Source: Patescibacteria group bacterium (GTDB taxonomy: Bacteria > Patescibacteriota > Minisyncoccia > GCA-002772825). Taken from it: a stretch of 53,835 nucleotides of DNA. The stretch lies in contig JANLHB010000039.1 of the NCBI GenBank assembly GCA_024654625.1, forward strand, positions 1-53,835, in the 5' to 3' direction. A model generated the notes under the pieces. The model searched no databases. It was not told where the DNA came from and saw nothing but the letters and a program-made list of their open reading frames with translations. The position numbers and the translations under genes were made by a program. Below are positions 1-53,835 of this stretch, in pieces. Each line of letters begins with the position of its first letter. Within the stretch, counting starts at the first letter, position 1.

Positions 1-76
1 ACCACGCGCTCCGCGCGTGCGATTAGTCGGCATCAGGATTATCAGCAAAATACATTCGAACTTTGTTTAATACACA

Positions 77-131
77 CCGCAACGGCCAATTTTAATACCG
101 TTTCTATAGGTATTAAAATTGGCCGTTGCGG
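77..131. terminator. Perfect 23-bp inverted repeat (ccgcaacggccaattttaatacc / ggtattaaaattggccgttgcgg) abutting the 3' end of the minus-strand tRNA-Ser
   Basis: Inverted repeat read directly, 9-nt loop; likely terminator or processing hairpin. Confidence 0.5.
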
Positions 132-215
132 AAGAGGTGAGATTCGAACTCACGAGAGGATTACTCCTCCTCAGCTTTTCGAGAGCTGCGCTTTAAACCA
201 CTCAGCCACTCTTCC
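129..215 (-). tRNA. tRNA-Ser (anticodon CGA), long variable arm
   Basis: Reverse complement folds as a cloverleaf: acceptor ggaagag/ctcttcc, anticodon stem cagct/agctg, loop ctCGAaa, T-loop ttcgaat, long variable arm. Confidence 0.85.
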
Positions 216-335
216 ATGCTTAAAACTTATCACTTTTTACATTTTTTGCAAAAGATGATATATTTTTCTAATAGCTAGTATATAACGACTAATTAATACG
301 GCCCTATCGTTTCCGATATCACACAAATTTCCAAT

Positions 336-662
336 TTGTTCGTGATATCGAGAATCCTCGATATTGTACCCAAATCGAAGATTTGGACAATATCGGGACT
401 AATGGTTATTACATTAACAAACATGAAATCATCCGTTTATATACTTGAATGCAAAGATAAGTCATATTACATTGGTTCGACTAAAGATTTAAGGAAGAGG
501 TTAATAGAACATAAAAATGGCAGAGTAAAATCTACAAAAAATTGCGCCCCGTTCTCTATAAAATTAATTGAAGAATATGATGAATTTAAACTTGCGTTTA
601 AGAGAGAAAAACAGTTAAAATCATGGAAGAAGAGAAGCGCGATCGAAAGATTATTTAAGTAA
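336..662 (+). CDS. GIY-YIG nuclease superfamily protein (YhbQ/UPF0213-like); true start probably Met at 423
   Basis: Motifs VYILECKDKSYYIGST...DLRKRLIEH...E...KSWKKR typical of small GIY-YIG proteins; the first ~29 aa are not part of the domain. Confidence 0.7.
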   Translation: MFVISRILDIVPKSKIWTISGLMVITLTNMKSSVYILECKDKSYYIGSTKDLRKRLIEHKNGRVKSTKNCAPFSIKLIEEYDEFKLAFKREKQLKSWKKRSAIERLFK

Positions 663-670
663 AACAATTT

Positions 671-743
671 GGCCCTATCGTCTAATGGTTAGGACATCGG
701 CTTTTCAAGCCGGTAACCGGGGTTCGACTCCCCGTAGGGTCAT
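671..743 (+). tRNA. tRNA-Glu (anticodon TTC)
   Basis: Acceptor ggcccta/tagggtc, anticodon loop ttTTCaa, T-arm cgggg-ttcgact-ccccg. Confidence 0.85.
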
Positions 744-1030
744 CACACAAAGTAATCCGCCCCCCGAAAGGGCGGTCTTTACTTTGTGTGATGACCCTAA
801 GCGAGGCAACTTCTTGCCTCGCGTCGGGGAGTCGAACGGCGGAGCGATGTTGAGCGACCCATCGGAGCGAAACCGCGAGCCGCGCCCAGTAGTACTTATG
901 AGCATGGCGAATTAGTAACTGCGGGGCGACTCCCATCATACCTGCAAATTTCAACGGCTAAACCCTCTTAAGACTTGGCCGTTGAAAAGTGGCTATTTGA
1001 GTCGTGGTTTGGTATAATTTTTTGGTGTGC

Positions 1031-1102
1031 GAGCCTGTGGCTCAGTGGTAGAGCGTCACATTGACATTGTGAAGGCCGGAGGTTCGATCCCTCCCAGGCT
1101 CA
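1031..1102 (+). tRNA. tRNA-Val (anticodon GAC)
   Basis: Acceptor gagcctg/caggctc, D-arm gctcagtggtagagc, anticodon stem tcaca/tgtga with loop ttGACat, T-arm ggagg-ttcgatc-cctcc; extended -10 tggtataat 14 nt upstream. Confidence 0.9.
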
Positions 1103-1119
1103 CATTTATAGCAGGCGGG

Positions 1120-1210
1120 TTGTGAAGGTCGGAGGTTCGCCGTGTCCTCTTCAGTAGGACACGGCGCCATGCACCCTTTAGTGGTGCACGGCGATCCCTC
1201 CCAGGCTCAC
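1120..1210 (+). pseudogene. Partial duplicate of the 3' half of tRNA-Val, interrupted in the T-loop by a 54-nt double-hairpin (REP-like) insertion
   Basis: ttgtgaaggtcggaggttcg (1120-1139) and atccctcccaggctcac (1194-1210) match the tRNA-Val 3' half; insert at 1140-1193 forms the hairpins ccgtgtcct..aggacacgg and gcaccc..ggtgcac. Confidence 0.7.
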
Positions 1211-1339
1211 TTTTATAAATTAAAAGGTAATTCAGAAAGATTTAAAAACTCATTTTCTTTAAGAACGAATTCTGCCTCAAAAAGAGGCAGATAGGGAAAT
1301 TCTACAGAAAATAACTTTTGAATTTTTCTATAATAAAAT

Positions 1340-2290
1340 ATGACAGAAGAAAAAAAATACGATGTAGTGATTATAGGCGGGGCGACTGCCGGTATGACGG
1401 CGGCAATATATGCCGCTCGTAAAAAACTTAAAACTATAATTTTAACCAAAGAGATAGGCGGGCAAAATTTAAAAACTGACAGAATAGAGAATTTTCCCGG
1501 TTTTATGACCATTGCCGGCAAAGATCTTACAATGAAGATAAAAGAACAGGTAGATAGATACGGCGTGCTCATAGAAGAGGGCGCGATAGTGGAAAAGATT
1601 GATGTTCATCCGGACGGCAAAGATAAATTTGTTGTGCATTTGAAAGGAGGAGATGTATATGAAGCAAGGACTATCATCATCGCAACGGGAAAGAGTCCGC
1701 GTCTATTAGGAATCCCGGGCGAGAAAGAGTTTGAGAATAAGGGGGTAAGTTTCTGCCCGACTTGCGATGCGCCACTTTTTGGCGGTAAAGATGTGGCAGT
1801 AATAGGGAGCGGTAATTCCGGTCTTGAGTCGGCAAATGATCTCTTGAAATATGCGAATAAGATTTATGTGCTTGAATATGGCGCTGATATAAAGGGAGAT
1901 CCTGCGACAGTGGAAGCTCTTAAAAAGACGGGTAAGGTGGAGTTTATTCTTCGGGCTGAAACGAAAGAGATACAAGGTGTTAATTTTGTAGAGAAGCTTT
2001 TGTATAGAGACCTTTCTGACAATGACACTAATGAGCTTAGTGTCCAAGGAGTATTTGTAAATATCGGTTGGGTGCCGGCGACAAATTTTTTAGATAATTT
2101 CGTTAAGCTGAATGAATATGGCGAGGTGGAGATAGACCACAAGACAACACAGACATCTGTGCCTGGTGTATATGCGGCAGGCGATGTCTCGAGCACTTTG
2201 TATAAGCAATGTATCATAGCGGCCGGCGAGGGGGCAAAAGCGGCCCTTTCTGCTTATAACTACATATTAGAGAAGGATAAAGGAAAATAA
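1340..2290 (+). CDS. trxB: Thioredoxin-disulfide reductase
   Basis: FAD/NAD(P) Rossmann motifs (VVIIGGATAGMTAA, VAVIGSGNSG) and redox-active CPTCD motif. Confidence 0.9.
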   Translation: MTEEKKYDVVIIGGATAGMTAAIYAARKKLKTIILTKEIGGQNLKTDRIENFPGFMTIAGKDLTMKIKEQVDRYGVLIEEGAIVEKIDVHPDGKDKFVVHLKGGDVYEARTIIIATGKSPRLLGIPGEKEFENKGVSFCPTCDAPLFGGKDVAVIGSGNSGLESANDLLKYANKIYVLEYGADIKGDPATVEALKKTGKVEFILRAETKEIQGVNFVEKLLYRDLSDNDTNELSVQGVFVNIGWVPATNFLDNFVKLNEYGEVEIDHKTTQTSVPGVYAAGDVSSTLYKQCIIAAGEGAKAALSAYNYILEKDKGK

Positions 2291-2311
2291 TAATTCTTTT
2301 AATCTAACTAA

Positions 2312-2352
2312 AAAATCCGTTCGTCCGCCAGCTGGCGGACGAACGGATTTTT
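2312..2352. terminator. Bidirectional rho-independent terminator between trxB (+) and the dsbA-like gene (-)
   Basis: aaaaaatccgttcgtccgccagctggcggacgaacggatttttt: perfect stem with A/T runs on both sides. Confidence 0.8.
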
Positions 2353-2375
2353 TAGTTATAGTCCGTAGAGTTTAT

Positions 2376-3140
2376 TTATTTGGCAAGCAGATTTTCTATC
2401 ATCACCTTTATCCCGCAAGCCTTGTTTTCATCACAGAATATTTCTTGTTCATAGACAGGAAGACTGTCAAAGAAGCGAGTATCCGCTTCAAAGTAAGGAT
2501 ATGCTCCTGAAAATGGAATTTGGTTGCCATTTTTATCAATTATTATAGTGAATGGTGTGCCGTTTCCGCCGTTTGCTATCGCTTCTTGCGCGTCTTCCTC
2601 AACCTTTGAAGCGTTCCGTTCACTTGAAAGGCATTCTTCAAACTGCACTCGGTCTAATCCTATCGATTCGGCAATATTCGGCAATTCATTTGGATTAAGA
2701 TTATTATTTGACGGAGTTACTGAATAAAGATTATTGATATATTCCCAGAATTTGGTATTTCCCCCGAGTTCTCTAGCGCACTCTGTCGCTTCAGCCTCTT
2801 TGCGGGCTCTTGAATGGAGCGAATCAAGCGGGAGGTGTCTATAAACCCAAGCTACTTTTCCGTCTTTGCCGTACTCATTGGCTATTTGATTCATTGTGCC
2901 GTGGAACACTTTGCAGTAAGGGCATTCCGTGTCTGAGAATTCAACTAATTTTATCTCTGCGTCAGGGTTTCCCAAGATATGGTCGTCTTCTGATACCGGT
3001 CTTATAGAGATGTTGGAGCCGGTTTCTTTTTTTGTTTTACTTCCGGAATCAGTGCCGTTATTTTTTGTTAAAATTACCGCGCCGCCTATTATAACAGCGG
3101 CCACTATTATTGCTACGGGTATTGTTAAATTATTTTTCAT
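2376..3140 (-). CDS. DsbA-like thiol:disulfide interchange protein, membrane-anchored (probable start MKNNLTIPVAII; the ORF extends to 3200)
   Basis: Thioredoxin-fold CPYC active site and N-terminal hydrophobic anchor. Confidence 0.7.
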   Translation of the reverse strand: MKNNLTIPVAIIVAAVIIGGAVILTKNNGTDSGSKTKKETGSNISIRPVSEDDHILGNPDAEIKLVEFSDTECPYCKVFHGTMNQIANEYGKDGKVAWVYRHLPLDSLHSRARKEAEATECARELGGNTKFWEYINNLYSVTPSNNNLNPNELPNIAESIGLDRVQFEECLSSERNASKVEEDAQEAIANGGNGTPFTIIIDKNGNQIPFSGAYPYFEADTRFFDSLPVYEQEIFCDENKACGIKVMIENLLAK

Positions 3141-3157
3141 ATTTATTATTAAAATTA

Positions 3158-4267
3158 TTAAACCTTTCTTCTCCTTAAGAAAGCAGGAACAGAGTCCCAT
3201 TCGCTTTGTTTAGGGTCTTCTATTAAAGTTTCTTTAATATCATCCTTTTTTTCTTTTTCTTTAGAAGTTTCTATTGTGTTGTTTTGAAATAGAGAAGGTT
3301 TTCTCATCGTTACTTCGGGAAAACCAGTCGCAATAACAGTAATTTTTATTTCGTTTTTCTTTAGTTTGTCGTCTTTAAGCGCGCCGAATATTACTCTTGC
3401 GCTTGGGTCTATGGATTCAGTAATGATATTAGCAGCTTCTTGTATCTCATGCATAGTCATATCATCTCCGCCTGAGATAGCAAAGAGAACGCCTTTTGCT
3501 CCGTGGATAGAAACATCCAAAAGGGGAGAATTAATCGCCATTTTGGCGGCTTCTTCCGCTCTTTTTTCTCCTTGGCCTCGTCCGATGCCCATAAGGGCTG
3601 ATCCGGCTTCTTGCATAATTGCTTTTACATCGGCAAAGTCTACATTGATTATTCCGGGCATGGTTATGAGATCTGAAATGCCTTCAACGGCTTGCCTAAG
3701 TATCTCATCGCACATTGCAAAAGCGGAAGAGAAAGTGGTCTCTTTTTGGACGAGTTGTATAAGTTTATCGTTTGGAATGACTATCATTGCGTCCACGGCT
3801 TCTTTTAGATTATTGAGCGCTGTTTCAGCTATTGCAATTCTCTGAGCTCCTTCAAAAGCAAAAGGCTTTGTGACGACGGCGATAGTTAATATGCCTTGTT
3901 CTCTAGCGACTCTTGCTATTACGGGTCCGCCTCCTGAGCCTGTGCCGCCACCCATACCGCAAGTAAGGAATATCATATCAGCTCCCTTAATGGCATCTTG
4001 AATCTCTTCTTTGGTTTCTTCGGCGGACTGTCTGCCCAGGTCAGGATTCATACCGGCGCCGAGACCCCTTGTGAGGTTTTTACCTATGTGGATTTTTTTC
4101 GGCGCGAGACTGTGGTGTAGGCTTTGAGCATCAGTGTTAATAGTGATAAATTCAACGCCTTTTACTTTGTTTTTTATCATGTGGTCGACTCCGTTTGAGC
4201 CTGAGCCGCCAACTCCTATTACTTTTATTCGGGCAAATGCCTCTACTTCTGGTTTTACTCTAGCCAT
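3158..4267 (-). CDS. ftsZ: Cell division GTPase FtsZ
   Basis: Tubulin signature [17 protein letters not shown]; full-length FtsZ architecture. Confidence 0.95.
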
Positions 4268-4312
4268 ATATAGAACTTATAATACCAAAAAAAAATTATA
4301 ATGCAAATGGCT

Positions 4313-5488
4313 TTAAGGAAGGAGTATTTGCAGGTATTTTACCAATATGTTTTTTGTTTTTTTTGTTATTTCACTGCTTATTCCGGCATAATCACTTTCA
4401 TTGTTTCCAATAATACATAGACCGTAAGCGACAGAAAATCCAAGATCGTTTAGTTGTTTTTGGCCGTCTGGTTTTTTTGGATCAGACAATGTGGCAAGAC
4501 CGATTTTTGCTGGAAGTTTGAGTGTATATTTGGCGATATCCTCAAGGCTTGTGAGGTTTGAACCGCTTCCTGTTAATACGATGCCGGCCGGCAAAAGTCC
4601 GTTTCGGCCTATTTTTTTTAGGTGGTTGTCTATAAGTTCAAAGATATCATGAAGCCTGGCTTCTATTATGTCTCCCAGTTTCTTTCTTTGAGGGGCTTCT
4701 TCGTTATAATTAATTTTCATTCCCTCAGCTTCTTCAAGCGGGATCTTCATCCCTAGCGCAATATCGTTGGTAATGTGCGCCGAGCCGATAGGGAAAACTG
4801 CCATTGAGATAGGCGCGCCTTCTTCAAAGACGACTATTGATACAGTTTCAGCTCCAATGTTGGCTAAAATTACCCCTGCATCTTTTTGTTTTTTATTCAG
4901 TATAAAATGACTTTCAGCGATAGGGGATGCCGTTACATCATTTACCGCAAGACCGGCTTCTTCAACAGCTCTTATTAAATCATCCAGGTGTTGTGTCATT
5001 ATTGTTATAAAAAGCATTTCTACTTCAAGCTTCTTGCCTTTCATGCCGATTGGTCTCCCGAAGATTGTACTTCCGTCTATTTTAAAGTTGATAGGAATAG
5101 TATGCAGGATCGTCCTGTTTATTATGTTGGGAAGTTCATCTTCGCTTTGACTTATGGCCCTTTTAACATCATGTTCTGACACTTCACTATCGGCTCTGGA
5201 GATTATCACACTGCCCTTGCTCCTTAGAGAGTCCAGGCTTATACCACCTATGCCAAGATAAATTTGTTTTATAGTTACGCCAGCTTTCATTTGCGCTTCA
5301 CTTATGCATTTTTTAATACTTACTACGGCTTCATTGTAGTCTGTTATATAGCCGTGTTTTATACCGGCTGAAGGACACTGATGAAAAGACAATATTCTTG
5401 GTGATGGCTCGCCCTTTCTTTGTTCTGTTATTATGATTCTTATTATTGAAGTGCCGACATCAAGGCCTGCTATTATATTTCTTGCCAT
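4313..5488 (-). CDS. ftsA: Cell division protein FtsA (actin-like ATPase)
   Basis: N-terminal GLDVGTS phosphate-1 motif, actin fold, immediately upstream of ftsZ. Confidence 0.9.
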   Translation of the reverse strand: MARNIIAGLDVGTSIIRIIITEQRKGEPSPRILSFHQCPSAGIKHGYITDYNEAVVSIKKCISEAQMKAGVTIKQIYLGIGGISLDSLRSKGSVIISRADSEVSEHDVKRAISQSEDELPNIINRTILHTIPINFKIDGSTIFGRPIGMKGKKLEVEMLFITIMTQHLDDLIRAVEEAGLAVNDVTASPIAESHFILNKKQKDAGVILANIGAETVSIVVFEEGAPISMAVFPIGSAHITNDIALGMKIPLEEAEGMKINYNEEAPQRKKLGDIIEARLHDIFELIDNHLKKIGRNGLLPAGIVLTGSGSNLTSLEDIAKYTLKLPAKIGLATLSDPKKPDGQKQLNDLGFSVAYGLCIIGNNESDYAGISSEITKKTKNILVKYLQILLP

Positions 5489-5501
5489 AATTATTTTTAG
5501 T

Positions 5502-5882
5502 TTATCTGAATTTTTTCAAAAATTTTTCTTCTTCAATCTCCATTTTATCACTATGAGAGAATCCTTTCAAATGCAGAAGGGAGTGTATAAAAAGATGGAG
5601 AATCCTATCGCGTTTTTTTTGTTTAGCCATAGTTTTTTTTGATGAAAAGGAATGCGGGTATGAAAGGTTTATGAATATCTCGCCTTCTTTAGCAGATAGC
5701 GGGAAAGACAGTACATTCGCAGACTTGTCTTTTTTGCGATATTTTTTATTGAGCTTTTTCATTAGAGAATTGCCGGCAAAAACCACACTAAGATTATAGT
5801 CTCTTTTTAGGATCATATTTTTAACTTCTTCCCATGGCAGGGAAGGACGGCGTTTTTTTGTAAGATTAGAAAAATCTATCAT
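5502..5882 (-). CDS. ybeY: rRNA maturation endoribonuclease YbeY
   Basis: H-x3-H-x5-H zinc motif (IHSLLHLKGFSH), size ~126 aa. Confidence 0.75.
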   Translation of the reverse strand: MIDFSNLTKKRRPSLPWEEVKNMILKRDYNLSVVFAGNSLMKKLNKKYRKKDKSANVLSFPLSAKEGEIFINLSYPHSFSSKKTMAKQKKRDRILHLFIHSLLHLKGFSHSDKMEIEEEKFLKKFR

Positions 5883-5978
5883 TAATACTTAGAATATCCC
5901 GAAAGCGCAATACAAGCAAATTATTTTTATCAATCTTTTCTTTGCCGGCTGTTTCAGTCTGGATTATTTAGCCGGTAA

Positions 5979-6012
5979 ACAAAAAGCGGAGGTTTAACGC
6001 CTTCCGCTTTTT
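5979..6012. terminator. Hairpin terminator downstream of rpsU
   Basis: gcggagg..ccttccgc stem followed by a T-run. Confidence 0.6.
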
Positions 6013-6013
6013 G

Positions 6014-6229
6014 TTATTTGATTTTTCCAAGTTTTCTAAGTCTATCTTTCACCTTATTTTTAGCAATTCTCTTTAGTGCATCCTGTTTCTTTTTAAAGCC
6101 AGATTTGGCTCTTGTATTATATCTTAAGGATTTTACCGTTGAGATGATATTTGATTGCTGCATCTTGCGTGAAAATCTTCTTATAACACTTGATGTAGTT
6201 TCTTTTTCTTTTTTCTTTACTTCAATCAT
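6014..6229 (-). CDS. rpsU: 30S ribosomal protein S21
   Basis: 71-aa basic protein; N-terminal RRFSRKMQ, Lys/Arg-rich C-terminus. Confidence 0.6.
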   Translation of the reverse strand: MIEVKKKEKETTSSVIRRFSRKMQQSNIISTVKSLRYNTRAKSGFKKKQDALKRIAKNKVKDRLRKLGKIK

Positions 6230-6248
6230 ATTATTTAAAATTTTTATA

Positions 6249-7601
6249 TTATTTTAATTTCTTTTTAATGGCTTCCACTATATCGCTAATAGGGACTATG
6301 TCTTGAGATCGGTTATCCATATTTCTTAAGATTACAGATTCCTCCAAGGCCTCTTTTTGCCCTAGGATTATAGCATAAGGCATATTTAGTTTTGATGCAA
6401 TCTTTAGCTGGTCGCTTAGCCCTTCTTTGGCAAAAGACTGGCTTATTGGTATCCCTGCCTTGCGAAGTTTTTCTGTTACTTCAAAAGCCTTAAATTTGGC
6501 TGATGTCCCAAGCTGAATGAAAAATATTTTCGGTTTTTTCTTTGCTTTAGGCTTTATTCCCAATTCTTTGAGGAAGGATATAAGCCTTTCTATTCCTACC
6601 GCTCCGCCTGATGCCGGGATTTCTTTTTTGGAGAGTATTTTCCCAAGTTCATCATATCGTCCGCCGGCGGCTAGAGCTGATACAGTTTCTTTGTTCTTAG
6701 TGTTTTGTTCTTTTCCATTTTCTGATTCTTCGGTTTTTTCTTTTTGGACCGGACCAGGGAAAATTTCAAATACTGTTCTTGAGTAATAATCAATACCTCT
6801 CACAAGCGTGTGGTCCACAATATACGGCACTTCAAAAGCGTCTAAGAGCTCAAGGGTATCTTTAAAATGTTCTCGGCAATGCTGGCACAGATAATCAAGC
6901 ATTTTGGGCGCTTCTTTTTTTATCTCTTGGCATTTATCTTCTTTGCAGTCTAAGAGTCTTAATGGGTTGGTTTTGATTCTATTCTTACAGTCACGGCATA
7001 TATGATTTATCTTTTTCCTGTAATAGGCGATAAGTTCTTTCTTGTATGTATTACGGCATTCTTTATCTCCTATGCTGTTTATGTGAACTATAAGTTCTTT
7101 CCCTCCGAGCTCTTGTATGGCTGTTAAAAATATTTTTATTATCGTGGCTTCGGCGACACCTTTTCTTTCCCCAAGTATTTCAAGGCCAAATTGCTGAAAT
7201 TCTCTGAGGCGCCCTTTTTGCGGATTCTCATGGCGGAAAAAGGATCCTTTATAGTAGAGAAGCACGGGTTGGGGCCTGGATTGCATGCCGTTTGCGATAT
7301 ATGACCTCATTATCGGGGCCGTCCCTTCAGGTCTTAGGGCCAAATGGTCTTTACCTTTTGTTTTTAGTGTGTACATCTCTTTTTCCACTATGTCTGTTGT
7401 TTCTCCTATCGCCGCGGTAAATAAATCTATTTTCTCAAGATGAGGAGTCTGAATAGGCTTAAAGTCGTAATACTCTGCGATACTCCCTATCTTGTCATAA
7501 ATGAATGAGTAATACTCGTAATCTTCCGGCAGGATGTCTTTCATCCCTTTAGGTGTTTGGAAAATTTCTTTCTTGTCTTTTTCTTTGGCGCTCATAATCA
7601 A
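6249..7601 (-). CDS. hisS: Histidine--tRNA ligase
   Basis: Class II aaRS motifs (LRPEGTAP, FRHENPQKGRLREFQQFGLEILG, GGRYDEL), anticodon-binding C-terminus. Confidence 0.9.
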   Translation of the reverse strand: MIMSAKEKDKKEIFQTPKGMKDILPEDYEYYSFIYDKIGSIAEYYDFKPIQTPHLEKIDLFTAAIGETTDIVEKEMYTLKTKGKDHLALRPEGTAPIMRSYIANGMQSRPQPVLLYYKGSFFRHENPQKGRLREFQQFGLEILGERKGVAEATIIKIFLTAIQELGGKELIVHINSIGDKECRNTYKKELIAYYRKKINHICRDCKNRIKTNPLRLLDCKEDKCQEIKKEAPKMLDYLCQHCREHFKDTLELLDAFEVPYIVDHTLVRGIDYYSRTVFEIFPGPVQKEKTEESENGKEQNTKNKETVSALAAGGRYDELGKILSKKEIPASGGAVGIERLISFLKELGIKPKAKKKPKIFFIQLGTSAKFKAFEVTEKLRKAGIPISQSFAKEGLSDQLKIASKLNMPYAIILGQKEALEESVILRNMDNRSQDIVPISDIVEAIKKKLK

Positions 7602-7616
7602 ATCAATTTATTAATA

Positions 7617-8180
7617 TTAATTGGTTAGTAATCTTTTAGTTGTCTCTTCATCTTGTCCGGGGAACATATTTAGAGTTGTTATCGGCCATAGTCTTAAGAA
7701 TGCCTTGCCTATGATAAGACTTTCATCAACCGGTCCCCATACTCGCGAATCAGAGCTTGCCTTGCGATTATCTCCAAGCACAAAGTATTCACCGTTTTCC
7801 ATTGAGATTGTTTTACCTTCCACTTCCAGTGTCTGGTTTGGCAATCCAATTATTCTTTTTATAAAAAATTTTGACGGATCATTCGGATAGCGGAATATTA
7901 TTACGTCACCTTCTTTAGGCTTGGTGAATTTATACGATATTTCATCTACTATCAAATAGTCACCGTTTTTGAATGTTGGATCCATAGATTGCCCGTGTAC
8001 GATAAAGGGCTGCGCGACCCACATTCTTATCGGGACGATTATAACGAGGGCGATCAATATGAATTTTGTAAATTCCCAAACGCCTCTCCAAAATGAATTT
8101 TTCTCATTTTTCAGTTCGCTTGAATTTTCTTGATAATTGTCTTCGGTTTGAGGTTCTCTTTGTTCAAAAATTTTTTCCAT
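7617..8180 (-). CDS. lepB: Signal peptidase I
   Basis: S26 motifs GQSMDPTF, GDVIIF, VLGDNRKASSDSR; N-terminal TM. Confidence 0.9.
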   Translation of the reverse strand: MEKIFEQREPQTEDNYQENSSELKNEKNSFWRGVWEFTKFILIALVIIVPIRMWVAQPFIVHGQSMDPTFKNGDYLIVDEISYKFTKPKEGDVIIFRYPNDPSKFFIKRIIGLPNQTLEVEGKTISMENGEYFVLGDNRKASSDSRVWGPVDESLIIGKAFLRLWPITTLNMFPGQDEETTKRLLTN

Positions 8181-8275
8181 TAAGATAAATATACACTTTA
8201 ATTACGCTTGACGCAAGGTGTAGTTGAGTGCTCTGGTGTTTTGCTTAAGTGAGAAAAAAATAATATAATCAGTAG

Positions 8276-8863
8276 ATGCATTATATAGTAGGGCTCGGTA
8301 ATCCGGGTGATGAGTATAAAAGTAGCCGACATAATACCGGCAGGATTCTTGCGGAATCTTTTTGTAAGAAAGAAAAGTTTTCAGAGTTTAAAGTCGATAA
8401 GAAGTTAAAGGCTGTGGTGTCGGGTGGAAAGATGGGAAAAGAAAAAGTGGAGGTGATACTCCCTGAGACTTTTATGAATAAGTCAGGACTCTCTTTGAAG
8501 CTGGTTATCACGAGCAAAAAGAAGGCGCAAGATTTGATTGTTATCTATGACGATTTGGACTTGGCGCTTGGCACCTTCAAGATCTCTTTTAACCGTGGCT
8601 CGGGCGGGCACAGGGGGGTTGAGTCAATCGTCCGCACTCTAAAGACTAAAGAGTTTGTGAGGATACGGGTAGGCATATCACCGGCGACCCCGAAGGGGAA
8701 GGTGAAGAAACCGCAAGGGGAGAAGAAGGTGGTGGATTTCATCATCGGTGATTTCAAGCCGAAGGAGCTTGAGGTTATAAAAAAAGTCTCTAAGAATATC
8801 CACGAAGCGCTTGAGATGATAGTCACCGAAGGCTACCCAAAGGCAATGAGCGTGTATAACTAA
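8276..8863 (+). CDS. pth: Peptidyl-tRNA hydrolase
   Basis: N-terminal VGLGNPGDEY..RHNTG motif, conserved Pth fold length. Confidence 0.9.
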   Translation: MHYIVGLGNPGDEYKSSRHNTGRILAESFCKKEKFSEFKVDKKLKAVVSGGKMGKEKVEVILPETFMNKSGLSLKLVITSKKKAQDLIVIYDDLDLALGTFKISFNRGSGGHRGVESIVRTLKTKEFVRIRVGISPATPKGKVKKPQGEKKVVDFIIGDFKPKELEVIKKVSKNIHEALEMIVTEGYPKAMSVYN

Positions 8864-8871
8864 AAACTAAA

Positions 8872-8896
8872 TTGTGCAACACTTAGTGTTGCACAA
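8872..8896. repeat. GTGCAACAC-tta-GTGTTGCAC palindrome (REP-like hairpin) downstream of pth
   Basis: Perfect palindrome with the same GTGCA core as the hairpins flanking the RAYT gene. Confidence 0.6.
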
Positions 8897-8981
8897 TTGC
8901 AAAACATAAAATATTGTAAAAATTGTAAAAAAAGCACTCAACGAACCTTAGTAAGGTTCGTTGAGTGCTTTGGGCAATGAT

Positions 8982-9419
8982 CTATTTAAACGTCGTCTCG
9001 GTACAATGCATAATAAGAGTACAATTTCCACTATCATGCCACAAGAGAACGTGAACTCCCTCGACGTTGCCCATAGCTATGTAGCGAAGGTTGCCATCTT
9101 CTTCGAATATCAGGCTTCGGAATTTCTCTTGTAGTATTTGAATAAGTTCATCTCTTCTTTCGCTTGGGCAGGATATTATAGTCTCCCTTTTCCCAATAAG
9201 TAAGTTTAGTTTATTTTCCTTATTCCTTAAAAGAAAAAGAATCTCATTCTTTGTCCAAAGGCCACAAGAGATGGATAAAAGATCCCTGGTAGTTAGAAAT
9301 CTACTTAAATCTTTTTCAGTCGGACCAAATGTGTTGCTGGTGGGAAGTGACCGACTGCCGAATGGTCCTTGTGCTCTTTGTCTTAGCATTTCTTCTGACC
9401 TGTTTTTTATCCTCTTCAT
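8982..9419 (-). CDS. Hypothetical protein, no recognisable domain, slightly GC-richer than surroundings
   Basis: 145-aa ORF between terminator palindromes, adjacent to the RAYT. Confidence 0.4.
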   Translation of the reverse strand: MKRIKNRSEEMLRQRAQGPFGSRSLPTSNTFGPTEKDLSRFLTTRDLLSISCGLWTKNEILFLLRNKENKLNLLIGKRETIISCPSERRDELIQILQEKFRSLIFEEDGNLRYIAMGNVEGVHVLLWHDSGNCTLIMHCTETTFK

Positions 9420-9552
9420 GACATACCCTCCTTTTTTATATTTTCTTATTTCTTTCGATTTTTATTGATAATATGCTATCTGTACCCATAAAAGCATTTG
9501 TGTCTTAAAAAGTCAAAATAAACAGACTTTTATCACCTAAATTGTTTTGTTT

Positions 9553-9575
9553 TGTGCACCACTCGGTGGTGCACA
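9553..9575. repeat. REP-like palindrome tGTGCACCACTCGGTGGTGCACa upstream of the RAYT gene
   Basis: Palindrome 29 nt upstream of the transposase start. Confidence 0.75.
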
Positions 9576-9603
9576 GTTTAGGTATTTATGATATGATTGA
9601 ATC

Positions 9604-10257
9604 ATGAGGGAATTTACTCCAGCTAGAGGTGAAATATATCATTGTTTTAATCGTGGCACAGAGAAACGAAAAATTTTTCTTTCTAAAAAAGATTATGAAA
9701 GATTTATTGTAAATCTAATACTTTTTAATACAGAAAATACACCGAATAGAAATATCTCTCGTTATAGCCTGGAAGATGCTTATCAGAACATCCCCAGCGA
9801 CCCCCTTGTAAAAATTCATGCTTTTTCACTTTTGCCTAATCATTTTCATTTAATTTTAGAACAGGTTGCAAGCAATGGAATAGCTAGGTTTATGCAAAAA
9901 ATAGAAATGGGTTATGCTCATTATTTCAATAAATTGTATTCAAGAAATGGAAATTTATTTCAAGGTGCTTATAAGATAAAGCACATAGATGATGATTCCT
10001 ATCGATTATATATTTCTTTGTATGTTCATCTAAACGCCCTTGATCTTTTGGGTTCAGAGAAAAATTGGAAAGAAAAGGGGATTAAAAATAAGAATAATGC
10101 TATTAATTTTTTAAGAAATTATAAATGGTCAAGTTTGAGAGAATATTTAGGAGAAGATTCTTTGCCGTTTGTGAGTCGCGATATTTTCGATGAGATTTAT
10201 AGTTCTCCGAAAGAATGGGAAGTTGCTATGAAAGAATGGGCTTCAGGCGAATTTTAG
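9604..10257 (+). CDS. REP-associated tyrosine transposase (RAYT), IS200/IS605-like Y1 HuH transposase
   Basis: HuH motif LLPNHFHLIL and downstream catalytic Tyr region (GYAHYFNKLY); ~200 aa; flanked by inverted GTGCAC palindromes. Confidence 0.8.
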   Translation: MREFTPARGEIYHCFNRGTEKRKIFLSKKDYERFIVNLILFNTENTPNRNISRYSLEDAYQNIPSDPLVKIHAFSLLPNHFHLILEQVASNGIARFMQKIEMGYAHYFNKLYSRNGNLFQGAYKIKHIDDDSYRLYISLYVHLNALDLLGSEKNWKEKGIKNKNNAINFLRNYKWSSLREYLGEDSLPFVSRDIFDEIYSSPKEWEVAMKEWASGEF

Positions 10258-10268
10258 ACTAACTAAAA

Positions 10269-10308
10269 TGTGCACCACCGAGTGGTGCACAGAAGTGGTG
10301 CACAGAAG
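10269..10308. repeat. REP-like palindrome tGTGCACCACCGAGTGGTGCACag plus a tandem partial repeat (aagtggtgcacag x2) downstream of the RAYT
   Basis: Reverse complement of the upstream palindrome (loop ACTCGG vs CCGAGT). Confidence 0.75.
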
Positions 10309-10356
10309 TTTAGTCTTAGAACTGAGCCCTGCCTCCTGTATGCGCAGGCAGGCGTT

Positions 10357-11481
10357 TTACTGTTGTTCTGTTTCGGTGATCGCTTTGCCTTCTTCAGCGT
10401 AGTTTAAGGTCAATTTTTGTTCTTTAGGGTCAAAGAGAGTTATCTGGAAGGCGTATGATTTACCAAGTTCCAGCTTCTTCTTCATCTCTTCCTCTGTACC
10501 GAACTCTGATATGTGGACGAGGCCGGCTACACCCTCTTCAATACTTGCCAGCGCTCCGTGCCTGTTGAATTTGATGATAACACCCTTGATGATGTCACCC
10601 TTCTTGTATTTGTCTTTCGCTTTCTCCCATGGGTTGGGCTTGAGAGCTTTCACCGAGAGTGAGATCTTGCCGTCTTTTATCTCTATGATCTTTGCTTTTA
10701 TCTTCTCTCCCACTTTGAAGAGGTCTCCCGGGTTCTCAATAAGTGTCCAGTCAAGTTCTGAGATGTGAGCTAATCCTTCAAGTCCTTCTTCAATTTTTAT
10801 AAAAATTCCAAAATCAACTACCCCGGTTATGTTTCCTTCTATAATATCGCCTACTTTATATTTTTCCACTATTTCTTTTAGCTCCTCTGACTCTATTTTC
10901 TTCTCTGACAAAATAATTCTCCCTTCTTTCTGATCGCTTCCTATTATAGTGACAGCTATTTTAGTGCCGACAAGTTTTTTAAGTTCTTGAAGAATCTTGT
11001 CTTTATCGCCATCTTCAATTCTCGGATAATGATCAGGTTTTAATTGTGAGGCCGGTAAGAACCCTGGAATTCCATTCCAGTCCATGATAAGACCGCCTTT
11101 ATTGGCGTCTGTAACAGTAAGATTTAAAGCGATGTTGCTTTTCTGAGTTTCTTCAACTTCAGCCCATATTTTTTCTTGTTTAGCTTCTTTTAATGAAAGC
11201 TCTATATAACCGTCTTCATTTTCAATTTCTACCACTTTTGCGCTTATAGAATCGCCGGGTTTTAGGATCTTTATGATATCTCTGGCATTATTGAATTCTC
11301 TGCCATATATTATACCTGTGCCAAAAGGAGTAATATCTACAAAAATGGAAGATTGTTCCTTTCCTATAACCTTTCCTTCGATTAATTCGTTGATTCTGGG
11401 ACGAAGGGCAGGCTCCTTCCTTAGTAGAAGGTCCATTACTCCCATTGATACCTCTTTTGTTGGTTCTGCTAATGTATTCAT
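10357..11481 (-). CDS. rpsA: 30S ribosomal protein S1, 4 S1 domains
   Basis: Repeated S1 OB-fold motifs (GDIIEGNITGVVDFGIFI...GLAHISE; GEKIKAKIIEIK..ISLS). Confidence 0.8.
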   Translation of the reverse strand: MNTLAEPTKEVSMGVMDLLLRKEPALRPRINELIEGKVIGKEQSSIFVDITPFGTGIIYGREFNNARDIIKILKPGDSISAKVVEIENEDGYIELSLKEAKQEKIWAEVEETQKSNIALNLTVTDANKGGLIMDWNGIPGFLPASQLKPDHYPRIEDGDKDKILQELKKLVGTKIAVTIIGSDQKEGRIILSEKKIESEELKEIVEKYKVGDIIEGNITGVVDFGIFIKIEEGLEGLAHISELDWTLIENPGDLFKVGEKIKAKIIEIKDGKISLSVKALKPNPWEKAKDKYKKGDIIKGVIIKFNRHGALASIEEGVAGLVHISEFGTEEEMKKKLELGKSYAFQITLFDPKEQKLTLNYAEEGKAITETEQQ

Positions 11482-11614
11482 ACTTGGTATCTCATTATAG
11501 ATAAAAATAGATATTTAGCAATACCTTGGAGGCTGTTTATGTAAAATTAAGCCGATAATTTTAAATTTTTTTAAATTAGCTTTTTTGATAAATTTGATTT
11601 AAAATCTGATTATA

Positions 11615-12820
11615 ATGGCAAGGAAAAAAATATATTTAAGCGGAGGATTTTTTTTGTTAGGTTTCGGCCTGCTTTTTTTTGCCTCACCGTATTTTTTCAA
11701 GCCGATTAAATATGTTTCAAATAATATAGCTTCGGTAGAAAAGGATGAGATCAATCTGGCGGATAGCGATATAAATGATCCTGACTGGCGCACTGAAGCC
11801 CCTTTTGTTGCTACTCATCTTGATACGCCTGATGCGGTGAAGGGCGTATATATGACAGCTTGCGTGGCTGGTACGCCGAGTATCCGAAGCAAAATGGTGA
11901 AGCTTGTAGAAGAGACTGAGCTCAATACTATAGTGATAGATATAAAAGATTATACAGGCACGATTTCATTTAAGGCAGGTGATCCTGTTCTCGATGGGTT
12001 TGGCGGAGGAGGTTGCCATGTCAGCGATATGAAAGAGTTTGTGGATTCTCTCCACAAAAAAGGAATTTATGTAGTAGGGAGAGTCACTGTTTTTCAAGAT
12101 CCGTATTACGCAAAACTCCACCCAAGTTTGGCTGTTAAAAAAGAGAGTGATAAATCTCTTTTGTGGAAAGACAGAAAGGGGATAAGTTATATAGATCCAG
12201 GCGCTAAAGATATGTGGGATTATATTGTAACCTTAAGCAAGGAGTCATACGAAGCCGGCTTTGATGAGCTTAATTTTGACTATATACGTTTTCCGTCAGA
12301 TGGGAACATGGATGATATGTATTATCCTTTTAGTGAGGAGGAAGTTTTGGCTGATATAAATTTTGGTAAGGCTAAGGTCTTGAGAGAGTTCTTTATCTAT
12401 CTCCACGAAAATCTGAAAGATACCGGTGTGGTATTATCAGCGGATCTTTTTGGAATGACAACAACTAATAGAGATGATTTAAATATCGGGCAGATATTGG
12501 AATATGCCGAACCATATTTTGATTTTATAGCACCGATGGTGTATCCGTCGCATTACCCAAAAGGATTTATGGGGTATCAAAATGTGAATCTATATCCGTA
12601 TGAGATAGTGAAGTTCTCTATGGATGAAGCGGTAAAAAGGCTTATCACTGCATCGTCAACTCCGCTTAAGCTAAGACCATGGCTTCAAGACAATGATTAT
12701 CCTGTTCATTATACCCCGGAGATGGTCCGCGCGCAGAAACAGGCCGTCTATGACACCGGATTGACTAGCTGGATGTTATGGGACGCAGGTAATACATATA
12801 CTCGTGAAGCTTTGGATTGA
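11615..12820 (+). CDS. Exported or membrane-anchored TIM-barrel glycoside-hydrolase-like protein (DUF4015/GHL-type)
   Basis: N-terminal TM; NTIVIDIKDYTG...GIYVVGRVTVFQD...GFDELNFDYIRFP pattern recalled from glycoside-hydrolase-like TIM barrels; family assignment from memory only. Confidence 0.45.
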   Translation: MARKKIYLSGGFFLLGFGLLFFASPYFFKPIKYVSNNIASVEKDEINLADSDINDPDWRTEAPFVATHLDTPDAVKGVYMTACVAGTPSIRSKMVKLVEETELNTIVIDIKDYTGTISFKAGDPVLDGFGGGGCHVSDMKEFVDSLHKKGIYVVGRVTVFQDPYYAKLHPSLAVKKESDKSLLWKDRKGISYIDPGAKDMWDYIVTLSKESYEAGFDELNFDYIRFPSDGNMDDMYYPFSEEEVLADINFGKAKVLREFFIYLHENLKDTGVVLSADLFGMTTTNRDDLNIGQILEYAEPYFDFIAPMVYPSHYPKGFMGYQNVNLYPYEIVKFSMDEAVKRLITASSTPLKLRPWLQDNDYPVHYTPEMVRAQKQAVYDTGLTSWMLWDAGNTYTREALD

Positions 12821-12906
12821 GGCGTTTAAATTTATGTCAACGTGGCAGGTTGACATAAAATATTTAATTTTACATGTTCTTGACAGATGTGGTATAATTT
12901 TTCTAA

Positions 12907-14562
12907 ATGAACAATAAAGATATTACTTATTTTGCCGAAGCTAATTTTCGTAATAAACACCAGCGTTTCGGTATAAAGCGCGATGATAGAACAAAGCATG
13001 TTTACGTTATAGGAAAGACCGGTATGGGTAAATCTACCATGCTTGAGAATATGGCGGTGCAGGATATTCAAAACGGCGAGGGAATGGCTTTTATAGATCC
13101 TCACGGAGCGACTGCCGAGCTCCTCTTGGATTATGTGCCGGAGGATCGCATAGATGATGTAATCTATTTTGCTCCGTTTGATACAGAGTATCCTATTTCT
13201 TTTAATGTGCTAGAAGATGTCGGTTACGACAAACGTCACTTGGTGGTGGCGGGTCTTATGAGCACATTTGAGAAGATCTGGGTTGACGCATGGTCTGCCA
13301 GAATGTCATACATCTTAAGCAACACGCTTCTCGCTCTCTTAGAATACCCAAACTCAACTTTGATGAGCATCAACAGAATGCTTGCTGATAAGGAGTATAG
13401 AAAGAAGGTTGTAGATAATATCACAGACCCCACGGTCAAATCATTTTGGGTCGATGAGTTTGCCAAATATACAGACAGATATACCCAGGAAGCGACACCG
13501 GCCATCCAAAACAAGATAGGTCAATTTACTTCAAATCCTTTGATAAGAAATATTATCGGACAGCCTAGGACCAGTTTTGATTTACGCAAATTGATGGACG
13601 AGAAAAAGATTATTATTATCAATCTTTCAAAAGGGCGGTTAGGTGAGCAGAATGCGAATCTCTTAGGTAGTATGCTTATCACTAAAATCTATCTTGCCGC
13701 TATGTCTCGCGCCGACGTATCAAGCGAAGAACTTAAAAAGCTTCCTCAATTTTATTTTTATGTTGATGAGTTTCAATCTTTCGCCAATAAATCTTTCGCT
13801 GATATATTATCCGAAGCGAGGAAGTATAAATTGAATTTAACTATTGCGCATCAATATATAGAGCAAATGTCAGAAGAGGTTAACGCTGCGGTGTTCGGAA
13901 ACGTGGGAACGATGATAGTATTTCGTGTCGGAGCTTATGATGCCGATATTTTAGAGAAAGAGTTTGCGCCTGAGTTTATAGCTCAAGATATCGTAAATCT
14001 CGGATTTACTCAGATCTATCTAAGGTTGATGATAAATGGAGTGGGGTCAAGACCTTTTTCCGCTTCCACCTTACCGCCGATTGCGAAGCTGGAGCATTCT
14101 TTTAAAGATAAGATAATTGAAGCTTCTAGGAAGAATTATGCTATTCCGAGAAAGACAGTGGAGGATATGATAAAGAGATGGCACGAAGATGGCGCTCCGA
14201 CTGTCTTGAGTAAACCTGGTTCTATAATGGCTAAGAAAGATGACAAACCTTTTGAGAAAAAGCCAGTATTCGCTTTAAGCGCAGATAAGCGCATCGAGCA
14301 AAGGCTGGATAACAAAAAGCCATATGAAAGAAAGTACGTTAAGCCAACCATCTCTCTAAATGCTTTGAAAGAAAAATCCGGAGAGAATGTTCTCATTAAC
14401 AATAAGAATAGAAGTCATGATCAAAGGAGCCATCCTCAAAAGGCGAGTGCCAATTTAAGCGCCTTAAGAGAAGCCTTAAATGAAATTGCGGCAACCGGCG
14501 AGCCTAAAGAAAAAAATAAAAGCGGAATATTAAAACCTGGACAAAAAATAAAATTTGATTAG
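12907..14562 (+). CDS. FtsK/HerA-superfamily P-loop ATPase, TraD/VirD4 coupling-protein-like, with Lys-rich disordered C-terminal tail
   Basis: Walker A VIGKTGMGKST, Walker B FYFYVDEFQSF, sensor Gln (TIAHQ); no N-terminal TM helices. Confidence 0.5.
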   Translation: MNNKDITYFAEANFRNKHQRFGIKRDDRTKHVYVIGKTGMGKSTMLENMAVQDIQNGEGMAFIDPHGATAELLLDYVPEDRIDDVIYFAPFDTEYPISFNVLEDVGYDKRHLVVAGLMSTFEKIWVDAWSARMSYILSNTLLALLEYPNSTLMSINRMLADKEYRKKVVDNITDPTVKSFWVDEFAKYTDRYTQEATPAIQNKIGQFTSNPLIRNIIGQPRTSFDLRKLMDEKKIIIINLSKGRLGEQNANLLGSMLITKIYLAAMSRADVSSEELKKLPQFYFYVDEFQSFANKSFADILSEARKYKLNLTIAHQYIEQMSEEVNAAVFGNVGTMIVFRVGAYDADILEKEFAPEFIAQDIVNLGFTQIYLRLMINGVGSRPFSASTLPPIAKLEHSFKDKIIEASRKNYAIPRKTVEDMIKRWHEDGAPTVLSKPGSIMAKKDDKPFEKKPVFALSADKRIEQRLDNKKPYERKYVKPTISLNALKEKSGENVLINNKNRSHDQRSHPQKASANLSALREALNEIAATGEPKEKNKSGILKPGQKIKFD

Positions 14563-15955
14563 TGTGAAAATTTTCTATCTTCTTTTTATTTTATTATTTA
14601 TTTTTATCCCTAAGATAGTTTTGGGAGAGGTAATTATAAATGAAATAATGTATGACTTGAAAGAAGGGTCAGATTCCGGCAGAGAGTGGATTGAGATTAA
14701 AAATATTGGAAATGAAGATATAGATTTAAGCGATTGGAAACTTTATGAAGACAATACTAATCATTCATTGAATCTCTTTGGAAACGGTGTTTCGTTTGTT
14801 CTATCTGGCGGGTATGCTGTCATAGCAGATAACGCAGAAAAGTTTTTAGCGGATTGGCCTGAATTTGGAGGGGTTTTATTTGACAGCTCGTTTTCTTTAA
14901 AAAATGATGGAGAAACTTTAATCATAAGAGATGAAGCTCTGAGTGATATTGATCAGGTTAGTTATTCAAAAGAGCTGGGAGCAAGCGGAGATGGAAATTC
15001 TTTGCAGTTTATAAACGGGAATTGGGAGGCAAAATCTCCGACCACTGGATATGGAAATAGCGAAGCTTCAGTTGTTGAAGAGATTGCCGGAGTGGCCAAA
15101 CCTTCTTCTATTGTTGCTCTGTCTTTTCCTGTTGCTCCTCAAATTTACGCTTTCTCTTCTGGTGATGAAGCAGGCGTTGCTGGAGGGGTGCTTGAGTTTA
15201 AAGGATTGGCTCTGGGTCTTAAAAAAGAACCTCTTTTAAACGCAAGGTTTCTGTGGAATTTTGGCGATGGATATTCAAAGGATGGGAAAAATGTAACCCA
15301 TACTTATAATTACCCCGGTGATTATATCGTGTTTTTAGATGTTTCTTCCGGCGAGTATTCCGCCTCAAGCAGAATGAATGTAAAAATTACTGAGAGTAAT
15401 CTTAAAATCACTGACGTTAGATTTGATTCAAGCGGAGAGTCTATAGTTGAACTTTATAATGATTCTGATCGGGAAATAGACATATCTTATTGGCTGCTTA
15501 GGTCTGGGAATATGCTTTTTACTTTCCCTAAAAATAGCTTTATCGGAGCGGGCAGCAAATTACCGCTCTCTTCTCTGGTGACAAGATTAAATATAGATGA
15601 AAGCAAGAAAGCGGATATTCTTTATCCTAATGGTTCTGTTTTTTATTCATTTGATATTAGGGCTGGATCATCTAAAGGCAATCTGTCTCAGATTTATGAA
15701 AAAGATATTTTAAACTCTGGCACTATTGGTTCAGAAGATGGCGGACTGCGCCAAGCAGTTTCAAGTGATAAAATAACGGAAGAAGTTTTAATTAAAAACG
15801 ACGATATATCATTAAATAAAAAACAAGAGGCGAATGCCGTTTCTTTTTCAAATGAAAGTGGAAAAAGTAATAAATGGATATTTTTTGCAGGAGGGTTTGG
15901 TTTGATCGGCGTTTTAGGAGTTGTATTTGCAAAGCGCATTGGATCAGTTTCTTAA
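14555..15955 (+). CDS. Lamin-tail-domain (LTD) protein with two LTDs, signal peptide and C-terminal TM anchor
   Basis: LTD signatures INEIMYD..G.D.EWIEIKN.G..DIDLSDWKL and a second copy (LKITDVRFD..ESIVELYNDSD.EIDISYWLL); start overlaps the upstream ATPase stop by 8 nt. Confidence 0.7.
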   Translation: MISVKIFYLLFILLFIFIPKIVLGEVIINEIMYDLKEGSDSGREWIEIKNIGNEDIDLSDWKLYEDNTNHSLNLFGNGVSFVLSGGYAVIADNAEKFLADWPEFGGVLFDSSFSLKNDGETLIIRDEALSDIDQVSYSKELGASGDGNSLQFINGNWEAKSPTTGYGNSEASVVEEIAGVAKPSSIVALSFPVAPQIYAFSSGDEAGVAGGVLEFKGLALGLKKEPLLNARFLWNFGDGYSKDGKNVTHTYNYPGDYIVFLDVSSGEYSASSRMNVKITESNLKITDVRFDSSGESIVELYNDSDREIDISYWLLRSGNMLFTFPKNSFIGAGSKLPLSSLVTRLNIDESKKADILYPNGSVFYSFDIRAGSSKGNLSQIYEKDILNSGTIGSEDGGLRQAVSSDKITEEVLIKNDDISLNKKQEANAVSFSNESGKSNKWIFFAGGFGLIGVLGVVFAKRIGSVS

Positions 15956-16170
15956 TGTAACCTTTTAGACTTTATCCACAACTTGGTATTATATTTGATT
16001 CAAATAGAAGTTATTATATATATAACTTTAAAAAAGGTCGGTTTTTTGAAGTTATCCCGCCTTTGGCGGGTAAATATGCATATTTGTCCGCTCTATTTTT
16101 TTCAACTTAATTGTGAATTTAATAGGCCGGCGGAATAACTTTATTAATTAAAACGAAATAAAATATAATT

Positions 16171-16848
16171 ATGTTACAAGATTGGAGTAATATATTGTCT
16201 ACTTCTTTTCAGGATGTCTGGATCGGAGTTTTGAATTTCGTCCCTAAGCTAATTATTGCTGTTATTATATTCATTATTGGATGGATAATAGCGGTAGTTA
16301 TAGGCAGATTGATATCTCAGCTTATACGATCATTGAAGGTTGACAGAGTGCTTCAGAATATAGGAGCAGAGGAACCTCTTTCAAAAGCAGGATTCCGTCT
16401 TGATTCAGGAGCTTTTATCGGAGGATTGGTAAGATGGTTTATAATCATCGTCTTCTTTGTGGCTATTGCTGATGTATTTGGCCTAAGTCAGGTCAATATC
16501 TTCTTGCAAATGATTCTTGCTTACTTGCCGAATGTAATAGTAGCGGCGATAATACTTGTTATCGCAGCTCTTGTTGCTGATGCTGTAAAGAGGATTGTTG
16601 CAGGATCAGCTAAAGCTGCTGACCTTCCTTCGCCTGAGCTTCTTGGTGGAGTAGCTAAATGGGCTATTTGGATTTTCGCAATTCTTGTTATGCTTTCTCA
16701 GCTGGGAATTGCCGGTCCTTTCGCTCAAACTCTATTTACTGGGTTAGTGGCGATGCTTGCAATTGCAGGCGGTCTTTCTTTCGGTTTGGGAGGAAAGGAT
16801 GCCGCAGCTCGTTTTATAGATAGGCTGAAGAGTGATATAAGTAAATAA
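16171..16848 (+). CDS. Integral membrane protein with repeated conserved-TM-helix motif (MscS-associated TM_helix-like)
   Basis: 4-5 hydrophobic helices, repeated helix-GxG pattern, no soluble domain. Confidence 0.45.
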   Translation: MLQDWSNILSTSFQDVWIGVLNFVPKLIIAVIIFIIGWIIAVVIGRLISQLIRSLKVDRVLQNIGAEEPLSKAGFRLDSGAFIGGLVRWFIIIVFFVAIADVFGLSQVNIFLQMILAYLPNVIVAAIILVIAALVADAVKRIVAGSAKAADLPSPELLGGVAKWAIWIFAILVMLSQLGIAGPFAQTLFTGLVAMLAIAGGLSFGLGGKDAAARFIDRLKSDISK

Positions 16849-16884
16849 CAAATTTTGCTTATATTATAGAAAGATTTAGTCCAA

Positions 16885-16928
16885 CCCCGTCACTCGCGCC
16901 TGCCTACCGGCAGGCAGGAGTGACGGGG
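16885..16928. terminator. Compound GC-rich hairpin (ccccgtcactc..cctgcctaccggcaggcagg..gagtgacgggg)
   Basis: Nested perfect inverted repeats downstream of the 16171-16848 gene. Confidence 0.65.
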
Positions 16929-17767
16929 TTGACTTATAAACCGGCATATATATAATAGTATGGTAGTTATGAGAATACTGATAAATAAAAGTTTCAACAA
17001 GTGGGCAAGGTGATTCCTTCTGTTTATGCTATAACCTTTGCCGCTTGAATAAGCGGCTTTTATTTTTCCGGAACGATAGAACTTTTAAAATTGAATAGCA
17101 GGTAAAAATTAGAATAAATATATAAAAAGTTTATAAATTTCCTAGTAGGAAATAAGAGCATATGGTGGATGCCTTGACTTAAAGAGGCTATGAAGGACGT
17201 GGCTAAGCTACGATAAGCTTCGGGGAGGTGCCAAGCGACCTTTGATCCGGAGATGTCCGAATGGGGAAACCCGTCAGAGTAAAGCTCTGTCAGGCGCCGT
17301 TAAAAGCGCCAGCTAACCCGCTGAAGTGAAACATCTCAGTAAGCGGTGGAAAAGAGAAAAATTTTTATTCCCTAAGTAGCGGCGAGCGAAAAGGGAATAG
17401 CCCAAACCAGTTTTTAACTTTGTTATGAATTGGGGTTGTAAGGCTTTAACGTTCTACTTCTTTTTTAATATTAAATTGCGGAGTAGAAGGAGAGTCATAA
17501 ATTATTTTGTTAGTTGAGTTTGCTGGAAAGCAAAACCATAGAGGGTGATAGTCCCGTAAGCGAAAACAAAATAACTCTTTTGTTATTGACCTTGAGTACC
17601 TCAGGACACGAATGGCCTGGGGGAAGCAGGCAGAACTAACTGCCAAGGCTAAATACTCTTTAAGATCGATAGTGAACAAGTACCGTGAGGGAAAGGCGAA
17701 AAGAACCCCGGTGAGGGGAGTGAAATAGAACCTGAAACCATATGCTTACAAGGAGTCGGAGCGGGTA

Positions 17768-17933
17768 TCACATTGCATGTGATTTGAAAATTCGAAATTC
17801 GAATATCGAAATTCGAAACAATTATTAAAATATAAATTTTAATGTTTAAAACATTAAAATTTATAAAATTAGAATTTGTTTTGTATTTCGGATTTGTGAT
17901 TTCGTGCTTTCGCAATCATGCGTAGCGTGATGC
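17768..17933 (+). other. Intervening sequence (IVS) copy 1 in 23S rRNA, helix-25 region
   Basis: 166-nt AT-rich palindromic element replacing the helix-25 tip; near-identical to the copy at 19181-19346. Confidence 0.7.
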
Positions 17934-19180
17934 CCGTGACGGCGTGCCTATTGAAGAATGAGTCAGCGAGTTTATGCGTATTGCTTAACTAATCCCATAA
18001 GGGAGGAGTTTTAGGGAAACCGAGTGTTAATAGCGCGAACACAGCTTTTTAGTTTTGTTGTCTTGATCAATTCATTGATCTTGATACAGAACTAAGGAGC
18101 TGTATGTAGTACGTATAAGACCCGAAGCCAAGTGAGCTTGCCATGGGCAGGGTGAATTTTGCAGAAATGCAAAAGGAGGCCCGAACCGGTTGGTCGTTCA
18201 ATTCCATCGGATGACCTGTGGTAAGGAGTGAAAAGCTAATCGAACTTGGTAATAGCTGGTTTTCTCCGAAATAGCTTTTGGGCTAGCGTCTTAGTTACCC
18301 TCTGGGGGTAGAGATACTGGAAGGTGTAAACAGGGAGCAATCTCGTTATACCTACCAAACTCCGAATACCAGAGACTAAATCTAAGGCAGTTAGACTATG
18401 GGGGCTAAGCTCCATTAGTCAAAAGGGAAACAGCCCAGATCTCAATCTAAGGTCCCTAAATCTTTGCTAAGTGCACTTAAGGTGGTGAAATTTCTCTAAC
18501 AACGAGGAGGTTGGCTTAGAAGCAGCCATCCTTTAAAGAAAGCGTAACAGCTCACTCGTCAAGAGATATCGCGCCGCAAATACTCGGGGCTAAGCAAGGT
18601 ACCGAAGGTGAGGATTTCAATGTTTACATTGGAATGGTAGGAGAATATTCTGAACTGCGTTGAAGCCGAAGGGGTGACCCACGGTGGAGCGTTTAGAAGA
18701 AAGAATGCTGACACAAGTAACCACAATCCCGGTGAGAGAACCGGGACGCCGAAAGACTAAGGGTTCCTGGGCAATGGTGATCATCCCAGGGTTAGTCGGA
18801 CCTAAGGCGATGACGAAAGTCGGAGTCGATGGACACACGGTTAATATTCCGTGACCCCTTTATTTTTCGATGGAGTGACGGAGGAAATAAATGAGAGCAT
18901 ATTATTGGATTTATGTTTCTTATCTTAAGGAGCGTCTCTTAGGTAAATCCGGGAGACTGATTTAATTCAAGTTCCGAAGATAGGAGAAACTTCTTCCCAC
19001 GGGTTGAGGGATTCTCATGAAGAGCCTTCCTAGAAAAACTTCTAAGATTAAAAATAGAGGGACCGTACCGTAAACCAACACAGGTAGTCAGGTCGAGAAG
19101 ACCAAGGCGAACGGGTGAGATATCTCCAAGGAACTCGGCAAAAAAGCGGCCGTAACTTCGGAATAAGGCCTCCCAGCGCA

Positions 19181-19346
19181 TCACATTGCATGTGATTTGA
19201 AAATTCGAAATTTGAATATTGAAATTCGAAACAATTATTAAAATATAAATTCTAATGTTTTAAACATTAGAATTTATAAAATTAGAATTTGTTTTGTATT
19301 TCGGATTTGTGATTTCGTGCTTTCGCAATCATGCGTAGCGTGATGC
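19181..19346 (+). other. IVS copy 2 in 23S rRNA, around E. coli position 1710-1750, near-identical to copy 1
   Basis: Direct repeat of the 17768-17933 element with ~4 substitutions. Confidence 0.7.
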
Positions 19347-19573
19347 GTTGGGCGCAGCGAAAGTATCCCTGGCGACTGTTTATCAAAAACACAGCTCCCT
19401 GCGAACTCGTAAGAGGATGTATAGGGGGTGACGCCTGACCAATGCGAGAAGGTCAAATACGACTGGTGCTTCGCACCAGAATTTTCAAGTAGCAATCTTC
19501 AATTTTCAAAATTTGGAAATTGTAAATTGAAAATTGGAAATTCTAGCGCGGAGTGCTGAGTTGTATAAGCCCT

Positions 19574-19613
<40 letters not shown>

Positions 19614-20196
19614 TAATTCCTTGTCTGGTAAGTTCAGACGTGCACGAATGGCGTAACGACTGGGGAACTGTCTCGGAGATATGCCCGGTGAAAATGCAAT
19701 GGGGGTGAAGATGCCCTCTACCTGCAGTTAGACGAAAAGACCCCGGAAGCTTTACTATATCTTGATATTGAATTTAGATTTTGGATGCGTAGCATAGGTG
19801 GGAGGCTTTGAAGTTGTCCTTTTGGGGACAATGGAGCCGTCAGTGAAATACCACTCTTTCTTGATCTAAATTCTAACCTGTACGGCAAAAACGTACGGAA
19901 ACAGTATCTGGTGGGTAGTTTAAGTGGGGCGCTTGCCTCCTAAAGAGTAACGGAGGCGCTTATTAAGGTTAGCTAGGCGCGGATGGAAATCGTGCCGATA
20001 GTGTAATGGCAAAAGCTAGCTTGACTGCGAGCGGGACATCGCAAGCAGAGTGGAAACACGAACATAGTGAACCGACCATCCGCATTAGATGCGGTGGGAG
20101 ATTAACGGATAAAAGCTACTCCGGGGATAACAGGCTAGTTCCGCCCAAGAGTTCATATCGACGGCGGAGTTCGGCACCTCGATGTCGGCTCAACTT

Positions 20197-20245
<49 letters not shown>

Positions 20246-20272
20246 AAGTTACGCGAGCTGGGTTCAAACCGT

Positions 20273-20764
20273 CCAGATGCTAAAATCTATTTTTTGGCTT
20301 TTGAGCGGTTTGAATCAAGTTCACGACATTGAGAAGTAGTGTTATAAATTTTTTCGTTTATGAAAAAAGATAGAATCAATCAAATCACGGCGGCCTCTTT
20401 TTAGTAATAATTTGAGGACCAGTCAACTTATATCGGTGAAACCTCTTTCATAAAGAGGCAATACCGAGGGAAGTATTATTGTAGGTTTTGTAAGGGGAGA
20501 CGATGTAGCTTAAAAATCAGAATTTTGCTACGTGATTCGAACACGAGCACTTTCTGATACGGTAAAGCACCGATTGAAAACCGGAAGAATGTGGCAGCCA
20601 CCACCTTCGTCACCCCAGAAAAAATAAGGTCAATCAAAATTGATTGACCCCCTTACAAAACCTATAATAAGTACACCCGTAGAGACTAAATGTTGACTAT
20701 CCAAATTTGATAAAAATTTGGATAAAGTTATAGTCCAATGCATTTGGCGACAAATGATATCATG
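20273..20764 (+). mobile_element. ORF-less group I-type intron in the 23S rRNA peptidyl-transferase region (E. coli position ~2593)
   Basis: 492-nt insertion between ...AACCGU and CGUGAGACAG; the 5' exon ends in U and the insert ends in G, as for group I splice sites. Confidence 0.55.
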
Positions 20765-20818
20765 CGTGAGACAGGTTGGTCTCCTATCTACTGCAGGCGT
20801 TTTGATTCTTGAAGAGAT

Positions 20819-20849
<31 letters not shown>

Positions 20850-21090
20850 TAACCTCTGGTGTACCAGCTGTCCTGCCAAGGGCACTGCTGGGTAGCTATG
20901 TTGGGAAAGGATAACCTCTGAAAGCATCTAAGAGGGAAGCCAACTCTAAGATTAAGAATCTTTAAGACTCCTGAGAGATGATCAGGTTGATAGGCTCTAA
21001 GTGTAAGCGCAGTAATGCGTTTAGCTGAGGAGTACTAATAGTTGTTTTCCTACTAGGAAATTTGTAAATTTATATATATTAAAAAAGAAC

Positions 21091-21212
21091 GCAGAATGTT
21101 GGTGGTTTAACAGGGAGGGTACACCCGATCCCATTCCGAACTCGGAAGTTAAGCTCCCTAGTGGCGATGATACTCCTTATGGGGGAAAGTAGCTGACCGC
21201 CAACATTCTGCG
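21091..21212 (+). rRNA. rrf: 5S rRNA with extended terminal stem
   Basis: Conserved 5S core (cccgatcccattccgaactcggaagttaagc), flanking cgcagaatg/cattctgcg stem, T-run after. Confidence 0.85.
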
Positions 21213-21247
21213 TTTTTTTTGCGCTTATTTTATGTTAATATAGCTTT

Positions 21248-22009
21248 ATGAGTTGGGCTTCGCAAAGACAATTGATTTATCTATTTATTGCAGTTTTATT
21301 ATTTATTGTCATTGCCATAGGCGGTTTCTTTTATTTCAAACCGCAAGTGAATTGTTTTGATGGCAAGAAAAATCAAAATGAAGAAAACATAGATTGCGGA
21401 GGAGTGTGTGGCTCGTGCCTAGGCGATATTAAAGAAATTATCACGCTCTGGAGCAATGTTTTCCCTTTGGGCAACGGTGTATATGAGGTCGCTTCGCTTA
21501 TAAGGAATCCGAATTTTTTTGCGGGTTTACCTGAATTGAAATATACGTTTAAGCTCTATGATGATAATAATATCCTTATTGCCATAAGAGAAGGCAAAAC
21601 TTTTATGAATCCAAATGAAGATTATCTAATCTTTGAAACAGGTATTACTGTAGGTGAAAGGATTCCAAAGCGTGTTTTTATAGAATTTAACAATCTAAAT
21701 TGGAAAAGGATTGAAGAGGAAAGAGTGAAGGTTGCAGTTTCAGAAAAAAGTTTTAATAATTCAATTTTTCCGATACTTGAAGCAAGGATTACGAATAAAA
21801 CATTTTTACCTATTGATGATATTGAGGCGGTAGCCATTCTTTTTGATACGGAAGATAATGCTATCGGCGCGAGTGTCACGAGGATAAGCGCTCTTTCTCC
21901 AGAATCTTCACAGAGAATAACTTTTACTTGGCCGCATCAGTTTAGTATTGAACCGGCAAGCAATAAGATTTTGATACGAAGCAATTTAACCAATGAAGGC
22001 GATATATAA
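21248..22009 (+). CDS. Hypothetical membrane-anchored protein (N-terminal TM, Cys-rich segment)
   Basis: ORF with leaderless-type promoter; stop overlaps the SEDS gene. Confidence 0.5.
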   Translation: MSWASQRQLIYLFIAVLLFIVIAIGGFFYFKPQVNCFDGKKNQNEENIDCGGVCGSCLGDIKEIITLWSNVFPLGNGVYEVASLIRNPNFFAGLPELKYTFKLYDDNNILIAIREGKTFMNPNEDYLIFETGITVGERIPKRVFIEFNNLNWKRIEEERVKVAVSEKSFNNSIFPILEARITNKTFLPIDDIEAVAILFDTEDNAIGASVTRISALSPESSQRITFTWPHQFSIEPASNKILIRSNLTNEGDI

Positions 22010-23120
22010 AAATCATATAGATTGGATTTTATTTCTCGCTATACTGCCTATTTTAGGCGTTGGTCTTGTCACTATGAAGAGTTTTGGCGGAGCTGAAAGC
22101 GACTATTTCTTTACTAGGCAACTTATCTGGATATGTGTAAGTTTTATAGTATTTTTTACTTTTAGTTTCGTGGATTGGCGTTTCTTGAGAAATGGGAAAT
22201 TATTAGCTATTTTTTTTGCTATCTCTTGCTTTGTTCTTGCTGTTTTGTTAATTTTTGCCGCCGCTGTGAAGGGAGCATCAAGTTGGATTAATTTAGGCCT
22301 TTTCTCGGTGGAACCGTCTGACCCTATGAAGCTGCTCCTTATTATGATTTTGGCCAAATATTTTTCTCGTCGCCATATTGAGATTGCAAATATTAAACAT
22401 ATTATTATATCTGGTATTTACGCTTTTGTTCCGTTTGTTCTGATTCTTTTTCAGCCGGATTTTGGTTCGGCAATTATAATTTTCTTTATTTGGCTAGGGA
22501 TGATTCTTGCTTCCGGGGTTTCAAAAAAACATCTTTTTTTGGTTTTTTTTACCGCTACTATTACTTTTGCCACTTTTTGGATGTTTATTTTTGCTCCTTA
22601 TCAGAAGGCGAGGATAAAGTCATTTATAGATCCGTTGGCCGATATCCAAGGGTCAGGATATAATGCTTATCAGTCTATGATTGCCGTCGGTTCCGGGCAG
22701 TTGTTTGGCAAGGGAATTGGCTTTGGCACGCAGAGCCGATTGTCATTTTTGCCTGAGCATCAGACGGATTTTATTTTTGCCGCCTTTGCTGAAGAATGGG
22801 GTTTTATAGGGGTGACTATTTTGTTCTTATTTTTTGGAATTGCCGTATGGAGAATTTTAAAGAATGCCATGCTTGGCGCCTCTAATTTTGAGAGTCTTTT
22901 TGGAATTGGTTTTGCTATATTTTTAATAAGCCATTTTGTTGTTCATATAGGTATGAACATAGGTCTTTTGCCTATAACCGGCACCACTATCCCTTTTTTA
23001 AGTTATGGCGGGTCGCATATGTTTACTGTATTTGCCGGTCTTGGCGTTCTTATGGGGATGAGGCGTTATGGCCGGGTCACCCACCATGAGGATACGTATA
23101 GAGAGTTTTTAGGGCTATGA
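21993..23120 (+). CDS. SEDS-family peptidoglycan glycosyltransferase (FtsW/RodA)
   Basis: 10-TM profile, conserved PDFGSA and EHQTDFIFA..EEWGF motifs. Confidence 0.85.
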   Translation: MKAIYKNHIDWILFLAILPILGVGLVTMKSFGGAESDYFFTRQLIWICVSFIVFFTFSFVDWRFLRNGKLLAIFFAISCFVLAVLLIFAAAVKGASSWINLGLFSVEPSDPMKLLLIMILAKYFSRRHIEIANIKHIIISGIYAFVPFVLILFQPDFGSAIIIFFIWLGMILASGVSKKHLFLVFFTATITFATFWMFIFAPYQKARIKSFIDPLADIQGSGYNAYQSMIAVGSGQLFGKGIGFGTQSRLSFLPEHQTDFIFAAFAEEWGFIGVTILFLFFGIAVWRILKNAMLGASNFESLFGIGFAIFLISHFVVHIGMNIGLLPITGTTIPFLSYGGSHMFTVFAGLGVLMGMRRYGRVTHHEDTYREFLGL

Positions 23121-23225
23121 TTTTTTAAGTGCTGAAGGTGTTATACATCAAGAAGTTGTGTTTAATTGAACGGATTGTGGATAACTATATTTTAATTTTA
23201 TATTTTAATATATAATTAAAATATT

Positions 23226-26200
23226 ATGGATTCGTCTTTTACTTTTTTGAAAAAGGTTAGACAATTTGTCAGACATACAATAGATGCGAATGAAATGAGA
23301 AAGTTGGCTTTTTTAATAAGTGCCGGCTTTTTTATTTCATTAGCCTTATTTGTCCAGGGTGTAAATGCGGATATAACGACGAGTTTATTAGGTTATTGGA
23401 AATTTGATGAGACGACAGGGGTAACTGCTGTTGATAATAGTGGCGGCGGGAATACGGGGACATTATTAAATTCTCCGGTATGGACGACCGGCAAGGTGTC
23501 GGGAGGGCTTTCTTTTGATGGAGTGGACGATGCTGTTCAAATAGCTGATGGAGGCGCCTTCAATTTTGGATCCGGTGATTTTACTGTGTCAGCATGGTTT
23601 AAGACGTCATCAATCCAAACTAAAAATATCATTTCAAAATACATTGGTTCAGGCAGATACGCATTCAATCTCCAGGTTGGCGGCAGCGGTTTGATATCAT
23701 TTATGTCGTCAGACGGAGCTTCAAAACAAATAGGGGCGGCGGATACTCCTTATGAGGACGGAGCTTGGCATCATATTGTCGGCGTTAAGGACTCTGCTCA
23801 ATTGACTTTATATATTGATAATGTACTTAAAGGCAGTACCCCTTTTGGCGGCACCGTTGAAAATTCTAATTATAAAACATATATAGGGGCCAGAGGTTAC
23901 AATAATTTACCGCAGGATAATTATTTCCCCGGATTATTGGATGATGTTCGCATATATAATCGCGCTTTGACTCAATCAGATGTGGCGACGTTGTATGACT
24001 TCGGCGGTTATCAATGCAATGACGATACGGACAATGATTTAGACGGGTTAACGGATTATCCAGATGATTTAGGATGTTCATCTTACCAAGACGATAATGA
24101 AGTTAATTCAGTGTCGCCATCGGGCGACACTACCCCTCCTGTAATCTCAAGTATTCAAGCTGTAAACATTTTTCCAACAACGGCAGATATAACATTCACA
24201 ACCGATGACTTGGCTCATACTGAAATAAATTACGCCGCAGATTCATATTACACATCAAATTCAACTTACAACAATACAGATGTAGATTGGAATAAAGTAA
24301 CGGCGCATTCCATGACTTTAACAGGCCTTACTCCAAATACCGTTTACCATTATCAAATAAAATCTCAGAATAATTCCTCTTTAACCACTACCACATATAC
24401 GGATTATATATTTACAACTTTATCAGATAACACAGCGTCGCCGGTTATACCAGCCGACCCTTCAAAACAGACAGTTGCGCCAGGTACGCCCCTGCCTATT
24501 ATTCCGGGAGGAAAAGGTTTTGGGATAAACACTTATGCCGGAAGCGGCAGGAATCTTGCTGTCCCAAGTACTTCTGTCTATAAAGTGACAACTCTTAATC
24601 CTTCCGGCGCAGGATCACTGAAGGAGTGTGTGGATGCGACAGGGCCAAGGGTGTGCGTTTTTGAAATATCGGGAGTGATAGACATCTCAAGCCTCGGGGC
24701 GTGGGGGTTAAGAGTTAAAAATCCATATATAACGATAGCGGGGCAGACTGCGCCGTCGCCGGGAATAATGCTAAGAGGCGCACCTTTTATAATAGAGACT
24801 CATGATGTTTTAGTTCAGCATATAAGAATAAGGCCAGGCGATACTTTAGGATCAGGATGTGTTATCGGACCGGATAATTGCGATGCCGTGGCCGTAGTGG
24901 ATTTATATAATGAGAATGATGTCTATAATGTGGTCGTTGATCATGCCTCGCTTAGCTGGTCAATGGATGAGATTTTTTCAACATGGTATCCGAATGTTCG
25001 TGATATTACGTTAAGCAATTCAATTTTAAGCGAAGCCTTGCATAACTCTCTTCATCCAAAAGGACCGCATGGCTATGGGTTGATCGTAGGGATTGATTCA
25101 TCTAATATATCAATACTTGGAAATCTTGTAGCTCACAACTATCAGAGGAATCCTCTTCTTAGTATGGGGTCCGAGACGATTGTTGCTAATAACGTTTTTT
25201 ATAACGCCGGCCTGATGAAGACTCACGCTGATGCAAGATCAGGGCTTAAATCAAGTATCGTCGGCAATGTGTATCTTAAAGGCGCGGATTATTATTCGTC
25301 CGTGGCGCCAATTTACATTTATAATTCAGAATCAAGCGCTTCTGTGTATATTTCGGATAATGACGCGCCAGGGGCCACTTCAGATCCTTGGTCAATAGTG
25401 GCCGTAAAACCATCTGATATAATAAACCATGCTTCTATTCCGCCTGTTTGGGTGCCTAGCCTTAGCGTCCTTCCGAGTAATATTGTGAAAGACAATGTGC
25501 TTTTAAATGTAGGCGCACGTCCAGCAGATAGGGATCCAGTAGATATCCGTATCATAAATGAAGTGAAAAATAATACCGGTAATATCATAAACTGTGTTAA
25601 TTCGGATGGATCTGTTCGTTGCCAGAAAAATGCAGGAGGTTGGCCCGTCCTTCTTAAGAATTATCGCAAGTTGATAATTCCTAATAATCCTAATATGGAT
25701 GATGATGGTGACGGGTACACGAATTTGGAAGAATGGCTTCATTCATATGCTACGCAAGTGGAAGGAGTTTCTGTTTTGTATCAATGTTCAGATGGTATGG
25801 ATAATGATAGCGACGGTTTAACAGATTACCCTAACGATCCGGGTTGCGCTTCTGTTTCAGACAATGATGAATACAATGTTCCCGCCGACATCACGCCACC
25901 CGTTATCTCAAACATCTCTGCTTCAGTCACCGCCAACTCTGCCAATATCACTTACGCTACCAATGAACCGGGAGACACCCAGATAGACTACGGTCTCTCC
26001 ACTTCCTATGGTACCGCCACTAATTTAAACACCACCTCTGTTACTTCTCACAGCCAGACTCTAAACAATCTCTCGCCTTCCACCCTCTATCACTACCGAG
26101 TCAAATCCAAAGATACTTCAGGTAATACGTCCATTTCAACCGATAGAATTTTCACTACCGGAGGAATTACTGATGTTACGCCACCTTCAGCCCCAACCAA

Positions 26201-27488
26201 TCTCTCCACCTCTTTCGTCAATCATACTTCTATCACTCTAAACTGGACATCGCCCGGAGACGATGGCTCAGTCGGCACCGCTTTATCATATGACTTAAGA
26301 TACTCTACCTCGCCAATTACTGAATCATCCACGCCAGGCGGGACAAGCTGGTCATCCGCCACCCAAGCAGTAGGCGAACCAACTCCAAAGATTGCCGGCT
26401 CACCAGAGTTCTACACCTCAACCGGTCTAACCGCTTCCACCACCTACTATTTTGCCGTCAAAGCCATAGACGATGCTGGCAACACTTCCATTGTCTCTAA
26501 CATCGCTACAGACACTACTCATTCCTTAACTCTTTCCGTTAATCTTTCGGCTAATAATGTCACCGATCCTTCTTCCGGCAATACTACAGACAGCGGTAAT
26601 ACTTCAACCAGTGGCGGCGGCGGAGGTTCTGTTACTGTATCTTCCGGCGGCGGCGGCGGCGGAGGTGGTGGCGGTAACTATTACGACACCACTCCGCCGG
26701 AAGTTCCTAAGAGTTTCACTTCTCAATCAGCCGAAAATCAGGCCACTCTCGCATGGCAGAACCCACCAGATACAGACTTTGTCCGTGTTGCCATCGTTCG
26801 TTCCACTGCTCCGATTCCAAATCTTTCCACTTTCACTCAAGCTAAGTCACAAGGCACAGTCATCTACGAAGGCACAGATAATGAATACACAGATACCAAT
26901 CTTTTAAACAACACTCCTTACTATTACGCTATCTATTCTTACGACAAGAAGCCAAATTATTCTAATCCGTTCATCCTTCAAGCTGTTCCAAAACAAGGCC
27001 AGACTTCCATAACTGCTCAAACAACTCCTGCCACAATATCTGCCGCTCAATCATCAATTGCCCTTCCAACCCTTACCGGTCCATTTGCATTAGGTTATGA
27101 AAACGATCAAGTCAAACTCCTCCAACAATACTTAGCCAATCCGCCAGCTGGTGGAAAAGATATATATCCGGAAGGGATAACCTCAGGTTATTATGGCGCA
27201 TTAACTCAAAGAGCGGTGGAACGCTTTCAATGCAAATACCAAAACATCTGCTCAGGTTCTCCTTCCTCAACAGGCTATGGCCTAGCAGGCCCAAGCACAA
27301 GATTAAAGATTATGGCAATCCATGGTTCAACTGTTACATCAAGTGGTGGAACTGTGGCTTCAGCTTCCGAAGACGCTTTGAAAGCTCAACTAATGAAACA
27401 AATTGAAGAACTCCAAGCTATCTTACAACAACTCTTGGAACAGTTAGTTCAAGCGTTGGCGCTTCAGTTGGAGGGACTTACTCAGTAG
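23226..27488 (+). CDS. Large secreted multi-domain surface protein
   Basis: Signal or TM at N-terminus; LamG/ConA-like domain; two Cys-DNDxDGLTDYP modules; several fibronectin type III domains; pectate-lyase-like beta-helix; Gly-rich linker; C-terminal peptidoglycan-binding-like domain and coiled coil. Confidence 0.8.
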   Translation: MDSSFTFLKKVRQFVRHTIDANEMRKLAFLISAGFFISLALFVQGVNADITTSLLGYWKFDETTGVTAVDNSGGGNTGTLLNSPVWTTGKVSGGLSFDGVDDAVQIADGGAFNFGSGDFTVSAWFKTSSIQTKNIISKYIGSGRYAFNLQVGGSGLISFMSSDGASKQIGAADTPYEDGAWHHIVGVKDSAQLTLYIDNVLKGSTPFGGTVENSNYKTYIGARGYNNLPQDNYFPGLLDDVRIYNRALTQSDVATLYDFGGYQCNDDTDNDLDGLTDYPDDLGCSSYQDDNEVNSVSPSGDTTPPVISSIQAVNIFPTTADITFTTDDLAHTEINYAADSYYTSNSTYNNTDVDWNKVTAHSMTLTGLTPNTVYHYQIKSQNNSSLTTTTYTDYIFTTLSDNTASPVIPADPSKQTVAPGTPLPIIPGGKGFGINTYAGSGRNLAVPSTSVYKVTTLNPSGAGSLKECVDATGPRVCVFEISGVIDISSLGAWGLRVKNPYITIAGQTAPSPGIMLRGAPFIIETHDVLVQHIRIRPGDTLGSGCVIGPDNCDAVAVVDLYNENDVYNVVVDHASLSWSMDEIFSTWYPNVRDITLSNSILSEALHNSLHPKGPHGYGLIVGIDSSNISILGNLVAHNYQRNPLLSMGSETIVANNVFYNAGLMKTHADARSGLKSSIVGNVYLKGADYYSSVAPIYIYNSESSASVYISDNDAPGATSDPWSIVAVKPSDIINHASIPPVWVPSLSVLPSNIVKDNVLLNVGARPADRDPVDIRIINEVKNNTGNIINCVNSDGSVRCQKNAGGWPVLLKNYRKLIIPNNPNMDDDGDGYTNLEEWLHSYATQVEGVSVLYQCSDGMDNDSDGLTDYPNDPGCASVSDNDEYNVPADITPPVISNISASVTANSANITYATNEPGDTQIDYGLSTSYGTATNLNTTSVTSHSQTLNNLSPSTLYHYRVKSKDTSGNTSISTDRIFTTGGITDVTPPSAPTNLSTSFVNHTSITLNWTSPGDDGSVGTALSYDLRYSTSPITESSTPGGTSWSSATQAVGEPTPKIAGSPEFYTSTGLTASTTYYFAVKAIDDAGNTSIVSNIATDTTHSLTLSVNLSANNVTDPSSGNTTDSGNTSTSGGGGGSVTVSSGGGGGGGGGGNYYDTTPPEVPKSFTSQSAENQATLAWQNPPDTDFVRVAIVRSTAPIPNLSTFTQAKSQGTVIYEGTDNEYTDTNLLNNTPYYYAIYSYDKKPNYSNPFILQAVPKQGQTSITAQTTPATISAAQSSIALPTLTGPFALGYENDQVKLLQQYLANPPAGGKDIYPEGITSGYYGALTQRAVERFQCKYQNICSGSPSSTGYGLAGPSTRLKIMAIHGSTVTSSGGTVASASEDALKAQLMKQIEELQAILQQLLEQLVQALALQLEGLTQ

Positions 27489-27576
27489 AAGAAAAGCGCA
27501 GGATAATTAACTCTACGAACTCATGGGGATGGAGCTTGTTTTGTGCGAACTTGTCTGATAATCTTAAAATATCTTT

Positions 27577-28776
27577 ATGGATAAAAAGATTTTAAATCTG
27601 ATAAAAAAAGAAAAAGCGCGTCAAAAGCGAGTTATAAATTTAATAGCTTCTGAAAATTATGTATCAGAAGATGTTTTAAACGCGCTGGAGTCAGTCTTTG
27701 TGAATAAATATGCTGAAGGGTACCCTGATAAGAGATATTATGGTGGGAATAAAATTGTTGATGAAGTTGAAGCTCTTGCGATAAAAAGAGCTTTAAAATT
27801 ATTTGGACTTGGAGACCTCGCCTCCAAGTGGGGTGTAAACGTCCAAGCTTATTCCGGCAGTCCGGCTAACTTTGCGGTTTACTTCGCGCTTGTCCCTTTG
27901 GGCAACCTGCCTGCCGGCAGGCAAGGTAAGATAATGGGAATGGAACTTTCTTCTGGTGGACATTTGACTCATGGGCACAAGGCATCGTTTACCGGTAAAT
28001 TCTGGAAGCAAGTTCCTTATACCGTAGATAAGAAAACAGAGAGACTGGACTATGACGAGCTTTTAAAGATTGCCAAGAGAGAGAAGCCCGATATTATCGT
28101 GTGCGGTTTTACCGCTTATTCGCGTAAAATTGATTTTAAAAAATTTAGAGAAATCGCGGATTCTTGCGGAGCATATCTTCTGGTGGATATGTCGCATATT
28201 GCCGGGCTTGTGGCAGGAGGTGTTCATCCGTCACCTTTTAAATATGCTGATGTGGTGACAACTACTACTCATAAAACTTTGCGAGGTCCGAGATCGGCAA
28301 TAATTTTCTCACGTAAAAAATTATCGGATAAAATTGATAAGGCGATTTTCCCGGGGCTTCAGGGTGGACCGCATGTGAATCAGATTGCATCTGTAGCTGT
28401 CTGTCTTAAGGAAGCCGATTCTCCAGTTTTTAAGAAATATGCCAAGCAGACTCTGAAGAATGCAAAAGTGCTTGCCGATGAATTAAAGAAAAAAGGTTTT
28501 AGAATTATCTCAGGCGGTACGGATAATCATCTTTTGCTTGTTGATGTGTGGAGGGATGGTAAGGGGATAAGCGGAGTGGAGGCCAGCGATAGACTGGAGA
28601 AAGAAGGAATTATAGTGAATAAAAATACTATCCCTTTTGACACTCGGTCACCCGCTAACCCGTCAGGGATTCGCCTAGGGACTGCGGCTGAAACCACTCG
28701 CGGGGCGAAAGAGGGTGATATGAAAAAAATTGCGGAAAAAATCGCCCGTATCTTATCTGTTGACAAAAAGCGATAA
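27577..28776 (+). CDS. glyA: Serine hydroxymethyltransferase
   Basis: PLP-lysine region TTTTHKTLRGPR, HLTHGH..; full length; contains a 7-aa in-frame palindrome-encoded insertion (NLPAGRQ). Confidence 0.95.
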   Translation: MDKKILNLIKKEKARQKRVINLIASENYVSEDVLNALESVFVNKYAEGYPDKRYYGGNKIVDEVEALAIKRALKLFGLGDLASKWGVNVQAYSGSPANFAVYFALVPLGNLPAGRQGKIMGMELSSGGHLTHGHKASFTGKFWKQVPYTVDKKTERLDYDELLKIAKREKPDIIVCGFTAYSRKIDFKKFREIADSCGAYLLVDMSHIAGLVAGGVHPSPFKYADVVTTTTHKTLRGPRSAIIFSRKKLSDKIDKAIFPGLQGGPHVNQIASVAVCLKEADSPVFKKYAKQTLKNAKVLADELKKKGFRIISGGTDNHLLLVDVWRDGKGISGVEASDRLEKEGIIVNKNTIPFDTRSPANPSGIRLGTAAETTRGAKEGDMKKIAEKIARILSVDKKR

Positions 28777-28843
28777 ATAAAACATTCTTTCCTTAGTAAA
28801 TAAGACAGCAACTTAACATAAACTTTAGAAAAGGAGGTTTGCG

Positions 28844-29050
28844 GTGTGGTGGATAAAATGGCCCAAAAGAGAAGAAGCATCATTATACAAGAAACATGTA
28901 CTTTATAATGACAAAATATGGAGCATAGAAGAAGAGGGAAGAGGTTGGCTTGTTATCTCAGATGGGGTGAGGAAATTATTTTGCGACAAGAAAGATACGG
29001 ATTATTTTGATTACAAAAAGGAGGATATTGAGTCTTTGGCGGGCTGGTAG
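28844..29050 (+). CDS. Small hypothetical protein (GTG start with AAGGAGG 5 nt upstream)
   Basis: 68-aa ORF between glyA and folD followed by a strong terminator; no domain recognised. Confidence 0.35.
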   Translation: MWWIKWPKREEASLYKKHVLYNDKIWSIEEEGRGWLVISDGVRKLFCDKKDTDYFDYKKEDIESLAGW

Positions 29051-29060
29051 TCTTACGCTC

Positions 29061-29100
29061 TTTAATGTAAAGACCCGCGATTTTACGCGGGTCTTTTTTA
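29061..29100 (+). terminator. Rho-independent terminator
   Basis: aagacccgcgattttacgcgggtcttttttatttt. Confidence 0.8.
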
Positions 29101-29129
29101 TTTTAGTTAAATAGGATAAACTGAGGTTT

Positions 29130-29963
29130 ATGATAATTGACGGGAAAAAAATAGCGGAAGATATAAAGCAAAATCTTAAAGATGAAATTAAATCAACTGA
29201 CAAACAGCTCAGACTTGCGATTATTCAGGTTGGTGAGGATATGGCCTCTTCTAAGTTTGTGGAAAAGAAAGAAAAGTTTGCCGAAGAGATCGGAGTAAAG
29301 ACAAAAGTTTATAAATTGCGAGGAGATATTTCTACAAGCAAATTACGTAAAAAAATATCGGAGATTACCCATCCGCCATTCGGTGGTAAGAAAAGTTCCG
29401 GGGTCATAGTTCAGCTTCCTTTGCCAAGCCATATAAATACGCAATATATCTTAAATTCTATTCCACTGCAAAAAGATGTGGATGTTTTGTCATCAAGGGC
29501 GATAGGGGAATTTGTATCAGGTAAATCAAGTGTTTTGCCACCAGTAGTAGGCGCAATAAAAGAAATCTTTTTATTTGGCGGTTCAACCGCCAAATTGGCG
29601 GACAAAAATGTTGTTGTAGTTGGCGCCGGTCTTTTGGTGGGTAAGCCTGCGGCTAATTGGCTCATAAATGAAGGCGCGACTGTTTCAGTGTTGAATAAAG
29701 ATACTTTGGATATTTCTAAATTCACTAAAGAGGCTGATATAATCATATCTGGCGCTGGGAGTCCTGGGCTGATCAAACCTGAGATGATTAAAGACGGGGT
29801 TGTGTTGATAGATGCCGGCACTTCAGAACAAGCAGGTAAACTGGTCGGCGATATAGACCCTGCGTGTAGGGATAAAGCTTCACTCTTTACTCCAGTGCCT
29901 GGAGGGGTAGGGCCTATCACTGTGGCGATGGTGTTTAAAAATTTAGTAGAATTAAATAAGTAG
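29130..29963 (+). CDS. folD: Bifunctional methylenetetrahydrofolate dehydrogenase/cyclohydrolase
   Basis: Conserved FolD motifs (VQLPLP, NAD-binding VVGAG..VG.P, PVPGGVGPITVAM). Confidence 0.9.
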   Translation: MIIDGKKIAEDIKQNLKDEIKSTDKQLRLAIIQVGEDMASSKFVEKKEKFAEEIGVKTKVYKLRGDISTSKLRKKISEITHPPFGGKKSSGVIVQLPLPSHINTQYILNSIPLQKDVDVLSSRAIGEFVSGKSSVLPPVVGAIKEIFLFGGSTAKLADKNVVVVGAGLLVGKPAANWLINEGATVSVLNKDTLDISKFTKEADIIISGAGSPGLIKPEMIKDGVVLIDAGTSEQAGKLVGDIDPACRDKASLFTPVPGGVGPITVAMVFKNLVELNK

Positions 29964-30155
29964 AAAAGTAATATCATTCAAATTTACAATATTTTTTATC
30001 CGTCCTCGTCTTAAATAAATAATATTCGCTATATTTCGTTAAAATTTCTCCTTGCAAGCAGGAAACCATAAATTTTATACTCAATCGCTCATTTATTTAT
30101 AATTAATCCTCGAAAGGATAAAAAATATTGTAAATTTGATATATAATAAAATAGC

Positions 30156-30701
30156 ATGAATGAAATAATTTTTAGATATATAAATAGTATCGCCGAGCAG
30201 TATCATTGGCTTGATCTTGCCATCATATTTTTCGCTGATTATTTTATTTTTATACTAGCCTTAAGCGCACTGTTTTTGGCTTTATATCATAAGAGCGAGA
30301 AGCAGGTTATAAGAAACTTAGCTTTCATATTTATTTCAGGTATTGTGGCGTGGGTTTTAGTTCAATTTATAAAACACTATTATTTTAGCCCGAGACCTTT
30401 CTTGGCGCTAGATGAAGTGAGGCAACTTATAGAGCATGGCGCTAATGACTCTTTCCCTTCAGGGCATGCCGCTTTTTCTTTCGCTATCGCGACGGCAGTC
30501 TACTTCTGGAAGAGGAAATATGCTTGGATTTTTTTTATAGGAGCTCTTTTTGTGGGCTTAGCTCGTGTCGCTGGCGGTATTCACTGGCCTTATGATATCT
30601 TGGGAGGCATAGCCTTAGGGGTGGTCGTCACTTCTCTTATACATTTTCTACTAAAGAGTAAACGCTTTTCAAAAAACTTAAAATCTGCCCGCCCATTTTA
30701 A
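30156..30701 (+). CDS. PAP2-family phosphatase (undecaprenyl-diphosphatase-like)
   Basis: PAP2 motifs SFPSGHAA and RVAGGIHWPYD; multi-TM. Confidence 0.7.
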   Translation: MNEIIFRYINSIAEQYHWLDLAIIFFADYFIFILALSALFLALYHKSEKQVIRNLAFIFISGIVAWVLVQFIKHYYFSPRPFLALDEVRQLIEHGANDSFPSGHAAFSFAIATAVYFWKRKYAWIFFIGALFVGLARVAGGIHWPYDILGGIALGVVVTSLIHFLLKSKRFSKNLKSARPF

Positions 30702-30750
30702 AAATTTATAGGTCTTGTCTAAAATTTCTATCTGGGTATAATAAAGACCA

Positions 30751-32097
30751 ATGTTTAAGATAAGGATTTTGGCAATATTTTTCATCTTAGCCGGCATCAG
30801 TATCGGTTATTTTACTTACTCGTCAGAGCTTGGAAGTGGAGACGTTCCGCCACGGCTTCCTTTTAAACTTGGCCTTGACTTGCAAGGAGGTTCTCATCTT
30901 TTGTATAAAGCTGATGTTTCAAGTATCGACCCTAGCGATATAGATAACTCTATGGCTGCTCTTCGTGATGTTATAGAACGAAGGGTTAACCTCTTTGGAG
31001 TGTCTGAACCTCTTGTTCAAGTGGAAGAGACGGGTGTTTTTAGCGCCGGTAAGGAGAAGGAGTATCGTCTCGTGGTGGAATTACCCGGTGTTACTGACTT
31101 GGAACAGGCTGTAGCTATGATAGGGCAGACTCCGTTTCTTGAGTTTAAGACTGAACGTGATACCAAAGAGCAGGAGGAGATATTTGAAGCGCAGAAAATT
31201 GGAGAAAGATTATATGAAGATCCGTATTTTGTCACTTCTGATTTGACTGGACGATATATTAAGAAAGCGGTTTTGGAATTTGATAGTACCACCTTCGAAC
31301 CTAAAGTTGGCTTGGAGTTCAATAAGGAAGGAGAAACTCTTTTTGCTAAGTTAACAAAAGAAAATGTTGGTAAAAGAATAGCAATTTATCTTGACGGCGC
31401 TCCTATTTCTGTACCCGTTGTTCGCGAGGAGATTACATCAGGTACGGCGGAGATTTCCGGCGGATTTACAGCAGAGGAGGCGAAACTTCTTGTAGGGAGG
31501 TTAAATTCAGGGGCGCTACCTGTGCCTATTGAGATTATCTCAGAACAGGGGATCGGCGCGACCCTGGGCGGGGATACTTTAATGAAAGGTATTAGGGCCG
31601 GTGTGTATGGGATTGTCGCCGTAGCGATATTTTTGATCTTATACTATCGATTAGCCGGACTGCTAGCTGTCGCTTCGCTCTCAATCTACACAGTGTTAAT
31701 GCTTTTCCTATTTAAGGTATTTGGATTCACTTTGACTTCTGCCGGTATTGCCGGGTTTATTCTCTCTGTCGGTATGGCGGTTGATGCTAACGTAATTATT
31801 TTTGAACGTATTAAGGAAGAGCTTCAGGGCGGAAAGATGGTTCAAGGTTCAATATCAGACGGCTTTTCAAGAGCGTGGCTTTCAATTCGTGACGCTAATA
31901 TTTCAAGCATTATTACGGCCATTATTCTTTTTTGGTTTGGCACAAGTTTAGTTAAAGGATTTGCTTTGGTCTTTGGGCTTGGAGTTTTAATTTCAATGTT
32001 TTCCGCTATTACAGTTTCAAAGGTATTATTCCTATCTCTTGGTATTAAAGAGGGAACGAGATTCAGTCGATTTTTATTGGGAGGAAGTTTTAACTAG
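30751..32097 (+). CDS. secD: Protein translocase subunit SecD
   Basis: LGLDLQGGSHLLY motif, periplasmic domain plus 6 C-terminal TM. Confidence 0.9.
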   Translation: MFKIRILAIFFILAGISIGYFTYSSELGSGDVPPRLPFKLGLDLQGGSHLLYKADVSSIDPSDIDNSMAALRDVIERRVNLFGVSEPLVQVEETGVFSAGKEKEYRLVVELPGVTDLEQAVAMIGQTPFLEFKTERDTKEQEEIFEAQKIGERLYEDPYFVTSDLTGRYIKKAVLEFDSTTFEPKVGLEFNKEGETLFAKLTKENVGKRIAIYLDGAPISVPVVREEITSGTAEISGGFTAEEAKLLVGRLNSGALPVPIEIISEQGIGATLGGDTLMKGIRAGVYGIVAVAIFLILYYRLAGLLAVASLSIYTVLMLFLFKVFGFTLTSAGIAGFILSVGMAVDANVIIFERIKEELQGGKMVQGSISDGFSRAWLSIRDANISSIITAIILFWFGTSLVKGFALVFGLGVLISMFSAITVSKVLFLSLGIKEGTRFSRFLLGGSFN

Positions 32098-32161
32098 TTA
32101 TCTGGTAGTTAGCCAATAGCCATTAGGGTAAAAAATACTAGTGGCCAATGGCTAGCTACTA

Positions 32162-33061
32162 ATGGCTAAAATTATTATGTTTATCGTTAAATACAGAAAA
32201 ATATTTTATATCGCAAGCGCTTTAGTTGTAGTAGCTTGTATTTTTATTGTTTTTAAACAAGGTTTGAATCTAGGCATAGACTTTACTGGCGGAGCGCTTA
32301 TTGAGGCAGAATATAGCGGCGATATGCCAGATATTGATTTACTAAGAAAAAGCATAGATGAAGCCGGATTTAAGTCATTCCGTCTTCAGCCTACCGGAGA
32401 GAAGGGTATCGTGTTACGTATGGCTACCCTGACAGAAGCAGGCCATCAGAATCTTTTAGCAATACTGAAAGTAAGCGACGAATATGAACTTACTGAAAAG
32501 AGGTTTGATTCTATCGGTCCCGTGATAGGAGAAGAGTTGAAACGTAAGGCCTTGGTTGCGATTGGTTTGGTAGTTTTACTTATAATTCTTTTTATTGCTT
32601 TTGCTTTTCGTGGAGTGTCTCGACCTGGCTCTTCTTGGAGATATGGCTTCGTCGCCATTGTAGCGCTTATACATGATGTCCTCGTCCCTGTTGGCGTGTT
32701 CGCGCTTATTGGCGCTGAAGTAGACGTTCTTTTTGTGACAGCCTTGCTTGCTATCCTGGGGTATTCAGTAAATGACACAATTATCATCTTTGACCGTATC
32801 AGGGAAAATATAAAGCTGAAGATTTCAAATGATTTTGAAGAGACAGTGGGCACAAGCTTAAGTCAGACAATAGCTCGTTCTATCAATACTTCTTTGACGA
32901 CCTTTATCGTACTGGTATTTTTATTCTTCTTGGGCGGTAACGCTACAAAAATGTTTGCACTAACTTTAGGTATTGGAGTAATCGCCGGAACATATTCATC
33001 AATCTTTTTAGCTGGCCCCCTTCTTGTAACTATCCAGAAACTCCAAAACAGAAAGAAGTAA
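32162..33061 (+). CDS. secF: Protein translocase subunit SecF
   Basis: DFTGGALIEAEY motif; RND-like TM bundle; adjacent to secD. Confidence 0.9.
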   Translation: MAKIIMFIVKYRKIFYIASALVVVACIFIVFKQGLNLGIDFTGGALIEAEYSGDMPDIDLLRKSIDEAGFKSFRLQPTGEKGIVLRMATLTEAGHQNLLAILKVSDEYELTEKRFDSIGPVIGEELKRKALVAIGLVVLLIILFIAFAFRGVSRPGSSWRYGFVAIVALIHDVLVPVGVFALIGAEVDVLFVTALLAILGYSVNDTIIIFDRIRENIKLKISNDFEETVGTSLSQTIARSINTSLTTFIVLVFLFFLGGNATKMFALTLGIGVIAGTYSSIFLAGPLLVTIQKLQNRKK

Positions 33062-33158
33062 CGAGATTGGACAATTTGTTATGTTTGTTGTATATTTGAG
33101 TCAGATTGAAAATATACAAGTATTTTAATTTGATAAAATAGAATAGTGGAGGTGCAAG

Positions 33159-33476
33159 GTGTGCCATGATATTTTTGAAGTAAGGTGTGATTGCGGTTGG
33201 AGAGGAAGTTCCAATGAGCTTAAAGTAGAATATGAAATATGTTGTCCCACTGTTTTGTTGAGCATAAAATGCCCCTCTTCTGCCTGCGGACATGAGTTTA
33301 TCCAGATAAACGAATGCTCTGGCCGTGTGTATATTGAGCTTGAGCAGGGCGCCTTCTTGTCAGTGCCTGTTTCGGGTAACGAGGACGAATGCAGAGCGAT
33401 TCCGCGTCTCAGTGAAAAAGAGAAGGCGAAGCTTAAAATATTGAGGTATTTTACCATGAAAGAGAATGTAAAATAG
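33159..33476 (+). CDS. Small Cys-rich hypothetical protein (GTG start, GGAGG 7 nt upstream)
   Basis: 105 aa with 11 Cys (CDCGW, CCPT, CPSSACGH, ECSG), followed by a hairpin terminator. Confidence 0.35.
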   Translation: MCHDIFEVRCDCGWRGSSNELKVEYEICCPTVLLSIKCPSSACGHEFIQINECSGRVYIELEQGAFLSVPVSGNEDECRAIPRLSEKEKAKLKILRYFTMKENVK

Positions 33477-33505
33477 CCGGTATAATCAAATAAAATATGT
33501 ATTAA

Positions 33506-33545
33506 AAGAGGTCAGGCGCCAGCGCTTGACCTCTTTCTTTTTATG
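33506..33545 (+). terminator. Hairpin terminator (aagaggtcaggcgccagcgcttgacctctt + T-run)
   Basis: Perfect stem followed by tttcttttt. Confidence 0.7.
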
Positions 33546-35032
33546 TATATAATGTATTAGAGCCTATAAGAAGTATAGGTCGTCCTTTAATAATTTAAAA
33601 ATCCACTAAATAACAAGTCCAAAAAAACAATGATAGTCCGCCTAGGGCGGATTAATTCGGGCAATCAGCTTTCAGCTGAGCCCTCATTGAATATTATTCT
33701 TTCTTTTGTTCCGTTCTATTCAACCGAACATTCTTCGGAATGTTTTAGGTTTTTTTAAGAGTTTGATCCTAGTCCCGATTTTACTCGCATCTTTGATGCG
33801 ATTGTAAAATCGAGGATTCTCGAAAAATATATCCCGATTTCATCGGGAGTTATTTTTCGGAACTCAGGATATGTGATTTATTCATATATTTTGTTTGAGA
33901 ATCAATACTTCTTTTTTAAGAGTTTGATCCTAGCTCAGGATGAACGCTGGCGGCGTGGATAAGGCATGCAAGTCAAACGGGCACCTTCGGGTGCCAGTGG
34001 CAGACGAGGTAGTAACACGTAGGAACGTGCCTCTAAGTTGGGCATAATCCGCCGAAAGGCGGACTAATTCCCAATAGTCCCTTCGGGGTAAAGTCCGCTT
34101 CGGCGGACGCTTAGAGATCGGCCTGCGAGCTATCAGCTTGTTGGTAAGGTAATGGCTTACCAAGGCGATGACGGCTAGGGGAGGTGAGAGCCTGACCCCC
34201 ACCGATGGCACTGAGACACGGGCCATACACCTACGGGTGGCCGCAGTCGAGAATATTCCACAATGGGCGAAAGCCTGATGGAGCGACGCCGCGTGCAGGA
34301 TGAAGTCTTTCGGGATGTAAACTGCTTTTATGAGGGAGAAATTACGATGATGTTACCTCAAGAATAAGGGGCTGCTAAACTCGTGCCAGCAGCAGCGGTA
34401 ATACGAGTGCCCCGAGCGTTATCCGAAATTATTGGGCGTAAAGGGTTTGTAGGCGGCTTTGTTAGTCTCTTGTTAAAGCTTCCGGCTTAACCGGAAAAGT
34501 GCAAGAGAAACGGCAAATCTAGAGGATGCGAGAGGTCTATGGAACTCATGGTGTAGGGGTGAAATCCGTTGATATCATGGGGAACACCAAAAGCGAAGGC
34601 AATAGACTGGCGCACTCCTGACGCTGAAAAACGAAAGCGTGGGTAGCGAATGGGATTAGATACCCCAGTAGTCCACGCCCTAAACGATCTTCTCTAGCTT
34701 TTTGGAGTATCGACCCTCCGGGAGGCGAAGCTAACGCGTTAAGAGAAGCGCCTGGGAAGTACGGTCGCAAGACTAAAACTCAAAGGAATAGACGGGGACT
34801 TGCACAAGCGGTGGATCATGCGGTTTAATTCGATGATAAACGAAGAACCTTACCAGGGTTTGAAACCCAAGCGAAGTCCGCCAGAAACGGCGGACGTCTC
34901 ACAAGGACGGTTGGGCAGGTGATGCATGGCTGTCGTCAGTTCGTGGTTTGAATTGTTCCCTTAAGTGGGGTAACGAACGCAACCCCCGTTGCCTGTTATA
35001 TGTTTCAGGCGAGACTGCCCCTCACCAAACTC

Positions 35033-35122
35033 GGAAGAGTTTGGAAATCCGAAGCACGAAGCACGAAAAACGAAACAAAAAGTTTCGAATTTCGAATTTC
35101 GGATTTAACCAATCTTATTGGT
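35033..35122 (+). other. Palindromic IVS in 16S (around E. coli position 1130-1140)
   Basis: ccctcaccaaac...[cgaa/ttcg-rich insert]...ggtttggtgaggg extends a helix by ~90 nt. Confidence 0.6.
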
Positions 35123-35361
35123 TTGGTGAGGGGAGGAAGGCGGGGATGACGCCAAGTCAGCATGTCCCTTTGACACCCTGGGCTACACGCATGATACAAT
35201 GGTCGGTACAATGGGTCGCTAAGCGGTAACGCGGAGCCAATCCCATCAAAGCCGATCCCAGTCCGGATTGAGGTCTGCAACTCGACCTCATGAAGTTGGA
35301 ATCGCTAGTAATCGCAGGTCAGCTATACTGCGGTGAATACGTTCTCAAGTCTTGTACTCAC

Positions 35362-36206
35362 AATAAAAGCGCGCAGCAGCGCATAATTCTAAATGGTTAA
35401 AATCCATTCCCCTGATTCGTCGTCGGGGCGTAGCAGAAAGATAGCCTTTTACCGCGAGGTAAATGGTGGAGGATCTGAAAGCAAAAGATAGTCCAACATA
35501 AAAATGAGCGTATTGATTTACGAATGGGTGGTGAGCGTAGAGAAAATACACAAAAAACTCAGTTGGAATGTCTGGAAAAGAAATATGCGTGACCTGTGGA
35601 GATCTGACGTTGTTATCAGCCTTTAAGGCTGATATAATTAAACTTACGCAGCGTCAGAAGTCAGCTGAGTCATAGTATCCGCCTTAGGCGGAGAAGGCAC
35701 TCACTCTATGCAAAAGATTAACCCAGATTATATTGTAGGTTTGGTGGACGGCGAAGGCAGTTTTACTGTCTATGTACGCAATCCATCAAAAATTTCTCTT
35801 ACTCGAAGAGTTAAGATAGAACCAAAATTCTATTTGAAACTAATTGAGAAAGATAAAAGAATTTTGTATCAATTAAAAGATTTTTTTGGTTGTGGAAGTG
35901 TGTATTTTCAAAAAGATACACGACCTAATCATCAAAACTGTTATAGATACGAAGTTTATAATAGAAATGATATCCGATCGATCATAATTCCATTTTTTCA
36001 GAAATATAAATTGAAGTTTCCTTCAAAAAAGAAGGACTTTGATATATTCTGTAAAATGTTTTCTTTGATTGAGAAGGGTGAACACCTCAAAGAATCTGGT
36101 TTGAAGAAGTTGTATACCTTGAAACAACATATGCATTAGAGCTCGCCGTATACGGGAAATCCGTCCGTACGGTGGGAACATAAATTCGTAGTTTAACGAA
36201 GATAAT
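35362..36206 (+). mobile_element. Intron (probably group I) in the 16S decoding-centre region (between E. coli positions 1399 and 1400), carrying a homing endonuclease ORF
   Basis: 845-nt insertion between GUACUCAC and CGCCCGUCAC, with an internal LAGLIDADG ORF. Confidence 0.7.
35708..36139 (+). CDS. Single-motif LAGLIDADG homing endonuclease, intron-encoded
   Basis: GLVDGEGSF motif at the N-terminus, 143 aa, located inside the 16S rRNA gene. Confidence 0.8.
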   Translation: MQKINPDYIVGLVDGEGSFTVYVRNPSKISLTRRVKIEPKFYLKLIEKDKRILYQLKDFFGCGSVYFQKDTRPNHQNCYRYEVYNRNDIRSIIIPFFQKYKLKFPSKKKDFDIFCKMFSLIEKGEHLKESGLKKLYTLKQHMH

Positions 36207-36619
36207 CGCCCGTCACGTCAAGGGAGCCGGGAGTGCCCGAAGTTCGTCTTTATGGCGGATTAAGGTAAGTTCGGTGACAGGGACGAAGTCGTAACAAGGC
36301 ACGGCTAGCGGAAGCTGGTCGTGGATTATATTCATTAAATCTTGTTGAGTTCATAATTTATTATGTGCTTGATTGATTAGGTTGATTTTCCGCCTCTGGC
36401 GGATAGAGTGTTGGCCGATGAGCTTTAAGTCTCGGCTTAGAACGGAACAAAAGAAAGAATAATAAGTTTTAGCTATTAGTGGTTAGCCACTAGCCAATAG
36501 TGAATTTTAAAATTAAGCAGCCCTGTCGCTTGAAAGTGACGGGGCTGCTTTTGTTTGTAATAATCCCATTTTTCTGTTATAAAATAAGTTGTGCATTAGA
36601 ATTAGAAATCGTACGATAT

Positions 36620-36694
36620 GGGCATGTAGCTCAGTGGTAGAGCACTTCACTGATAATGAAGAGGCCGAAGGTTCGATCCCTTCCATGCCCACCA
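36620..36694 (+). tRNA. tRNA-Ile (anticodon GAT) with encoded CCA
   Basis: gggcatg acceptor, anticodon loop ctGATaa, T-arm ggttcgatcc, 3' ...catgcccACCA. Confidence 0.9.
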
Positions 36695-36703
36695 GAATTT
36701 AGA

Positions 36704-36735
36704 AAAACTGCCGTATTTTAATACGGCAGTTTTTC
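36704..36735 (+). terminator. Rho-independent terminator after tRNA-Ile
   Basis: aaaaactgccgtattttaatacggcagttttt. Confidence 0.8.
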
Positions 36736-36792
36736 TTTATACCCAGTTTTTATTTTTATCGCGAGTTTTTATATTGTATAATCAACATAATT

Positions 36793-39700
36793 ATGTTCAT
36801 ACAGATTTTAAGAAAAGCGGTAGTCGCATTTGTTTCATTTTTAATGCCATTTCTGGGTTTTCTTATACTTCTTAATAGTCCATTTTCAAAAGAGATTTTT
36901 TATAGTCCGGTAGTTCGGTCTATTGTTGTGATCTTAATTTGCATGATGGCTTTTATAGTCTCCTATTTTGCGTATCAGATATACAAGAAGAATCATGATG
37001 CCAGGATATTTATTATAACTTTAGCTTTTTATGTTTTTGGTTTTGTATTTTTCTTAAATATATTATCCACTGCGAATTTTCAGTTTCTTATTGAAGATGT
37101 TTTTGAAGTGACTGAGCATTATGGGCTTTTCCTGGGGTCACTTTTCCTTTTAGGTTTTATTTTGCCGCCAGTGACTCTTGATGCAAAAATATATCAATAT
37201 AGAAGAAAAATATTTTTTTGGGTATTTTTTGGTTTGCCGGCGATATTTATCTTCCTTGTATTTTCTCCTGGAGTTGCAGAGACTCTTGAACATAATGCCC
37301 GCTTTTTTATAGGGGCGACAGGTGTTTTATTGTTAGGTTCATTGATACTTTTATTATATAAATACAGAGACAGCACCAGCAATCTTATATGGAATTTGAT
37401 CATAGGTTTTTCTATACTGATTAATTCCGCCATAATTCCATTTTTCTATGATTATTGGAATGTTTTATGGTGGTATTTTAATTTTGTTATTTTCGTCTCT
37501 TTCTTTGTTATTTTTATCGGCCTTGTCAGTAATTTATTTAAGCAGGTCCCCAAGGGAAAAGAATATAAAGGTTCTGGATTCAAAATAGTTTTTGGGGAGA
37601 TCCCGATCTACGCAAGAATCAGCACCAAGATGATACTTTTTATAATCTCTATTTCTGTATTGCCTTTGCTTGCCACTAACTATTTTATTTTCAACAGCGC
37701 CAAGAATAATCTTCATCAGCAAGTTTTTGACGACCTATCTTTTGTATCGCAGTCTGTCAAGGGGCAAGTGTTTGCTTATGTTGAGTCTGTGGAGTCTAGG
37801 ACTCTTGATTTTTCATCAGACGGCTTTATAAGAGATAAAGTGAAAGAAATAACGGAAGAAGAATCAATTGAGGCCGTATCAGAGCTTAATAATCATCTGA
37901 TTAAGAATAAAAAAACTCTTGATGATACTATACTTGGTATCATCATCACTGATCATAACGGGAAAGTTATAGCTTCTACGGATGATAAGGAGATAGGCGC
38001 TGACGAATCTAATGATAATTATTTTTTGAAAGGAACAAAGGGTATTTATATATCTGAATTGGAAATAAATCATGGTCATTTTGATAAAGTCAGCGAATCT
38101 TTGATTGTGTCTGCTCCATTGACTGATAAGGAGACGGGAGAATTGATAGGCGTTATTATTAATATTTTTGATATAGAGAAAATCCAACATATACTGTCCA
38201 GTAATGTAGGCAATAATAGCGGTGGGAATGGCATTGCCGGCATAGAAAGAAATAATTCTGAGGTTTATATTGTTGATCGGAATAAAAGAATGTTCGTCCA
38301 TCCGGGGGGCGCTAGCCATGAAGCAGGCGATGATCATTACTCAGGCATGGATATTGATACTATTCCGGTGAATAATTGTTTTGAGAAAGGAGAGGATTTT
38401 ACAGGTATTTATAATAATTATAAAGATGAAGAGGTTGTAGGCGTATCTATATGTATTGCTGACAGGGAGTGGGTTGTGTTGATAGAGAAAGTAAGAGAGG
38501 AGGTTTTCCAGCCTTTGTCTAATCTTGAGAATAATCTAATAACAATAGTTCCGCTTACGGTTATAATTATTTTATTTTTTGGATTATATTTTTCCGGACA
38601 ACTTACTGAGCCGATAGAGTCGTTAACAGCTGTTTCCAAGAGAATATCCGACGGTGATCTTGAAGTGAGAGCGAACATAGACGCTAAAGATGAGATAGGA
38701 ATATTAGCGGAGAATTTCAATAAGATGACAGATAACCTTATAGAAGCAAGAACATTTCCTGAGAATATAATTCGTTCTATGGGGGATAGTCTTGTCGTCT
38801 TAAGTCCTGATGCCAAAATCACTAAAGTTAATCAAGCCACGCTTGATCTTTTGGGATACAAAGCCGAAGAGTTGATAGGTATCCAAGCAGAGAAGGTAAT
38901 AGGCGTTGAAGCGGCTCAGGCTATATTTATGGGTGCCGGACTTAAGAAACTTTTAGAGAAAGGGTTTATAAAAGATATTGAGATTCCTCTTAAGTCTAAG
39001 GGCGGGGAAGATATCCCTGTAAGCATATCGGCATCGGTTATCAAGAGTGAAAATGACAATATTTCCGGTATTGTTGTGGTATCTAAAGATATGAGAATAT
39101 TTAAAGAGGTTGAGAAAGCTAAATCAGAATTTATATCTATCGCGGCACATCAACTAAGGACGCCTTTGTCTGCCATTAAGTGGACTATGCAAATGCTTAT
39201 GGATGGGGATTTTGGCAAATTAAATGAAGAGCAGAAAAAAGCGCTTACTGAAGGCAATATTGCTAACGATAGAATGGTCGCGCTTATTGCGGACCTTTTA
39301 AATGTGTCTCGTATTGAAGAAGGCAGATTTGCTCTTAAATTTTCCCCTGTAAAATTAGACGCGATGATAGAGAAAATTATTTCAAGCCTTAGTATCAAAG
39401 CTGATAAAAAAGGCGTACATTTGGACTATATAAAGACTTCTGATATGCCGGTAATAAATATAGATGATGAGAAGATCTATATTGTCTTGGAAAATCTGAT
39501 AGAAAATGCAATAAAATATACGGGGGAAGGAGGAAAAGTTATTGTTGAAACGAGTGTTATAGAAGATGATATTGAAGTAAAGATTAAAGATACCGGAATC
39601 GGGATTCCTGATACGGAGAAGGACAGTATGTTTAAAAGATTTTTCAGGGGAAGCAATGCCAGGCAAAAGCATACAGACGGTTCCGGATTAGGGCTTTATA

Positions 39701-39813
39701 TCGCTAAGAATATTGTTGAAAAACACAATGGCAGAATATGGTTTGAATCTGTACTAGATGAAGGCGCAACATTCTTTGTAAGATTGCCGATAAATAATAA
39801 ATCACACTTGTAA
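36793..39813 (+). CDS. Sensor histidine kinase: ~8-TM N-terminus, extracytoplasmic sensor domain, HAMP, PAS, HisKA, HATPase_c
   Basis: HAMP (ISDGDLEVRANIDAKDEIGILAENFNKM), H-box (IAAHQLRTPL), N/G boxes (IENAIKYT, DTGIGI, GSGLGL). Confidence 0.85.
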   Translation: MFIQILRKAVVAFVSFLMPFLGFLILLNSPFSKEIFYSPVVRSIVVILICMMAFIVSYFAYQIYKKNHDARIFIITLAFYVFGFVFFLNILSTANFQFLIEDVFEVTEHYGLFLGSLFLLGFILPPVTLDAKIYQYRRKIFFWVFFGLPAIFIFLVFSPGVAETLEHNARFFIGATGVLLLGSLILLLYKYRDSTSNLIWNLIIGFSILINSAIIPFFYDYWNVLWWYFNFVIFVSFFVIFIGLVSNLFKQVPKGKEYKGSGFKIVFGEIPIYARISTKMILFIISISVLPLLATNYFIFNSAKNNLHQQVFDDLSFVSQSVKGQVFAYVESVESRTLDFSSDGFIRDKVKEITEEESIEAVSELNNHLIKNKKTLDDTILGIIITDHNGKVIASTDDKEIGADESNDNYFLKGTKGIYISELEINHGHFDKVSESLIVSAPLTDKETGELIGVIINIFDIEKIQHILSSNVGNNSGGNGIAGIERNNSEVYIVDRNKRMFVHPGGASHEAGDDHYSGMDIDTIPVNNCFEKGEDFTGIYNNYKDEEVVGVSICIADREWVVLIEKVREEVFQPLSNLENNLITIVPLTVIIILFFGLYFSGQLTEPIESLTAVSKRISDGDLEVRANIDAKDEIGILAENFNKMTDNLIEARTFPENIIRSMGDSLVVLSPDAKITKVNQATLDLLGYKAEELIGIQAEKVIGVEAAQAIFMGAGLKKLLEKGFIKDIEIPLKSKGGEDIPVSISASVIKSENDNISGIVVVSKDMRIFKEVEKAKSEFISIAAHQLRTPLSAIKWTMQMLMDGDFGKLNEEQKKALTEGNIANDRMVALIADLLNVSRIEEGRFALKFSPVKLDAMIEKIISSLSIKADKKGVHLDYIKTSDMPVINIDDEKIYIVLENLIENAIKYTGEGGKVIVETSVIEDDIEVKIKDTGIGIPDTEKDSMFKRFFRGSNARQKHTDGSGLGLYIAKNIVEKHNGRIWFESVLDEGATFFVRLPINNKSHL

Positions 39814-39872
39814 TTAATAGATAAAGCAATTATAGTTAATAATATAATTAAAAAATTAATCAACTGATAAAT

Positions 39873-40715
39873 ATGCCCCAGAAATATATTCTTATAATTG
39901 AAGACGAAAAGACTTTATCAGGCCTGCTTAGAGAAAAGCTTGTCGGCGCCGGATATAGAGTTAAAGAGGCTCATAACGGCAAAGAAGGACTTGCGAAAAT
40001 AAGCGAAGAAAAGCCTGACCTTGTGCTTCTTGATATTCTTATGCCGGAAGTGAGCGGGTTTGATGTGCTTGAGAATCTAAGCGAAAGCGGCATTATCAAG
40101 ACATTGCCAGTCATTATTATATCTAATTCAGGCCAGCCTGTTGAGATTGATAAGGCCCTTGCGCTCGGGGTGAAAGATTATCTGATAAAGGTTGAATTTA
40201 CACCGCAGGAAGTTTTAGAAAAAGTCTCTAAACAGATAGGTGAAGGTAGTGAAGTAAAAGATATTAATTTTAATGGTCCAGATAGCAAAGATGCCGCAAA
40301 TGAAAAACATGCCGTAAAAGAAGAACTTTCAAGTGATAAAATAGCAGATTTGGGGAATTACATTTTGCTTGTTGAAGATGATAAATTTTTAAGCGGTCTT
40401 CTTTTTAAAAAATTAAGCCAGGAATTTAAGGTGGAAGTTGCCGGAAATGGAGCGGAAGCTTTTAATAAAATAAAAGGAGGTATTCCTCGTCTAGTGCTTC
40501 TTGACCTTATGTTGCCTGATATAGACGGATTTAAAATACTTGAGATACTGAAAAATGATGATAGGACAAAAAATATACCAGTGCTTATTTTAAGCAATCT
40601 TGGTCAAAAAGAAGATCAAGATAGAAGCCTTTCTTTAGGCGCTGATGGTTATATGATAAAGGCGCATTTTACCCCCGGTGAGATTATTGAGAAGGCAAAA
40701 AGTCTTTTAAAATAA
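39873..40715 (+). CDS. Tandem-receiver (REC-REC) response regulator without an output domain
   Basis: Two CheY-like domains with phospho-acceptor Asp (VLLDILMP; VLLDLMLP) and T/K motifs. Confidence 0.8.
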   Translation: MPQKYILIIEDEKTLSGLLREKLVGAGYRVKEAHNGKEGLAKISEEKPDLVLLDILMPEVSGFDVLENLSESGIIKTLPVIIISNSGQPVEIDKALALGVKDYLIKVEFTPQEVLEKVSKQIGEGSEVKDINFNGPDSKDAANEKHAVKEELSSDKIADLGNYILLVEDDKFLSGLLFKKLSQEFKVEVAGNGAEAFNKIKGGIPRLVLLDLMLPDIDGFKILEILKNDDRTKNIPVLILSNLGQKEDQDRSLSLGADGYMIKAHFTPGEIIEKAKSLLK

Positions 40716-40786
40716 GGTTTTTTGTTAGATGCTTTAGTTGAAAATTTCTTTGCAAATAAGGCCTGATTTTGTTATAATTCAAACTA

Positions 40787-41422
40787 ATGATAATCACTTA
40801 TTATGGTTCATCTTGTTTCAAGGTGCAGTCAGGTGAGACTGTGCTTGTTTTTGACCCTCCGTCAAAAGAATCGAAATTTAAGTCGCCCAGATTCGCATCC
40901 AATCTGGTATTTGTAAGCCATAATCATAAAGACCATAATGGGTGGGAGAATTTTACTGCCGGAGAAAAAAAAGCGGTAGTATTAAGAGGGCCTGGAGAAT
41001 ATGAGTCAGGAGGTACGCATATAAAAGGGGTGCTTACTTACCACGATTCTTCGTTTGGAAAAGACAGAGGGATGAATACTGCTTATGTTGTAAATTTGGA
41101 AAATATGAATATCTGCCACCTTGGCGATTTTGGAGAAGTTGAGTTAAGAGGAGAATCAAAAGAAGATATTGGCGAAGTTGATATTCTTTTTGTTCCCATA
41201 GGCGGTGATTCTGTTATTGATGCCGAAATGGCCTCAAAAATAGTTTCTCAGATAGAGCCGCGGATAGTTATTCCTATGCATTATGGAGATAGTAAATCAA
41301 CCGAATTTAAGAAATTTATTAATGAAATGGGCGGTAATGGCAAGCCGATTGATAAGCTTACGCTTAAGAAGAAAGATTTAGAAGGCAAAGAAATGCAGTT
41401 TATCGTTTTAAACGCCGAGTAA
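40787..41422 (+). CDS. MBL-fold metallo-hydrolase
   Basis: HxHxDH motif (SHNHKDHNG), later His/Asp ligands. Confidence 0.7.
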   Translation: MIITYYGSSCFKVQSGETVLVFDPPSKESKFKSPRFASNLVFVSHNHKDHNGWENFTAGEKKAVVLRGPGEYESGGTHIKGVLTYHDSSFGKDRGMNTAYVVNLENMNICHLGDFGEVELRGESKEDIGEVDILFVPIGGDSVIDAEMASKIVSQIEPRIVIPMHYGDSKSTEFKKFINEMGGNGKPIDKLTLKKKDLEGKEMQFIVLNAE

Positions 41423-41426
41423 TTTT

Positions 41427-41684
41427 ATGAGCCTATTGGAAAGAATAGAAGAATTGCAAAAAACACCTGAGTCATACCGGCGAAAAATTCTTATAGCCGT
41501 TATGGCTATAATAATGCCGGTGGTTCTAATTATTTGGTTTTTTACTTTTGATTTGCCTTCCGTTCAAGATAACGAAAAGAAAGTTGAAATAAAGGCGCCT
41601 TTTGCTCTGGTGATGGAAAGTTTTACCGGAACTTACGATGTGTTTAAAGACAGGTTATTGAGTTTAAAATATATAAGTAATTAA
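41427..41684 (+). CDS. Small membrane protein (1 TM), hypothetical
   Basis: 85-aa ORF immediately upstream of gyrA. Confidence 0.4.
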   Translation: MSLLERIEELQKTPESYRRKILIAVMAIIMPVVLIIWFFTFDLPSVQDNEKKVEIKAPFALVMESFTGTYDVFKDRLLSLKYISN

Positions 41685-41693
41685 TTTAGTAAT

Positions 41694-44114
41694 ATGAAAA
41701 TAGTCCCAAGAGATATTGTAAAAGAGATGCGCGAGTCATATCTTGATTATGCGATGTCTGTAATTGTTACGCGCGCACTCCCTGATGTCAGAGACGGCTT
41801 GAAACCTGTCCAAAGGAGGATACTGTACGCTATGCATGGTTTAGGTTTGGCTAGTAATGCTAAATATCGTAAGTCAGCGATGGTGGTGGGTGAAGTTCTA
41901 GGTAAATATCATCCGCATGGCGACACTTCTGTTTATGAGGCAATGGTAAGGTTGGCGCAGGATTTCTCAATGCGATATCGGTTAATTGACGGACAGGGTA
42001 ATTTCGGTTCAATTGACGGCGACTCAGCCGCCGCTATGCGTTATACGGAAGCAAAAATGACCAAGATAAGCGGTGAGATTTTAAAAGATATTGAAAAAGA
42101 GACTGTTGATTTCGTCCCTAATTATGATGGAGCGCTTAAAGAACCTAAAGTATTGCCATCTGCCATACCTAATCTTTTGATAAACGGAGCGTTGGGTATT
42201 GCCGTTGGTATGGCCACTAAGATTCCGCCTCACAACTTAAGAGAAGTCATTGGCGCTACGGTAGCATTAATAGACAACCCAAAGGCGACAACAGAAGATC
42301 TTTTAGAGTTTGTAAAAGGACCTGATTTTCCTACCGGAGGAATTATTTTTAATGCTAAAGATATTCACCACGCTTATGCTTCCGGAAGAGGCGGTATCAT
42401 CGTCCGCGGCGAGACTGATATCGTTGAAGTAAAATCGGGCTCTTATCAGATAATCATATCTTCAATTCCGTATCAGATAAACAAGGCAGAGCTTATCATA
42501 AAGATGGCAGATTTGGTGAAAGATAAAAAGATTGAAGGCATCCGCGATATTCGCGATGAGTCTGATAAAGACGGGCTTAGAATAGCAATAGATCTTAAAG
42601 CCGGAACTCATCCACAGAAGGTGGTTAATAATCTATACAAAAGAACAGAACTTGAAACAGCATATCATTTCAATATGCTTGCGCTTGTTGATGGCGTTCC
42701 GCAGGTGCTTTCTCTGAAGTCTATGCTTGAGAATTTTATACTGCACAGGCAAGTGGTGGTTGAGAGAAGAACCAAGTTTGATTTAAAGAAAGCGGAAGAA
42801 AGAGCCCATATTCTTCAAGGATTAAAAAAGGCGTTAGATAATATTGATGCTGTTATAAAGACGATTAAATCGTCTAAAGACAGAGATGAAGCAAGAACGG
42901 CGCTTATGAAGCAGTTTAAGCTTACTGAGATTCAGACCAATGCCATACTTGAAATGAGGTTATCTACGCTTGCCGGACTTGAGCGCAAGAAGATTGAAGA
43001 TGAGCTTGATGAAAAGAATAAATTAATTGCCGAACTTAAAGCGCTTTTAGCTGACGCTAAGAAAATATTGAAAGTTATTAAAAATGAACTTCTTGATATT
43101 GCGCAAAATTATGGAGACGAAAGGAAGACTAAAGTAGTTTCAGGGCAAGCTAAAATTATCGCCCATGAAGATCTTATCCCTGAAGCAGAGTGCGTGCTGG
43201 TGGTAACTCATGGAGGCTATATCAAAAGGACTGATCCTTCAGAATATAAGCGTCAGAAGAGAGGCGGAACTGGGGTTATAGACCTTGATACGAAAGAGGA
43301 GGATTTTGTCACTAATCTTATAACAGCCAATACTCATGACGATCTTCTTTTCTTTACGAATAAAGGTAAAGCATTTCAGATAAAGATGTATGACATACCG
43401 GAAGGCAAAAGGGCAAGCAAGGGCAAGTCTATTATGAATTTCTTGGCTCTTTCCGCTGATGAGAATATAACGTCAGTCCTTACTTTCCCAAGAGAGATGA
43501 AAAAGAAGAAAATGTCTCTTGTGATGGTGACAAAGAAAGGAGTTATCAAGAAGGTTGATGCCGAGAGTTTCCACGATGTAAGGAGAAACGGAATCATTTC
43601 CATAAAGCTTACGGCAGGCGATGAGCTTAATTGGTCATATTTGGTAGAAAAAGGAGATGACATTATTTTGGCAAGCAAGGATGGCCAGTCAGTGAGGTTT
43701 AAGGAGTCAGATGCGCGCGAGATGGGGCGTACGGCAGGAGGCGTGCGCGCTATAAAGCTCCGCCCTAAAGACGAGTTGATTGGCGCTGATGTTATAAAGA
43801 AAGACGACAAAGACGCATCACTTCTTGTGCTTTCTAAAAATGGTTTTGGCAAGAGAACTAGTGCTGATGAATACAAGGTGCAGAAGCGCGGCGGTTCAGG
43901 CATTAAGACTTCTAAAGTCACAGAAAAGACCGGTCCTTTAATGAAGGCGCTTGTGATAAGGGCGGAGTTTGAAGAAGCAATTGCCATTTCTAAGAAAGGG
44001 CAAATTATACGAACCGCTTTATCTGATATTCCGCTTCTCGGCAGACAAACTCAAGGGGTAAGAGTGATGAAATTAAAAACCGGGGATAGCATCGCGTCGC
44101 TAACCTGTTTATAA
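41694..44114 (+). CDS. gyrA: DNA gyrase subunit A
   Basis: [29 protein letters not shown] with active-site Tyr region; [17 protein letters not shown]; C-terminal beta-pinwheel repeats. Confidence 0.95.
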
Positions 44115-44129
44115 TAAGCATGTAAGCTT

Positions 44130-46583
44130 ATGAAAACCAATCTAATAACAAATTTAGCAGTTTCAATAATATTTTTAACTGCTTTCTTCGTTGTGCCTAT
44201 TTCAGTAAATGCTCAGATCCTAGAGTCGTTACTAGAACCAATAATGCCCGGTATGACATCAGGGGAGGGGATCTATTTTGAAATCACAGACAGTGAGTAT
44301 TTAAATGTTTCTCTAGGTAGTTCTAAAGATATAAAGATAATAATGGAGTCAATGCCGGAGATGATAACGCTCGTGATAGAGCCGGTTCTTTCATCTACTT
44401 CCACCCAACTCATCTTTTTCGGTCTTGAGCCTATGACAACTTATTACAAATATCAAGATGATTATCATAATCTTACGGAATTTAAAACCAACGAGGATGG
44501 CATCTATACTTACACCCAGGACTTATCAAATCCTCATCTCATCTTCATACAACCTCGAAAAAGCACTAAATTTATTAAAGATAACGCCACAGGAGGTGAT
44601 TGCACTTCAGTTGGGATTTGGGATTCAGCCACAAAAACCTGCACCCTTATCGCTGATGTTAATGAGACAATACAGATAGACGATGCTAAAATTACCCTTG
44701 ATGGAGATGGTTATGCAGTAATCGGAAGCGGTACGGGCTTTGGTGTTTATCTTCCTATAATAACGGGTGTTACAGTAAAAAATCTTAATATTTCGAACTT
44801 TTTTATTGGAGTTTTTGTTTATATTTCTAGGAATTATTACAATAATGATCAGAATATTATTGTAGAAAATACGATTTCAGATAATTATGAGGGGATCGAC
44901 CTTAGGTTTTCTTCTAATAGCATTGTTTCGAAAAATATTATTTCTAATAATAATAAGGGAATATCATTTGGTTTTTATGCTGAGAATAATATTGCCATGG
45001 ATAACACATTCTTAAATTCAGATTTTCTATTTAGTTATTCTCCGAACAATAAAATATATCATAATAATTTTCTTAATAGCTCTGTAATTATTTATGGAGA
45101 ATCCAATAATCTTTTTGACAATGAGCTTCCTGGCGGCGGAAACTATTGGGGTAGTTTTGACGAGCCCGCAGAAGGGTGTCATGATTCAAATTTTGATAAA
45201 TTTTGCGACACACCTTATATTTTCTCCGGTGGGCAGGATAATTACCCTTGGGTAAAGCAAGATGGGTGGGAATCACCTCCTATTTTAGATGTTCCGAAAT
45301 ATTACCAAAATACCACTAATACTCCACAAGACCCGGATTGGCCGAATGAGACTTACGACCTTACATCAAATACAATATATCAAAAAGGGTGTGCTTTGGC
45401 TTCTGTAACAATGCTTCTGAATTATTATGGTGCAAATACGACCCCTGATACCCTTGAGCCAACTAACCCTCATTCATTAAATCGATGGCTGAATAGAACA
45501 GACGGCTATGTTACATCTACTGAGCAATTAGGCAACATAATTTGGGGAGCGATGGATAATTTTTCTGATAAGGAATCATTTGTTAAAGACTGGGAAACTT
45601 TTGATTGCACAATAGGGAATTTAGAAGAATGCAAAAATATTCTTAATTATGATTTGGATAATGAAAGACCGGTGATTATTTATACATTTAATATAGATGC
45701 GAATATTAATCATTTTGTCGTGGCTACTGGTAAGGCCGATGATAGTTGGTATATTAATGATCCGTTTTGGCTTAATGAAAATACTCCAACAAGACTTTCT
45801 GATAATGTTTATCGTGACAAAATCCTAGGCCTCCGTCGATACAAACCTGAACCAGCTACTGATCTATCCTTTCTTAATATAACCTTGGCCTCCCCAGCTG
45901 AATTGCTTATTATTGATTCCCAAGGCAGGAAAACCGGTTTTGATCCAATTACTCAAATCACTTACAACGATATCCCTAACACTATTTACTACCATGAGCG
46001 TTTAGATAACGATGAAACTGGCCAAATAGGCGTAGAAATAAAAAATTTGTATATCAGCATGCCAGAAAATGCTATTTATAATCTTCAGGTTGTTGGAACC
46101 GCCACTGGTCCTTATGGGTTATCTTTTAACAGCAGGGATATAGATGGCGACTCATCTGTTAGTGTTGAGAGCGGCCTAACTCAGGAGCACTTTATATCCG
46201 AGTATCTAATAAATTATAATAGTCAGCCAGATAGTCCGGTTAAAATTGAACGCACGGTTACAATTCAGGATATAATAGTTAAAGTAGAAATTGCCGGGAA
46301 ATTAAATTTAATTGATAATGACGGCATTGAGGATAGCCTCATCCAAAGTTTAAATCAAGCAGAAAAGAAATTAAGTCAGGGTAAAACAGAAACTACCACA
46401 AACATTCTTCAATCCGTAATAAATGAGCTTAATGCTCAGTCAGGTAAACATATAGATTCAGGTACCGCTAATATATTGATTGAAGATATTCAATTTATCA
46501 TTTCTCAAAATAATCTGAATTCTCAATCAGTACGATTATCTTTTATGCTCGCTGACTTACATGAAGCACTTTCCTCTTTTTAA
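44130..46583 (+). CDS. Secreted right-handed beta-helix (NosD/pectin-lyase-fold) protein with C-terminal C39-like peptidase domain
   Basis: Signal peptide; repeated ...N.I..N...GI.. beta-helix turns; GCALASVTMLLNYYG..HFVVATG resembles a papain-like C39/BtrH-type domain. Confidence 0.55.
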   Translation: MKTNLITNLAVSIIFLTAFFVVPISVNAQILESLLEPIMPGMTSGEGIYFEITDSEYLNVSLGSSKDIKIIMESMPEMITLVIEPVLSSTSTQLIFFGLEPMTTYYKYQDDYHNLTEFKTNEDGIYTYTQDLSNPHLIFIQPRKSTKFIKDNATGGDCTSVGIWDSATKTCTLIADVNETIQIDDAKITLDGDGYAVIGSGTGFGVYLPIITGVTVKNLNISNFFIGVFVYISRNYYNNDQNIIVENTISDNYEGIDLRFSSNSIVSKNIISNNNKGISFGFYAENNIAMDNTFLNSDFLFSYSPNNKIYHNNFLNSSVIIYGESNNLFDNELPGGGNYWGSFDEPAEGCHDSNFDKFCDTPYIFSGGQDNYPWVKQDGWESPPILDVPKYYQNTTNTPQDPDWPNETYDLTSNTIYQKGCALASVTMLLNYYGANTTPDTLEPTNPHSLNRWLNRTDGYVTSTEQLGNIIWGAMDNFSDKESFVKDWETFDCTIGNLEECKNILNYDLDNERPVIIYTFNIDANINHFVVATGKADDSWYINDPFWLNENTPTRLSDNVYRDKILGLRRYKPEPATDLSFLNITLASPAELLIIDSQGRKTGFDPITQITYNDIPNTIYYHERLDNDETGQIGVEIKNLYISMPENAIYNLQVVGTATGPYGLSFNSRDIDGDSSVSVESGLTQEHFISEYLINYNSQPDSPVKIERTVTIQDIIVKVEIAGKLNLIDNDGIEDSLIQSLNQAEKKLSQGKTETTTNILQSVINELNAQSGKHIDSGTANILIEDIQFIISQNNLNSQSVRLSFMLADLHEALSSF

Positions 46584-46610
46584 GGTTATTAGCTTATTAA
46601 TAAATTAAAT

Positions 46611-47330
46611 ATGCAAAAAAATATTTATATAGCCATATTCATAATCATCACCATTGGTGTCGGTTATTTTATCTACTACAATAAAGGAGATGGACAGCGG
46701 TCAGATATATCACAACCGAAAGATAATCATTATGATATTCCAAACTTAGAGGAGCTGAAAGCAAAAACAGCTGATTGGGATGTTTATGAAGATGAAGAAT
46801 ATGGGATAAAGGTTAGGTATCCGTTAGGGTGGTCATACGAGTCACCGCCGGATGTTTTTAGGGGTGGTCCACAAATAACAAGTTATAATGCGCCTATGAT
46901 TTTCTCAACCAACAAGCAAATGGAAGGCATAGAGGGAGCAAAAACTATGAGTGGTCTAGGGGGGGGGACTTCGATTAGTATATTTTATTCTGAAGACCTC
47001 AGCAAAATTCCCACGGAAGAATCCATGTCTCAATACTACGAAGAGAAAAAATTTAAGGAGATTGAAACTTTTTCTATAAATGGTTTTGAGGGAGTTATCG
47101 CCACAAGAGAATATAGTGCAAAAGAGAGAGAGGAAGCAGGTTTAGAAGGAGCATTAAGAATTCAGCAAGGGTTGGTTTTTCGCAAATTTAATGAGCGTGT
47201 TTATTATGTCCAGTGGGGATTATACGAAGAATATGCATACAGTAAATTTGATTATTCAGACATTTCTTACCAAAATCAATTCTTTCCATTTCTAGCAACA
47301 TTTATGAGTTTGGAGGAAGAAAAGAAATAG
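46611..47330 (+). CDS. Hypothetical membrane-anchored protein
   Basis: N-terminal TM, no recognisable domain. Confidence 0.45.
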   Translation: MQKNIYIAIFIIITIGVGYFIYYNKGDGQRSDISQPKDNHYDIPNLEELKAKTADWDVYEDEEYGIKVRYPLGWSYESPPDVFRGGPQITSYNAPMIFSTNKQMEGIEGAKTMSGLGGGTSISIFYSEDLSKIPTEESMSQYYEEKKFKEIETFSINGFEGVIATREYSAKEREEAGLEGALRIQQGLVFRKFNERVYYVQWGLYEEYAYSKFDYSDISYQNQFFPFLATFMSLEEEKK

Positions 47331-47512
47331 TTACTATCTTACCGTTTGGTGATTTACAAATGATTATTGGCACTGATGATAGTGAACTTTATTTAGACAC
47401 TTTCAATCAAATCCTTTCTACATTTAAATTTTTGAAATGATTAAATAACGAGAATTTAATTAAGGTCATGAATTGCCAAATGGTGGGAAAAAAGTTTATA
47501 ATATAGATTAAT

Positions 47513-48040
47513 ATGTTCTTAAACCCAGAACAAATAATAAAGAGATTAGATATTAATCCGGGAATAATTGCTGTTGATTTTGGCTGCGGTACCGGGCACT
47601 GGAGTGTTGCTCTTGCAAAGCAAGTCGGGGATATTGGTAAGGTTTATGCTTTAGATATACAGAAGGAGATGCTCGAGGCGACTAAGTCTAGAGCCGAGGC
47701 TTTAGGTCTTCTGAATGTAGAAGTGGTTCGCGGCGACCTTGATGAGGAGAACGGCTCAAATCTTTCTTCAGGGATAGCTGATTTTGTATTACTTTCCAAT
47801 ATATTATTTCAAGCTGATAAGAGGGAGGTGATGGTGAAGGAAGCTTCTAGGGTACTGAAGAGCGGTGGGGAAGTCGCTATTATTGAATGGGATCAAAGCG
47901 ATGTCCCGCTTGGACCGCCGAAGCAATTGAAGCTTAAACCGGAAGATGCGAGAAGAATGTTTTTAGAGGCCGGTTTCGTATTTAAAGATGACTTTCCTGC
48001 AGGAGAACATCATTATGGGCTACTTTTTAAAAAAATGTAA
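47513..48040 (+). CDS. Class I SAM-dependent methyltransferase
   Basis: Motif I VDFGCGTGHW, motif II-III spacing, 175 aa. Confidence 0.75.
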   Translation: MFLNPEQIIKRLDINPGIIAVDFGCGTGHWSVALAKQVGDIGKVYALDIQKEMLEATKSRAEALGLLNVEVVRGDLDEENGSNLSSGIADFVLLSNILFQADKREVMVKEASRVLKSGGEVAIIEWDQSDVPLGPPKQLKLKPEDARRMFLEAGFVFKDDFPAGEHHYGLLFKKM

Positions 48041-48130
48041 TTTGCTAAAATCAAAAATCTTAATTTCTGTAGGATTCCCCTCTATTACCACCATTAAAGA
48101 AATTAAATTTTTGAGTTTAGCTTTAAAAAG

Positions 48131-49423
48131 ATGAGTAAATTTAATATCATATTAATAACAGTCTTTGTAATCGCGGCTGTTTTAGCTGTGTTGCTGTTTT
48201 CTGGCCTTATTCCTGGTTTTGGACTAGGTGGTGGCGCACAAAAGGCAGATATTGTATTTTGGGGCACTATTGATAAAAAAGCGATGCAACCCATAATAGC
48301 TGTTTTAAATGAGCAGAATAAAAATATTTTTTCAATACAATATATAGAGAAGCCCGCTTCTTCTTTTGAAAACGACCTTATAAACGCGCTTGCAAGCTCT
48401 AGTGGTCCTGACTTATGGCTTCTCCCTCAAGACCTAATTTTAAAGCATGAAGATAAAATTTTCATAACCCCTTATAGTTCTACACTGACAGAGCGAGATT
48501 TTAAAGACGCTTTTGTTTCTGAGGCGGAACTTTTTATTAATTCTACCGGTATAATAGGTTTCCCTTTTACAATAGATCCAATCGTGATGTATTGGAATAA
48601 AGATCTGTATCAAGGAGCCGGTATTTCTATACCGCCCGAATTCTGGGATGAGTTTCTTGTGAATGCGCCTATCTTTAGTCGTTACGATGACGCGGGGAAT
48701 ATCACTCAATCCGGGGCGGCGCTTGGTGAATTCTCAAATATTAAAAATGCTAAAGAGCTTGTCTCTATGCTGATACTTCAGACAGGGAATAGTATTGTAG
48801 ATCCACAGAGCAGAGAAATTATTTTCAACGAGAAAGGGAATTCGATTCTTCCGCCGGCAGAATCAGCAGTGAAGTTTTATAATCAATTTTCTGATCCAGC
48901 CAAAGATTCCTATGTGTGGAACAGAGGGATGGAGGATTCCAGAAGACTTTTTTCTTCCGGCAGGCTGGCCAATTATTTTGGATTTGCTTCTGATTTTGTG
49001 GTTATAAAGAATCTAAATCCTCATCTTAATTTTGATGCAGCTCTAGTGCCCCAGATAAAAGACGGTAGTCTGGTCGCCACTTTCGGCAGGATGGAAGCGG
49101 TAGTTGTATCAAAAGCCTCTAAGAACATAAGCGCCGCATTCTCTGCCGCATATTTACTCTCATCAGCGCCTTCCATTAGATTAGTGGAAGAGAATTTGTT
49201 GTTACCGCCTGTTCGCCGTGATATTATAAAGGAAGGCGCTAAGAGTCCGGAGATGGCTGTATTTTATAAAGCTTCTCTTCAGTCTAAGGGGTGGTTAGAA
49301 CCGGACACTAAGGCGACCTACGACATATTTAAAGAGATGATAGAGTCGTCTGCAGTAGGGAAGATGAGGATATATGAAGCGGTCCGTCAGGCCGAAGGAC
49401 GACTGGAAAAATTGTTAAAATAA
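48131..49423 (+). CDS. Membrane-anchored extracellular solute-binding protein-like (SBP family 1/MalE-like), no adjacent permease
   Basis: N-terminal TM; ~400-aa periplasmic-binding-protein-like region; assignment from overall pattern only. Confidence 0.45.
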   Translation: MSKFNIILITVFVIAAVLAVLLFSGLIPGFGLGGGAQKADIVFWGTIDKKAMQPIIAVLNEQNKNIFSIQYIEKPASSFENDLINALASSSGPDLWLLPQDLILKHEDKIFITPYSSTLTERDFKDAFVSEAELFINSTGIIGFPFTIDPIVMYWNKDLYQGAGISIPPEFWDEFLVNAPIFSRYDDAGNITQSGAALGEFSNIKNAKELVSMLILQTGNSIVDPQSREIIFNEKGNSILPPAESAVKFYNQFSDPAKDSYVWNRGMEDSRRLFSSGRLANYFGFASDFVVIKNLNPHLNFDAALVPQIKDGSLVATFGRMEAVVVSKASKNISAAFSAAYLLSSAPSIRLVEENLLLPPVRRDIIKEGAKSPEMAVFYKASLQSKGWLEPDTKATYDIFKEMIESSAVGKMRIYEAVRQAEGRLEKLLK

Positions 49424-49426
49424 TTT

Positions 49427-49873
49427 ATGAAATTTTCTTTACCTTCAATTTTAAGTTTAATGATACTTCTTTTTGTATTTTCGCTAACCTTTATTCCCGT
49501 TTTTGTGTCAGCTTGGGCGCCGGGTCAATCTATCGTACCTTGTGGTTTAGGCGGAGGTACTTCCTGTAAGGCCTGCCACATATTTCCTCTTGCTAATAAT
49601 GTTATAAGTTTTATATTGCTTGGACTTGCGATGCCTTTTGCTGTTGTAATGATCCTCTGGGGAGGTATTCTTATGGTGACTGGCGCCGGTAACCCGGGGC
49701 AACTGGAGAAAGGAAAAAACTATCTAACATGGGCAGTGATAGGGCTTGTGGTTGCATTTGCAGGCTGGATAATTGTTGATACGATAATAAAAGCGCTTAC
49801 TGTGAAAACTAACTGGGGGGCGAGTGCTTCGTGGAGTTTTGGCCCTTGGAATGAGATACCAGCTTGTAAATAA
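49427..49873 (+). CDS. Small secreted 2-TM protein, VirB2/TrbC-pilin-like (paralog 1 of 4)
   Basis: Signal peptide, CGLGGGTSCKAC, TM1 - loop NPGQLEKGKNYLT - TM2. Confidence 0.5.
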   Translation: MKFSLPSILSLMILLFVFSLTFIPVFVSAWAPGQSIVPCGLGGGTSCKACHIFPLANNVISFILLGLAMPFAVVMILWGGILMVTGAGNPGQLEKGKNYLTWAVIGLVVAFAGWIIVDTIIKALTVKTNWGASASWSFGPWNEIPACK

Positions 49874-49903
49874 AAGAGTAATATAAATAAAAAAATAATA
49901 AAT

Positions 49904-50332
49904 ATGAATATACTAAAAACAAAAAAATCTCTAACTGGATTTATCCACAAAATTAAAAAAACATTATTGCCCAAGCAGATTTTTTGGTCTATTATTAGTT
50001 TAGCGTTATTTTTACCATTTTTTGTTTATTCGGATGAGGTAGGGGTAACAACAGGAAGTGGTGGAAGCAGTTCATTGAAGAATCCATTAGCAGTCGATTC
50101 TGTCTCAGCGCTTGTGAAAGCTGTTGCCGAGATTGTTATGAAAATTGGCTTTATGGTTGCGGTAGTCTTCATCATATATTCCGGTTTCTTGTATGTGTCA
50201 GCGAGGGGGAGTGAAGAGAAGTTAAAGAAGGCACACTCCACTTTCACGTGGACGATTATAGGTACAGCTGTTATCTTGGGTGCATGGACCATCGCAATGG
50301 TGATAGAGTCAACGGTTAAGTCGTTAAAATAA
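49904..50332 (+). CDS. Small 2-TM protein, VirB2/TrbC-pilin-like (paralog 2)
   Basis: Signal peptide, TM1 - loop ARGSEEKLKKAHSTF - TM2 (W.IIG..). Confidence 0.5.
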   Translation: MNILKTKKSLTGFIHKIKKTLLPKQIFWSIISLALFLPFFVYSDEVGVTTGSGGSSSLKNPLAVDSVSALVKAVAEIVMKIGFMVAVVFIIYSGFLYVSARGSEEKLKKAHSTFTWTIIGTAVILGAWTIAMVIESTVKSLK

Positions 50333-50418
50333 TAAATAAACAGGTCGATGTTTTCCGCCAAGAATGGGTTCACCTCGCCAAGGTGGGGTAAAATTAGAAA
50401 TTAAAAATAAAAAAATAT

Positions 50419-50757
50419 ATGCAAAAATTAAAAAAATTCATTCCAGTAGGTTTAATGTTCGCACCTTCATTAGCGTTTGCGGCTACCATAGAAAGTATAT
50501 TGGATAATATAAGTAGTATAATTAATCTTGTTATTCCTTTGCTTATAGCAATTGCTTTAGTTGTATTCATCGTCGGTGTTATCAAATATATCACTGCCGG
50601 TGCAGACGAGGAGAAGAGAAAAGAAGCGCGAAATACTATCATTTATGGTGTTATCGGCCTTTTTGCAATAGTTGCCGTATGGGGGCTTGTTGGAGTTATC
50701 GCCTCTACTTTTGGTATTGATACAGGTGGGACTATTGATATACCTCAGCTTCCATAA
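50419..50757 (+). CDS. Small 2-TM protein, VirB2/TrbC-pilin-like (paralog 3)
   Basis: Signal peptide (AFAA), TM1 - loop AGADEEKRKEARNT - TM2 (IIYGVIGL). Confidence 0.5.
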   Translation: MQKLKKFIPVGLMFAPSLAFAATIESILDNISSIINLVIPLLIAIALVVFIVGVIKYITAGADEEKRKEARNTIIYGVIGLFAIVAVWGLVGVIASTFGIDTGGTIDIPQLP

Positions 50758-50783
50758 GAAATTAAATAATTTTATAACAAAAA

Positions 50784-50814
50784 GAAAATCCCTCTTTTTT
50801 AAAGAGGGATTTTC
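50784..50814 (+). terminator. Rho-independent terminator between paralogs 3 and 4
   Basis: gaaaatccctctttttt/aaagagggattttc. Confidence 0.8.
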
Positions 50815-50844
50815 TTTTTATGTAGATTAGTATAAAATATAAAT

Positions 50845-51138
50845 ATGAATAATTTATTTTATAAAACAGCTCAAGCTGCGAGCCATATAACTACTGACGC
50901 AGATACTCTAATTAATAACATCGCTGTGAAGATTCTAAATCCTTTTATAGGGCTTATGATATCTGTCGCTCTTTTGTTATTTATTTACGGGGTTATAGAA
51001 TTTATCGCTGGCGCTGATAATGAAGATAAGAGAGCACAAGGCAAACAGCATATTATATGGGGAGTAGTAGGCCTATTTATAATGGTAGGGGTCTTTGGTC
51101 TAATTAGAATTATTATAAATTTCTGGAAAGGAATCTAA
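50845..51138 (+). CDS. Small 2-TM protein, VirB2/TrbC-pilin-like (paralog 4)
   Basis: TM1 - loop AGADNEDKRAQGKQH - TM2 (IIWGVVGL); closest in sequence to paralog 3. Confidence 0.5.
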   Translation: MNNLFYKTAQAASHITTDADTLINNIAVKILNPFIGLMISVALLLFIYGVIEFIAGADNEDKRAQGKQHIIWGVVGLFIMVGVFGLIRIIINFWKGI

Positions 51139-51173
51139 GGTTAAAAAGGTGAGACCTTTTGGGAGGGTAAAAC

Positions 51174-51236
51174 CCCGTCGCTCGCGAGCGACGGGGTAAA
51201 AAAATAGGCGGTGGGGAATTAACTTTCCCCACCGCC
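51174..51236. terminator. Two tandem GC-rich hairpins, bidirectional terminator
   Basis: ccccgtcgctcgcgagcgacgggg and ggcggtggggaattaactttccccaccgcc. Confidence 0.75.
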
Positions 51237-51247
51237 TTTGTGTTACA

Positions 51248-51976
51248 TTACGCCTTTTCTAGGAAGATCTCTATAGTCCCTCCTGACGACAGCCCTATTA
51301 CCTGGAAAAGGCCTTTTCTGGCTCCAAGCCAAACCTGCCTGCCTGGTCCGCCTATAAATTCAGCCCCATCTATGAAGCGGATCTTATAATCCGCGTTAGG
51401 GCGTGTCCTATAGGCAACGTTAGGAGGGAGTGTCACTTTCGTTGTGCAGTCGTGCCTGAACCGAACTATGACCTTTCCGGAAGGTTTTACTTTAGAGAAG
51501 TTATAGTTTTTGGCGCATGTGGGTATCGTTGGGGTCTGATCTGTCTTCGTATTCCAGCTCCACTCACCCACTAATGCCACTATATAGATCAACAGCAGGG
51601 TGAGTCCAGCGTTGAGGTGGAATCGAGCCTTTTTTCTCTGAATAGACTCCTCCCAGCTTTTTGCTGTCACACCGGTAAGCATATCAATGGCCATCATTGT
51701 AACAATAGCCATTGCTGTTAGTATCCAATTGTGAGTGAGGTATGGTCTTACCCATGAAACGTGGAATAGAATCCCAAAAAGCAGGATATAGCTTAATGGA
51801 ATTCCGGCACTCTCACGGAAACGCTCTATTGCCGTCTTTTTTCTCTCCTCTGCTTTTGTACTAGTTTCTTTTTTTCCGCTGACGGCTTTTAGCACCGTCG
51901 GAATTGCTCCTCTGGCATATATTTTAGTCAAAAGGATCAACAAGACGACTAGAAAGATGATTAGCTCTATATTCAT
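51248..51976 (-). CDS. Multi-TM membrane protein with C-terminal soluble domain, possibly an NfeD-like partner of the SPFH protein
   Basis: 4-5 TM helices then a ~100-aa C-terminal domain; start overlaps the SPFH stop; GGAGGG SD 4 nt upstream. Confidence 0.35.
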   Translation of the reverse strand: MNIELIIFLVVLLILLTKIYARGAIPTVLKAVSGKKETSTKAEERKKTAIERFRESAGIPLSYILLFGILFHVSWVRPYLTHNWILTAMAIVTMMAIDMLTGVTAKSWEESIQRKKARFHLNAGLTLLLIYIVALVGEWSWNTKTDQTPTIPTCAKNYNFSKVKPSGKVIVRFRHDCTTKVTLPPNVAYRTRPNADYKIRFIDGAEFIGGPGRQVWLGARKGLFQVIGLSSGGTIEIFLEKA

Positions 51977-53079
51977 TACTCCCTCCTATCCCTTTTTTCT
52001 CCTAAGCCTAAGGCAGAGCCTACGGCCATTATTTCTTTGAAGCCTTCGCTACCAACCACTATCGTTTTCTGTCCAGGGTTGGCAGTAATAGCTCTTGCTG
52101 TCTCAGCCCCGATTATAACATCAGAGGAAACATCAAGGGCTTTTTTCATATTAACTAATCCTTTTGTCCTTCCTCTGAGAATAGCTTCCTCAGCGGATCC
52201 ATCGCCTTCACCTAAGAGACGCTTCGCCTCTTTTTCTGCTCCCGCGCTTTTTACGCGAGCAATTGCTTTTAAAGTCGCCTCGGGAACATCTCCGACAGCG
52301 TCATTTAGTGTGTGGTGTAGGTTTATCATCTTTATCTGGGCCGTTTGCAACTCTACCCCCCACCCGTCTATCCGTTCTTGGATCTCTATGTGGAGCTCTT
52401 GACTGTATGTCCCAATGTTTGCCAACATTACAGCCGGCGTGATTTTAGCGGCCTCCCTAAAGACACAGCCAACAGCGCTATCTTCTATCTGCCTTATTGA
52501 TTCCTCCTTACTACCAATGGTAGTTAAGAAGAGGAGATAGTCAGTGATTTTCCAGCGGATTACTAATACAACCTCCGCGGTTATTCTCACATTAAGTGGG
52601 TCATCTACAGGAGGGATGATTAGCTGTTTTAGTCTGCTGATTTCCAATTTTTGTATTTCTTCCTCTGTCATCGGGGGTCCGAACGGAACCCGTATGGGTG
52701 GAAAAAGCCCATCGGGAACAAGACCATCCCCTCTGAATATCTTAGTAGGGTCACCCGGAATCTCGTCTTGTATCGTGAGACAAGTTTCTGTTTTGATTTG
52801 GCATATCCCAATAGGGGAGAACACTAAACCAGAAGACAGGTTGCTCACGGGTTTTCCAAAGATGAGTCTCGCCCCGAGCTCCGTTGGCCCTATTCTACGG
52901 AGACTTACTAAGGTGTAGAGTACAAGCGTTAGAAGCAGTGCCTGCCCCCAGTTTAAGGTCATTCCACTGATTGTCTTTGTGTAGGGGAGTAACAACAATC
53001 CTGTTATAAACAGCGTTATGTATATAGCCGCTGTTATTTTCCAAAACCATCCAATCTTCTTTATAAAGTTTTTCATCAC
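51976..53079 (-). CDS. SPFH/band-7 domain protein (stomatin/flotillin/HflK-like), membrane-anchored
   Basis: N-terminal 2 TM; SPFH core (VVLVIRWKITD..IEDSAVGCVFREA..QERIDGWGVEL..IKMINL); C-terminal coiled coil; canonical AAGGAGG SD 5 nt before ATG. Confidence 0.7.
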   Translation of the reverse strand: MMKNFIKKIGWFWKITAAIYITLFITGLLLLPYTKTISGMTLNWGQALLLTLVLYTLVSLRRIGPTELGARLIFGKPVSNLSSGLVFSPIGICQIKTETCLTIQDEIPGDPTKIFRGDGLVPDGLFPPIRVPFGPPMTEEEIQKLEISRLKQLIIPPVDDPLNVRITAEVVLVIRWKITDYLLFLTTIGSKEESIRQIEDSAVGCVFREAAKITPAVMLANIGTYSQELHIEIQERIDGWGVELQTAQIKMINLHHTLNDAVGDVPEATLKAIARVKSAGAEKEAKRLLGEGDGSAEEAILRGRTKGLVNMKKALDVSSDVIIGAETARAITANPGQKTIVVGSEGFKEIMAVGSALGLGEKRDRRE

Positions 53080-53273
53080 ATCCTCCTTTTATGCAGAAAG
53101 TTTTTAGGTTATTTAGATGTTAAAGAAACGTTATTTTCTGTTAAAATTATACATAAAAATGATAAAAAGTCAACGGCCAATGGTAATGTCCACACACATA
53201 TTGCACTTTTTTTAGATAATCCAAATTCCGTAAGGTGAGATCTTGAGGATATATTATTTTGGTTTATTGTCTA

Positions 53274-53344
53274 TGCGGGTAGGGAGAATCGAACTCCCGA
53301 CTCGTCCTTGGCAAGGACGTATTCTACCACTAAACCATACCCGC
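53274..53344 (-). tRNA. tRNA-Gly (anticodon GCC)
   Basis: Reverse complement gcgggta..anticodon loop ttGCCaa..T-arm gggagttcgattctccc..tacccgc. Confidence 0.85.
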
Positions 53345-53379
53345 AATTATTACTTTAAATTAATTCGTCTTATTACTGG

Positions 53380-53463
53380 TGCCGGGGAGAGGACTTGAAC
53401 CTCCACAGGATTGCTCCTACCAGCTCCTAAGGCTGGCGTGTCTGCCAATTTCACCACCCCGGC
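53380..53463 (-). tRNA. tRNA-Leu (anticodon TAG), long variable arm
   Basis: Reverse complement gccgggg..anticodon loop ctTAGga..long variable arm..ggttcaagtcc..ccccggc. Confidence 0.85.
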
Positions 53464-53760
53464 ATTTGTCTATACTATTTAATCACTTTTACTGCTTTTT
53501 GTCATGGGGATTCGGTCACGAATATCCGCCACGGGCGGATTTCTCGACCCCGTCTCGTCCGCCGCGGCGGACTCCGGCTTTAGAATCCCCGTGAGGGATT
53601 CGGTCATAAATATTTTATTTCATAAAATTTTACGACCCTGCCTCGGCCCGCGTTCTTTCGCTTCGCTTCAGAACGGCTTCGCGGACTCCGGCTTTCGAAT
53701 CCCTCACGGGACTAAAAAACATAATCGCCAAATACTCCGTATTTGTCTCATTGTTTTTTG

Positions 53761-53833
53761 TGCCCCGTGAGGGATTCGAACCCCCGACCATCTCCTTAAG
53801 AGGGAGCTGCTCTACCAACTGAGCTAACAGGGC
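53761..53833 (-). tRNA. tRNA-Lys (anticodon CTT)
   Basis: Reverse complement gccctgt tagctcagttggtagagc .. loop ctCTTaa .. gggggttcgaatccctc acggggc a. Confidence 0.8.
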
Positions 53834-53835
53834 AT

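Follow-up and report, generated by a model that had tools for sequence, protein, structure and literature searches.

The contig analysed here, 53.8 kb of a Patescibacteria group bacterium taken in its entirety and referred to below as the window, contains a single Y1 HUH gene between pth (PF01195) and the S1-domain gene rpsA. Two 23-nt palindromes bracket the gene, a promoter-like site overlaps the first of them, and a further hairpin stands behind pth (Table 1). An earlier note, made from the sequence alone, had described this locus as a REP-associated tyrosine transposase (RAYT) of a REP system that is or recently was active. The neighbouring genes, the single gene copy and the inverted palindromes that it named are as it described them, and its interpretation of the locus is partly supported by the analysis presented here.

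Table 1. Features of the pth-rpsA interval, in window coordinates
Feature	Position	Strand	Description
Solo variant hairpin	8870..8898		AATTGTGCAACAC-TTA-GTGTTGCACAATT; 13-bp stem; directly after the pth stop codon
Upstream palindrome, REP-like	9553..9575		TGTGCACCAC-TCG-GTGGTGCACA; 10-bp stem, loop TCG
Promoter-like site	9570..9597	+	TGCACA-16 nt-(TG)TATGAT; from a consensus scan
Y1 HUH gene (TnpA-Y1 class 2, RAYT/TIRYT-like)	9604..10257	+	217 aa, ATG start; from Pfam, fold and motifs
Downstream palindrome	10269..10291		TGTGCACCAC-CGA-GTGGTGCACA; loop CGA; 39.4 bits with covariance model R1
Exact 13-nt tandem duplication	10282..10307		GTGGTGCACAGAA x2; gene-distal arm plus 3 nt

Hairpins and promoter-like site of the pth-rpsA interval

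The two flanking palindromes are exact reverse complements of each other, the sole difference being the 3-nt loop, and the inverted match runs on for ~9 nt toward the gene (CACAgtttaggta versus reverse complement CACAttttagtta, 7/9). The upstream copy ends 28 nt before the Y1 ATG and the downstream copy begins 11 nt past the Y1 stop codon; the partial tandem repeat reported behind the latter is an exact 13-nt duplication. A 21-nt pattern with up to 3 mismatches allowed has 3 sites in the window versus 0.00 expected (100 shuffles). Folded as ssDNA, the three hairpins have energies of -11.3 (upstream palindrome, z -5.6), about -11.4 and -13.5 kcal/mol (hairpin behind pth), with z between -3.5 and -5.6. 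The hairpin behind pth, which the earlier note had placed at 8872-8896 and considered related, is indeed a relative: it has 3 mismatches to the flanking palindromes, among them a compensatory change from C:G to A:T, and is recovered with 38.5 bits (E about 1e-10) by covariance model R1, which was trained on 15 relatives' hairpins, none of them from the window, and which gives 37-39 bits for the upstream palindrome. An orthologous copy is found at the equivalent position in the relatives L081 and L146. The same hairpin also resembles the palindrome around a paralogue, Y1b, in L001.

Scanning the 53.8-kb window with R1 returned three family sites, all within 8870-10291, that is, in the 1.4-kb pth-rpsA interval, and none in the remaining ~52 kb; the hairpin census covers this contig. 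The system is thus low-copy in this genome, and since the hairpins are confined to this interval of the window, no dispersal, and hence no present or recent activity of a REP system as previously suggested, is demonstrated for this genome. A fourth R1 match (22938-22961; 14 bits) falls within an ORF of 375 aa and is considered a chance match. The hairpin previously pointed out in a tRNA-Val copy does exist, at 1170-1188 within a 54-nt insert in the T-loop of the partial copy, with TGCACC/GGTGCA arms and a 7-nt loop; its proposed membership in the family is not supported, as R1 misses it at E<=10 with filters off and only the arms are in common. The hairpin variants of L146 too have 7-nt loops, so that some kinship of the tRNA-Val hairpin may be possible.

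Another candidate component, orf145 (8982-9419, 145 aa), was considered as a cargo or partner of the Y1 gene and rejected. It has no Pfam or NCBIfam match and two homologues only, one of which (49% identity) stands in an unrelated context without Y1, and it is missing from L081 despite the pth-Y1-rpsA order there. Described previously as GC-richer, this ORF (GC 0.393) is so relative to the Y1 gene (0.31) but not to the window (mean 0.397). It is an unrelated orphan outside the Y1 unit.

The promoter-like site matches the consensus at 9/12 positions and has the TG extension, a score that is not significant alone. Its -35 falls in the right arm of the upstream palindrome and its -10 ends 6 nt ahead of the ATG, which suggests a leaderless Y1 transcript. 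A -10 with at least 5/6 matches, ending 4-11 nt before the ATG, is present at 54 of 82 Y1 genes versus 86 of 301 control ORFs, the starts of the latter being naive first-ATG calls (Fisher p 1e-9). Both window palindromes have T-rich tracts on the inward side, and on the minus strand TTTTAGTTAG comes after the downstream palindrome, an arrangement that resembles a terminator for transcription from rpsA. An account of the palindromes as plain intrinsic terminators was nevertheless rejected: a terminator-like reading is obtained in the window from the minus strand only, and T-tracts on the inward side are not a general feature of the loci.

The Y1 protein compared with known systems

Assignment of the 217-aa ORF to the Y1 family, made previously from its HUH and Tyr motifs, is confirmed by Pfam PF01797 Y1_Tnp (30.8 bits against a cut-off of 23, E 3.5e-7). 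The HUH motif reads LPNHFHLIL (N79-H80-F-H82) and the Tyr motif LYVHLNA, with Y140 as the candidate catalytic Tyr; none of H80, H82 and Y140 varies among 71 homologues, an argument for a nuclease chemistry that has been retained. A profile alignment matches the HUH and Tyr of this protein with the HUH and Y132 of ISDra2 TnpA. The AF2 model (pLDDT 91) predicts a helical C-terminal extension, carrying W155-K-E-x-G and Y173-x-W-S-S, and a Foldseek search with this model has 4er8_A, TnpAREP with a REP hairpin, at the top (E 2e-6), ahead of the TnpA proteins of IS608/ISDra2 (2a6m, 2xo6). The consensus motifs of the homologue family are PNHFHL, LFQG, YIHLNP and WSS, the window protein having YVHLNA. 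Homologues are numerous: GTDB species representatives give at least 547 matches, and there are 1,554 clusters when 50% identity is used (E<=1e-30). Paralogues inside one genome have diverged, sharing 43-65% identity with the window protein, as also reported for class 2 TnpAY1 (PMC6006769).

The locus resembles a REPtron (E. coli-type TnpAREP/RAYT; TnpAY1 subclasses 2.2 and 2.5; Bertels groups 2 and 3; PDB 4er8) in having a single-copy Y1 HUH gene between copies of its own palindrome, inverted in the window, in the separate palindrome family of each gene lineage, in the mostly vertical inheritance, and in the protein fold, for which 4er8 is the closest solved structure. However, the window protein reaches 30 bits with the NCBIfam profile REP_Tyr_transpos (NF047646), below its equivalog cut-off of 80, and, judged by this profile, falls outside the canonical RAYT family, in which it had been placed. 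It also has a longer C-terminal extension. The window palindromes, with short perfect stems and 3-nt loops, are without the GT[AG]G foot that canonical REPs have, the foot reading TGTGCA..., and by-eye reading found no such foot among the 47 hairpins compared across loci. There are three local sites in 53.8 kb, compared to the tens to hundreds of REPs of a REPtron, and the host has a streamlined Patescibacteria genome whereas REPtron hosts have large proteobacterial ones. Of the RAYT/REP arrangement put forward in the earlier note, the REPtron-like layout is supported.

The other system to be compared is the TIRtron with its TIRYT protein (Di Nocera 2013, PMC3733652), equivalent to TnpAY1 subclass 2.1 (Quentin 2018, PMC6006769) and Bertels group 1. 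In a by-eye comparison with Table 1 of PMC6006769, the window motifs NHFH / FQ / Y[IV]HLN[PA] / WSS fit this subclass, the second motif variant of which has NH[YF]H, FQ, Y[IV]HLNP and an SS tail in proteins of about 220-240 aa (median about 238; PMC6006769). Flanking repeats with few or no other copies are common to both, and some TIRs are described as ‘partly or wholly self-complementary’ and as overlapping gene ends (PMC3733652, PMC6006769). In contrast, subclass 2.1 has no reported REP-like hairpins and its TIRs mostly carry GGGGWSAS (PMC6006769, PMC3733652), whereas the window flanks are perfect hairpin palindromes of fixed geometry, and GGGGWSAS is absent from these flanks. Nor is the C-terminal HTH/Bac_DnaA_C-like domain detected in the window protein, for which Pfam (E<=1) returns Y1_Tnp alone. 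Within the literature searched, nothing relevant on RAYT, REP or IS200 in Patescibacteria/CPR/Parcubacteria came up, the one hit being a mention of KEGG K07491 in an archaeon.

Layout, synteny and dispersed copies in relatives

Among related Patescibacteria, a Y1 homologue is bracketed by its own lineage-specific palindrome at 44 of 79 loci, the remaining 35 missing the strict bracketing criterion, versus 2 of 283 control ORFs, both of which are extra Y1 copies, leaving 0 true controls. Palindromes at the ends of homologues are thus conserved across Patescibacteria, in support of the earlier reading. At 47 loci, the median gap is 24 nt between the upstream hairpin and the ATG and 0 nt at the stop codon, and the loops of the paired palindromes have the same orientation in 21 cases and inverted in 23. 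Hairpin arms covary with protein similarity (Mantel r 0.29, 0/2000 permutations), a relation that shared ancestry alone could explain. Duplications of the distal arm like the one in the window occur in L011, L012, L040, L070, L076, L078 and L082 and at the solo site L095. One might suppose, considering the many terminator-type hairpins in the window, that the palindromes flank the ORF by coincidence and are ordinary terminators of the neighbouring genes. An exact 23-nt reverse-complement pair is, however, expected 0.00 times by chance, and the same layout recurs with other sequences throughout the family and at none of the true controls, so that this supposition is effectively refuted.

The gene order is identical (pth-Y1-rpsA) in L081 (82% identity), whereas it is lepB-Y1-pth-rpsA in L082, L001, L085 and L140 (65-73% identity); in L076 (42% identity) Y1 lies inverted between pth and rpsA, and more distant homologues are found in unrelated contexts. 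Because the hisS-lepB-pth-rpsA neighbourhood is kept at 65-82% identity, the Y1 lineage appears to be inherited mostly vertically.

These comparisons bear on whether the 756-bp unit (9553-10308) could be an autonomous IS200-like insertion sequence (subclass 1.1), its palindromes being subterminal end hairpins, in which case the element itself would transpose and the hairpins would not be separate REPs. A unit of ~0.7 kb with a single tnpA, hairpins at both ends, and the upstream hairpin positioned to block or regulate transcription would fit such an element. So would its presence in different intergenic spacers of close relatives, the inversion in L076, the unrelated contexts of distant homologues, and a GC content of Y1 below that of its surroundings at 77/77 loci. 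L012 has two identical copies of the Y1 unit in tandem, the sole identical pair found, and L097 resembles a copy with an internal deletion, in which the hairpin, the promoter and a few codons are left; both might be expected of such an element. We nonetheless consider this reading unlikely. The 53.8 kb contain one copy only, copies within a genome are divergent paralogues and not the multiple near-identical copies of an insertion sequence, and the neighbourhood is unchanged in relatives with as little as 65% protein identity. Where IS200 has the Tyr motif Y---Q, this protein has Y---N[PA] (Y-V-H-L-N-A); it has 217 aa with its C-terminal extension compared to about 150 aa for IS200 TnpA (PMC6006769, Table 1), and the nearest fold is TnpAREP. 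The ends, moreover, are perfect palindromes found in either relative orientation, unlike the fixed asymmetric LE/RE of IS608.

Solo copies of the palindrome at unrelated sites do occur in relatives, which also speaks for the earlier interpretation. The exact window palindrome is present on at least 10 contigs with unrelated flanks from one groundwater metagenome, 8 of which share a one-sided ~20-nt extension with the Y1 -10 box, and two other palindrome variants have about 5-7 distinct sites each, all these dispersed copies being on metagenome contigs not assignable to a single genome. Metagenome matches on contigs of GC >0.55 were imperfect, lay in unrelated high-GC sequence and were set aside as noise.

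The dispersed copies also weigh against a reading in which the Y1 protein is fully domesticated for some other ssDNA task and the palindromes are cis-regulatory only, acting as operator, bidirectional terminators/insulators or mRNA 3' stabiliser and kept alike by gene conversion, with no hairpin mobilisation. For one and the same 23-nt palindrome to occur in relatives at 10 or more unrelated sites, a copying mechanism would be needed. In addition, the catalytic HUH and Tyr do not vary, solo variant hairpins and duplicated arms are grouped near the Y1 gene, and the inward T-rich tracts of the two window palindromes, which together with the terminator-like minus strand would suit such a role, do not extend to other loci in general. 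Although the position of the palindromes with respect to promoter and stop codon is fixed across the phylum, dispersed copies are absent from the window, and the gene is broadly conserved among the GTDB representatives and clusters counted above, we regard full domestication as quite unlikely.

A possible model for the Y1 unit

We propose that the interval is probably a compact, low-copy REPtron/TIRtron-like unit of the form [palindrome]-promoter-[Y1 HUH gene]-[palindrome], in which a class-2 TnpA-Y1 acts on its cognate hairpin and which descends mostly vertically. The fold, the motifs, the palindromes, the family-wide geometry, the synteny and the solo copies in relatives are direct observations on which this proposal builds. 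From them we infer hairpin binding and cleavage, the mechanism by which the copies stay alike, and regulation, as considered below. The layout of the unit recurs across the phylum, and the unit belongs to an already known kind of element.

The Y1 protein would be a class-2 TnpA-Y1 ssDNA endonuclease/ligase, with H80/H82 forming the HUH metal site and Tyr140 as the nucleophile. It would most likely recognize the cognate palindrome when this is extruded as an ssDNA hairpin, for example at the replication fork, then cut near the hairpin foot and rejoin the DNA. Repeated rounds of cutting and rejoining, or gene conversion between the two copies, would shape the ends of the unit; such a process could explain why the two flanking copies are identical within a genome and different between lineages, why about half of the lineages have a flipped loop, the outer-arm duplications and the solo or variant hairpins nearby, and the occasional local move or inversion of the unit. 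In some relatives, the hairpin with ~20 nt of adjacent promoter would have been seeded at unrelated sites. The upstream hairpin overlaps the -35 of the Y1 gene's promoter, which is probably leaderless, and its position would therefore suit autoregulation or insulation; the downstream hairpin adjoining the stop codon might halt convergent transcription from rpsA.

Nearly all work on RAYT/REP systems has dealt with large proteobacterial genomes. The large class-2-like Y1 lineage considered here occupies some of the smallest bacterial genomes; a published TnpAY1 survey places class 2 genes mainly in bigger ones. The lineage has the motifs of a subclass reported without REPs, yet it keeps a strict hairpin-gene-hairpin layout with a hairpin over its own promoter. 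With perfect hairpins of 23 nt and an enzyme of 217 aa, the unit offers a compact model for hairpin recognition and copying by Y1 HUH proteins, and the same model bears on how both ends of a Y1 unit stay identical and on whether Y1/hairpin systems persist at very low copy number through vertical descent. A consequence for annotation is that the many genes called ‘transposase’ in Patescibacteria MAGs are RAYT-like and single-copy, and not active IS copies.

A different scenario, which we hold to be very unlikely, is that this is a host-co-opted, Patescibacteria-wide and largely vertical Y1 gene whose hairpin carries a leaderless promoter and whose enzyme seeds ‘hairpin plus promoter’ modules before host genes. 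If so, it would represent a mobile promoter/insulator system in ultra-small genomes and not a selfish REP system. The example cited for this scenario is in L139, where a hairpin and promoter module stands 13 nt upstream of an unrelated ATG.

The Y1 gene, its palindromes and their neighbourhood

The window is one entire contig (53,835 bp, GC 0.397) of a Patescibacteria MAG. The Y1 gene lies between pth, upstream of which lepB and hisS are placed, and rpsA, and as the earlier note had stated it is single-copy in the window. The downstream palindrome is the exact reverse complement of the upstream one, and shuffled sequence gives an expectation of 0.00 for the pattern. The inverted flanking described in that note holds, as does the tandem repeat it saw beside the downstream palindrome. 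The stems being perfect palindromes, only the loop differs between the two copies; inward of both, however, about 9 nt more of inverted match (7/9) can be followed, and the inverted orientation is therefore real. As single-stranded DNA the window hairpins are computed to fold at about -11 to -13.5 kcal/mol.

Features of the window and their coordinates
Feature	Position	Strand	Details
tRNA-Val	1031-1103
Partial tRNA-Val copy	1104-1215		directly after tRNA-Val
Hairpins in tRNA-Val insert	1138-1166, 1170-1188		adjacent
pth	8276-8863		PF01195
Variant hairpin	8871-8897		TGTGCAACAC-TTA-GTGTTGCACA; directly after pth stop; compensatory pair change
Perfect hairpin	8931-8971		19 bp
orf145	8982-9419	-	145 aa; GC 0.393
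Upstream palindrome	9553-9575		TGTGCACCAC-TCG-GTGGTGCACA; 28 nt ahead of Y1 ATG
Promoter-like site	9570-9597		TGCACA-16-TGTATGAT
Y1 ORF	9604-10257	+	217 aa
Downstream palindrome	10269-10291		TGTGCACCAC-CGA-GTGGTGCACA; 11 nt past Y1 stop
Tandem duplication	10282-10307		GTGGTGCACAGAA x2, exact, 13 nt; outer arm of downstream palindrome
rpsA, S1-domain	10357-11481		convergent to Y1 gene
23S rRNA match	17142-21058		3,917 nt
23S-5S pair	17142-21205
AT-rich palindromes	17831-17865, 19244-19278		35 nt each, near-identical
16S rRNA	33912-35408
Group II intron domain D1-D4 match	35623-35699		37 bits, cut-off 35

The covariance model R1, built from 15 hairpins of related loci only and run over the window with filters off, retrieved exactly three sites at 37-39 bits (E about 1e-10), namely the two palindromes and the variant hairpin after pth, which the earlier note had already related to them (at 8872-8896). 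A fourth match (14 bits) falls within an ORF and was rejected; within this contig the hairpin family is therefore limited to the 1.4-kb interval from pth to rpsA. Orthologues of the solo hairpin after pth stand in the related loci L081 and L146, with a different sequence in each, and the L081 spacer additionally carries a solo hairpin that matches the window palindrome exactly. The 19-bp hairpin between this solo hairpin and the 3' end of orf145, kept in both loci, is probably a bidirectional terminator.

The neighbouring orf145 is not GC-rich (window GC 0.397), and the earlier note's 'GC-richer' applies only in comparison with the Y1 gene. It matches no family, and among 5.8 billion proteins just two homologues were found, with 80% and 49% identity, one of them in an unrelated context. 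L146 has it at the same position; L081, though syntenic in other respects, lacks it, and there its last ~20 nt are left beside the hairpin and the deletion boundary abuts the hairpin.

Family and inheritance of the Y1 gene

Pfam Y1_Tnp recognises the protein (30.8 bits, above the cut-off of 23), but the RAYT name that the earlier note gave it is not borne out by the curated RAYT model NF047646 (30 bits, far below its cut-off of 80). Residues conserved without exception, or almost so, over 71 homologues are N79-H80-x-H82, Y140-x-x-x-N144 and G116-x-L-F-Q-G, with W155 and S176 in the tail. The family profile aligns its HUH and Tyr motifs to ISDra2 TnpA (E 0.008) and matches TnpAREP weakly (E 0.26). 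The best PDB match of the confident AlphaFold model (pLDDT 91) is 4er8, E. coli TnpAREP with a REP hairpin (E 2e-6, target-normalised TM 0.70), ahead of the IS608, ISDra2 and IS200 transposases. Read against Table 1 of PMC6006769, the motifs NH[YF]H, FQ, Y[IV]HLNP and SS-tail and the length of ~220-240 aa correspond to the second motif variant of TnpAY1 subclass 2.1, which equates to group 1 of Bertels and to the TIRYTs described by Di Nocera 2013. Quentin et al. 2018 did not find REP-like hairpins in this subclass (PMC6006769), whereas the window Y1 gene has hairpin palindromes on both sides.

Gene order hisS-lepB-pth-Y1-rpsA-DUF4015 is shared with L081 (82% identity). In five relatives at 65-73% (L082, L001, L085, L140, L142) the Y1 gene sits one spacer away, between lepB and pth, and the pth-rpsA spacer, in which the earlier note had proposed to look for an empty site, is then 'empty'; in L076 (42%) it lies between pth and rpsA, inverted, and more distant homologues occupy other genomic contexts. 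Copies within one genome are divergent paralogues; L001, for instance, has two, and a separate palindrome type goes with each. L012 departs from this: at 1250-2990 the whole unit of hairpin, promoter, Y1 gene (234 aa) and hairpin, about 925 bp, stands twice in tandem with no sequence difference, through a true duplication or as an artefact of assembly. Such a low copy number and a mostly vertical descent, in which local rearrangements happen now and then, are the pattern of class 2 (RAYT-like) genes. An autonomous IS200-like element seems unlikely to us, since synteny, low copy number and divergent paralogues fit class 2 instead of an active IS.

Arrangement, promoter and solo hairpins among relatives

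At least 547 relatives occur among GTDB species representatives, nearly all of them Patescibacteria MAGs, and an exhaustive profile search gave 1,554 clusters at 50% identity (E<=1e-30). Family traits were compared over 80 fetched loci and close relatives. The same perfect palindrome with an identical arm of >=7 nt brackets 44 of 79 testable Y1 genes vs 2 of 283 control ORFs, both of which proved to be further Y1 copies; chance flanking is excluded. The palindrome sequence varies from lineage to lineage, and arm similarity follows protein similarity (Mantel r 0.29, 0/2000 permutations), a correlation that shared ancestry alone could produce. The median distance is 24 nt from the upstream hairpin to the ATG and 0 nt from the stop codon to the downstream hairpin. 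Loops are in the same orientation in 21 cases and inverted in 23, and orientation is therefore not fixed. The gene-distal arm is duplicated in tandem in seven loci (L011, L012, L040, L070, L076, L078, L082) and one solo site (L095). Y1 gene GC is below that of the surroundings in 77/77 loci (mean 0.35 vs 0.43; window 0.31 vs 0.40), for which protein composition bias, low expression or foreign origin are possible reasons.

A -10 box ending 4-11 nt ahead of the ATG was found in 54/82 Y1 genes vs 86/301 controls (p 1e-9), usually between the upstream hairpin and the ATG. Such a position implies that the transcript would be leaderless and the -35 position would fall inside the hairpin. Its counterpart in the window is the promoter-like site at 9570-9597.

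Scanning metagenomes with TGTGCAYSACNNNGTSRTGCACA yielded 59 loci. In one groundwater sample at least 10 contigs (GC 0.44-0.50) carry the exact window palindrome, at mostly intergenic sites and with unrelated flanks, and only one of them (L089) has it beside a Y1 gene. Eight such contigs share a one-sided ~20-nt extension (tgggaaatgtggtRtaatat), which is the Y1 promoter's -10 region. Solo copies in L139 (678-730), L110, L134 and L097 carry about 20 nt of this promoter with the extended -10, TGTGGTATAAT; L110 and L134 are homologous to each other, the loop being flipped between them. In L139 the hairpin-plus-promoter module lies 13 nt upstream of the ATG of an unrelated gene, which suggests that such modules may be put before host genes. 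Two further palindrome variants have ~5-7 distinct sites each, one being the imperfect palindrome found beside the Y1 gene of L082. Hairpin copies thus do spread in this clade, on contigs not assignable to single genomes. For the active or recently active REP system that the earlier note proposed, no comparable dispersal is visible in the 53.8-kb window.

That the palindromes around a domesticated enzyme are purely regulatory appears rather improbable. We consider a low-copy REPtron/TIRtron-like unit the best reading, and a moderately probable one: a catalytically intact class 2 Y1 HUH enzyme would act on its own flanking hairpins in single-stranded DNA, the upstream hairpin would overlie its promoter, and the downstream hairpin would shut the unit off from convergent rpsA transcription. 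Y1 genes bracketed by palindromes (REPtrons) or inverted repeats (TIRtrons, some self-complementary and low-copy) are already published; their palindrome-bracketed prevalence in Patescibacteria, the tie of hairpin bracketing to subclass-2.1-type motifs and the fixed hairpin-promoter-gene-hairpin geometry are apparently undescribed in the literature searched.

Other structured features of the window

In the partial tRNA-Val copy, where the earlier note had placed a GTGCA-type hairpin, a hairpin (1170-1188) is indeed present but was not retrieved by the R1 scan of the window with filters off. This copy repeats the 3' half of the tRNA (variable loop, T-arm, acceptor 3' strand), its T-loop broken by a 54-nt insert of two hairpins with similar 7-nt loops (CTTCAGT and CTTTAGT); the single-stranded DNA fold is -19.6 kcal/mol (z -6.2).

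The 23S rRNA match exceeds its 2,925-nt model by about 1 kb of insertions, and the two AT-rich palindromes lie within this region. Between 17300 and 19900 no plus-strand ORF of >=80 aa was found; the stretch is overlapped only by two short ORFs on the minus strand (88 and 81 aa). The 16S rRNA gene stands apart from the 23S-5S pair, about 13 kb downstream of it, and is followed by the group II intron domain match.

Follow-up and report, generated by a model that had tools for sequence, protein, structure and literature searches.

A soluble coupling-protein-like ATPase tightly paired with a lamin-tail-domain surface protein on a Patescibacteria chromosome

Layout of the ATPase–LTD locus

The genes for a soluble P-loop ATPase and a lamin-tail-domain (LTD) surface protein lie side by side as a 12.9–16.0-kb unit on a chromosome of Patescibacteria (CPR, ultra-small bacteria; Paceibacteria-type host), within the 53.8-kb stretch of DNA that was analysed as a whole (the window). 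The features of the unit and its flanks are as follows:

11615..12820, + strand: DUF4015 (PF13200) exported or membrane-anchored TIM-barrel glycoside-hydrolase-like protein (Pfam, E = 2.9e-89)
12831..12859, + strand: terminator-like hairpin 3' of the DUF4015 gene, 11-bp stem with an A/T-rich tail (consensus scan, pattern match)
12869..12898, + strand: putative promoter-like site TTTACA-18-(TG)TATAAT, extended -10 (consensus scan, 11/12 match)
12907..14562, + strand: soluble VirD4/TraD/TrwB-type (T4CP-like) P-loop ATPase, 551 aa, ATG start (Pfam, NCBIfam, fold search)
13012..13038, + strand: ATPase Walker A motif GKTGMGKST, residues 36–44 (55-homologue alignment)
13225..13599, + strand: predicted all-alpha insert of the ATPase, about residues 107–231, equivalent to the T4CP all-alpha domain (AF2)
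13750..13773, + strand: ATPase Walker B region FYFYVDEF, residues 282–289 (55-homologue alignment)
14197..14559, + strand: disordered basic C-terminal tail of the ATPase, residues 431–551 (pLDDT below 50, net charge +12)
14555..15955, + strand: LTD-PKD-LTD surface protein with Sec signal, stalk and C-terminal TM anchor, 466 aa, TTG start
14624..14968, + strand: LTD 1, residues 24–138 (best Pfam LTD stretch)
15155..15400, + strand: PKD domain, about residues 201–282 (Pfam PKD/PKD_4)
15401..15679, + strand: LTD 2, about residues 283–375, limits approximate (Pfam, conserved orthologue block)
15872..15940, + strand: C-terminal TM anchor, about residues 440–462 (hydropathy 2.16)
16065..16092, + strand: terminator-like hairpin 3' of the LTD gene, 12-bp stem then TTTTTTT (consensus scan, pattern match)

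Both reading frames are real genes rather than chance ORFs, as each has thousands of homologues, and the two genes stand as the initial annotation had drawn them, with an 8-nt overlap borne out by the positions of the ATPase stop (TAG, 14560–14562) and the LTD start (TTG, 14555). An alternative in-frame start of the LTD ORF (GTG at 14564, giving MKIFYLL...) would still leave a gap of only 1 nt after the ATPase stop, so the tight coupling is independent of start choice. The flanking genes were likewise as first described: the TIM-barrel hydrolase-like gene upstream is the DUF4015 gene, and the TM_helix membrane protein downstream contains, according to Pfam, an MscS-type conserved TM helix twice and is followed by 23S rRNA. 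Glycan genes were not found 3' of the pair in this window.

The promoter-like site ends 8 nt 5' of the ATPase ATG, so the ATPase mRNA may be leaderless or carry a very short leader. Beyond this site, the first terminator-like hairpin in the consensus scan comes only after the LTD gene, where it probably marks the end of a two-gene unit. Together with the overlap (or 1-nt gap), these promoter- and terminator-like signals suggest that the ATPase and LTD genes form a co-transcribed two-gene operon, with the DUF4015 gene probably a separate transcription unit.

A soluble ATPase of the coupling-protein lineage

Profile and fold both place the ATPase in the VirD4/TraD/TrwB coupling-protein (T4CP) lineage. 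Pfam matches above the gathering score were obtained for TrwB_AAD_bind (39.4 bits, residues 25–341), T4SS-DNA_transf (33.9), TraG-D_C (25.0) and DUF87/HerA (23.9), and the best Foldseek hits were Cagbeta, TrwB and DotL (probability 1.0, TM about 0.6 against TrwB), with an identity to T4CP structures such as these of only 12–15%. These four T4CP/HerA models and the fold matches agree with the original assignment to the FtsK/HerA/TraD superfamily. A KAP-type or otherwise unrelated NTPase, the kind of non-DNA-translocase family against which that assignment had been set, was ruled out by the T4CP profiles and fold matches. The family is large, with >8000 homologues (22,329 clusters at 50% identity).

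The Walker A, Walker B and sensor Q residues named at the outset proved invariant or nearly so across 55 homologues (invariant G36, K37, T38, G39, G41, K42 and S43 in Walker A, and F282, Y283, V286, D287, E288 and F289 in Walker B; Q290 and Q316 invariant or nearly so). In the AF2 model, helices follow one another from residue 107 to 231 (pLDDT about 88–94), which points to an all-alpha insertion within the nucleotide-binding domain, as in T4CPs; two other T4CP hallmarks, an N-terminal TM domain and association with T4SS or relaxase genes, are missing. No TM segment was found in the ATPase (maximum 19-residue Kyte–Doolittle mean 1.32), and 76 of the 80 relatives also lack a hydrophobic segment, the other four probably being over-extended ORF calls. 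The Lys-rich tail and lack of TM helices reported earlier are thus upheld: the tail carries 21 Lys residues and two short motifs ([VI]SL..LK near 484 and L[RK].AL near 520), in which L484, L520 and L524 are conserved family-wide, the remainder of the tail being only 14% conserved.

The window ATPase is a soluble paralogue, truncated at its N-terminus, of a longer form with TM and DUF8128 regions. Among the 150 best 50%-identity representatives, 118 had a complete core; 72 of these were short, like the window ATPase, and 42 had an N-terminal extension of at least 200 aa. The long paralogues contained a TM-like segment in 22 of 42 cases, four out of five whose contigs were looked up have a recorded DUF8128, and one adjoins a 1,710-aa TrbL_3/VirB6-like gene. 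The ATPase is conserved at 60–79% identity between genera, and its core (71% identity) has a lower rate of evolution than either MraY or RsmI (59% for the same genome pairs). Such a rate is unusual among coupling proteins, the classical members of which, in contrast to this ATPase, diverge rapidly. The nearest plasmid relatives of characterized context are TMD-less Bacillus plasmid proteins (about 29% identity), which are true conjugative T4CPs, as they lie beside replication-relaxation (relaxase-type) and TcpD/TcpE/VirB4-like genes.

We regard as highly improbable a function as a HerA-type anti-phage defence ATPase or as an FtsK/SftA-like housekeeping chromosome translocase. PADLOC matches (mad8 at 51 bits, HerA at 35 bits or less), HerA structures in the fold search, and the solubility, basic tail and very high conservation of the protein are all compatible with such a role, but the PADLOC matches are of the generic P-loop kind, HerA and VirB4 rank below T4CPs by both profile and fold, and the Pfam search returned no FtsK_SpoIIIE match. 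A specific PADLOC defence model and partner defence genes were not found, the neighbours being housekeeping or envelope genes; defence genes usually have a patchy distribution and evolve fast, rather than being near-universal.

The surface protein and the conserved gene neighbourhood

Pfam recognized LTD in two stretches of the second protein (85.7 bits against a cut-off of 34.3) and, between them, a PKD domain (40 bits) that is absent from the initial annotation and matches collagenase PKD domains in the PDB. The N-terminus bears a hydrophobic signal of the ordinary signal peptide type, and the C-terminal TM anchor recurs in 14 of 14 clustered orthologues, in keeping with the earlier picture of a secreted, anchored protein with two LTDs. 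The protein has a single TM helix, and neither a catalytic domain nor a known DNA-binding one was found in it. Many orthologues have Ser/Thr-rich inter-domain linkers, and many carry an acidic C-terminal cytoplasmic motif, missing from the window copy, that might serve as a dock for the ATPase. Median identity was 36% for the LTD protein versus 73.5% for the ATPase across the same locus pairs, a fast divergence that is expected of an exposed surface protein. LTDs are present in some extracellular nucleases, and the suggestion that they make DNA binding plausible had formed part of the first interpretation; it is weakened by the one LTD nuclease that has been dissected, Shewanella ExeM, which can degrade DNA without its LTD and in which the function of that domain is described as unknown. 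The roles that have been proposed for LTDs are membrane targeting or sugar-associated.

The pairing of the two genes is real, asymmetric and lineage-restricted. Viewed from the LTD side, the ATPase lies directly upstream in 48 of 60 metagenomic orthologues (about 80%; tblastn), and in 39 of 52 orthologues at 30–45% identity by gene calls, whereas the commonest downstream neighbour recurs in only 18 of 53. From the ATPase side, the LTD gene is at +1 in 19 of 74 loci (about 26%), with one more at +2, and is absent from about 74%; in the ATPase tree, the paired loci cluster mainly in a single broad subclade. Spacing is tight (median -4 nt, 15 genomes). The doubt originally attached to the unit, that the pairing might prove unconserved, is therefore answered by the divergent LTD orthologues that retain it; a tight, conserved pair stands, but the LTD protein as a general partner of the ATPase does not. 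No ATPase residues separated genomes with and without the LTD gene, and there is therefore no sign of co-adaptation.

The wider neighbourhood of the ATPase, with families verified by Pfam, is rich in glycan genes. At least one glycan gene was present among the five genes downstream of the ATPase in 49 of 52 species loci; the +1 gene was GT4 in 28, LTD in 19 and Wzy_C-TPR in 7 of 74 loci, with spacers of median 32 nt, median -4 nt and 1–21 nt, respectively. Upstream, a co-oriented DUF4015 gene is present no more than 3 kb from the ATPase in 43 of 58 species loci (median spacer 99 nt). Annotated as a 'putative glycosyl hydrolase', the DUF4015 protein has an N-terminal hydrophobic helix (residues 5–28) and an AF2 model (pLDDT 88) that, among characterized proteins, comes closest in fold to the PgaB/BpsB GH153 domains (E about 1e-12, TM about 0.65); the sole solved DUF4015 structure, 4s1a, is that of an uncharacterized protein. 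This conserved exopolysaccharide/glycan context had not been noticed in the initial annotation. The compared genomes are Paceibacteria-type relatives; since all 80 fall into a single class-level group, the association may be exaggerated by gene order kept from common ancestors.

Inherited order alone could place the ATPase, LTD and glycan genes next to each other, each acting independently. The shared class-level origin of the genomes, the confinement of LTD pairing mostly to one broad subclade and the lack of a co-adaptation signal are consistent with this explanation; CPR genomes are dense, and short spacers and overlaps are common in them. We nevertheless consider it improbable, given that strongly diverged LTD orthologues keep the ATPase upstream far more often than any downstream neighbour, that the overlapping or near-abutting layout persists and that the glycan association still holds in 49 of 52 loci despite the divergence of neighbouring proteins, such as the MurD-like ligase, to about 29% identity.

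Candidate functions and relation to known systems

The VirB2-like array noted earlier at 49.4–51.1 kb was confirmed, 35 kb from the ATPase:

49427..51138, + strand: four tandem VirB2-like T4SS pilin genes (PF18895 in three ORFs; the fourth, 50845–51138, by phmmer)

T4SS genes were otherwise lacking near the pair, as had been claimed: none occurred within 35 kb of the ATPase in the window, none within 10 kb of it in 80 species genomes, and, in 80 metagenomic loci, none adjoining the LTD gene except for a weak pilin match in one (L107; E = 6e-4). A single-seed phmmer search of modest sensitivity returned no VirB4-like gene in the 160 loci. Relaxase, nuclease, ComEC/ComF and VirB6-type channel genes were absent from the pair, from the window and, for the 80 genome loci, from the neighbour families obtained by clustering.

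DNA handling at the envelope, as first proposed, would have the LTD protein capture extracellular DNA and a T4CP-like hexamer move it across the membrane. Conjugative T4CPs such as TrwB and TraD are DNA-dependent motors, the closest plasmid relatives adjoin a relaxase-type gene, T4SS loci of ABY1-class Patescibacteria co-localize with comF, recG and radA, and some extracellular nucleases contain LTDs; the basic tail also fits, as does the slow evolution, which might be expected with a substrate as universal as DNA. Set against this are the missing relaxase, nuclease, ComEC/ComF and channel genes, the single TM helix and non-catalytic domains of the LTD protein, the ExeM precedent with its membrane-targeting or sugar-associated alternatives, the many ATPase loci without an LTD gene and the conservation of glycan genes instead. 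Nothing in the evidence points to DNA as the substrate. We consider DNA handling quite improbable, and the proposed 'DNA-translocation module' only partly supported because of the missing relaxase-, nuclease- or ComEC-type domains and the weak link between LTDs and DNA.

Coupling-protein homologues are widespread in this phylum. In the survey by Quiñonero-Coronel et al. (2025, PMC12102498), they are reported from 2,918 of 3,035 Patescibacteria genomes (96%; about 2 copies per genome), more than the 2,417 (80%) with VirB4; only 148 of 5,713 lie near virB4, and relaxases are nearly absent (109 in the 3,035 genomes), a further point against DNA handling. The same survey reports that in Saccharibacteria the T4SS is essential and the T4CP homologue (short or long paralogue) dispensable, and already suggests exaptation of orphan T4CPs.

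One form of exaptation, which we hold to be possible though not probable, would have a soluble T4CP paralogue, off the T4SS, energize or organize the assembly or display of surface glycoconjugates, the LTD-PKD-LTD protein included, with downstream GT4, GT2, GtrA, Wzy_C-type and PMT_2 proteins and the upstream PgaB-like DUF4015 hydrolase as partners. The frequent glycan, GT4, LTD and Wzy_C-TPR neighbours with their short spacers, the recurrent upstream DUF4015 gene, the housekeeping-like conservation of the ATPase, the Ser/Thr-rich linkers of LTD orthologues and the excess of genomes with T4CP homologues over those with VirB4 are consistent with such a role. However, the signal peptide of the LTD protein is an ordinary one, the DUF4015 gene of the window is split from the ATPase by terminator- and promoter-like signals, the pair is not followed there by glycan genes, and gene-order inheritance within one class-level group may inflate the association. 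We know of no precedent for an FtsK/HerA-superfamily T4CP acting on glycans or Sec-exported proteins. The short ATPase is near-universal in Paceibacteria, and a stronger version, which we think rather unlikely, is that the short paralogue left the T4SS wholly and became a motor or organizer of surface-glycoconjugate or adhesin assembly, in a pathway running from the PgaB-like hydrolase through the ATPase to the LTD, GT4, Wzy-like and GtrA genes; if true, this would be the first case of a coupling-protein descendant that works neither in a T4SS nor on nucleic acids, and it would lie in a core CPR envelope process.

Our best guess, a tentative one, is instead that the ATPase is a coupling-type hexamer working in trans with a chromosomal T4SS. 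The protein retains the P-loop motor and predicted all-alpha insert while dispensing with the membrane helix and DUF8128 N-domain, and would work as a presumed hexamer at the inner membrane face, where a membrane partner may recruit it via its tail; a docking role fits the disordered tail because short motifs are conserved in it. It would serve the relaxase-less Patescibacteria T4SS, including the pilins at 49.4–51.1 kb, and the LTD protein, putatively adhesin-like, and in most relatives the products of the following glycan genes, would build a co-expressed surface or contact layer. Service in trans is plausible because the genome holds a VirB2-like array, and because VirB4 and T4CP homologues are both frequent in Patescibacteria (80% and 96% of genomes) and the T4CPs usually lie far from virB4 (PMC12102498). 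Counting against it are the lack of nearby T4SS genes, the surplus of T4CP homologues over VirB4, the reported dispensability of the Saccharibacteria homologue where the T4SS is essential, a core that evolves more slowly than MraY and RsmI, the glycan genes of 49 of 52 loci, which suggest a role in the envelope no less strongly, the absence of a co-adaptation signal and a window LTD protein without the acidic motif.

A T4CP with a separate tether is plausible given the precedent of pIP501, in which TraJ has been proposed to be held at the membrane by the separate small protein TraI, although TraJ, unlike the window ATPase, is plasmid-borne, sits in its own T4SS operon and works with a relaxase. 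The ATPase shares its FtsK/HerA-superfamily P-loop domain and all-alpha insert with TrwB (R388), VirD4, TraD, Cagbeta and DotL, but differs from them in lacking an N-terminal TM domain and T4SS or relaxase neighbours, and from classical T4CPs in being chromosomal and vertically inherited. The TMD-less Bacillus plasmid 'DUF87 domain' T4CPs (for example, NZ_OX419581.1) are similar over 90% of the core (about 29% identity); at 913 aa, they have a roughly 370-aa N-terminal domain, resembling by eye that of the long Patescibacteria paralogue, and lie inside a conjugation module, both of which the window ATPase has lost. Like ExeM, the LTD protein is secreted or envelope-associated and has lamin-tail (Ig-like) domains, but ExeM has nuclease domains, whereas the window protein consists of LTD, PKD and LTD without a catalytic domain. 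The DUF4015 protein resembles the PgaB/BpsB GH153 enzymes of poly-beta-1,6-GlcNAc processing in its TIM barrel, extracytoplasmic location and adjoining glycosyltransferase genes, but shares only about 10–14% identity and has no deacetylase domain.

The closest published counterparts are the orphan VirD4-type T4CPs of Patescibacteria, which are likewise chromosomal, VirD4-profile positive and rarely near virB4 (PMC12102498); to call the unit 'uncharacterised', as was done initially, was thus an overstatement. The sections of that survey considered here give counts only, with no description of the short/long DUF8128 split, the slow core, the LTD/GT4/Wzy position or the DUF4015 neighbour. What this analysis adds is the truncated paralogy of the ATPase, its slow core and lack of nearby T4SS genes, its leading position before glycan and surface genes, and the DUF4015 gene upstream.

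The ATPase and LTD gene pair

The 551-aa ATPase gene and the gene for a lamin-tail-domain (LTD) surface protein of LTD-PKD-LTD layout lie in tandem downstream of a DUF4015 gene, in the following arrangement:

11615 to 12820, forward strand: DUF4015 gene
12831 to 12859: hairpin with an A/T-rich tail, 3' of the DUF4015 gene (pattern match only)
12869 to 12898: near-consensus extended -10 promoter, ending 8 nt 5' of the ATPase ATG (pattern match only)
12907 to 14562, forward strand: ATPase ORF, 551 aa (ORF call)
14555 to 15955, forward strand: LTD ORF, 466 aa, TTG start (ORF call)
16065 to 16092: terminator-like hairpin, 3' of the LTD gene and the next one after the promoter (pattern match only)

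Both ORFs were present as initially annotated, with the claimed 8-nt overlap between the ATPase stop (TAG, 14560-14562) and the LTD TTG at 14555; with the alternative in-frame start, a GTG at 14564, the two genes would instead be separated by 1 nt. As pattern matches, the predicted transcription signals outline a two-gene unit of ATPase and LTD genes, with the DUF4015 gene outside it. The ATPase exceeded the Pfam gathering thresholds for TrwB_AAD_bind, T4SS-DNA_transf, TraG-D_C and DUF87 (its TraD/VirD4-like NCBIfam matches were all sub-threshold), kept Walker A and Walker B invariant across 55 homologues, and combined the lack of any hydrophobic segment with a net charge of +12 over its final 121 residues, bearing out its assignment as an FtsK/HerA/TraD-superfamily ATPase with a basic tail and no transmembrane (TM) helix. 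A PDB sequence search matched only the Walker A region of TrwB (E = 1e-3), so fold comparison was needed. The AF2 model (pLDDT 72.5 overall, about 80-95 in the core and <50 in the tail) predicted a P-loop domain with an all-helical insert (residues 107-231), for which Foldseek against the PDB returned Cagbeta, TrwB and DotL on top (probability 1.0; TM-score ~0.6 normalised to TrwB) and HerA and VirB4 below these type IV coupling proteins (T4CPs; VirD4/TraD/TrwB), all fold matches being at 12-15% identity. Profile searches and structure prediction, both proposed earlier as checks, thus led to T4CPs. The tail was 14% conserved, apart from the short motifs [VI]SL..LK and L[RK].AL.

In the companion protein, Pfam placed a PKD domain between two LTD stretches; a signal-like helix lies at the N-terminus and a TM helix at the C-terminus, in agreement with its description as a secreted, C-terminally anchored protein with two LTDs. 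In our view, the first gene very probably encodes a T4CP paralogue that is soluble, truncated and inherited vertically, and it is co-transcribed with the gene for an LTD-PKD-LTD surface protein that is exported by Sec and anchored in the membrane.

Other readings of the ATPase fared less well. CedD (archaeal DNA import) was dropped because the NCBIfam match was confined to the Walker A region, a P-loop artefact, and because CedD is VirB4/HerA-like rather than a T4CP. A defence system or an FtsK-like translocase, ranked last among the functional readings, is very improbable: PADLOC returned generic P-loop matches only, with no partner genes, and there was no FtsK_SpoIIIE profile match, although replacement of FtsK, which is reportedly mentioned in TM7x papers, was kept as a low-probability rival.

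Conservation, architectures and pairing

A word-indexed search with the ATPase gave >8,000 matches, the top 120 of which were 62-93% identical to it and, where named, all from Patescibacteria or Parcubacteria; an exhaustive search yielded 22,329 clusters at 50% identity (E <= 1e-3). Across 80 species-level genomes, the median pairwise identity of the ATPase core (residues 1 to about 430) was ~71%, against medians for the same locus pairs of 59% for MraY, 59% for RsmI, 50.5% for DUF4015, 36% for the LTD protein and 29% for a MurD-like ligase, a comparison somewhat biased by the choice of loci by ATPase similarity. Among the best 150 of the 22,329 representatives, 118 had a complete core; 72 of these were short, like the window ATPase, and 42 carried an N-terminal extension of at least 200 aa (with a TM-like segment in 22). 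Contig look-ups for five long forms showed Pfam DUF8128 on record in four, and a 1,710-aa TrbL_3 (VirB6-like) gene adjoins one long form. In two of three informative loci (L164, 542-1672; L168, 156-1232; L numbers denote loci from other genomes or metagenomes), a gene for a Sigma70_r4 (or HARE-HTH) protein, possibly a dedicated regulator, lies immediately before the long form with TM segment and DUF8128. Clean monophyly of short and long forms was rejected, as a rough NJ tree placed the window in a large all-short block yet interleaved some short and long forms, and our claim is limited to two architectures, not two clean clades. The two forms match the published ~two T4CP homologues per genome (5,713 in 2,918 of 3,035 Patescibacteria genomes, only 148 of them near virB4, with VirB4 in 2,417 of the 3,035; PMC12102498).

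The adjacency of ATPase and LTD genes was surveyed from both sides. In 80 genomes, 74 ATPase loci had enough downstream sequence, and an LTD-PKD-LTD gene lay at +1 in 19 and at +2 in one more (spacing -20 to +32 nt, median -4); the LTD-paired loci cluster in one broad ATPase subclade, which includes the window, plus two elsewhere. Among 80 metagenomic LTD orthologues (30-60% identical), 60 offered 1.2 kb or more of sequence upstream, and in 48 of these the ATPase lay directly upstream on the same strand, a ratio about unchanged after removal of four near-duplicate pairs; by gene calls, it was the upstream neighbour in 39 of 52, and the commonest downstream neighbour was GT4 (18 of 53). By the adjacency check suggested initially, the pairing is real but lineage-restricted. 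Given upstream ATPases at 39/52 and 48/60 versus 18/53 for downstream GT4 and 19/74 from the ATPase side, the link is tighter than background synteny, but asymmetric, and the LTD protein would seem to be an accessory to the ATPase in particular lineages rather than a partner that it always requires. Adjacency without functional coupling, which ranks third, is unlikely.

Co-adaptation of the pair was also considered and rejected, there being no alignment position that separates ATPases with an LTD gene from those without. Beyond their C-terminal TM helix, most of the aligned LTD-PKD-LTD orthologues conserve an acidic cytoplasmic motif, approximately (E/A)(A/S)D(E/D)Y(E/T)I(I/V/L)(E/D)-COOH (carriers: L019, L031, L036, L051, L060, L064, L068, L074 and L077), which could dock a cytoplasmic partner, for example the basic ATPase tail; the window copy (14555-15955) and its closest relatives, L001 and L003, are without it.

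Glycan neighbourhood and wider window

In the window, the TIM-barrel hydrolase-like gene upstream and the TM_helix membrane protein gene downstream were both recovered by Pfam, as DUF4015 and as a protein with two MscS-type conserved TM-helix repeats, respectively. Clustering of all neighbours of the ATPase gave GT4 arrays, GT2, NAD-epimerase, GtrA, Wzy_C+TPR and PMT_2 on the downstream side (Pfam-confirmed), with at least one glycan gene among the next five genes in 49 of 52 loci; the +1 gene was GT4 in 28 of 74 (median spacer 32 nt) and Wzy_C-TPR in 7 of 74 (spacers 1-21 nt). Upstream neighbours were DUF4015, RsmI and a MurD-like ligase (Pfam-confirmed), and a cluster that looked like MraY by sequence inspection. 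DUF4015 lay within 3 kb upstream in 43 of 58 loci (median spacer 99 nt), and its predicted structure (pLDDT 88) matched 4s1a (uncharacterised) first, followed by PgaB and BpsB through their GH153 domains. Exaptation of the ATPase to surface glycoconjugate or adhesin assembly, ranked second, is a possible but doubtful reading of this setting.

The idea that DUF4015 serves a dispersed T4SS as its VirB1-like peptidoglycan hydrolase was not adopted, because its fold comparison led to the PgaB/BpsB exopolysaccharide hydrolase domain, with the spore-cortex enzyme SleL ranking only lower. A cell-wall substrate is still possible, because DUF4015 is fused to YkyA in Firmicutes; a literature search on DUF4015 and DUF8128 found essentially nothing. 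Two MAGs each hold two different DUF4015-ATPase-GT4 cassettes (CAZDPS01, L011 and L061; JAUPVY01, L058 and L066), the paired ATPases falling in different subclades, which reflects either a duplicated cassette or bins mixing two related genomes.

The window is a piece of chromosome from a CPR/Patescibacteria genome, with seven tRNAs, a 3.9-kb 23S rRNA and a 5S rRNA not linked to 16S rRNA, its remaining genes being housekeeping (FtsZ, FtsA, HisRS, signal peptidase, Pth, S1, FtsW, SHMT, FolD, SecD, SecF and GyrA). The 23S rRNA gene (17142-21058) is 3,917 nt against a 2,925-nt model, implying ~1 kb of insertions; it contains a sub-threshold group I intron match (20624-20757; 32 bits, E = 1.6e-5) and no ORF of at least 110 aa. 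The 16S rRNA gene (33912-35408) has the 23S and 5S genes ~13 kb upstream on the same strand. Behind it, within 33912-36694, come a match to group II intron D1-D4 (35623-35699, 37 bits), an ORF for a LAGLIDADG endonuclease (35708-36139) and tRNA-Ile, in that order. An IS200/Y1-transposase-like ORF of 217 aa (9604-10257; PF01797, E = 3.5e-7) is kept at 88% identity in the relative L002 (5655-6299), which also has S1 and DUF4015 genes; more distant copies, at 33-38% identity, lie in L013 and L056. Such conservation points to a Y1 protein that is domesticated or REP-associated, rather than to an active IS. Two large surface proteins are predicted, one of 1,420 aa (23226-27488) with LamG, FN3-like and peptidoglycan-binding domains, and one of 817 aa (44130-46583) with a beta-helix/NosD region, a C39-like peptidase and a FIMAH domain.

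Candidate functions and known relatives

The VirB2-like pilin array annotated at 49.4-51.1 kb is real, with four tandem, divergent paralogues (49427-51138); a solute-binding protein gene precedes it, and a Band_7/SPFH protein gene follows on the other strand. No VirB4 or VirB6 was found near the array, and the 160 loci (80 genome, 80 metagenomic) held no T4SS pilin or VirB4-like gene, bar one weak pilin match in L107 (E = 6e-4). For the initially proposed DNA-handling unit, the only favourable points are descent from DNA-coupling proteins, the basic tail and slow evolution. Against it, neither the ATPase-LTD unit nor its conserved neighbourhood held a DNA-processing or DNA-conducting gene, and relaxases are nearly absent from Patescibacteria (PMC12102498). 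The association of LTDs with DNA is indirect, the ExeM LTD being dispensable for extracellular DNA degradation, with proposed roles in membrane targeting or sugar-binding-domain association; the proposal ranks fourth and seems improbable.

Patescibacteria, which live in dependence on host cells, account for a large part of bacterial diversity. Only one of their lineages has a genetic system, and there epibiotic growth requires the T4SS; T4CP homologues are even more widespread than T4SS (both from PMC12102498). No coupling protein can be recognised in the essential T4SS cluster of S. epibionticum. The reading that we tentatively place first is a coupling-type hexameric ATPase working in trans with a chromosomal T4SS: the ATPase would remain of this type, its tail motifs would recruit it to the membrane, and it would serve the T4SS while co-expressed with surface or contact-layer genes.

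Patescibacterial orphan T4CPs have been reported before. Unpublished, as far as the literature was searched, are the split into short and long paralogues, which sets a soluble, truncated, very slowly evolving form apart from a membrane-anchored one; the housekeeping-like conservation of the short form; its consistent position ahead of LTD surface-protein and glycan genes; the PgaB-like neighbour; and the asymmetric LTD linkage. With the paralogue split and the surface and glycan context, a vague "may be exapted" gives way to two specific readings that can be tested, the ATPase as a coupling hub that serves the T4SS in trans or as a factor in envelope assembly. The partners nominated for such tests are the LTD-PKD-LTD protein, together with the acidic motif at its C-terminus, the hydrolase DUF4015 and the two ATPase-tail motifs.

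Among plasmid sequences, the ATPase core was best matched by a 395-aa protein encoded on an alphaproteobacterial plasmid, from Sulfitobacter (L161, NZ_CP081110.1, 8986-10173; 39% identity). This protein, an orphan and the nearest relative from outside CPR, has transposases and recombinases on its flanks, a hint that the short form moved horizontally beyond CPR. More informative are Bacillus plasmid 'DUF87' proteins (913 aa, ~29% identical to the ATPase), which have no TM domain and adjoin a replication-relaxation gene and TcpD/TcpE/VirB4-like genes; given this conjugation context, the ATPase is descended from coupling proteins of monoderm conjugation systems. An envelope role, if true, would widen the known repertoire of FtsK/HerA/T4CP motors.

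Follow-up and report, generated by a model that had tools for sequence, protein, structure and literature searches.

Two nearly identical palindromic elements cap two different helices of a single 23S rRNA gene in the 53.8-kb stretch of DNA analysed here (the window). They belong to a widespread family of hairpins with fixed ends that occupies helix tips of rRNA and RNase P RNA in CPR bacteria, and copying from tip to tip within a genome either keeps its members alike or creates new ones. A literature search on the motif, on expansion segments in Patescibacteria, and on intervening sequences (IVSs) in helix 63 found no description of the element; such a family is apparently undescribed. The reading we favour, as probable rather than settled, is of paralogous hairpin copies specific to the stable RNAs of Paceibacteria and other CPR, homogenised by gene conversion, with a basal duplex that would act as a cleavage signal.

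The window contains a 23S rRNA gene at 17142..21058 on the + strand (Rfam RF02541, 2330 bits; 3917 nt against a model of 2925 positions), a 5S gene at 21098-21205, and a 16S gene that starts at 33912 and is not linked to the 23S gene (both Rfam). The 16S intron has Rfam matches to group II D1-D4. Proteins encoded in the window are of the housekeeping kind (FtsZ, FtsA, HisRS, S1, SecDF, GyrA, SHMT, and FtsW), and the relatives of its FtsW all come from Parcubacteria/Paceibacteria MAGs, which makes the host a CPR bacterium of the Paceibacteria. Exact-protein look-ups returned no match on record for the upstream proteins at 12907-14562 and 16171-16848, the S1-domain protein at 10357-11481, or the LAGLIDADG ORF at 35708-36139. 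A second, independently assembled MAG of this organism, GCA_024653605.1, has a contig identical to window positions 20809-32009.

Relative to E. coli (blastn against rrlH), the 23S gene contains six insertions: 17405-17507, at Ec270-290; 17763-17935, at Ec540-553, the helix 25 tip; 18038-18112, at Ec651-664; 19170-19371, at Ec1704-1770, helix 63; a heptad-repeat hairpin insert at 19457..19566 (+), at Ec1854-1889, the helix 68 tip; and 20274-20764, at Ec2594, which is group-I-like. Copy A of the element (17767..17933, +) caps helix 25 between Ec540 and Ec553, and copy B (19180..19346, +) caps helix 63 between Ec1704 and Ec1770. Alignment, blastn placement, and folds bear out the claim, made in a first-pass annotation, of near-identical palindromic copies at two 23S helices. 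Its helix 25 site stands, and its second site, a helix near E. coli 1710-1750, is refined to the helix 63 tip (Ec1704-1770). Near-identity likewise holds, at 97%; the length and difference count are corrected from 166 nt and about four to 167 nt each and five.

Each copy carries a 5' and a 3' end module: in copy A, ATCACATTGCATGTGAT at 17767..17783 (+; nhmmer E = 1e-5) and ATCATGCGTAGCGTGAT at 17915..17931 (+; nhmmer E = 8e-5); in copy B, the segments at 19180..19196 and 19328..19344 (both +). Between the modules, the 5' arm of copy A holds 4.4 tandem copies of AAATTCG (17788..17818, +; TRF), with a period-7 z of 5.4. Profile HMMs of the end modules match copies A and B alone in the window. 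Further copies, which the first-pass annotation had proposed to look for, do not occur elsewhere in these 53.8 kb, where no third copy of either the element or its end modules is present. An Rfam scan of the element with E values up to 10 gave no intron model, and only sub-threshold miRNA-precursor or unrelated models; identity as a group I or group II intron was ruled out for want of any intron covariance-model match.

Each copy is predicted to fold as a single rod, long and imperfect, that prolongs its host helix, with energies of -80.2 (A) and -76.8 (B) kcal/mol and z scores of -8.8 and -7.9 against shuffles. The helix 25 stem, GCGGGU/GCCCGU, runs on into the copy A rod. The folding check suggested at first pass gave rods continuous with their host helices and z of about -8 to -9. 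The differences between A and B comprise one compensatory pair (U-A to C-G), two changes from C-G to U.G, and one apical-loop base. None of the five breaks a pair (P = 0.005 for five random substitutions), and the C-G to U.G changes would be mismatches if read as DNA. This suggests that the hairpin is maintained as RNA, a point to which the family as a whole returns below.

Two other inserts in the window share the architecture of the element. The helix 68 insert had been noted as a further AT-rich insert at 19490-19556; it is real and extends over 19457-19566, with arrays of AATTTTC and TTGGAAA and a period-7 z of 5.2. It is built as the element is, and is counted outside the family because its end sequences differ. 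The 16S insert (about 35018..35133, +; arrays CGAAGCA and TTTCGAA; period-7 z = 5.7) sits at h40 in our reading of the alignment. Its existence is confirmed, and its supposed kinship with the 23S element stands for heptamer and build and falls for the end modules: AAATTCG/TTTCGAA is common to both, and a 16-nt exact match joins them (E = 0.002). Copies A and B have all that defines the family (two modules, a 7-nt-periodic hairpin, a stable-RNA helix tip, and sense orientation), whereas the helix 68 and 16S inserts have only the periodicity and the architecture. The window's helix 68, 16S, Ec270, and Ec651 inserts were considered as members and rejected, since the end-module HMMs miss them.

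The wider family was sought with the exact 17-mer ATCACATTGCATGTGAT as key, in a metagenome scan that returned at least 120 stretches, of which 80 loci were examined. About half of the 17-mer matches in the listed loci are genuine elements, with a 3' module 70-183 nt downstream, and 47 distinct members from relatives and metagenomes are present among the matches listed. In these 47 the unit reads [G C]-ATCACATTGCATGTGAT-[G Y], a variable interior, and then [R Y]-3' module-[G Y]. The 3' module is ATC(G/A)(C/T)G(C/T)G(T/C)AG(C/T)G(T/C)GAT, with the consensus ATCGCGCGTAGCGTGAT, of which ATCATGCGTAGCGTGAT in copy A is a transition variant. Each end module spans 17 nt, or 21 nt with the flanking GC included. 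Blastn against E. coli left 35 of the 17-mer matches without an rRNA flank; four of these carry a 3'-module match, and the other 31, bare palindromes that lack the 3' module, were discarded as chance. The match in L132 was a false 3'-module match, and L117 and L156 hold the same element, in RNase P RNA.

Conservation is much stronger at the ends of the element than in the adjoining helices of the host rRNA. Invariance of the 5' module is in part a matter of ascertainment, because this module served as the search key; the 3' module, which did not, is nearly invariant, although the 23S cores of its hosts share only 71-87% identity with that of the window. All but 2 of its 799 cells hold the consensus or a transition variant. 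Each module is a small palindrome, able to form its own hairpin of 7-9 bp. The two modules also pair with each other, in a duplex with two A.C mismatches around a 4-bp box, so that they are terminal inverted repeats as well as direct repeats of a palindrome.

At least eight 23S sites are occupied, along with 16S h6 and the P15-17 arm of RNase P RNA. Helix 68 is the commonest site (13 of the 47 members), followed by Ec270-300 (7) and by helices 45, 63, and 25 (6 each); Ec130-178 and about Ec2782 have two members each, and about Ec1500 and 16S h6 one each. The remaining three lack an E. coli rRNA flank: the copy in the RNase P RNA arm, whose host matches RF00010 with 104.7 bits; L112, a copy at the end of its contig whose flanks are helix 68-like; and L099, a genuine element whose surrounding gene context is not assignable. 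By its placement the element is part of the rRNA transcription unit and is transcribed within the pre-23S RNA, in sense and at helix apices.

Fixed ends around a variable interior are also what a DNA-level, non-autonomous transposon of the MITE/PATE or REP type would show, mobilised by a transposase encoded elsewhere. Its end modules would be recognised as DNA hairpins or as a dimer site, and its restriction to stable RNA genes would follow from palindrome targeting or from selection. Each module is a pseudo-palindrome of 17-21 bp with a hairpin of its own and resembles the ends of IS200/IS605 elements and REPs, which carry subterminal hairpins. Several copies per genome, sporadic presence, and the same modules in hosts with such divergent 23S cores fit this picture. 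Mitochondrial double-hairpin elements (DHEs) provide a precedent for small mobile hairpins in a large-subunit rRNA gene (PMC10085805).

Several observations nevertheless leave the transposon rather unlikely. No target-site duplication is evident: the flanks are the complementary host stem, and only a GC dinucleotide is constant. Intergenic DNA offers a far larger neutral target, yet none of the 47 members is a confirmed copy outside RNA genes, and no copies were found in the rest of the window or in the roughly 1 Mb of flanking loci from relatives. Orientation is sense in all 46 members with a known host (23S, 16S, or RNase P RNA), although co-orientation of rRNA genes with replication could bias a single-strand transposase in the same way. 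The near-exclusive transitions in the 3' module keep G.U pairing, an RNA signature. None of the window ORFs scanned is a transposase. There is likewise no sign of a phage vector, as a scan of viral contigs with both end modules gave no matches; an exact 20-mer from the element also had none in the GTDB species genomes, a collection that lacks the window's own region. At the same time, the modules may act at the DNA level, as a site bound by a dimeric protein.

The interior of the element is a fast-evolving, variable hairpin whose arms are built of tandem 7-nt repeats. Seven-nt periodicity exceeds z = 3 in 35 of 44 interiors (mean z = 4.5), no other period is prominent, and core 23S has none. 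The longest heptamer arrays in the window (at least 3.4 copies) lie in rRNA inserts; TRF found three shorter, AT-only arrays elsewhere in it. The 5' arm is richer in purines than the 3' arm (fractions of 0.62 and 0.39). The heptamer varies between genomes and is alike among the inserts of one genome, even where these have other end modules; the helix 25 and helix 63 inserts of L030 are a further case.

Structure prediction treats these sequences as RNA hairpins. RNA energies favour the rod over the local end hairpins by about 10 kcal/mol, and in 45 of the 47 members the sense strand folds more stably as RNA than its antisense (by 13.6 kcal/mol on average). Covariation in the rod reaches a score attained by none of 500 shuffles, with slid controls far lower. 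The local end hairpins receive covariation support too, so the rod may not be the sole relevant fold. Selection on the hairpin is purifying, with G.U pairs tolerated.

Presence of the element among relatives is sporadic. The 23S-5S-hyp-ftsW synteny is conserved, and it yielded about 20 complete and many partial Paceibacteria 23S genes. Long inserts occur in helix 25 in 5 of about 19 of these, in helix 63 in 8 of about 24, and in helix 68 in 3 of about 24; in most relatives the empty helix 25, 63, and 68 sites are short hairpins with tetraloop caps. The end sequences of the window copies are seen again at helix 68 (L026, L023, and L056) and at Ec270 (L011), and variant end forms occur at helix 63 (L044, L010, L030, L011, and L078). 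Separately, the helix 63 insert of L006 is 448 nt long and contains a 92-aa ORF with no Pfam match.

Such hairpins might be retained in the mature ribosome as bacterial expansion segments, with the modules or heptad arms perhaps docking a lineage-specific protein; the likeness between segments would then arise from slippage and conversion ('cryptic simplicity'). The occupied sites are peripheral helix tips, and several match the sites of eukaryotic expansion segments: the helix 25 and helix 63 sites of the window are the positions of ES7 and ES27. The similar heptamers among one genome's inserts, even with different end modules, and the compensatory change that maintains the hairpin accord with this possibility, as do the mature structures drawn for CPR RNase P RNAs with 'large extensions of helices' (PMC8172020). 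CPR ribosomes have reduced forms of helix 63, helix 9, and h6 (PMC9297842), and the rods might make up for the lost mass.

Other considerations make retention doubtful, and we hold it only as a minority view. In bacteria, RNase III normally cuts near-perfect dsRNA of such length (50-75 bp). The tip of helix 68, which is filled more often than any other site (13 of 47 members), presumably lies near the subunit interface and the E site, where a rod of 100-150 nt seems hard to fit. Sporadic presence among close relatives argues against a needed function. Finally, CPR rRNA insertions are mostly predicted introns according to the passages of PMC9297842 that cite Brown 2015.

Copies at different sites of one genome resemble each other far more closely than do copies that share a site but come from different genomes. 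In pairwise alignments of 25 inserts of relatives, the best four of 300 all join different sites within one genome: helix 25 and helix 63 in the window; Ec270 and helix 63 in L010; helix 25 and helix 68 in L023; and helix 25 and helix 63 in L030. Interior identity between different sites of the same contig has a median of 0.78 (12 pairs) and a maximum of 1.00, against 0.50 between contigs. A single 23S gene, in L116, holds five copies. Moreover, L085 and L100 are 99.78% identical over 5.1 kb, with 11 differences. Six of these lie together in a 14-nt patch, through which the helix 45 copy of L100 becomes identical to its Ec270 copy. The patch is consistent with gene conversion, or with repeat collapse in assembly.

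Intragenomic copying between helix tips is therefore well supported; it is recurrent and characterises the family in general. The proposal of the first-pass annotation, that one element was recently duplicated or moved between rRNA helices, is likewise well supported by same-genome likeness and by the patch, and the pattern recurs in at least ten other, independently assembled contigs. The helix 25 and helix 63 pair in the window is one recent instance, at 3% divergence.

An assembly duplication, which the first-pass annotation had named as part of what would refute it, or a chimera would also produce two such copies. Repeats are known to disturb short-read assemblies, and the contig of MAG GCA_024653605.1 breaks within this very 23S gene, at window position 20809. 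That break, however, falls at neither copy. The copies differ at five positions, including a compensatory pair; each has the rRNA flanks proper to its own site, and the two rods prolong different host helices. Genes with several copies are found again in many unrelated assemblies; this recurrence, in at least ten other contigs, together with the conversion-like patch in L085/L100, makes an artefact very unlikely, to the point where we give it almost no weight.

Gene conversion accounts for the likeness of sites already occupied, not for the first colonisation of an empty tip. One conceivable route is spread at the RNA level, in which an excised hairpin is ligated into the cleaved loop of another stable RNA and then fixed through reverse transcription and recombination. 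Only stable RNAs that are abundant serve as hosts (23S, 16S, and RNase P RNA), the insertions are always at hairpin apices and always sense, and no sequence-specific DNA target is apparent, all as this route would have it. Against it, no reverse transcriptase or RNA ligase was seen here, and gene conversion together with selection can explain much of the pattern. We know of no precedent for such spread by non-intron elements in bacteria, and regard it as improbable.

In the proposed explanation of conversion-homogenised paralogous copies, ectopic gene conversion between copies would keep them alike. The conserved duplex that the two modules form at the foot of the rod, rich in G.U pairs, would be a signal at the RNA level, most likely cut by a double-strand-specific endoribonuclease of the RNase III type. 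If cleavage does occur at the basal duplex, the hairpins would be removed as IVSs and the 23S rRNA fragmented, so that the mature molecule would consist of three or more pieces. Such excision and fragmentation are plausible by analogy with known IVSs. In the part of PMC9297842 that cites Brown et al. 2015, most CPR rRNA insertions are predicted introns from comparison of genes with transcripts; short ORF-less CPR rRNA insertions have been guessed to be RNase III IVSs (PMC11270868). An RNase III signature motif had no match in the 1.8 Mb of fetched loci, an uninformative sample for this purpose.

The 23S IVSs of Salmonella, Yersinia, Campylobacter, Leptospira, Coxiella, and Rhizobiales are excised by RNase III without religation. 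The present family resembles them as extra hairpins on peripheral 23S helices, with long stems that continue the host helix; in its use of the classical sites helix 9, helix 25, and helix 45; and in a sporadic distribution that suggests horizontal or intragenomic spread. Copy A sits at a documented IVS site (helix 25), and copy B at one, helix 63, that is not documented in the literature searched; to our knowledge the classical IVS sites do not include helix 63, helix 68, Ec270-300, about Ec1500, or about Ec2782. Unlike those IVSs, one sequence family here occupies at least eight 23S sites as well as 16S and RNase P RNA, with up to five copies per gene; its two palindromic end modules are strictly conserved, and its arms consist of heptad repeats. 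Excision is established for the classical IVSs and is a putative step in the present family.

Closest in host and location are the short CPR rRNA 'insertion sequences' surveyed by Tsurumaki et al. 2024 (PMC11270868): less than 200 bp, without an ORF, not group I or II introns, at recurrent sites, and guessed to be IVSs. Host group and recurrent sites are common to both. That survey (PMC11270868) deals with neither sequence families, end motifs, heptad periodicity, within-genome paralogy, nor presence in RNase P RNA.

Among mobile hairpins, the family is like the mitochondrial DHEs of chytrids and Schizosaccharomyces, and like yeast mitochondrial GC clusters, in being small, conserved, and putatively mobile, and in that these too can sit in an rRNA gene. 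DHEs are 26-79 nt long. They are mostly intergenic and GC-rich and have no long central hairpin; the family is confined to stable RNAs and is AT-rich inside. In S. octosporus, one of five DHEs lies in rnl (PMC10085805). The MITE/REP repeats (Correia/nemis, RPE, ERIC, and REP/BIME with RAYT) are also non-coding palindromes with conserved ends and hairpin transcripts, but they are genome-wide, in both orientations, and often have target-site duplications, none of which is seen in the family. Neisseria nemis RNAs are RNase III substrates, and Rickettsia RPEs insert inside genes.

ES7L (helix 25) and ES27L (helix 63) share with the family the same helices, simple-repeat arms, and motifs common to the segments of one genome; Hancock and Dover are said to have described, in 1988, co-evolving, 'cryptically simple' expansion-segment sequence. 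These segments, however, stay in the mature ribosome, are of ancient origin at every site, and have no conserved end modules, whereas the family is sporadic and consists of near-identical units.

Together, these results show concretely what some of the short, uncharacterised insertions reported for 82% of CPR 23S genes (PMC11270868) are. One sequence family can repeatedly colonise rRNA helix tips and an RNase P RNA arm. For practical work, the repeats break MAG assemblies within rRNA genes, and annotation tools and primers meet rRNA and RNase P RNA genes that the elements have lengthened and disguised. For the bacteria themselves, the conserved end duplex is a testable candidate processing signal. 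The family also offers a tractable bacterial model for the origin, spread, and homogeneity of expansion and intervening segments in rRNA, with a direct parallel to ES7 and ES27. More tentatively, it may be a selfish or domesticated element of a new kind, confined to stable RNAs, whose twin 21-nt palindromic modules would be recognised by a dedicated dimeric nuclease or recombinase or by an RNA cut-and-ligate system. If so, that system would excise the hairpin from RNA and copy it into other apical loops of rRNA and RNase P RNA, and would constitute a bacterial route for the birth and spread of 'expansion segments'.

The hairpin family occupies several sites within a single gene, and reaches stable RNAs other than rRNA. 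In metagenome contig Ga0210050_1005150 (locus L116), one 23S gene (reverse strand, 7504-10417) holds the element in five paralogous copies: at E. coli position 270; at helix 25; near position 1500; at helix 63; and at helix 68. Helix 45 and E. coli 922-952 of this gene hold additional inserts, which are unclassified. Another member of the family replaces the tip of the P15-P17 arm in a type-A RNase P RNA gene of bacterial type (8498-8602 of locus L117; locus L156 is the same). Finally, a bona fide member is found on the minus strand of locus L099 (1213-1325), with a tRNA gene about 400 nt downstream of it. The surroundings of this copy match no Rfam family, and some 120 nt of contig remain on its upstream side.

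Other inserts interrupt the window's 23S gene. Two of them, at 17405-17507 (E. coli 270-290) and 18038-18112 (E. coli 651-664), show neither the 7-nt periodicity nor the end modules of the hairpin family, and therefore appear to be of a different kind. A third, the 491-nt ORF-less insert at 20274-20764 (E. coli ~2593/2594), resembles a group I intron: it matches RF00028 with 41.1 bits (E = 4e-9), under the gathering score of 50. Many relatives lack this insert, with an exact junction corresponding to 20273|20765.

Two other loci show further oddities in 23S sequence. In the relative L006, the helix 63 insert (4930-5377) measures 448 nt, and a 92-aa ORF inside it has no match in Pfam. Locus L094 has a tRNA-like match of 62 bits (1835-1905, minus strand) inside a stretch that is annotated as a single uninterrupted match to 23S; either a 23S insertion there contains a tRNA gene, or the 23S gene is split. 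As a separate observation, the 3' end of the window's own tRNA-Val (1085-1110) recurs as a near-exact 26-nt repeat at 1192-1217, 107 nt downstream of tRNA-Val; the repeat may be left over from an integration or a duplication.

An intron of about 845 nt (35362-36205) splits the window's 16S gene after the equivalent of E. coli C1399; it matches Rfam group-II D1-D4 with 37.3 bits. Within it, a 143-aa ORF (35708-36139) encodes a single-domain LAGLIDADG_1 endonuclease. The intron fits the "16IS9" class of introns described in CPR bacteria (PMC11270868). The 3' exon restarts at about 36206, and the 16S ends near 36330.

That 3' end (36290-36335) reads GGAUUAUAUUCAUUA in place of GGAUCACCUCCUUA, so the window's 16S lacks the anti-Shine-Dalgarno CCUCC. 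Among the 35 window ORFs whose start regions were examined, only four have a Shine-Dalgarno-like motif, and many have a TATAAT box directly 5' of the start codon. Boxes placed in this way suggest leaderless mRNAs, or mRNAs with very short leaders.

Follow-up and report, generated by a model that had tools for sequence, protein, structure and literature searches.

A Parcubacterial 16S rRNA gene without an anti-Shine-Dalgarno sequence, and promoter-adjacent start codons that point to leaderless or near-leaderless translation

How are start codons selected in an organism whose 16S rRNA ends without the anti-Shine-Dalgarno (anti-SD) sequence, and does anything in such a genome still depend on a Shine-Dalgarno (SD) motif? 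These questions are raised by the 16S rRNA gene of the window (the whole stretch of 53,835 nucleotides analysed here), which extends over positions 33912..36337 of the forward strand as two exons, ~33912-35368 and 36205-36337, with an intron between them. The body of the gene scored 1270 bits against the Rfam model SSU_rRNA_bacteria. The intron had truncated this first alignment, and the region 36190-36420 was re-scanned alone with cmscan. The 3' part, 36190-36336, was found to score 76 bits and to reach model position 1533. Helix 45 (36300..36323, +) reads CACGGCUAGC-GGAA-GCUGGUCGUG according to the sequence and the structure line of cmscan, and is intact, with a GGAA loop. Relatives carry the compensatory variants CACGCGTAGC/GCTGTGCGTG and TACGGCTACC/GGTGGTCGTG in this helix, which argues for a functional gene end.

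Helix 45 is followed by GGAUUAUAUUCAUUA where GGAUCACCUCCUUA is usual. The tail at 36324..36337 (+) is GAUUAUAUUCAUUA in place of GAUCACCUCCUUA, and the alignment with the end of the bacterial model, ...GGAUcACCUCCUUu against GGAUUAUAUUCAUU, is gapless up to its end at 36336. The equivalent of CCUCC is UAUUC (36329-36333). The tail of 13 nt after helix 45 is A/U-rich, and only GAU.A is kept of the usual sequence. No CCTCC occurs within 300 nt downstream of the 16S end, and no GATCACCTCCTT-like sequence was found near the gene on the same strand. The tail and the trailer behind it are identical in three other species-level assemblies (L039, L052 and L074), which speaks against a misassembled terminus. 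The anti-SD has been lost from the single 16S gene visible on this one contig. The earlier note, made from the letters alone, had given the sequence of 36296-36340 correctly. Its claims that the 16S lacks CCUCC and that no CCTCC follows for 300 nt are borne out by the gapless alignment, the intact helix 45, the repeated tail and the re-scan.

This terminus is not peculiar to the window. The GTDB species genomes were scanned for helix 45 with GAU and then six A/U bases behind it, and 97 stretches with A/U-only tails were obtained (~90 species), nearly all from Parcubacteria. They include Wolfe-, Jorgensen-, Lipton-, Harrison-, Niyogi-, Giovannoni-, Vogel-, Taga-, Terry- and Lloydbacteria. The window is a complete contig of a MAG. 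The source organism belongs within the Parcubacteria / Patescibacteria: proteins encoded here are identical to entries named 'Parcubacteria group bacterium' and 'Patescibacteria group bacterium', and the nearest tails are all from Parcubacteria MAGs. The tails differ from clade to clade: GAUUAAUUA was found at 35 loci, GAUUAUUUA/U at 18, GAUUUAUUU at 13 and GAUUAUAUU at 7, the window among them. At one locus (L075, 1388-1501, Wolfebacteria GW2011_GWE2_44_13), helix 45 and the tail are tandemly duplicated, 69 nt apart.

With regard to the start codons, the hexamer TATAAT was counted 4-12 nt upstream of 40 curated genes, at two control offsets and at random positions. The exact hexamer was present in 10 of the 40 genes, compared with none of 40 at either control offset and 0.9% of random positions. 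When one mismatch was allowed, the count rose to 19/40, against 4/40 and 3/40 in the controls and 11% at random. The genes carrying it include trxB, ftsZ, pth, rpsA, glyA, secD, a histidine kinase gene and the gene of a T4SS coupling protein. The hexamer with at most one mismatch precedes 17 of the 28 genes whose upstream spacer is 40 nt or longer and 2 of the 12 with a shorter one (Fisher P=0.016), and operon-internal genes (ftsA, hisS, ftsW, gyrA and the pilin genes) mostly lack it. The TATAAT-ATG pattern described in the earlier note is real. Its attribution to most coding starts was generous, as about half of the genes show it (19/40), and gyrA (41694), one of the examples given, is operon-internal and has no good hexamer.

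At several genes a promoter abuts the start codon: the T4SS coupling-protein gene (12869..12909, +; TTTACA-18-TGgTATAAT, 8 nt, ATG), secD (30715..30753, +; TTGTCT-16-TATAAT, 8 nt, ATG), an MBL-fold gene (40750..40789, +; TTGCAA-17-TGtTATAAT, 8 nt, ATG), a methyltransferase gene (47473..47515, +; TTGCCA-18-TATAAT, 10 nt, ATG) and rpsA (11479..11521, -; TTGCTA-16-TATAAT, 12 nt, ATG). At pth (8264..8278, +) TATAAT stands 6 nt before the ATG, and at a trxB-like gene (1329..1342, +) 5 nt before it. In the window as a whole, the spacers of the exact hexamers are 5-14 nt long, many of them 8-10 nt. The gene of an IS200-like Y1 transposase (9604-10257, +) has a TGaTATGAT box of its own, 6 nt ahead of the ATG, which suggests that even mobile genes here use promoter-adjacent starts.

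The nature of the hexamer was examined in relatives. Among 407 genes adjoining A/U-tailed 16S genes, the spacer between exact TATAAT and the start codon peaks at 6-8 nt in every tail group. When 150 genes with at most one mismatch were aligned on the hexamer, an extended -10 element, TGn, appeared upstream of it (T 0.47 at -3, G 0.47 at -2), together with a -35 TTG at 17-nt spacing (T 0.49, T 0.50 and G 0.29 at -23 to -21). An independent sigma-70 scan of the window placed its best matches 8-12 nt before the starts at 12907, 30751, 40787, 47513 and that of rpsA, and also in front of 16S and 23S. The 16S promoter, TTGACC-16-TATAAT (33526..33553, +), matches at 11/12 positions, which indicates that the sigma-70 consensus of the organism is canonical. 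The TGn and -35 signals and the common 6-8 nt peak in all tail groups identify the hexamer, as judged from its sequence context, as a sigma-70 -10 box that marks the heads of transcription units.

We consider it probable that this lineage combines the loss of the anti-SD with promoters that abut the start codons, and that its translation is largely leaderless or near-leaderless. Hexamers of the -10 type stand 5-12 nt upstream of the ATG in ~60% of the genes at the head of a transcription unit. Given a spacer of 6-8 nt, the expected start site of transcription is the A of the ATG or one to two bases upstream. The ribosome would form no SD helix, and transcripts would start at the start codon or within a few nucleotides of it. 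Such leaderless or near-leaderless mRNAs would be read by means of the 5'-terminal AUG and the initiator tRNA, with no SD:ASD pairing. Operon-internal genes, which are separated by gaps of -17 to ~30 nt, would presumably be started by termination-reinitiation coupling on A/U-rich, unstructured junctions. The sequence supports this leaderless reading, with some features less easily accommodated. The 8-14 nt spacers of the window exceed the 6-8 nt mode of the relatives and would give leaders of 1-7 nt, the hexamer is found in only about half of the genes, and the conserved SDs of two gene families stand outside its account.

The SDs represent the most substantial difficulty. A strong SD at 5-9 nt was found before 5 of the 40 ORFs, compared with 2% at random positions (P=0.0013). 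The exceptions are five ORFs, namely 8982 (-), 28844 (+), 33159 (+), 51248 (-) and 51976 (-), instead of the four that had been listed earlier. The first, at 8982-9419 (-), has AAGGAGG-N8-ATG and encodes a conserved hypothetical protein of 145 aa; with its SD, AAAAAGGAGGGUAUGUC-AUG, it occupies 8982..9440. The second (28844-29050, +; AAGGAGG-N6-GTG) is a 68-aa ORF within a unit at 28826..29096 that comprises AAAAGGAGGUUUGCG-GUG at 28844 and its own terminator at 29069-29096. The third (33159-33476, +; GGAGGTG-N4-GTG), a 105-aa ORF, is preceded by GUGGAGGUGCAAG-GUG (33140..33476, +) and had no Pfam match. The remaining two form a leadered operon (51248..53173, -) with the promoter TTGACT-16-TATAAT at 53173-53146. 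After a leader of ~63 nt, AAAAGGAGGAUGUG-AUG at 53076 opens the SPFH gene (51976-53076, -; AAGGAGG-N5-ATG). The second gene of the operon, the SPFH partner (51248-51976, -; AGGAGG-N5-ATG), is preceded by AUAGGAGGGAGUA-AUG.

The earlier note had called the SPFH cassette putatively foreign and had allowed that the exceptions might be foreign genes, false ORFs or residual SD use. Foreign or false ORFs are not supported for the SPFH operon and the 8982 ORF. Recent foreign origin of the cassette was rejected on the taxonomy of its homologues, which are mostly from Patescibacteria, on its synteny and on its SD-poor neighbours. The SPFH gene, its partner, four T4SS-type pilin genes and the gene of a solute-binding protein are found together again in L098/L099 and in L101/L102, and L099 comes from the same assembly as L052, whose 16S tail is the anti-SD-less tail of the window. 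At least 25 of 36 distinct metagenomic loci show an SD before the SPFH gene, compared with 7 of the 131 genes neighbouring it; a TATAAT box precedes 29 of these 131. All close SPFH relatives keep a TTGACT-N16-18-TATAAT promoter 65-95 nt upstream. At 54-58% protein identity, they also keep a yTCTTTrAyA box, and AAAGGAGG before both genes. The 145-aa gene at 8982 is likewise no false ORF: orthologues with 80% and 49% identity have the SDs AGGAGG and AAGGAGA, and other genes on the orthologues' contig have TATACT boxes and no SD.

The SPFH leaders (L098-L167) often contain a small GC hairpin between the yTCTTTrAyA box and AAAGGAGG. A structure sequestering the SD, or an RNA thermometer, was rejected, as the leaders fold no better than shuffles (z ~0) and no consensus structure was found. 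For the deposited SPFH protein (P0001, 328 aa), the start was placed 38 codons downstream of the ATG that follows the SD; 17 homologues support this upstream ATG, and the deposited start is likely a mis-call. A further set of A/U-tailed loci (L018, L079, L050, L071 and L044, tail GAUUAUUUUAAA) has an SD before 12 of 28 genes. All SD-led ORFs tested in this sub-cluster were without a Pfam match, and its long genes are of the TATAAT-ATG type.

The conservation of SDs in two families suggests that GGAGG is still recognised, by the ribosome or by something else. The ribosome would then not be blind to SDs, and a second type of 16S, a relocated anti-SD or a protein would serve the conserved leadered genes. 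We regard such a reader as possible, though on balance doubtful. In its favor are the excess of strong SDs in the window, the contrast between the SPFH gene and its neighbours, and the retention of SDs before both genes of the SPFH operon in diverged relatives, including the assembly of L052, and in a second family. The motif extends to AAAGGAGG, as pairing with CCUCCUUU would predict, and two of the SD-led ORFs begin with GTG. On the other hand, no candidate was found in the rRNAs or the trailer, the motif could instead bind a protein or act in regulation in another way, and CPR genomes usually have one rRNA operon.

The search for a relocated anti-SD covered all three rRNAs. CCCUCC in helix 26 (34715) was rejected, as it forms the 3' side of a covarying helix (CUCGGAG, CUUCAAG, CUCUGAG) whose strands flank a conserved UAUCGACC loop. 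Other CCUCC or CUCCU sites in 16S, 23S and 5S were judged by eye to be at conserved or paired positions and were set aside. The pre-16S trailer contains no CCUCC. Duplex energies for wobble pairing of GGAGG with the A/U tail did not discriminate. What is left as a possible explanation is a second rRNA type elsewhere in the genome, use of the motif by a protein or in some other form of regulation, or continuing gene flow. One might tentatively, and with rather low expectation, picture two regimes, in which housekeeping genes are leaderless and leadered accessory operons keep AAAGGAGG-N5-9-AUG under selection for a non-canonical SD reader. The accessory set that would keep its SDs might then consist, with the same reservation, of SPFH and its partner, the 145-aa family and the small ORFs.

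A further alternative accepts the absence of SD pairing and differs from the preferred leaderless reading solely in leader length. mRNAs would carry leaders that are short, A/U-rich and either bound by S1 or simply unstructured, as in non-SD initiation of the Bacteroidetes type, instead of being initiated leaderless by 70S ribosomes. The exact-hexamer spacers of the window fit this alternative; as many of them are 8-10 nt long, short leaders are as likely as none at these genes. Protein S1 is encoded (10357-11481), and the upstream regions are A/U-rich. The spacer mode of 6-8 nt in the relatives, which places the expected start of transcription on the A of the ATG, stands against it, and we consider it unlikely as a general account. 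The earlier proposal of leaderless or very short-leader mRNAs is upheld as to the -10 boxes beside the ATG, with their TGn and -35 elements and 6-8 nt mode; the transcripts themselves may be truly leaderless or may have very short leaders.

TATAAT is the exact reverse complement of ATTATA, and AUUAUA is present at 36326-36331 of the 16S tail. Because of this complementarity, a co-evolved SD:ASD pair had to be tested, in which mRNA UAUAAU would pair with tail AUUAUA and TATAAT would be a ribosome-binding site and no promoter. The distance of 5-12 nt to the ATG would also suit an SD. Such a pair would be new, as among 128 anti-SD-less taxa no altered anti-SD was found to match an altered SD perfectly (Amin et al. 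2018, PMC6107228). Nevertheless, exact TATAAT at 6-8 nt is kept with the other tails, GAUUAAUUA, GAUUUAUUU and GAUUAUUUA/U, and the motif does not covary with the tail across lineages. Hexamers complementary to each tail group's own tail show no positional peak (407 genes), and the flanks of the hexamer are not extended towards GAAUAUAAUCC. The TGn and -35 TTG signals and the enrichment at the heads of transcription units, not within operons, also oppose the pair. Six A-U pairs would contribute about -1 kcal/mol (a hand estimate from nearest-neighbour values); the duplex-fold energies of -5 to -8 kcal/mol come from longer regions including extra A/U pairs and do not discriminate. Furthermore, if transcription starts 6-8 nt downstream of the hexamer, the hexamer is absent from the mRNA. 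Given the lack of covariation and the promoter context, TATAAT was rejected as an alternative SD for the new tail. A co-evolved pair is very improbable, and the match between hexamer and tail in this clade is most plausibly coincidental.

The weakest explanation, that the terminus is misassembled or that an insertion parts GGAU from a downstream CACCUCCUUA, gains some plausibility from the intron and expansions elsewhere in this 16S and from a CCUCC-like stretch ~25 nt downstream in the L018 sub-cluster, and is rendered next to incredible by the recurrence of tail and trailer in three assemblies, by trailer hairpins with compensatory changes, by the absence of CCTCC within 300 nt, by a trailer that passes into a processing stem of 27 bp formed with the 5' leader, and by the absence of a canonical tail from 1.07 Mb of fetched related sequence. 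The CCUCC of L018 makes up one strand of a hairpin that covaries, and close relatives lack it. The only ATCACCTCCT of the window, considered as an anti-SD source (ATCACCTCCTA at 45271), was rejected because it lies in frame inside the CDS 44130-46583. A 3' exon beyond GGAU, which the earlier note had named among the findings that would overturn its claim, was looked for downstream, and no CACCUCCUUA-like exon was found. As far as sequence can tell, misassembly and a hidden 3' exon are excluded.

The pre-16S trailer (36338..36464, +) contains two hairpins, both covarying among relatives; compensatory changes are seen in L039, L052 and L074. On these grounds, and as no CCUCC lies within 300 nt, a downstream anti-SD exon or an extended tail was rejected. 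A CCUCU loop at ~36390 was also discarded as the anti-SD of an extended tail, as it is not conserved in L052 or L039. The segment 36438-36464 pairs perfectly over 27 bp with the 16S 5' leader (33692-33718), and this duplex is probably the pre-16S processing stem. The trailer also holds a conserved AGGUUGAU segment. In L018, L079 and L050, a covarying hairpin lies ~22 nt downstream, with CAUCCUCC, CAUCCUUU or CAUCCUUC in its 5' strand.

The intron (35369..36204, +) is an 836-nt insertion at the E. coli ~1400 site, at TACTCAC^CGCCCGTC, and is not the cause of the missing anti-SD. Its ORF (35708-36139) encodes a LAGLIDADG endonuclease and no reverse transcriptase. Rfam matched group II intron domains D1-D4 at 35623-35699 (37.3 bits, E 5e-5), with a sub-threshold domain V/VI match at 36141-36197, and a sigma-70-like promoter is found at 35610-35638, upstream of the ORF. 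An expansion of the 16S gene lies near 35020-35130. In the leader, 161 nt upstream, stands a second copy (33757-33772) of the first 16 nt of the gene (33918-33933; AAGAGTTTGATCCTAG, with a T-run before it), perhaps the trace of an insertion at its very 5' end. Rfam identified a bacterial 23S (17142-21058), a 5S (21098-21205), a separate 16S from 33912 and seven tRNAs. The rRNA genes are unlinked, with 23S-5S located 12.7 kb upstream of 16S, and the 23S has several insertions. A tRNA-Ile follows the 16S behind a terminator-like hairpin at 36515-36550 (region to 36694).

The loss of the anti-SD in this lineage is already published, and the window adds a well-documented example. No more than 48% of Parcubacteria were found to have the anti-SD motif CCUCCU, and in those without it SD helices are thought not to form (Tsurumaki 2022, RNA 28:1041, PMC9297842). 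A correlation of the lack with the uL1-lacking group has been reported. As far as the passages of Tsurumaki 2022 on this subgroup go, both the lineage and the anti-SD-less 16S are as here. Those same passages contain no replacement mechanism, clade-specific tails, analysis of promoters and starts, or conserved SD genes. Our literature search on leaderless or SD use in Parcubacteria, Patescibacteria and CPR returned only this study as relevant. Lim et al. are said to have reported in 2012 that bacteria lacking the anti-SD are generally without SD motifs. The same generalization was made for organisms without an anti-SD by Amin et al. (2018, PMC6107228), whose groups are Bacteroidetes genera, Mycoplasma and Carsonella, with Parcubacteria unmentioned. 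Era binds GAUCACCUCC, and era is lost in most CPR (review, PMC10582724), a loss that would remove a second constraint on GAUCACCUCC. In the region of Era and YbeY, GAUCA, only GAU.A is kept across most A/U tails. The gene of YbeY, the endonuclease of 16S 3'-end maturation, is present in the window (5502-5882, -) despite the degenerated tail.

What is added here is evidence at the level of sequence for what may have replaced the SD, namely sigma-70 promoters abutting the starts across ~90 species, and a negative test of TATAAT as a co-evolved SD for the new tail. In addition, some families keep canonical SDs, apparently under selection, in genomes where the 16S is unable to pair with such motifs. 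These conserved SD-led genes most deserve further study, and if confirmed they would bear on whether SDs can be recognised without a canonical 16S tail. In practice, start predictors trained on SDs will mis-call starts in such genomes, as in the deposited SPFH protein, which is 38 residues shorter.

Each of the known systems resembles the window in part. In bacteria rich in leaderless genes, a TA-like signal ~10 nt upstream has reportedly been described by Zheng et al. in 2011 and as 'group C' of GeneMarkS-2. Actinobacteria and Deinococcus-Thermus are like the window in having a -10-like TANNNT 6-12 nt before the ATG of the first genes of operons. In contrast to the window, where the anti-SD is gone, they keep it and use SDs for leadered and internal genes. 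In Bacteroidetes, as in the window, the SD is rare genome-wide and a few genes still have one. According to what Jha et al. reportedly found in 2021, Bacteroidetes keep a CCUCC tail in a sequestered form, whereas the 16S of the window is without CCUCC altogether; the cmscan alignment shows none in the tail for a Bacteroidetes-type sequestration. The mRNAs of mammalian mitochondria are leaderless or nearly so. The mitochondrial SSU rRNA has no anti-SD, as here (PMC10582724). Mammalian mitochondria, however, rely on dedicated factors and on processed polycistronic transcripts, whereas in the window a sigma-70 promoter abuts the gene starts.

Follow-up and report, generated by a model that had tools for sequence, protein, structure and literature searches.

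A fixed-order tandem array of T4SS pilin-family paralogs behind a lone solute-binding-protein-like gene in Paceibacteria

Do four small, tandem membrane-protein genes on a Parcubacteria contig encode VirB2/TrbC-like pilins, and do they form an accessory cassette or a fixed part of the chromosome? The window, by which we mean the whole stretch of DNA analysed (53,835 nucleotides), derives from a Parcubacteria metagenome-assembled genome whose rRNA features are typical of CPR bacteria. That the array stems from a mobile element or plasmid was rejected because the window carries rRNA genes, ftsZ/ftsA, gyrA, secDF and a tRNA synthetase gene. An initial sequence-only reading had described four consecutive same-strand genes of 97–148 aa downstream of a lone SBP-like gene, and both elements are real: the four consecutive + strand ORFs lie exactly where described and encode 148, 142, 112 and 97 aa. 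The features of the window on which the analysis bears are as follows.

7617-8180: S26 type I signal peptidase
12907..14562, + strand: VirD4/TrwB-like coupling ATPase (T4CP; TrwB_AAD_bind 39.4 bits, T4SS-DNA_transf 33.9 bits)
47513..48040, + strand: class I SAM-dependent methyltransferase, 175 aa (Pfam Methyltransf_31/25/11), directly 5' of the SBP gene
48131..49423, + strand: membrane-anchored lone SBP_bac_1-type gene, sugar-binding-protein-like (Pfam SBP_bac_1 47.8 bits; NCBI 'extracellular solute-binding protein')
49427..49873, + strand: pilin type 1, 148 aa (PF18895 46.2 bits; NCBI 'pilin', MCR4343067)
49904..50332, + strand: pilin type 2, 142 aa (PF18895 43.4 bits), at array position 2 in most related loci
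50419..50757, + strand: pilin type 3, 112 aa (PF18895 50.6 bits), 1-4 copies in relatives
50845..51138, + strand: pilin type 4, 97 aa (PF18895 36.1 bits), last gene in most related arrays

The four proteins align with one another at 21–42% identity (BLASTP E 2.7e-6 to 6.6e-20, values that are somewhat inflated because composition correction was off), and each exceeds the gathering cut-off of the PF18895 T4SS_pilin family (26.6 bits). Since the paralogs align and each independently passes this profile, the similarity reflects true homology and not chance hydrophobicity. We conclude that the four ORFs are real, diverged paralogs of one family, as had been proposed. NCBI names three of the four 'pilin', nearly all of the 82 close homologs of paralog 3 carry PF18895, and the same precomputed domain is borne by homologs and orthologs of the array proteins. 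Their membership in the T4SS pilin family is very probable. To our knowledge no pilus has ever been imaged for PF18895 proteins, and the Pfam name reflects inference rather than experiment.

The VirB2/TrbC-like reading is supported, and the initial interpretation as a whole in part. On its positive side are the PF18895 matches of all four proteins and the NCBIfam NF045849 'pilin-like conjugal transfer protein' match of paralog 3 (44.1 bits, cut-off 40); paralog 4 falls just below that cut-off (38.4 bits), and paralogs 1 and 2 are also below it. On the other side, none of the four reached the 27.9-bit cut-off of TrbC PF04956, for which a genuine VirB2 control scored 64.9 bits: paralogs 1 and 2 gave sub-threshold matches (18.1 bits, E = 0.0031, and 22.4 bits, E = 1.5e-4) and paralogs 3 and 4 gave no match. 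Orthologs in related loci also give sub-threshold TrbC/VirB2 matches, and paralog 4 has sub-threshold matches to IncI1 TraQ (E = 3.2e-4) and VirB2. Alignment of the family profile (A3) by hhalign yielded probabilities of 0.3% against VirB2, 2.7% against TraA and 9.4% against pCF10 PrgF (E = 0.0034, 42 columns), with low sensitivity because the templates were single sequences; PrgF itself does not match PF18895. Foldseek of the AF2 model against the PDB returned nothing with E < 1. A tblastn search of paralog 3 against 72,556 plasmids gave zero matches, and there is therefore no direct link to known conjugative plasmids. The Pfam N_methyl profile (class III signal peptide, type IV pili) was not matched, and the N-termini are without G|F/M-x-x-x-E.

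All four proteins share a layout in which a short charged loop connects two hydrophobic helices, as seen in the four-paralog alignment (A1) and in hydropathy. The motifs on which the initial description had drawn are present, namely VTGAG, SARG, TAGA or IAGA, then the charged loop and then W/Y..(V/I)IG(L/T). The AF2 model of paralog 3 is a helical hairpin with helices 24-59 and 64-98 (pLDDT 81.5). A usually cleavable hydrophobic N-terminus had also been claimed; this fits paralogs 1-3, for which Kyte-Doolittle hydropathy displays a signal-like segment and AxA-type sites suggest leaders, but not paralog 4 and its orthologs, in which hydropathy reveals no signal peptide segment and a short hydrophilic N-tail precedes the two-TM core. 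In type 1 a signal-like N-terminus is followed by an ecto segment that contains C39, C47 and C50, by two TM helices and by a C-tail whose end bears C147. Type 2 has a long basic n-region, a hydrophobic signal-like segment and the two-TM core, and type 3 consists of a predicted signal peptide of classical form with AFA|A at its end, the same core and a short C-tail rich in G and P. Across orthologs of type 1, cysteines occur either as two in the N-terminal ecto segment and none in the C-tail or as three and one, and types 2-4 mostly have none; these conserved cysteines suggest that an N-to-C disulfide staple may form in type 1, with C50 and C147 as the predicted neighbours.

The genes had further been thought to possess individual promoters, an idea the sequence did not bear out: none of the three intergenic spacers contains a + strand sigma-70-like match. 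Over the whole region there were 14 such matches against 9.5 ± 2.5 expected, and the scan was judged uninformative. Of the terminators placed after paralogs 2 and 3, the second was upheld and the first was not. The spacer 50758-50844 folds at -25.6 kcal/mol (z = -5.85, with 0 of 200 shuffles as stable) and its hairpin looks like an intrinsic terminator or attenuator, whereas the hairpin 3' of paralog 2 is weak (z = -0.72) and without a U tract. The hairpins of note are:

50779..50819, + strand: strong hairpin between paralogs 3 and 4 with A/U runs on its flanks (RNA fold)
51172-51197 and 51206-51237, both strands: two GC-rich hairpins separating the array from the SPFH operon that converges on it (terminator scan and fold)

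The latter pair folds with z-scores of -6.5 (+ strand) and -8.4 (- strand), and the terminator scan matched both strands there, between the convergent genes. The interval 51172..51237 is thus a bidirectional terminator region, as had been described for the end of the array.

The genomic setting of the array was compared over 80 loci (L010-L089), 74 of which are testable for the SBP gene plus array. From gyrA through the SAM-methyltransferase and the membrane-anchored SBP to the pilin array, gene order is the same in 74 of 74 testable Paceibacteria genomes, and the array directly follows the SBP gene in every one of these 74 loci; the methyltransferase occupies its conserved position beside the SBP in 77 of 80. 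Any functional link of the methyltransferase would be putative. The distance from the SBP stop to the first pilin ORF has a median of 3 nt across loci, and is 3 nt to the ATG in the window. Arrays mostly contain 4-6 genes (four in 14 loci, five in 30, six in 10), the range between species being 1 to 8 chiefly through type 3 duplications, and the types follow a fixed order, 1-2-(3)n-4. Positional orthologs are 39-59% identical, compared with 47% for the SBP, 68% for GyrA and 21-42% for paralogs within the array. The array is therefore a conserved syntenic chromosomal locus of the class Paceibacteria and no accessory cassette, contrary to the initial view that it lies outside the core gene set. 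That the paralog set is ancient, that its order is fixed and that it always lies just 3' of the SBP-like gene are modest new points. The divergence of orthologs does not exceed that of the SBP and methyltransferase next to them. The fixed set of four subunit types, probably under purifying selection, argues for division of labour rather than antigenic variation.

The SBP profile matches solved sugar SBPs, with 4r9f MBP1 as the best (E = 1.4e-17). No ABC permease or ATPase gene was found in the window or within ±10 kb at six related loci. A reading of the locus as an SBP-dependent transporter (TRAP/TTT-like), suggested by weak matches to DctQ and TctB, was also considered and rejected, as these matches are far below cut-offs and no large permease is present. 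The SBP could act as an adhesin, receptor or assembly factor.

The proximity of VirB4/VirB6-like genes, raised as a check on the pilin assignment, was not found. VirB4, VirB6 and VirB3 genes are absent from the 53.8-kb window and from the ±10 kb around the array in six relatives, and within ±6 kb of the 80 loci no VirB3/VirB4/VirB6-type gene was seen, only a T4CP at locus L006. The array is thus not genetically tied to a T4SS. The T4CP is the only other T4SS-related gene of the window, 35 kb from the array, and the trio of DUF4015, T4CP and LTD/PKD genes seen in the window lies 5 kb from the array at L006. VirB4 is encoded elsewhere: all six of the locus-bearing genomes that were checked are listed as VirB4-positive. 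Entries in part of an independent published survey of VirB2-like pilins (PMC12102498) add to the family evidence. For GCA_000996035.1 they score the nearly consecutive CDS 184, 186 and 188 as VirB2 (CONJScan T_virB2 / B_traE) with 'VirB4 proximity: No', place virB4 at CDS 582, about 400 genes away, and include a separate PF18895 pilin adjoining virB4. The three CDS probably correspond to the SBP-linked array L066, which belongs to the same assembly, and the true pilus subunit may be the different, single pilin that adjoins virB4 in at least one related genome. The same part of the survey has the CONJScan prgF profile matching three consecutive Campbellbacteria genes remote from virB4. That Paceibacteria possess a second pilin locus, apart from the virB4 cluster, is a testable lead.

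With moderate confidence, we favour a model in which the array encodes ancient, functionally differentiated VirB2-like T4SS pilins, arranged operon-like behind the SBP and assembled by a remote T4SS. Types 1-3 would be pre-proteins, inserted by Sec/YidC and cleaved by a type I signal peptidase such as the S26 enzyme at 7617-8180, and type 4 would enter the membrane without a leader. All four are predicted to become helical hairpins of N-out/C-out topology whose short loop, strongly charged with mixed basic/acidic residues, faces the cytoplasm. A VirB4-type T4SS encoded elsewhere may then draw on this membrane pool and use it to build a filament or conduit at the surface for host-cell contact; we infer filament formation by the array proteins from their family and architecture. 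The four conserved types would have distinct structural roles (e.g., bulk versus base or tip subunits) instead of being interchangeable variants, and in the clade of the window genome disulfides may tie the N-terminal ecto segment of type 1 to its C-terminus. In cultures of Ca. Yanofskyibacterium and Ca. Microsyncoccus, the unknown genes with the highest expression include T4SS pilins (PMC10936435). A counterpoint to the T4SS-pilus model comes from natural fusion proteins with 2-17 pilin modules per chain, which are hard to reconcile with a helical pilus of the classical kind unless cleaved.

Those fusions imply side-by-side packing and count in favour of another possibility, in which the hairpins stay in the membrane and, with the SBP, form a T4SS-independent hetero-oligomeric complex, such as a ring or channel, for binding and uptake of a compound from the host, 'pilin' being a misnomer here. 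The invariant and tight SBP-first coupling over 74 loci, the remoteness of the array from virB4 with a separate pilin adjoining that gene, the conserved and fixed stoichiometric set of four types, and a fold also like the membrane hairpins of ATP-synthase subunit c (although those matches are weak) all lean in this direction. Such a complex is nevertheless unlikely. Its locus shows no linked permease, ATPase or other gene that could supply energy, the DctQ and TctB matches are of the kind typical of TM composition, and all sequence-family evidence leads to relatives of conjugative pilins. Because order conservation extends to gyrA, the SBP-array linkage may moreover be partly frozen synteny.

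Duplicated virB2 genes of Anaplasma and Bartonella have been proposed to serve antigenic or host-range variation. The same has been suggested for pilin arrays of Patescibacteria (PMC12102498), and an array of interchangeable major pilins would be in keeping with the low identity within the array, similar to the published mean of 25% (PMC12102498), and with a copy number that varies between species mainly by type 3 duplication. The conserved order of types, their systematic differences in signal peptide, cysteines and tails, and the similar evolutionary rates of each type's orthologs and the adjacent SBP are at odds with that explanation, which we hold to be very improbable. Small two-TM proteins are easily over-annotated, and when profile A1 was compared with PDB sequences the only matches were spurious ones to GPCR and oxidase TM helices, as could be expected if the four were unrelated proteins (such as holins, bacteriocin-immunity proteins or toxin-like peptides) whose only likeness to pilins is hydrophobicity. 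Four independent above-threshold PF18895 matches and a context of chromosomal housekeeping genes, neither phage nor bacteriocin, speak against this, and no paralog matched a holin or bacteriocin-immunity family in Pfam; in PHROGs a single family of unknown function was matched, by paralog 3 only (E = 5.9e-4). This last explanation is already largely refuted and has almost no probability left.

Thus the favoured VirB2/TrbC-like reading is supported, yet it is not new, as such arrays are published (PMC12102498; PMC10633639; PMC12857230) and the proteins are named 'pilin' in GenBank. Quinonero-Coronel et al. 2025 (PMC12102498) reported 441 VirB2-like pilin arrays of 2-11 genes in 383 Patescibacteria assemblies, and the present array, with at least two tandem VirB2/PF18895 genes of low mutual identity in a Patescibacteria genome, is of that type. 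The two share family (PF18895 is among the survey's search profiles), phylum and tandem arrangement, with intra-array identities of mean 25% and maximum 54% there and 21-42% here. The survey's analysis is focused on the surroundings of virB4, with Microgenomatia and Saccharimonadia highlighted, whereas the array described here is remote from virB4, in a gyrA-methyltransferase-SBP locus conserved across Paceibacteria. The survey text does not mention the SBP link ('solute', 'substrate-binding' and 'ABC' have zero occurrences). The part of its Table S3 covered here registers tandem genes remote from virB4 in Paceibacteria genomes, probably arrays of the SBP-linked type, incompletely, under 'FATA_PrgF' or 'VirB2 ... 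proximity No'. In Southlakia epibionticum ML1 a six-pilin cluster lies inside the T4SS locus SEML1_0006-0019 and is essential by Tn-seq (Wang et al. 2023, PMC10633639; reviewed in PMC12857230). Both cases involve a series of predicted pilins, divergent in sequence and alike in structure, that belong to a monoderm CPR bacterium with no relaxase involved, but the Paceibacteria pilins are detached from T4SS genes and known from sequence alone, and the ML1 cluster is from Saccharimonadia.

Agrobacterium VirB2, RP4 TrbC and F TraA resemble the array proteins in small size, leader, two hydrophobic helices, short charged loop and predicted N-out/C-out topology. They differ in that the array proteins do not reach the PF04956 cut-off, give insignificant hhalign scores, lack a virB operon and belong to a monoderm. 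No TraF-type cyclase was seen, and in place of the head-to-tail cyclisation of TrbC/VirB2 type 1 may use disulfides, by analogy only. Archaeal Ced/Ted conjugation-like pili (e.g., the Aeropyrum pernix pilin, PDB 8dfu) are among the closest known systems. The Mycoplasma ICE 'Mbov_0395 family pilin-like conjugal transfer protein' (NF045849), of which only paralog 3 passes the cut-off, and pCF10 PrgF likewise belong to conjugation systems of monoderms and are small proteins with two TM segments. The minor-pilin operons known from type IV pili offer a functional analogy only: they too are fixed, ordered, divergent sets across species, implying distinct structural roles, but their family is unrelated and the class III signal peptide and N-methyl motif are absent here.

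What T4SS-like machinery and pilin arrays do in Patescibacteria is an acknowledged question; in Saccharibacteria the T4SS role was called 'completely unknown' in a 2024 perspective (PMC11665869), and in the only organism tested the system proved essential. As another instance of a published phenomenon, the locus leaves that general picture unchanged. It does offer leads for Paceibacteria, the largest CPR class, in its invariant lone sugar-SBP-like partner, its fixed four-type set and its place as a second pilin locus. A bolder proposal, which we consider decidedly unlikely, is that the gyrA-linked unit of methyltransferase, SBP and pilins (1-2-3n-4) specifies a class-wide Paceibacteria organelle apart from the virB4-side pilin: a hetero-subunit hairpin filament or conduit with the SBP as host-glycan receptor, tip adhesin or cargo receptor, and with type 1 disulfide-stapled in place of TrbC/VirB2 cyclisation. 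If true, it would tie the T4SS-like machinery of Patescibacteria to host recognition or nutrient capture.

The ORF listing gives four consecutive same-strand ORFs directly downstream of a membrane-anchored, sugar-binding-protein-like gene (SBP; 48131..49423, + strand), at exactly the coordinates proposed in a sequence-only reading that had taken them for paralogous VirB2/TrbC-like pilins:

49427-49873, + strand, paralog 1, 148 aa
49904-50332, + strand, paralog 2, 142 aa
50419-50757, + strand, paralog 3, 112 aa
50845-51138, + strand, paralog 4, 97 aa

Pairwise BLASTP identities among the four proteins are 21-42%, with E-values of 2.7e-6 to 6.6e-20 that were calculated without composition correction and somewhat overstate similarity between hydrophobic proteins. 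The paralogy is nevertheless real, because each protein independently exceeds the gathering cut-off of 26.6 bits for Pfam T4SS_pilin (PF18895), with scores of 46.2, 43.4, 50.6, and 36.1 bits for paralogs 1-4. The proposed shared motifs fall in register in a MAFFT alignment: a hydrophobic helix 1 terminating in VTGAG, SARG, TAGA, or IAGA, a charged loop of 10-12 residues, and a helix 2 starting W/Y..(V/I)IG(L/T). Kyte-Doolittle profiles reveal an extra hydrophobic signal-like N-terminal segment in paralogs 1-3 but none in paralog 4, so that this part of the proposed architecture applies to three of the four. GenBank MCR4343069, 'pilin [Parcubacteria group bacterium]', is identical in sequence to paralog 3. 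In the NCBI annotation paralogs 1-3 carry the name 'pilin', paralog 4 is a 'hypothetical protein', and the gene upstream of them is an 'extracellular solute-binding protein'.

Paralog 3 exceeds the cut-off of 40 for NCBIfam NF045849 ('pilin-like conjugal transfer protein') with a score of 44.1, and paralog 4 falls just short of it (38.4). Pfam matches to TrbC (PF04956) are sub-threshold for paralog 1 (E = 0.0031), paralog 2 (E = 1.5e-4), and several orthologs; paralog 4 weakly matches IncI1 TraQ and VirB2. None of the four matched holin or immunity families in Pfam or PHROGs. On the PF18895 and NF045849 scores the VirB2/TrbC-like reading stands at the family level, and we regard membership in the T4SS pilin family as highly probable. 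The proteins are filed under PF18895, not PF04956, because hhalign comparisons of the family profile with the single sequences of Agrobacterium VirB2, F TraA, and pCF10 PrgF were insignificant (0.3%, 2.7%, and 9.4% probability, respectively). The family is very large: searching 1.84 billion representative proteins with its profile gave 80,402 members at E <= 1e-3. An AlphaFold2 model of paralog 3 (pLDDT 81.5, 73-sequence alignment) contains a short leader helix followed by a hairpin of long helices 24-59 and 64-98, for which a Foldseek search of the PDB returned nothing at E < 1; the predicted two-helix form is compatible with the conjugative pilin fold, without discriminating it from others. 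In many members of the family, 2-17 pilin modules are naturally fused into one polypeptide through G/S/T-rich linkers; P0091, for example, has six modules, and P0103 (1,775 aa) has 17 matched stretches. Such fusions were located among the representative-library proteins P0089-P0235 and in related loci (L008 8664-9803, L015 5330-6325, L036 4722-6347), some of them within SBP-linked arrays, and represent either poly-pilin precursors or a sign of side-by-side packing.

The transcription signals match the sequence-only reading less closely. It had assigned each gene its own promoter, but the promoter scan placed no + strand sigma-70-like match in the three spacers between the genes, and its count for the region (14 vs 9.5 +/- 2.5 in shuffles) is not clearly above background. 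Of the terminators proposed after paralogs 2 and 3, the latter is borne out by a strong hairpin at 50779-50819 (-25.6 kcal/mol, z = -5.85), whereas no strong hairpin follows paralog 2 (z = -0.72). The array is separated from a convergent downstream operon by two GC-rich hairpins (51172-51197 and 51206-51237). That unit (51248-53079, - strand) consists of two genes with overlapping stop and start, encoding a 367-aa SPFH/Band_7 protein and a multi-TM protein of 242 aa whose holin-family match is weak and sub-threshold; the pair is kept downstream of the array in many related loci.

Neighbourhoods of paralog-3 homologs, from 86% down to 44% identity, share one gene order: Lactamase_B_3, gyrA, a 175-aa SAM methyltransferase, an SBP_bac_1 gene of ~430 aa, four to six small PF18895 genes, and the convergent membrane-protein and SPFH pair. 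A wider search of one-genome-per-species contigs with an SBP alignment found at least 540 relatives, and the best 80 of these (SBP identity 37-84%) were analysed with a local pilin HMM and phmmer using the window's proteins. All 80 are Paceibacteria-type MAGs, from lineages that include Campbell-, Kaiser-, Yonath-, Terry-, Taga-, Niyogi-, and Tayloriibacteria. An array of pilin ORFs lies directly 3' of the SBP gene in 74/74 loci that reach >300 nt beyond it (the first pilin ORF starts a median of 3 nt after the SBP stop); the six pilin-less loci are all truncated at SBP. Of the 59 non-redundant loci that leave at least 3.5 kb for an array, 14 have four pilin genes, 30 have five, and 10 have six, with seven and eight in one locus each and one to three in the remaining three. 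When typed by best match to the window's paralogs, the order is kept: type 1, type 2, type 3 in one to four copies, and last the short type 4, which has no leader. Positional orthologs diverge at about the rate of neighbouring genes; between the window and the related locus L006, identities are 68% for GyrA, 47% for SBP, and 39, 55, 59, and 55% for types 1-4. Because orthologs track their neighbours in this way while paralogs within the array are so dissimilar, the duplications are ancient, with each type maintained. The array is a lineage-core locus and not a variable accessory cassette, against the first reading of it as outside the core gene set.

The methyltransferase gene (class I; 47513-48040 in the window) lies directly 5' of SBP in 77/80 loci (L010-L089), and the two ORFs often overlap or nearly abut in related loci. 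Between gyrA and the methyltransferase gene, the window contains genes for an 817-aa secreted protein with NosD/beta-helix, Peptidase_C39-like, and FIMAH domains and for a 239-aa protein of unknown function (44130-47330). Neither occurs at this position in any of the related loci inspected, indicating a lineage-specific insertion into the conserved block.

Conserved cysteines distinguish type 1, types 2-4 being mostly Cys-free. About 25 of 44 type-1 orthologs contain two cysteines in the N-terminal ecto segment and lack any at the C-terminus; in about 19, among them the window's own protein (C39, C47, C50, and C147), there are three N-terminal cysteines (C...CxxC) and one at the extreme C-terminus. 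Mixed patterns were found in 0/44. These residues suggest one local disulfide in type 1 plus, in the window's clade, an N-to-C staple that would be functionally reminiscent of TrbC and VirB2 head-to-tail cyclisation. Because the 3+1 orthologs probably form one clade, their covariation could stem from a single event. Also encoded in the window are:

2376-3200, DsbA-like thioredoxin
7617-8180, type I signal peptidase

The window is chromosomal (ftsZ/ftsA, gyrA, secDF, and hisS are present) and has typical CPR features, including a 16S gene unlinked from 23S, an oversize 23S, and a LAGLIDADG ORF and group II intron fragment after 16S. The 23S match (17142-21058) spans 3,917 nt vs a 2,925-nt model and therefore contains ~1 kb of inserted sequence; a 108-aa ORF (20006-20332) with no Pfam match lies within it. 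Insertions in rRNA genes are typical of CPR. The 23S-5S pair is ~13 kb upstream of the 16S region (33912-36139); 3' of 16S are the intron D1-D4 match (35623-35699, 37.3 bits), the endonuclease ORF (35708-36139), and then tRNA-Ile at 36620. Other genes encode an IS200/Y1-transposase-like protein (9604-10257, 217 aa) and a LamG/fibronectin-III surface protein (23226-27488, 1,420 aa) that may be an adhesin.

No VirB4, VirB6, or VirB3 was found in the window, where every ORF large enough for a VirB4 was scanned. The sole T4SS-related gene besides the array encodes a VirD4/TrwB-like coupling protein (12907-14562), 35 kb away. It belongs to a conserved trio (11615-15955) with a DUF4015 glycosyl-hydrolase-like gene and an LTD+PKD surface protein gene, which in L006 (14420-18598) is 5 kb from the array. 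According to Quinonero-Coronel et al. (2025; PMC12102498), coupling proteins of this kind usually lie well away from virB4 and may have been exapted. In the portion of Table S3 of that survey considered here, 6/6 SBP-pilin genomes looked up appear as VirB4-positive Paceibacteria. Campbellbacteria genomes there have three consecutive 'FATA_PrgF' genes marked 'VirB4 proximity: No', and GCA_000996035.1, the assembly holding the related locus L066, has three 'VirB2' genes (T_virB2/B_traE profiles) ~400 genes from virB4, which a separate single PF18895 pilin adjoins. We infer that these remote tandem genes in Paceibacteria genomes are the SBP-linked arrays.

Beyond family membership, architecture, conservation, and linkage, we favour, with somewhat better than even confidence, a reading in which all four proteins would insert into the membrane through Sec/YidC as helical hairpins, types 1-3 shedding a leader that type 4 does not have. 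The hairpins would form a membrane pool feeding a VirB4-type T4SS encoded elsewhere in the genome, which would build from them a filament or conduit at the cell surface for contact with the host; each of the four conserved types would have a role of its own, and the co-encoded membrane-anchored sugar-binding protein would probably act with them as an adhesin, receptor, or assembly factor. The main rival, a membrane-resident hetero-oligomer acting with SBP independently of any T4SS, would account for the detachment of the array from virB4, for the separate pilin adjoining virB4, and for the multi-module fusions, but no permease or ATPase is linked to the locus, and we consider it unlikely. Less probable still are interchangeable variants serving antigenic or host-range variation, which the low identity among array members would fit but which the fixed type order and purifying selection argue against.

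Pilin arrays in Patescibacteria are of a kind already published and annotated. Quinonero-Coronel et al. (2025; PMC12102498) used PF18895, PF04956, and CONJScan profiles to search 3,035 genomes and reported VirB2-like pilins in 1,948 VirB4-positive assemblies, near virB4 in 1,135 of these, and 441 arrays of 2-11 pilin genes (identity mean 25%, maximum 54%). A pilin series within the Southlakia epibionticum T4SS cluster is essential (Wang et al., 2023; PMC10633639), and T4SS pilins rank with the most strongly expressed unknown genes of cultured Patescibacteria (Kuroda et al., 2024; PMC10936435). We found no mention of SBP linkage in the text of PMC12102498. The PF18895 matches shown in the portion of its Table S3 considered here are all near virB4, and the virB4-remote tandem genes in Paceibacteria are labelled FATA_PrgF, T_virB2, or B_traE and only partly captured; because of these labels, the published array count may under-represent Paceibacteria. 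What the window's array adds is a conserved locus type for Paceibacteria that is SBP-linked, ordered, and remote from virB4.
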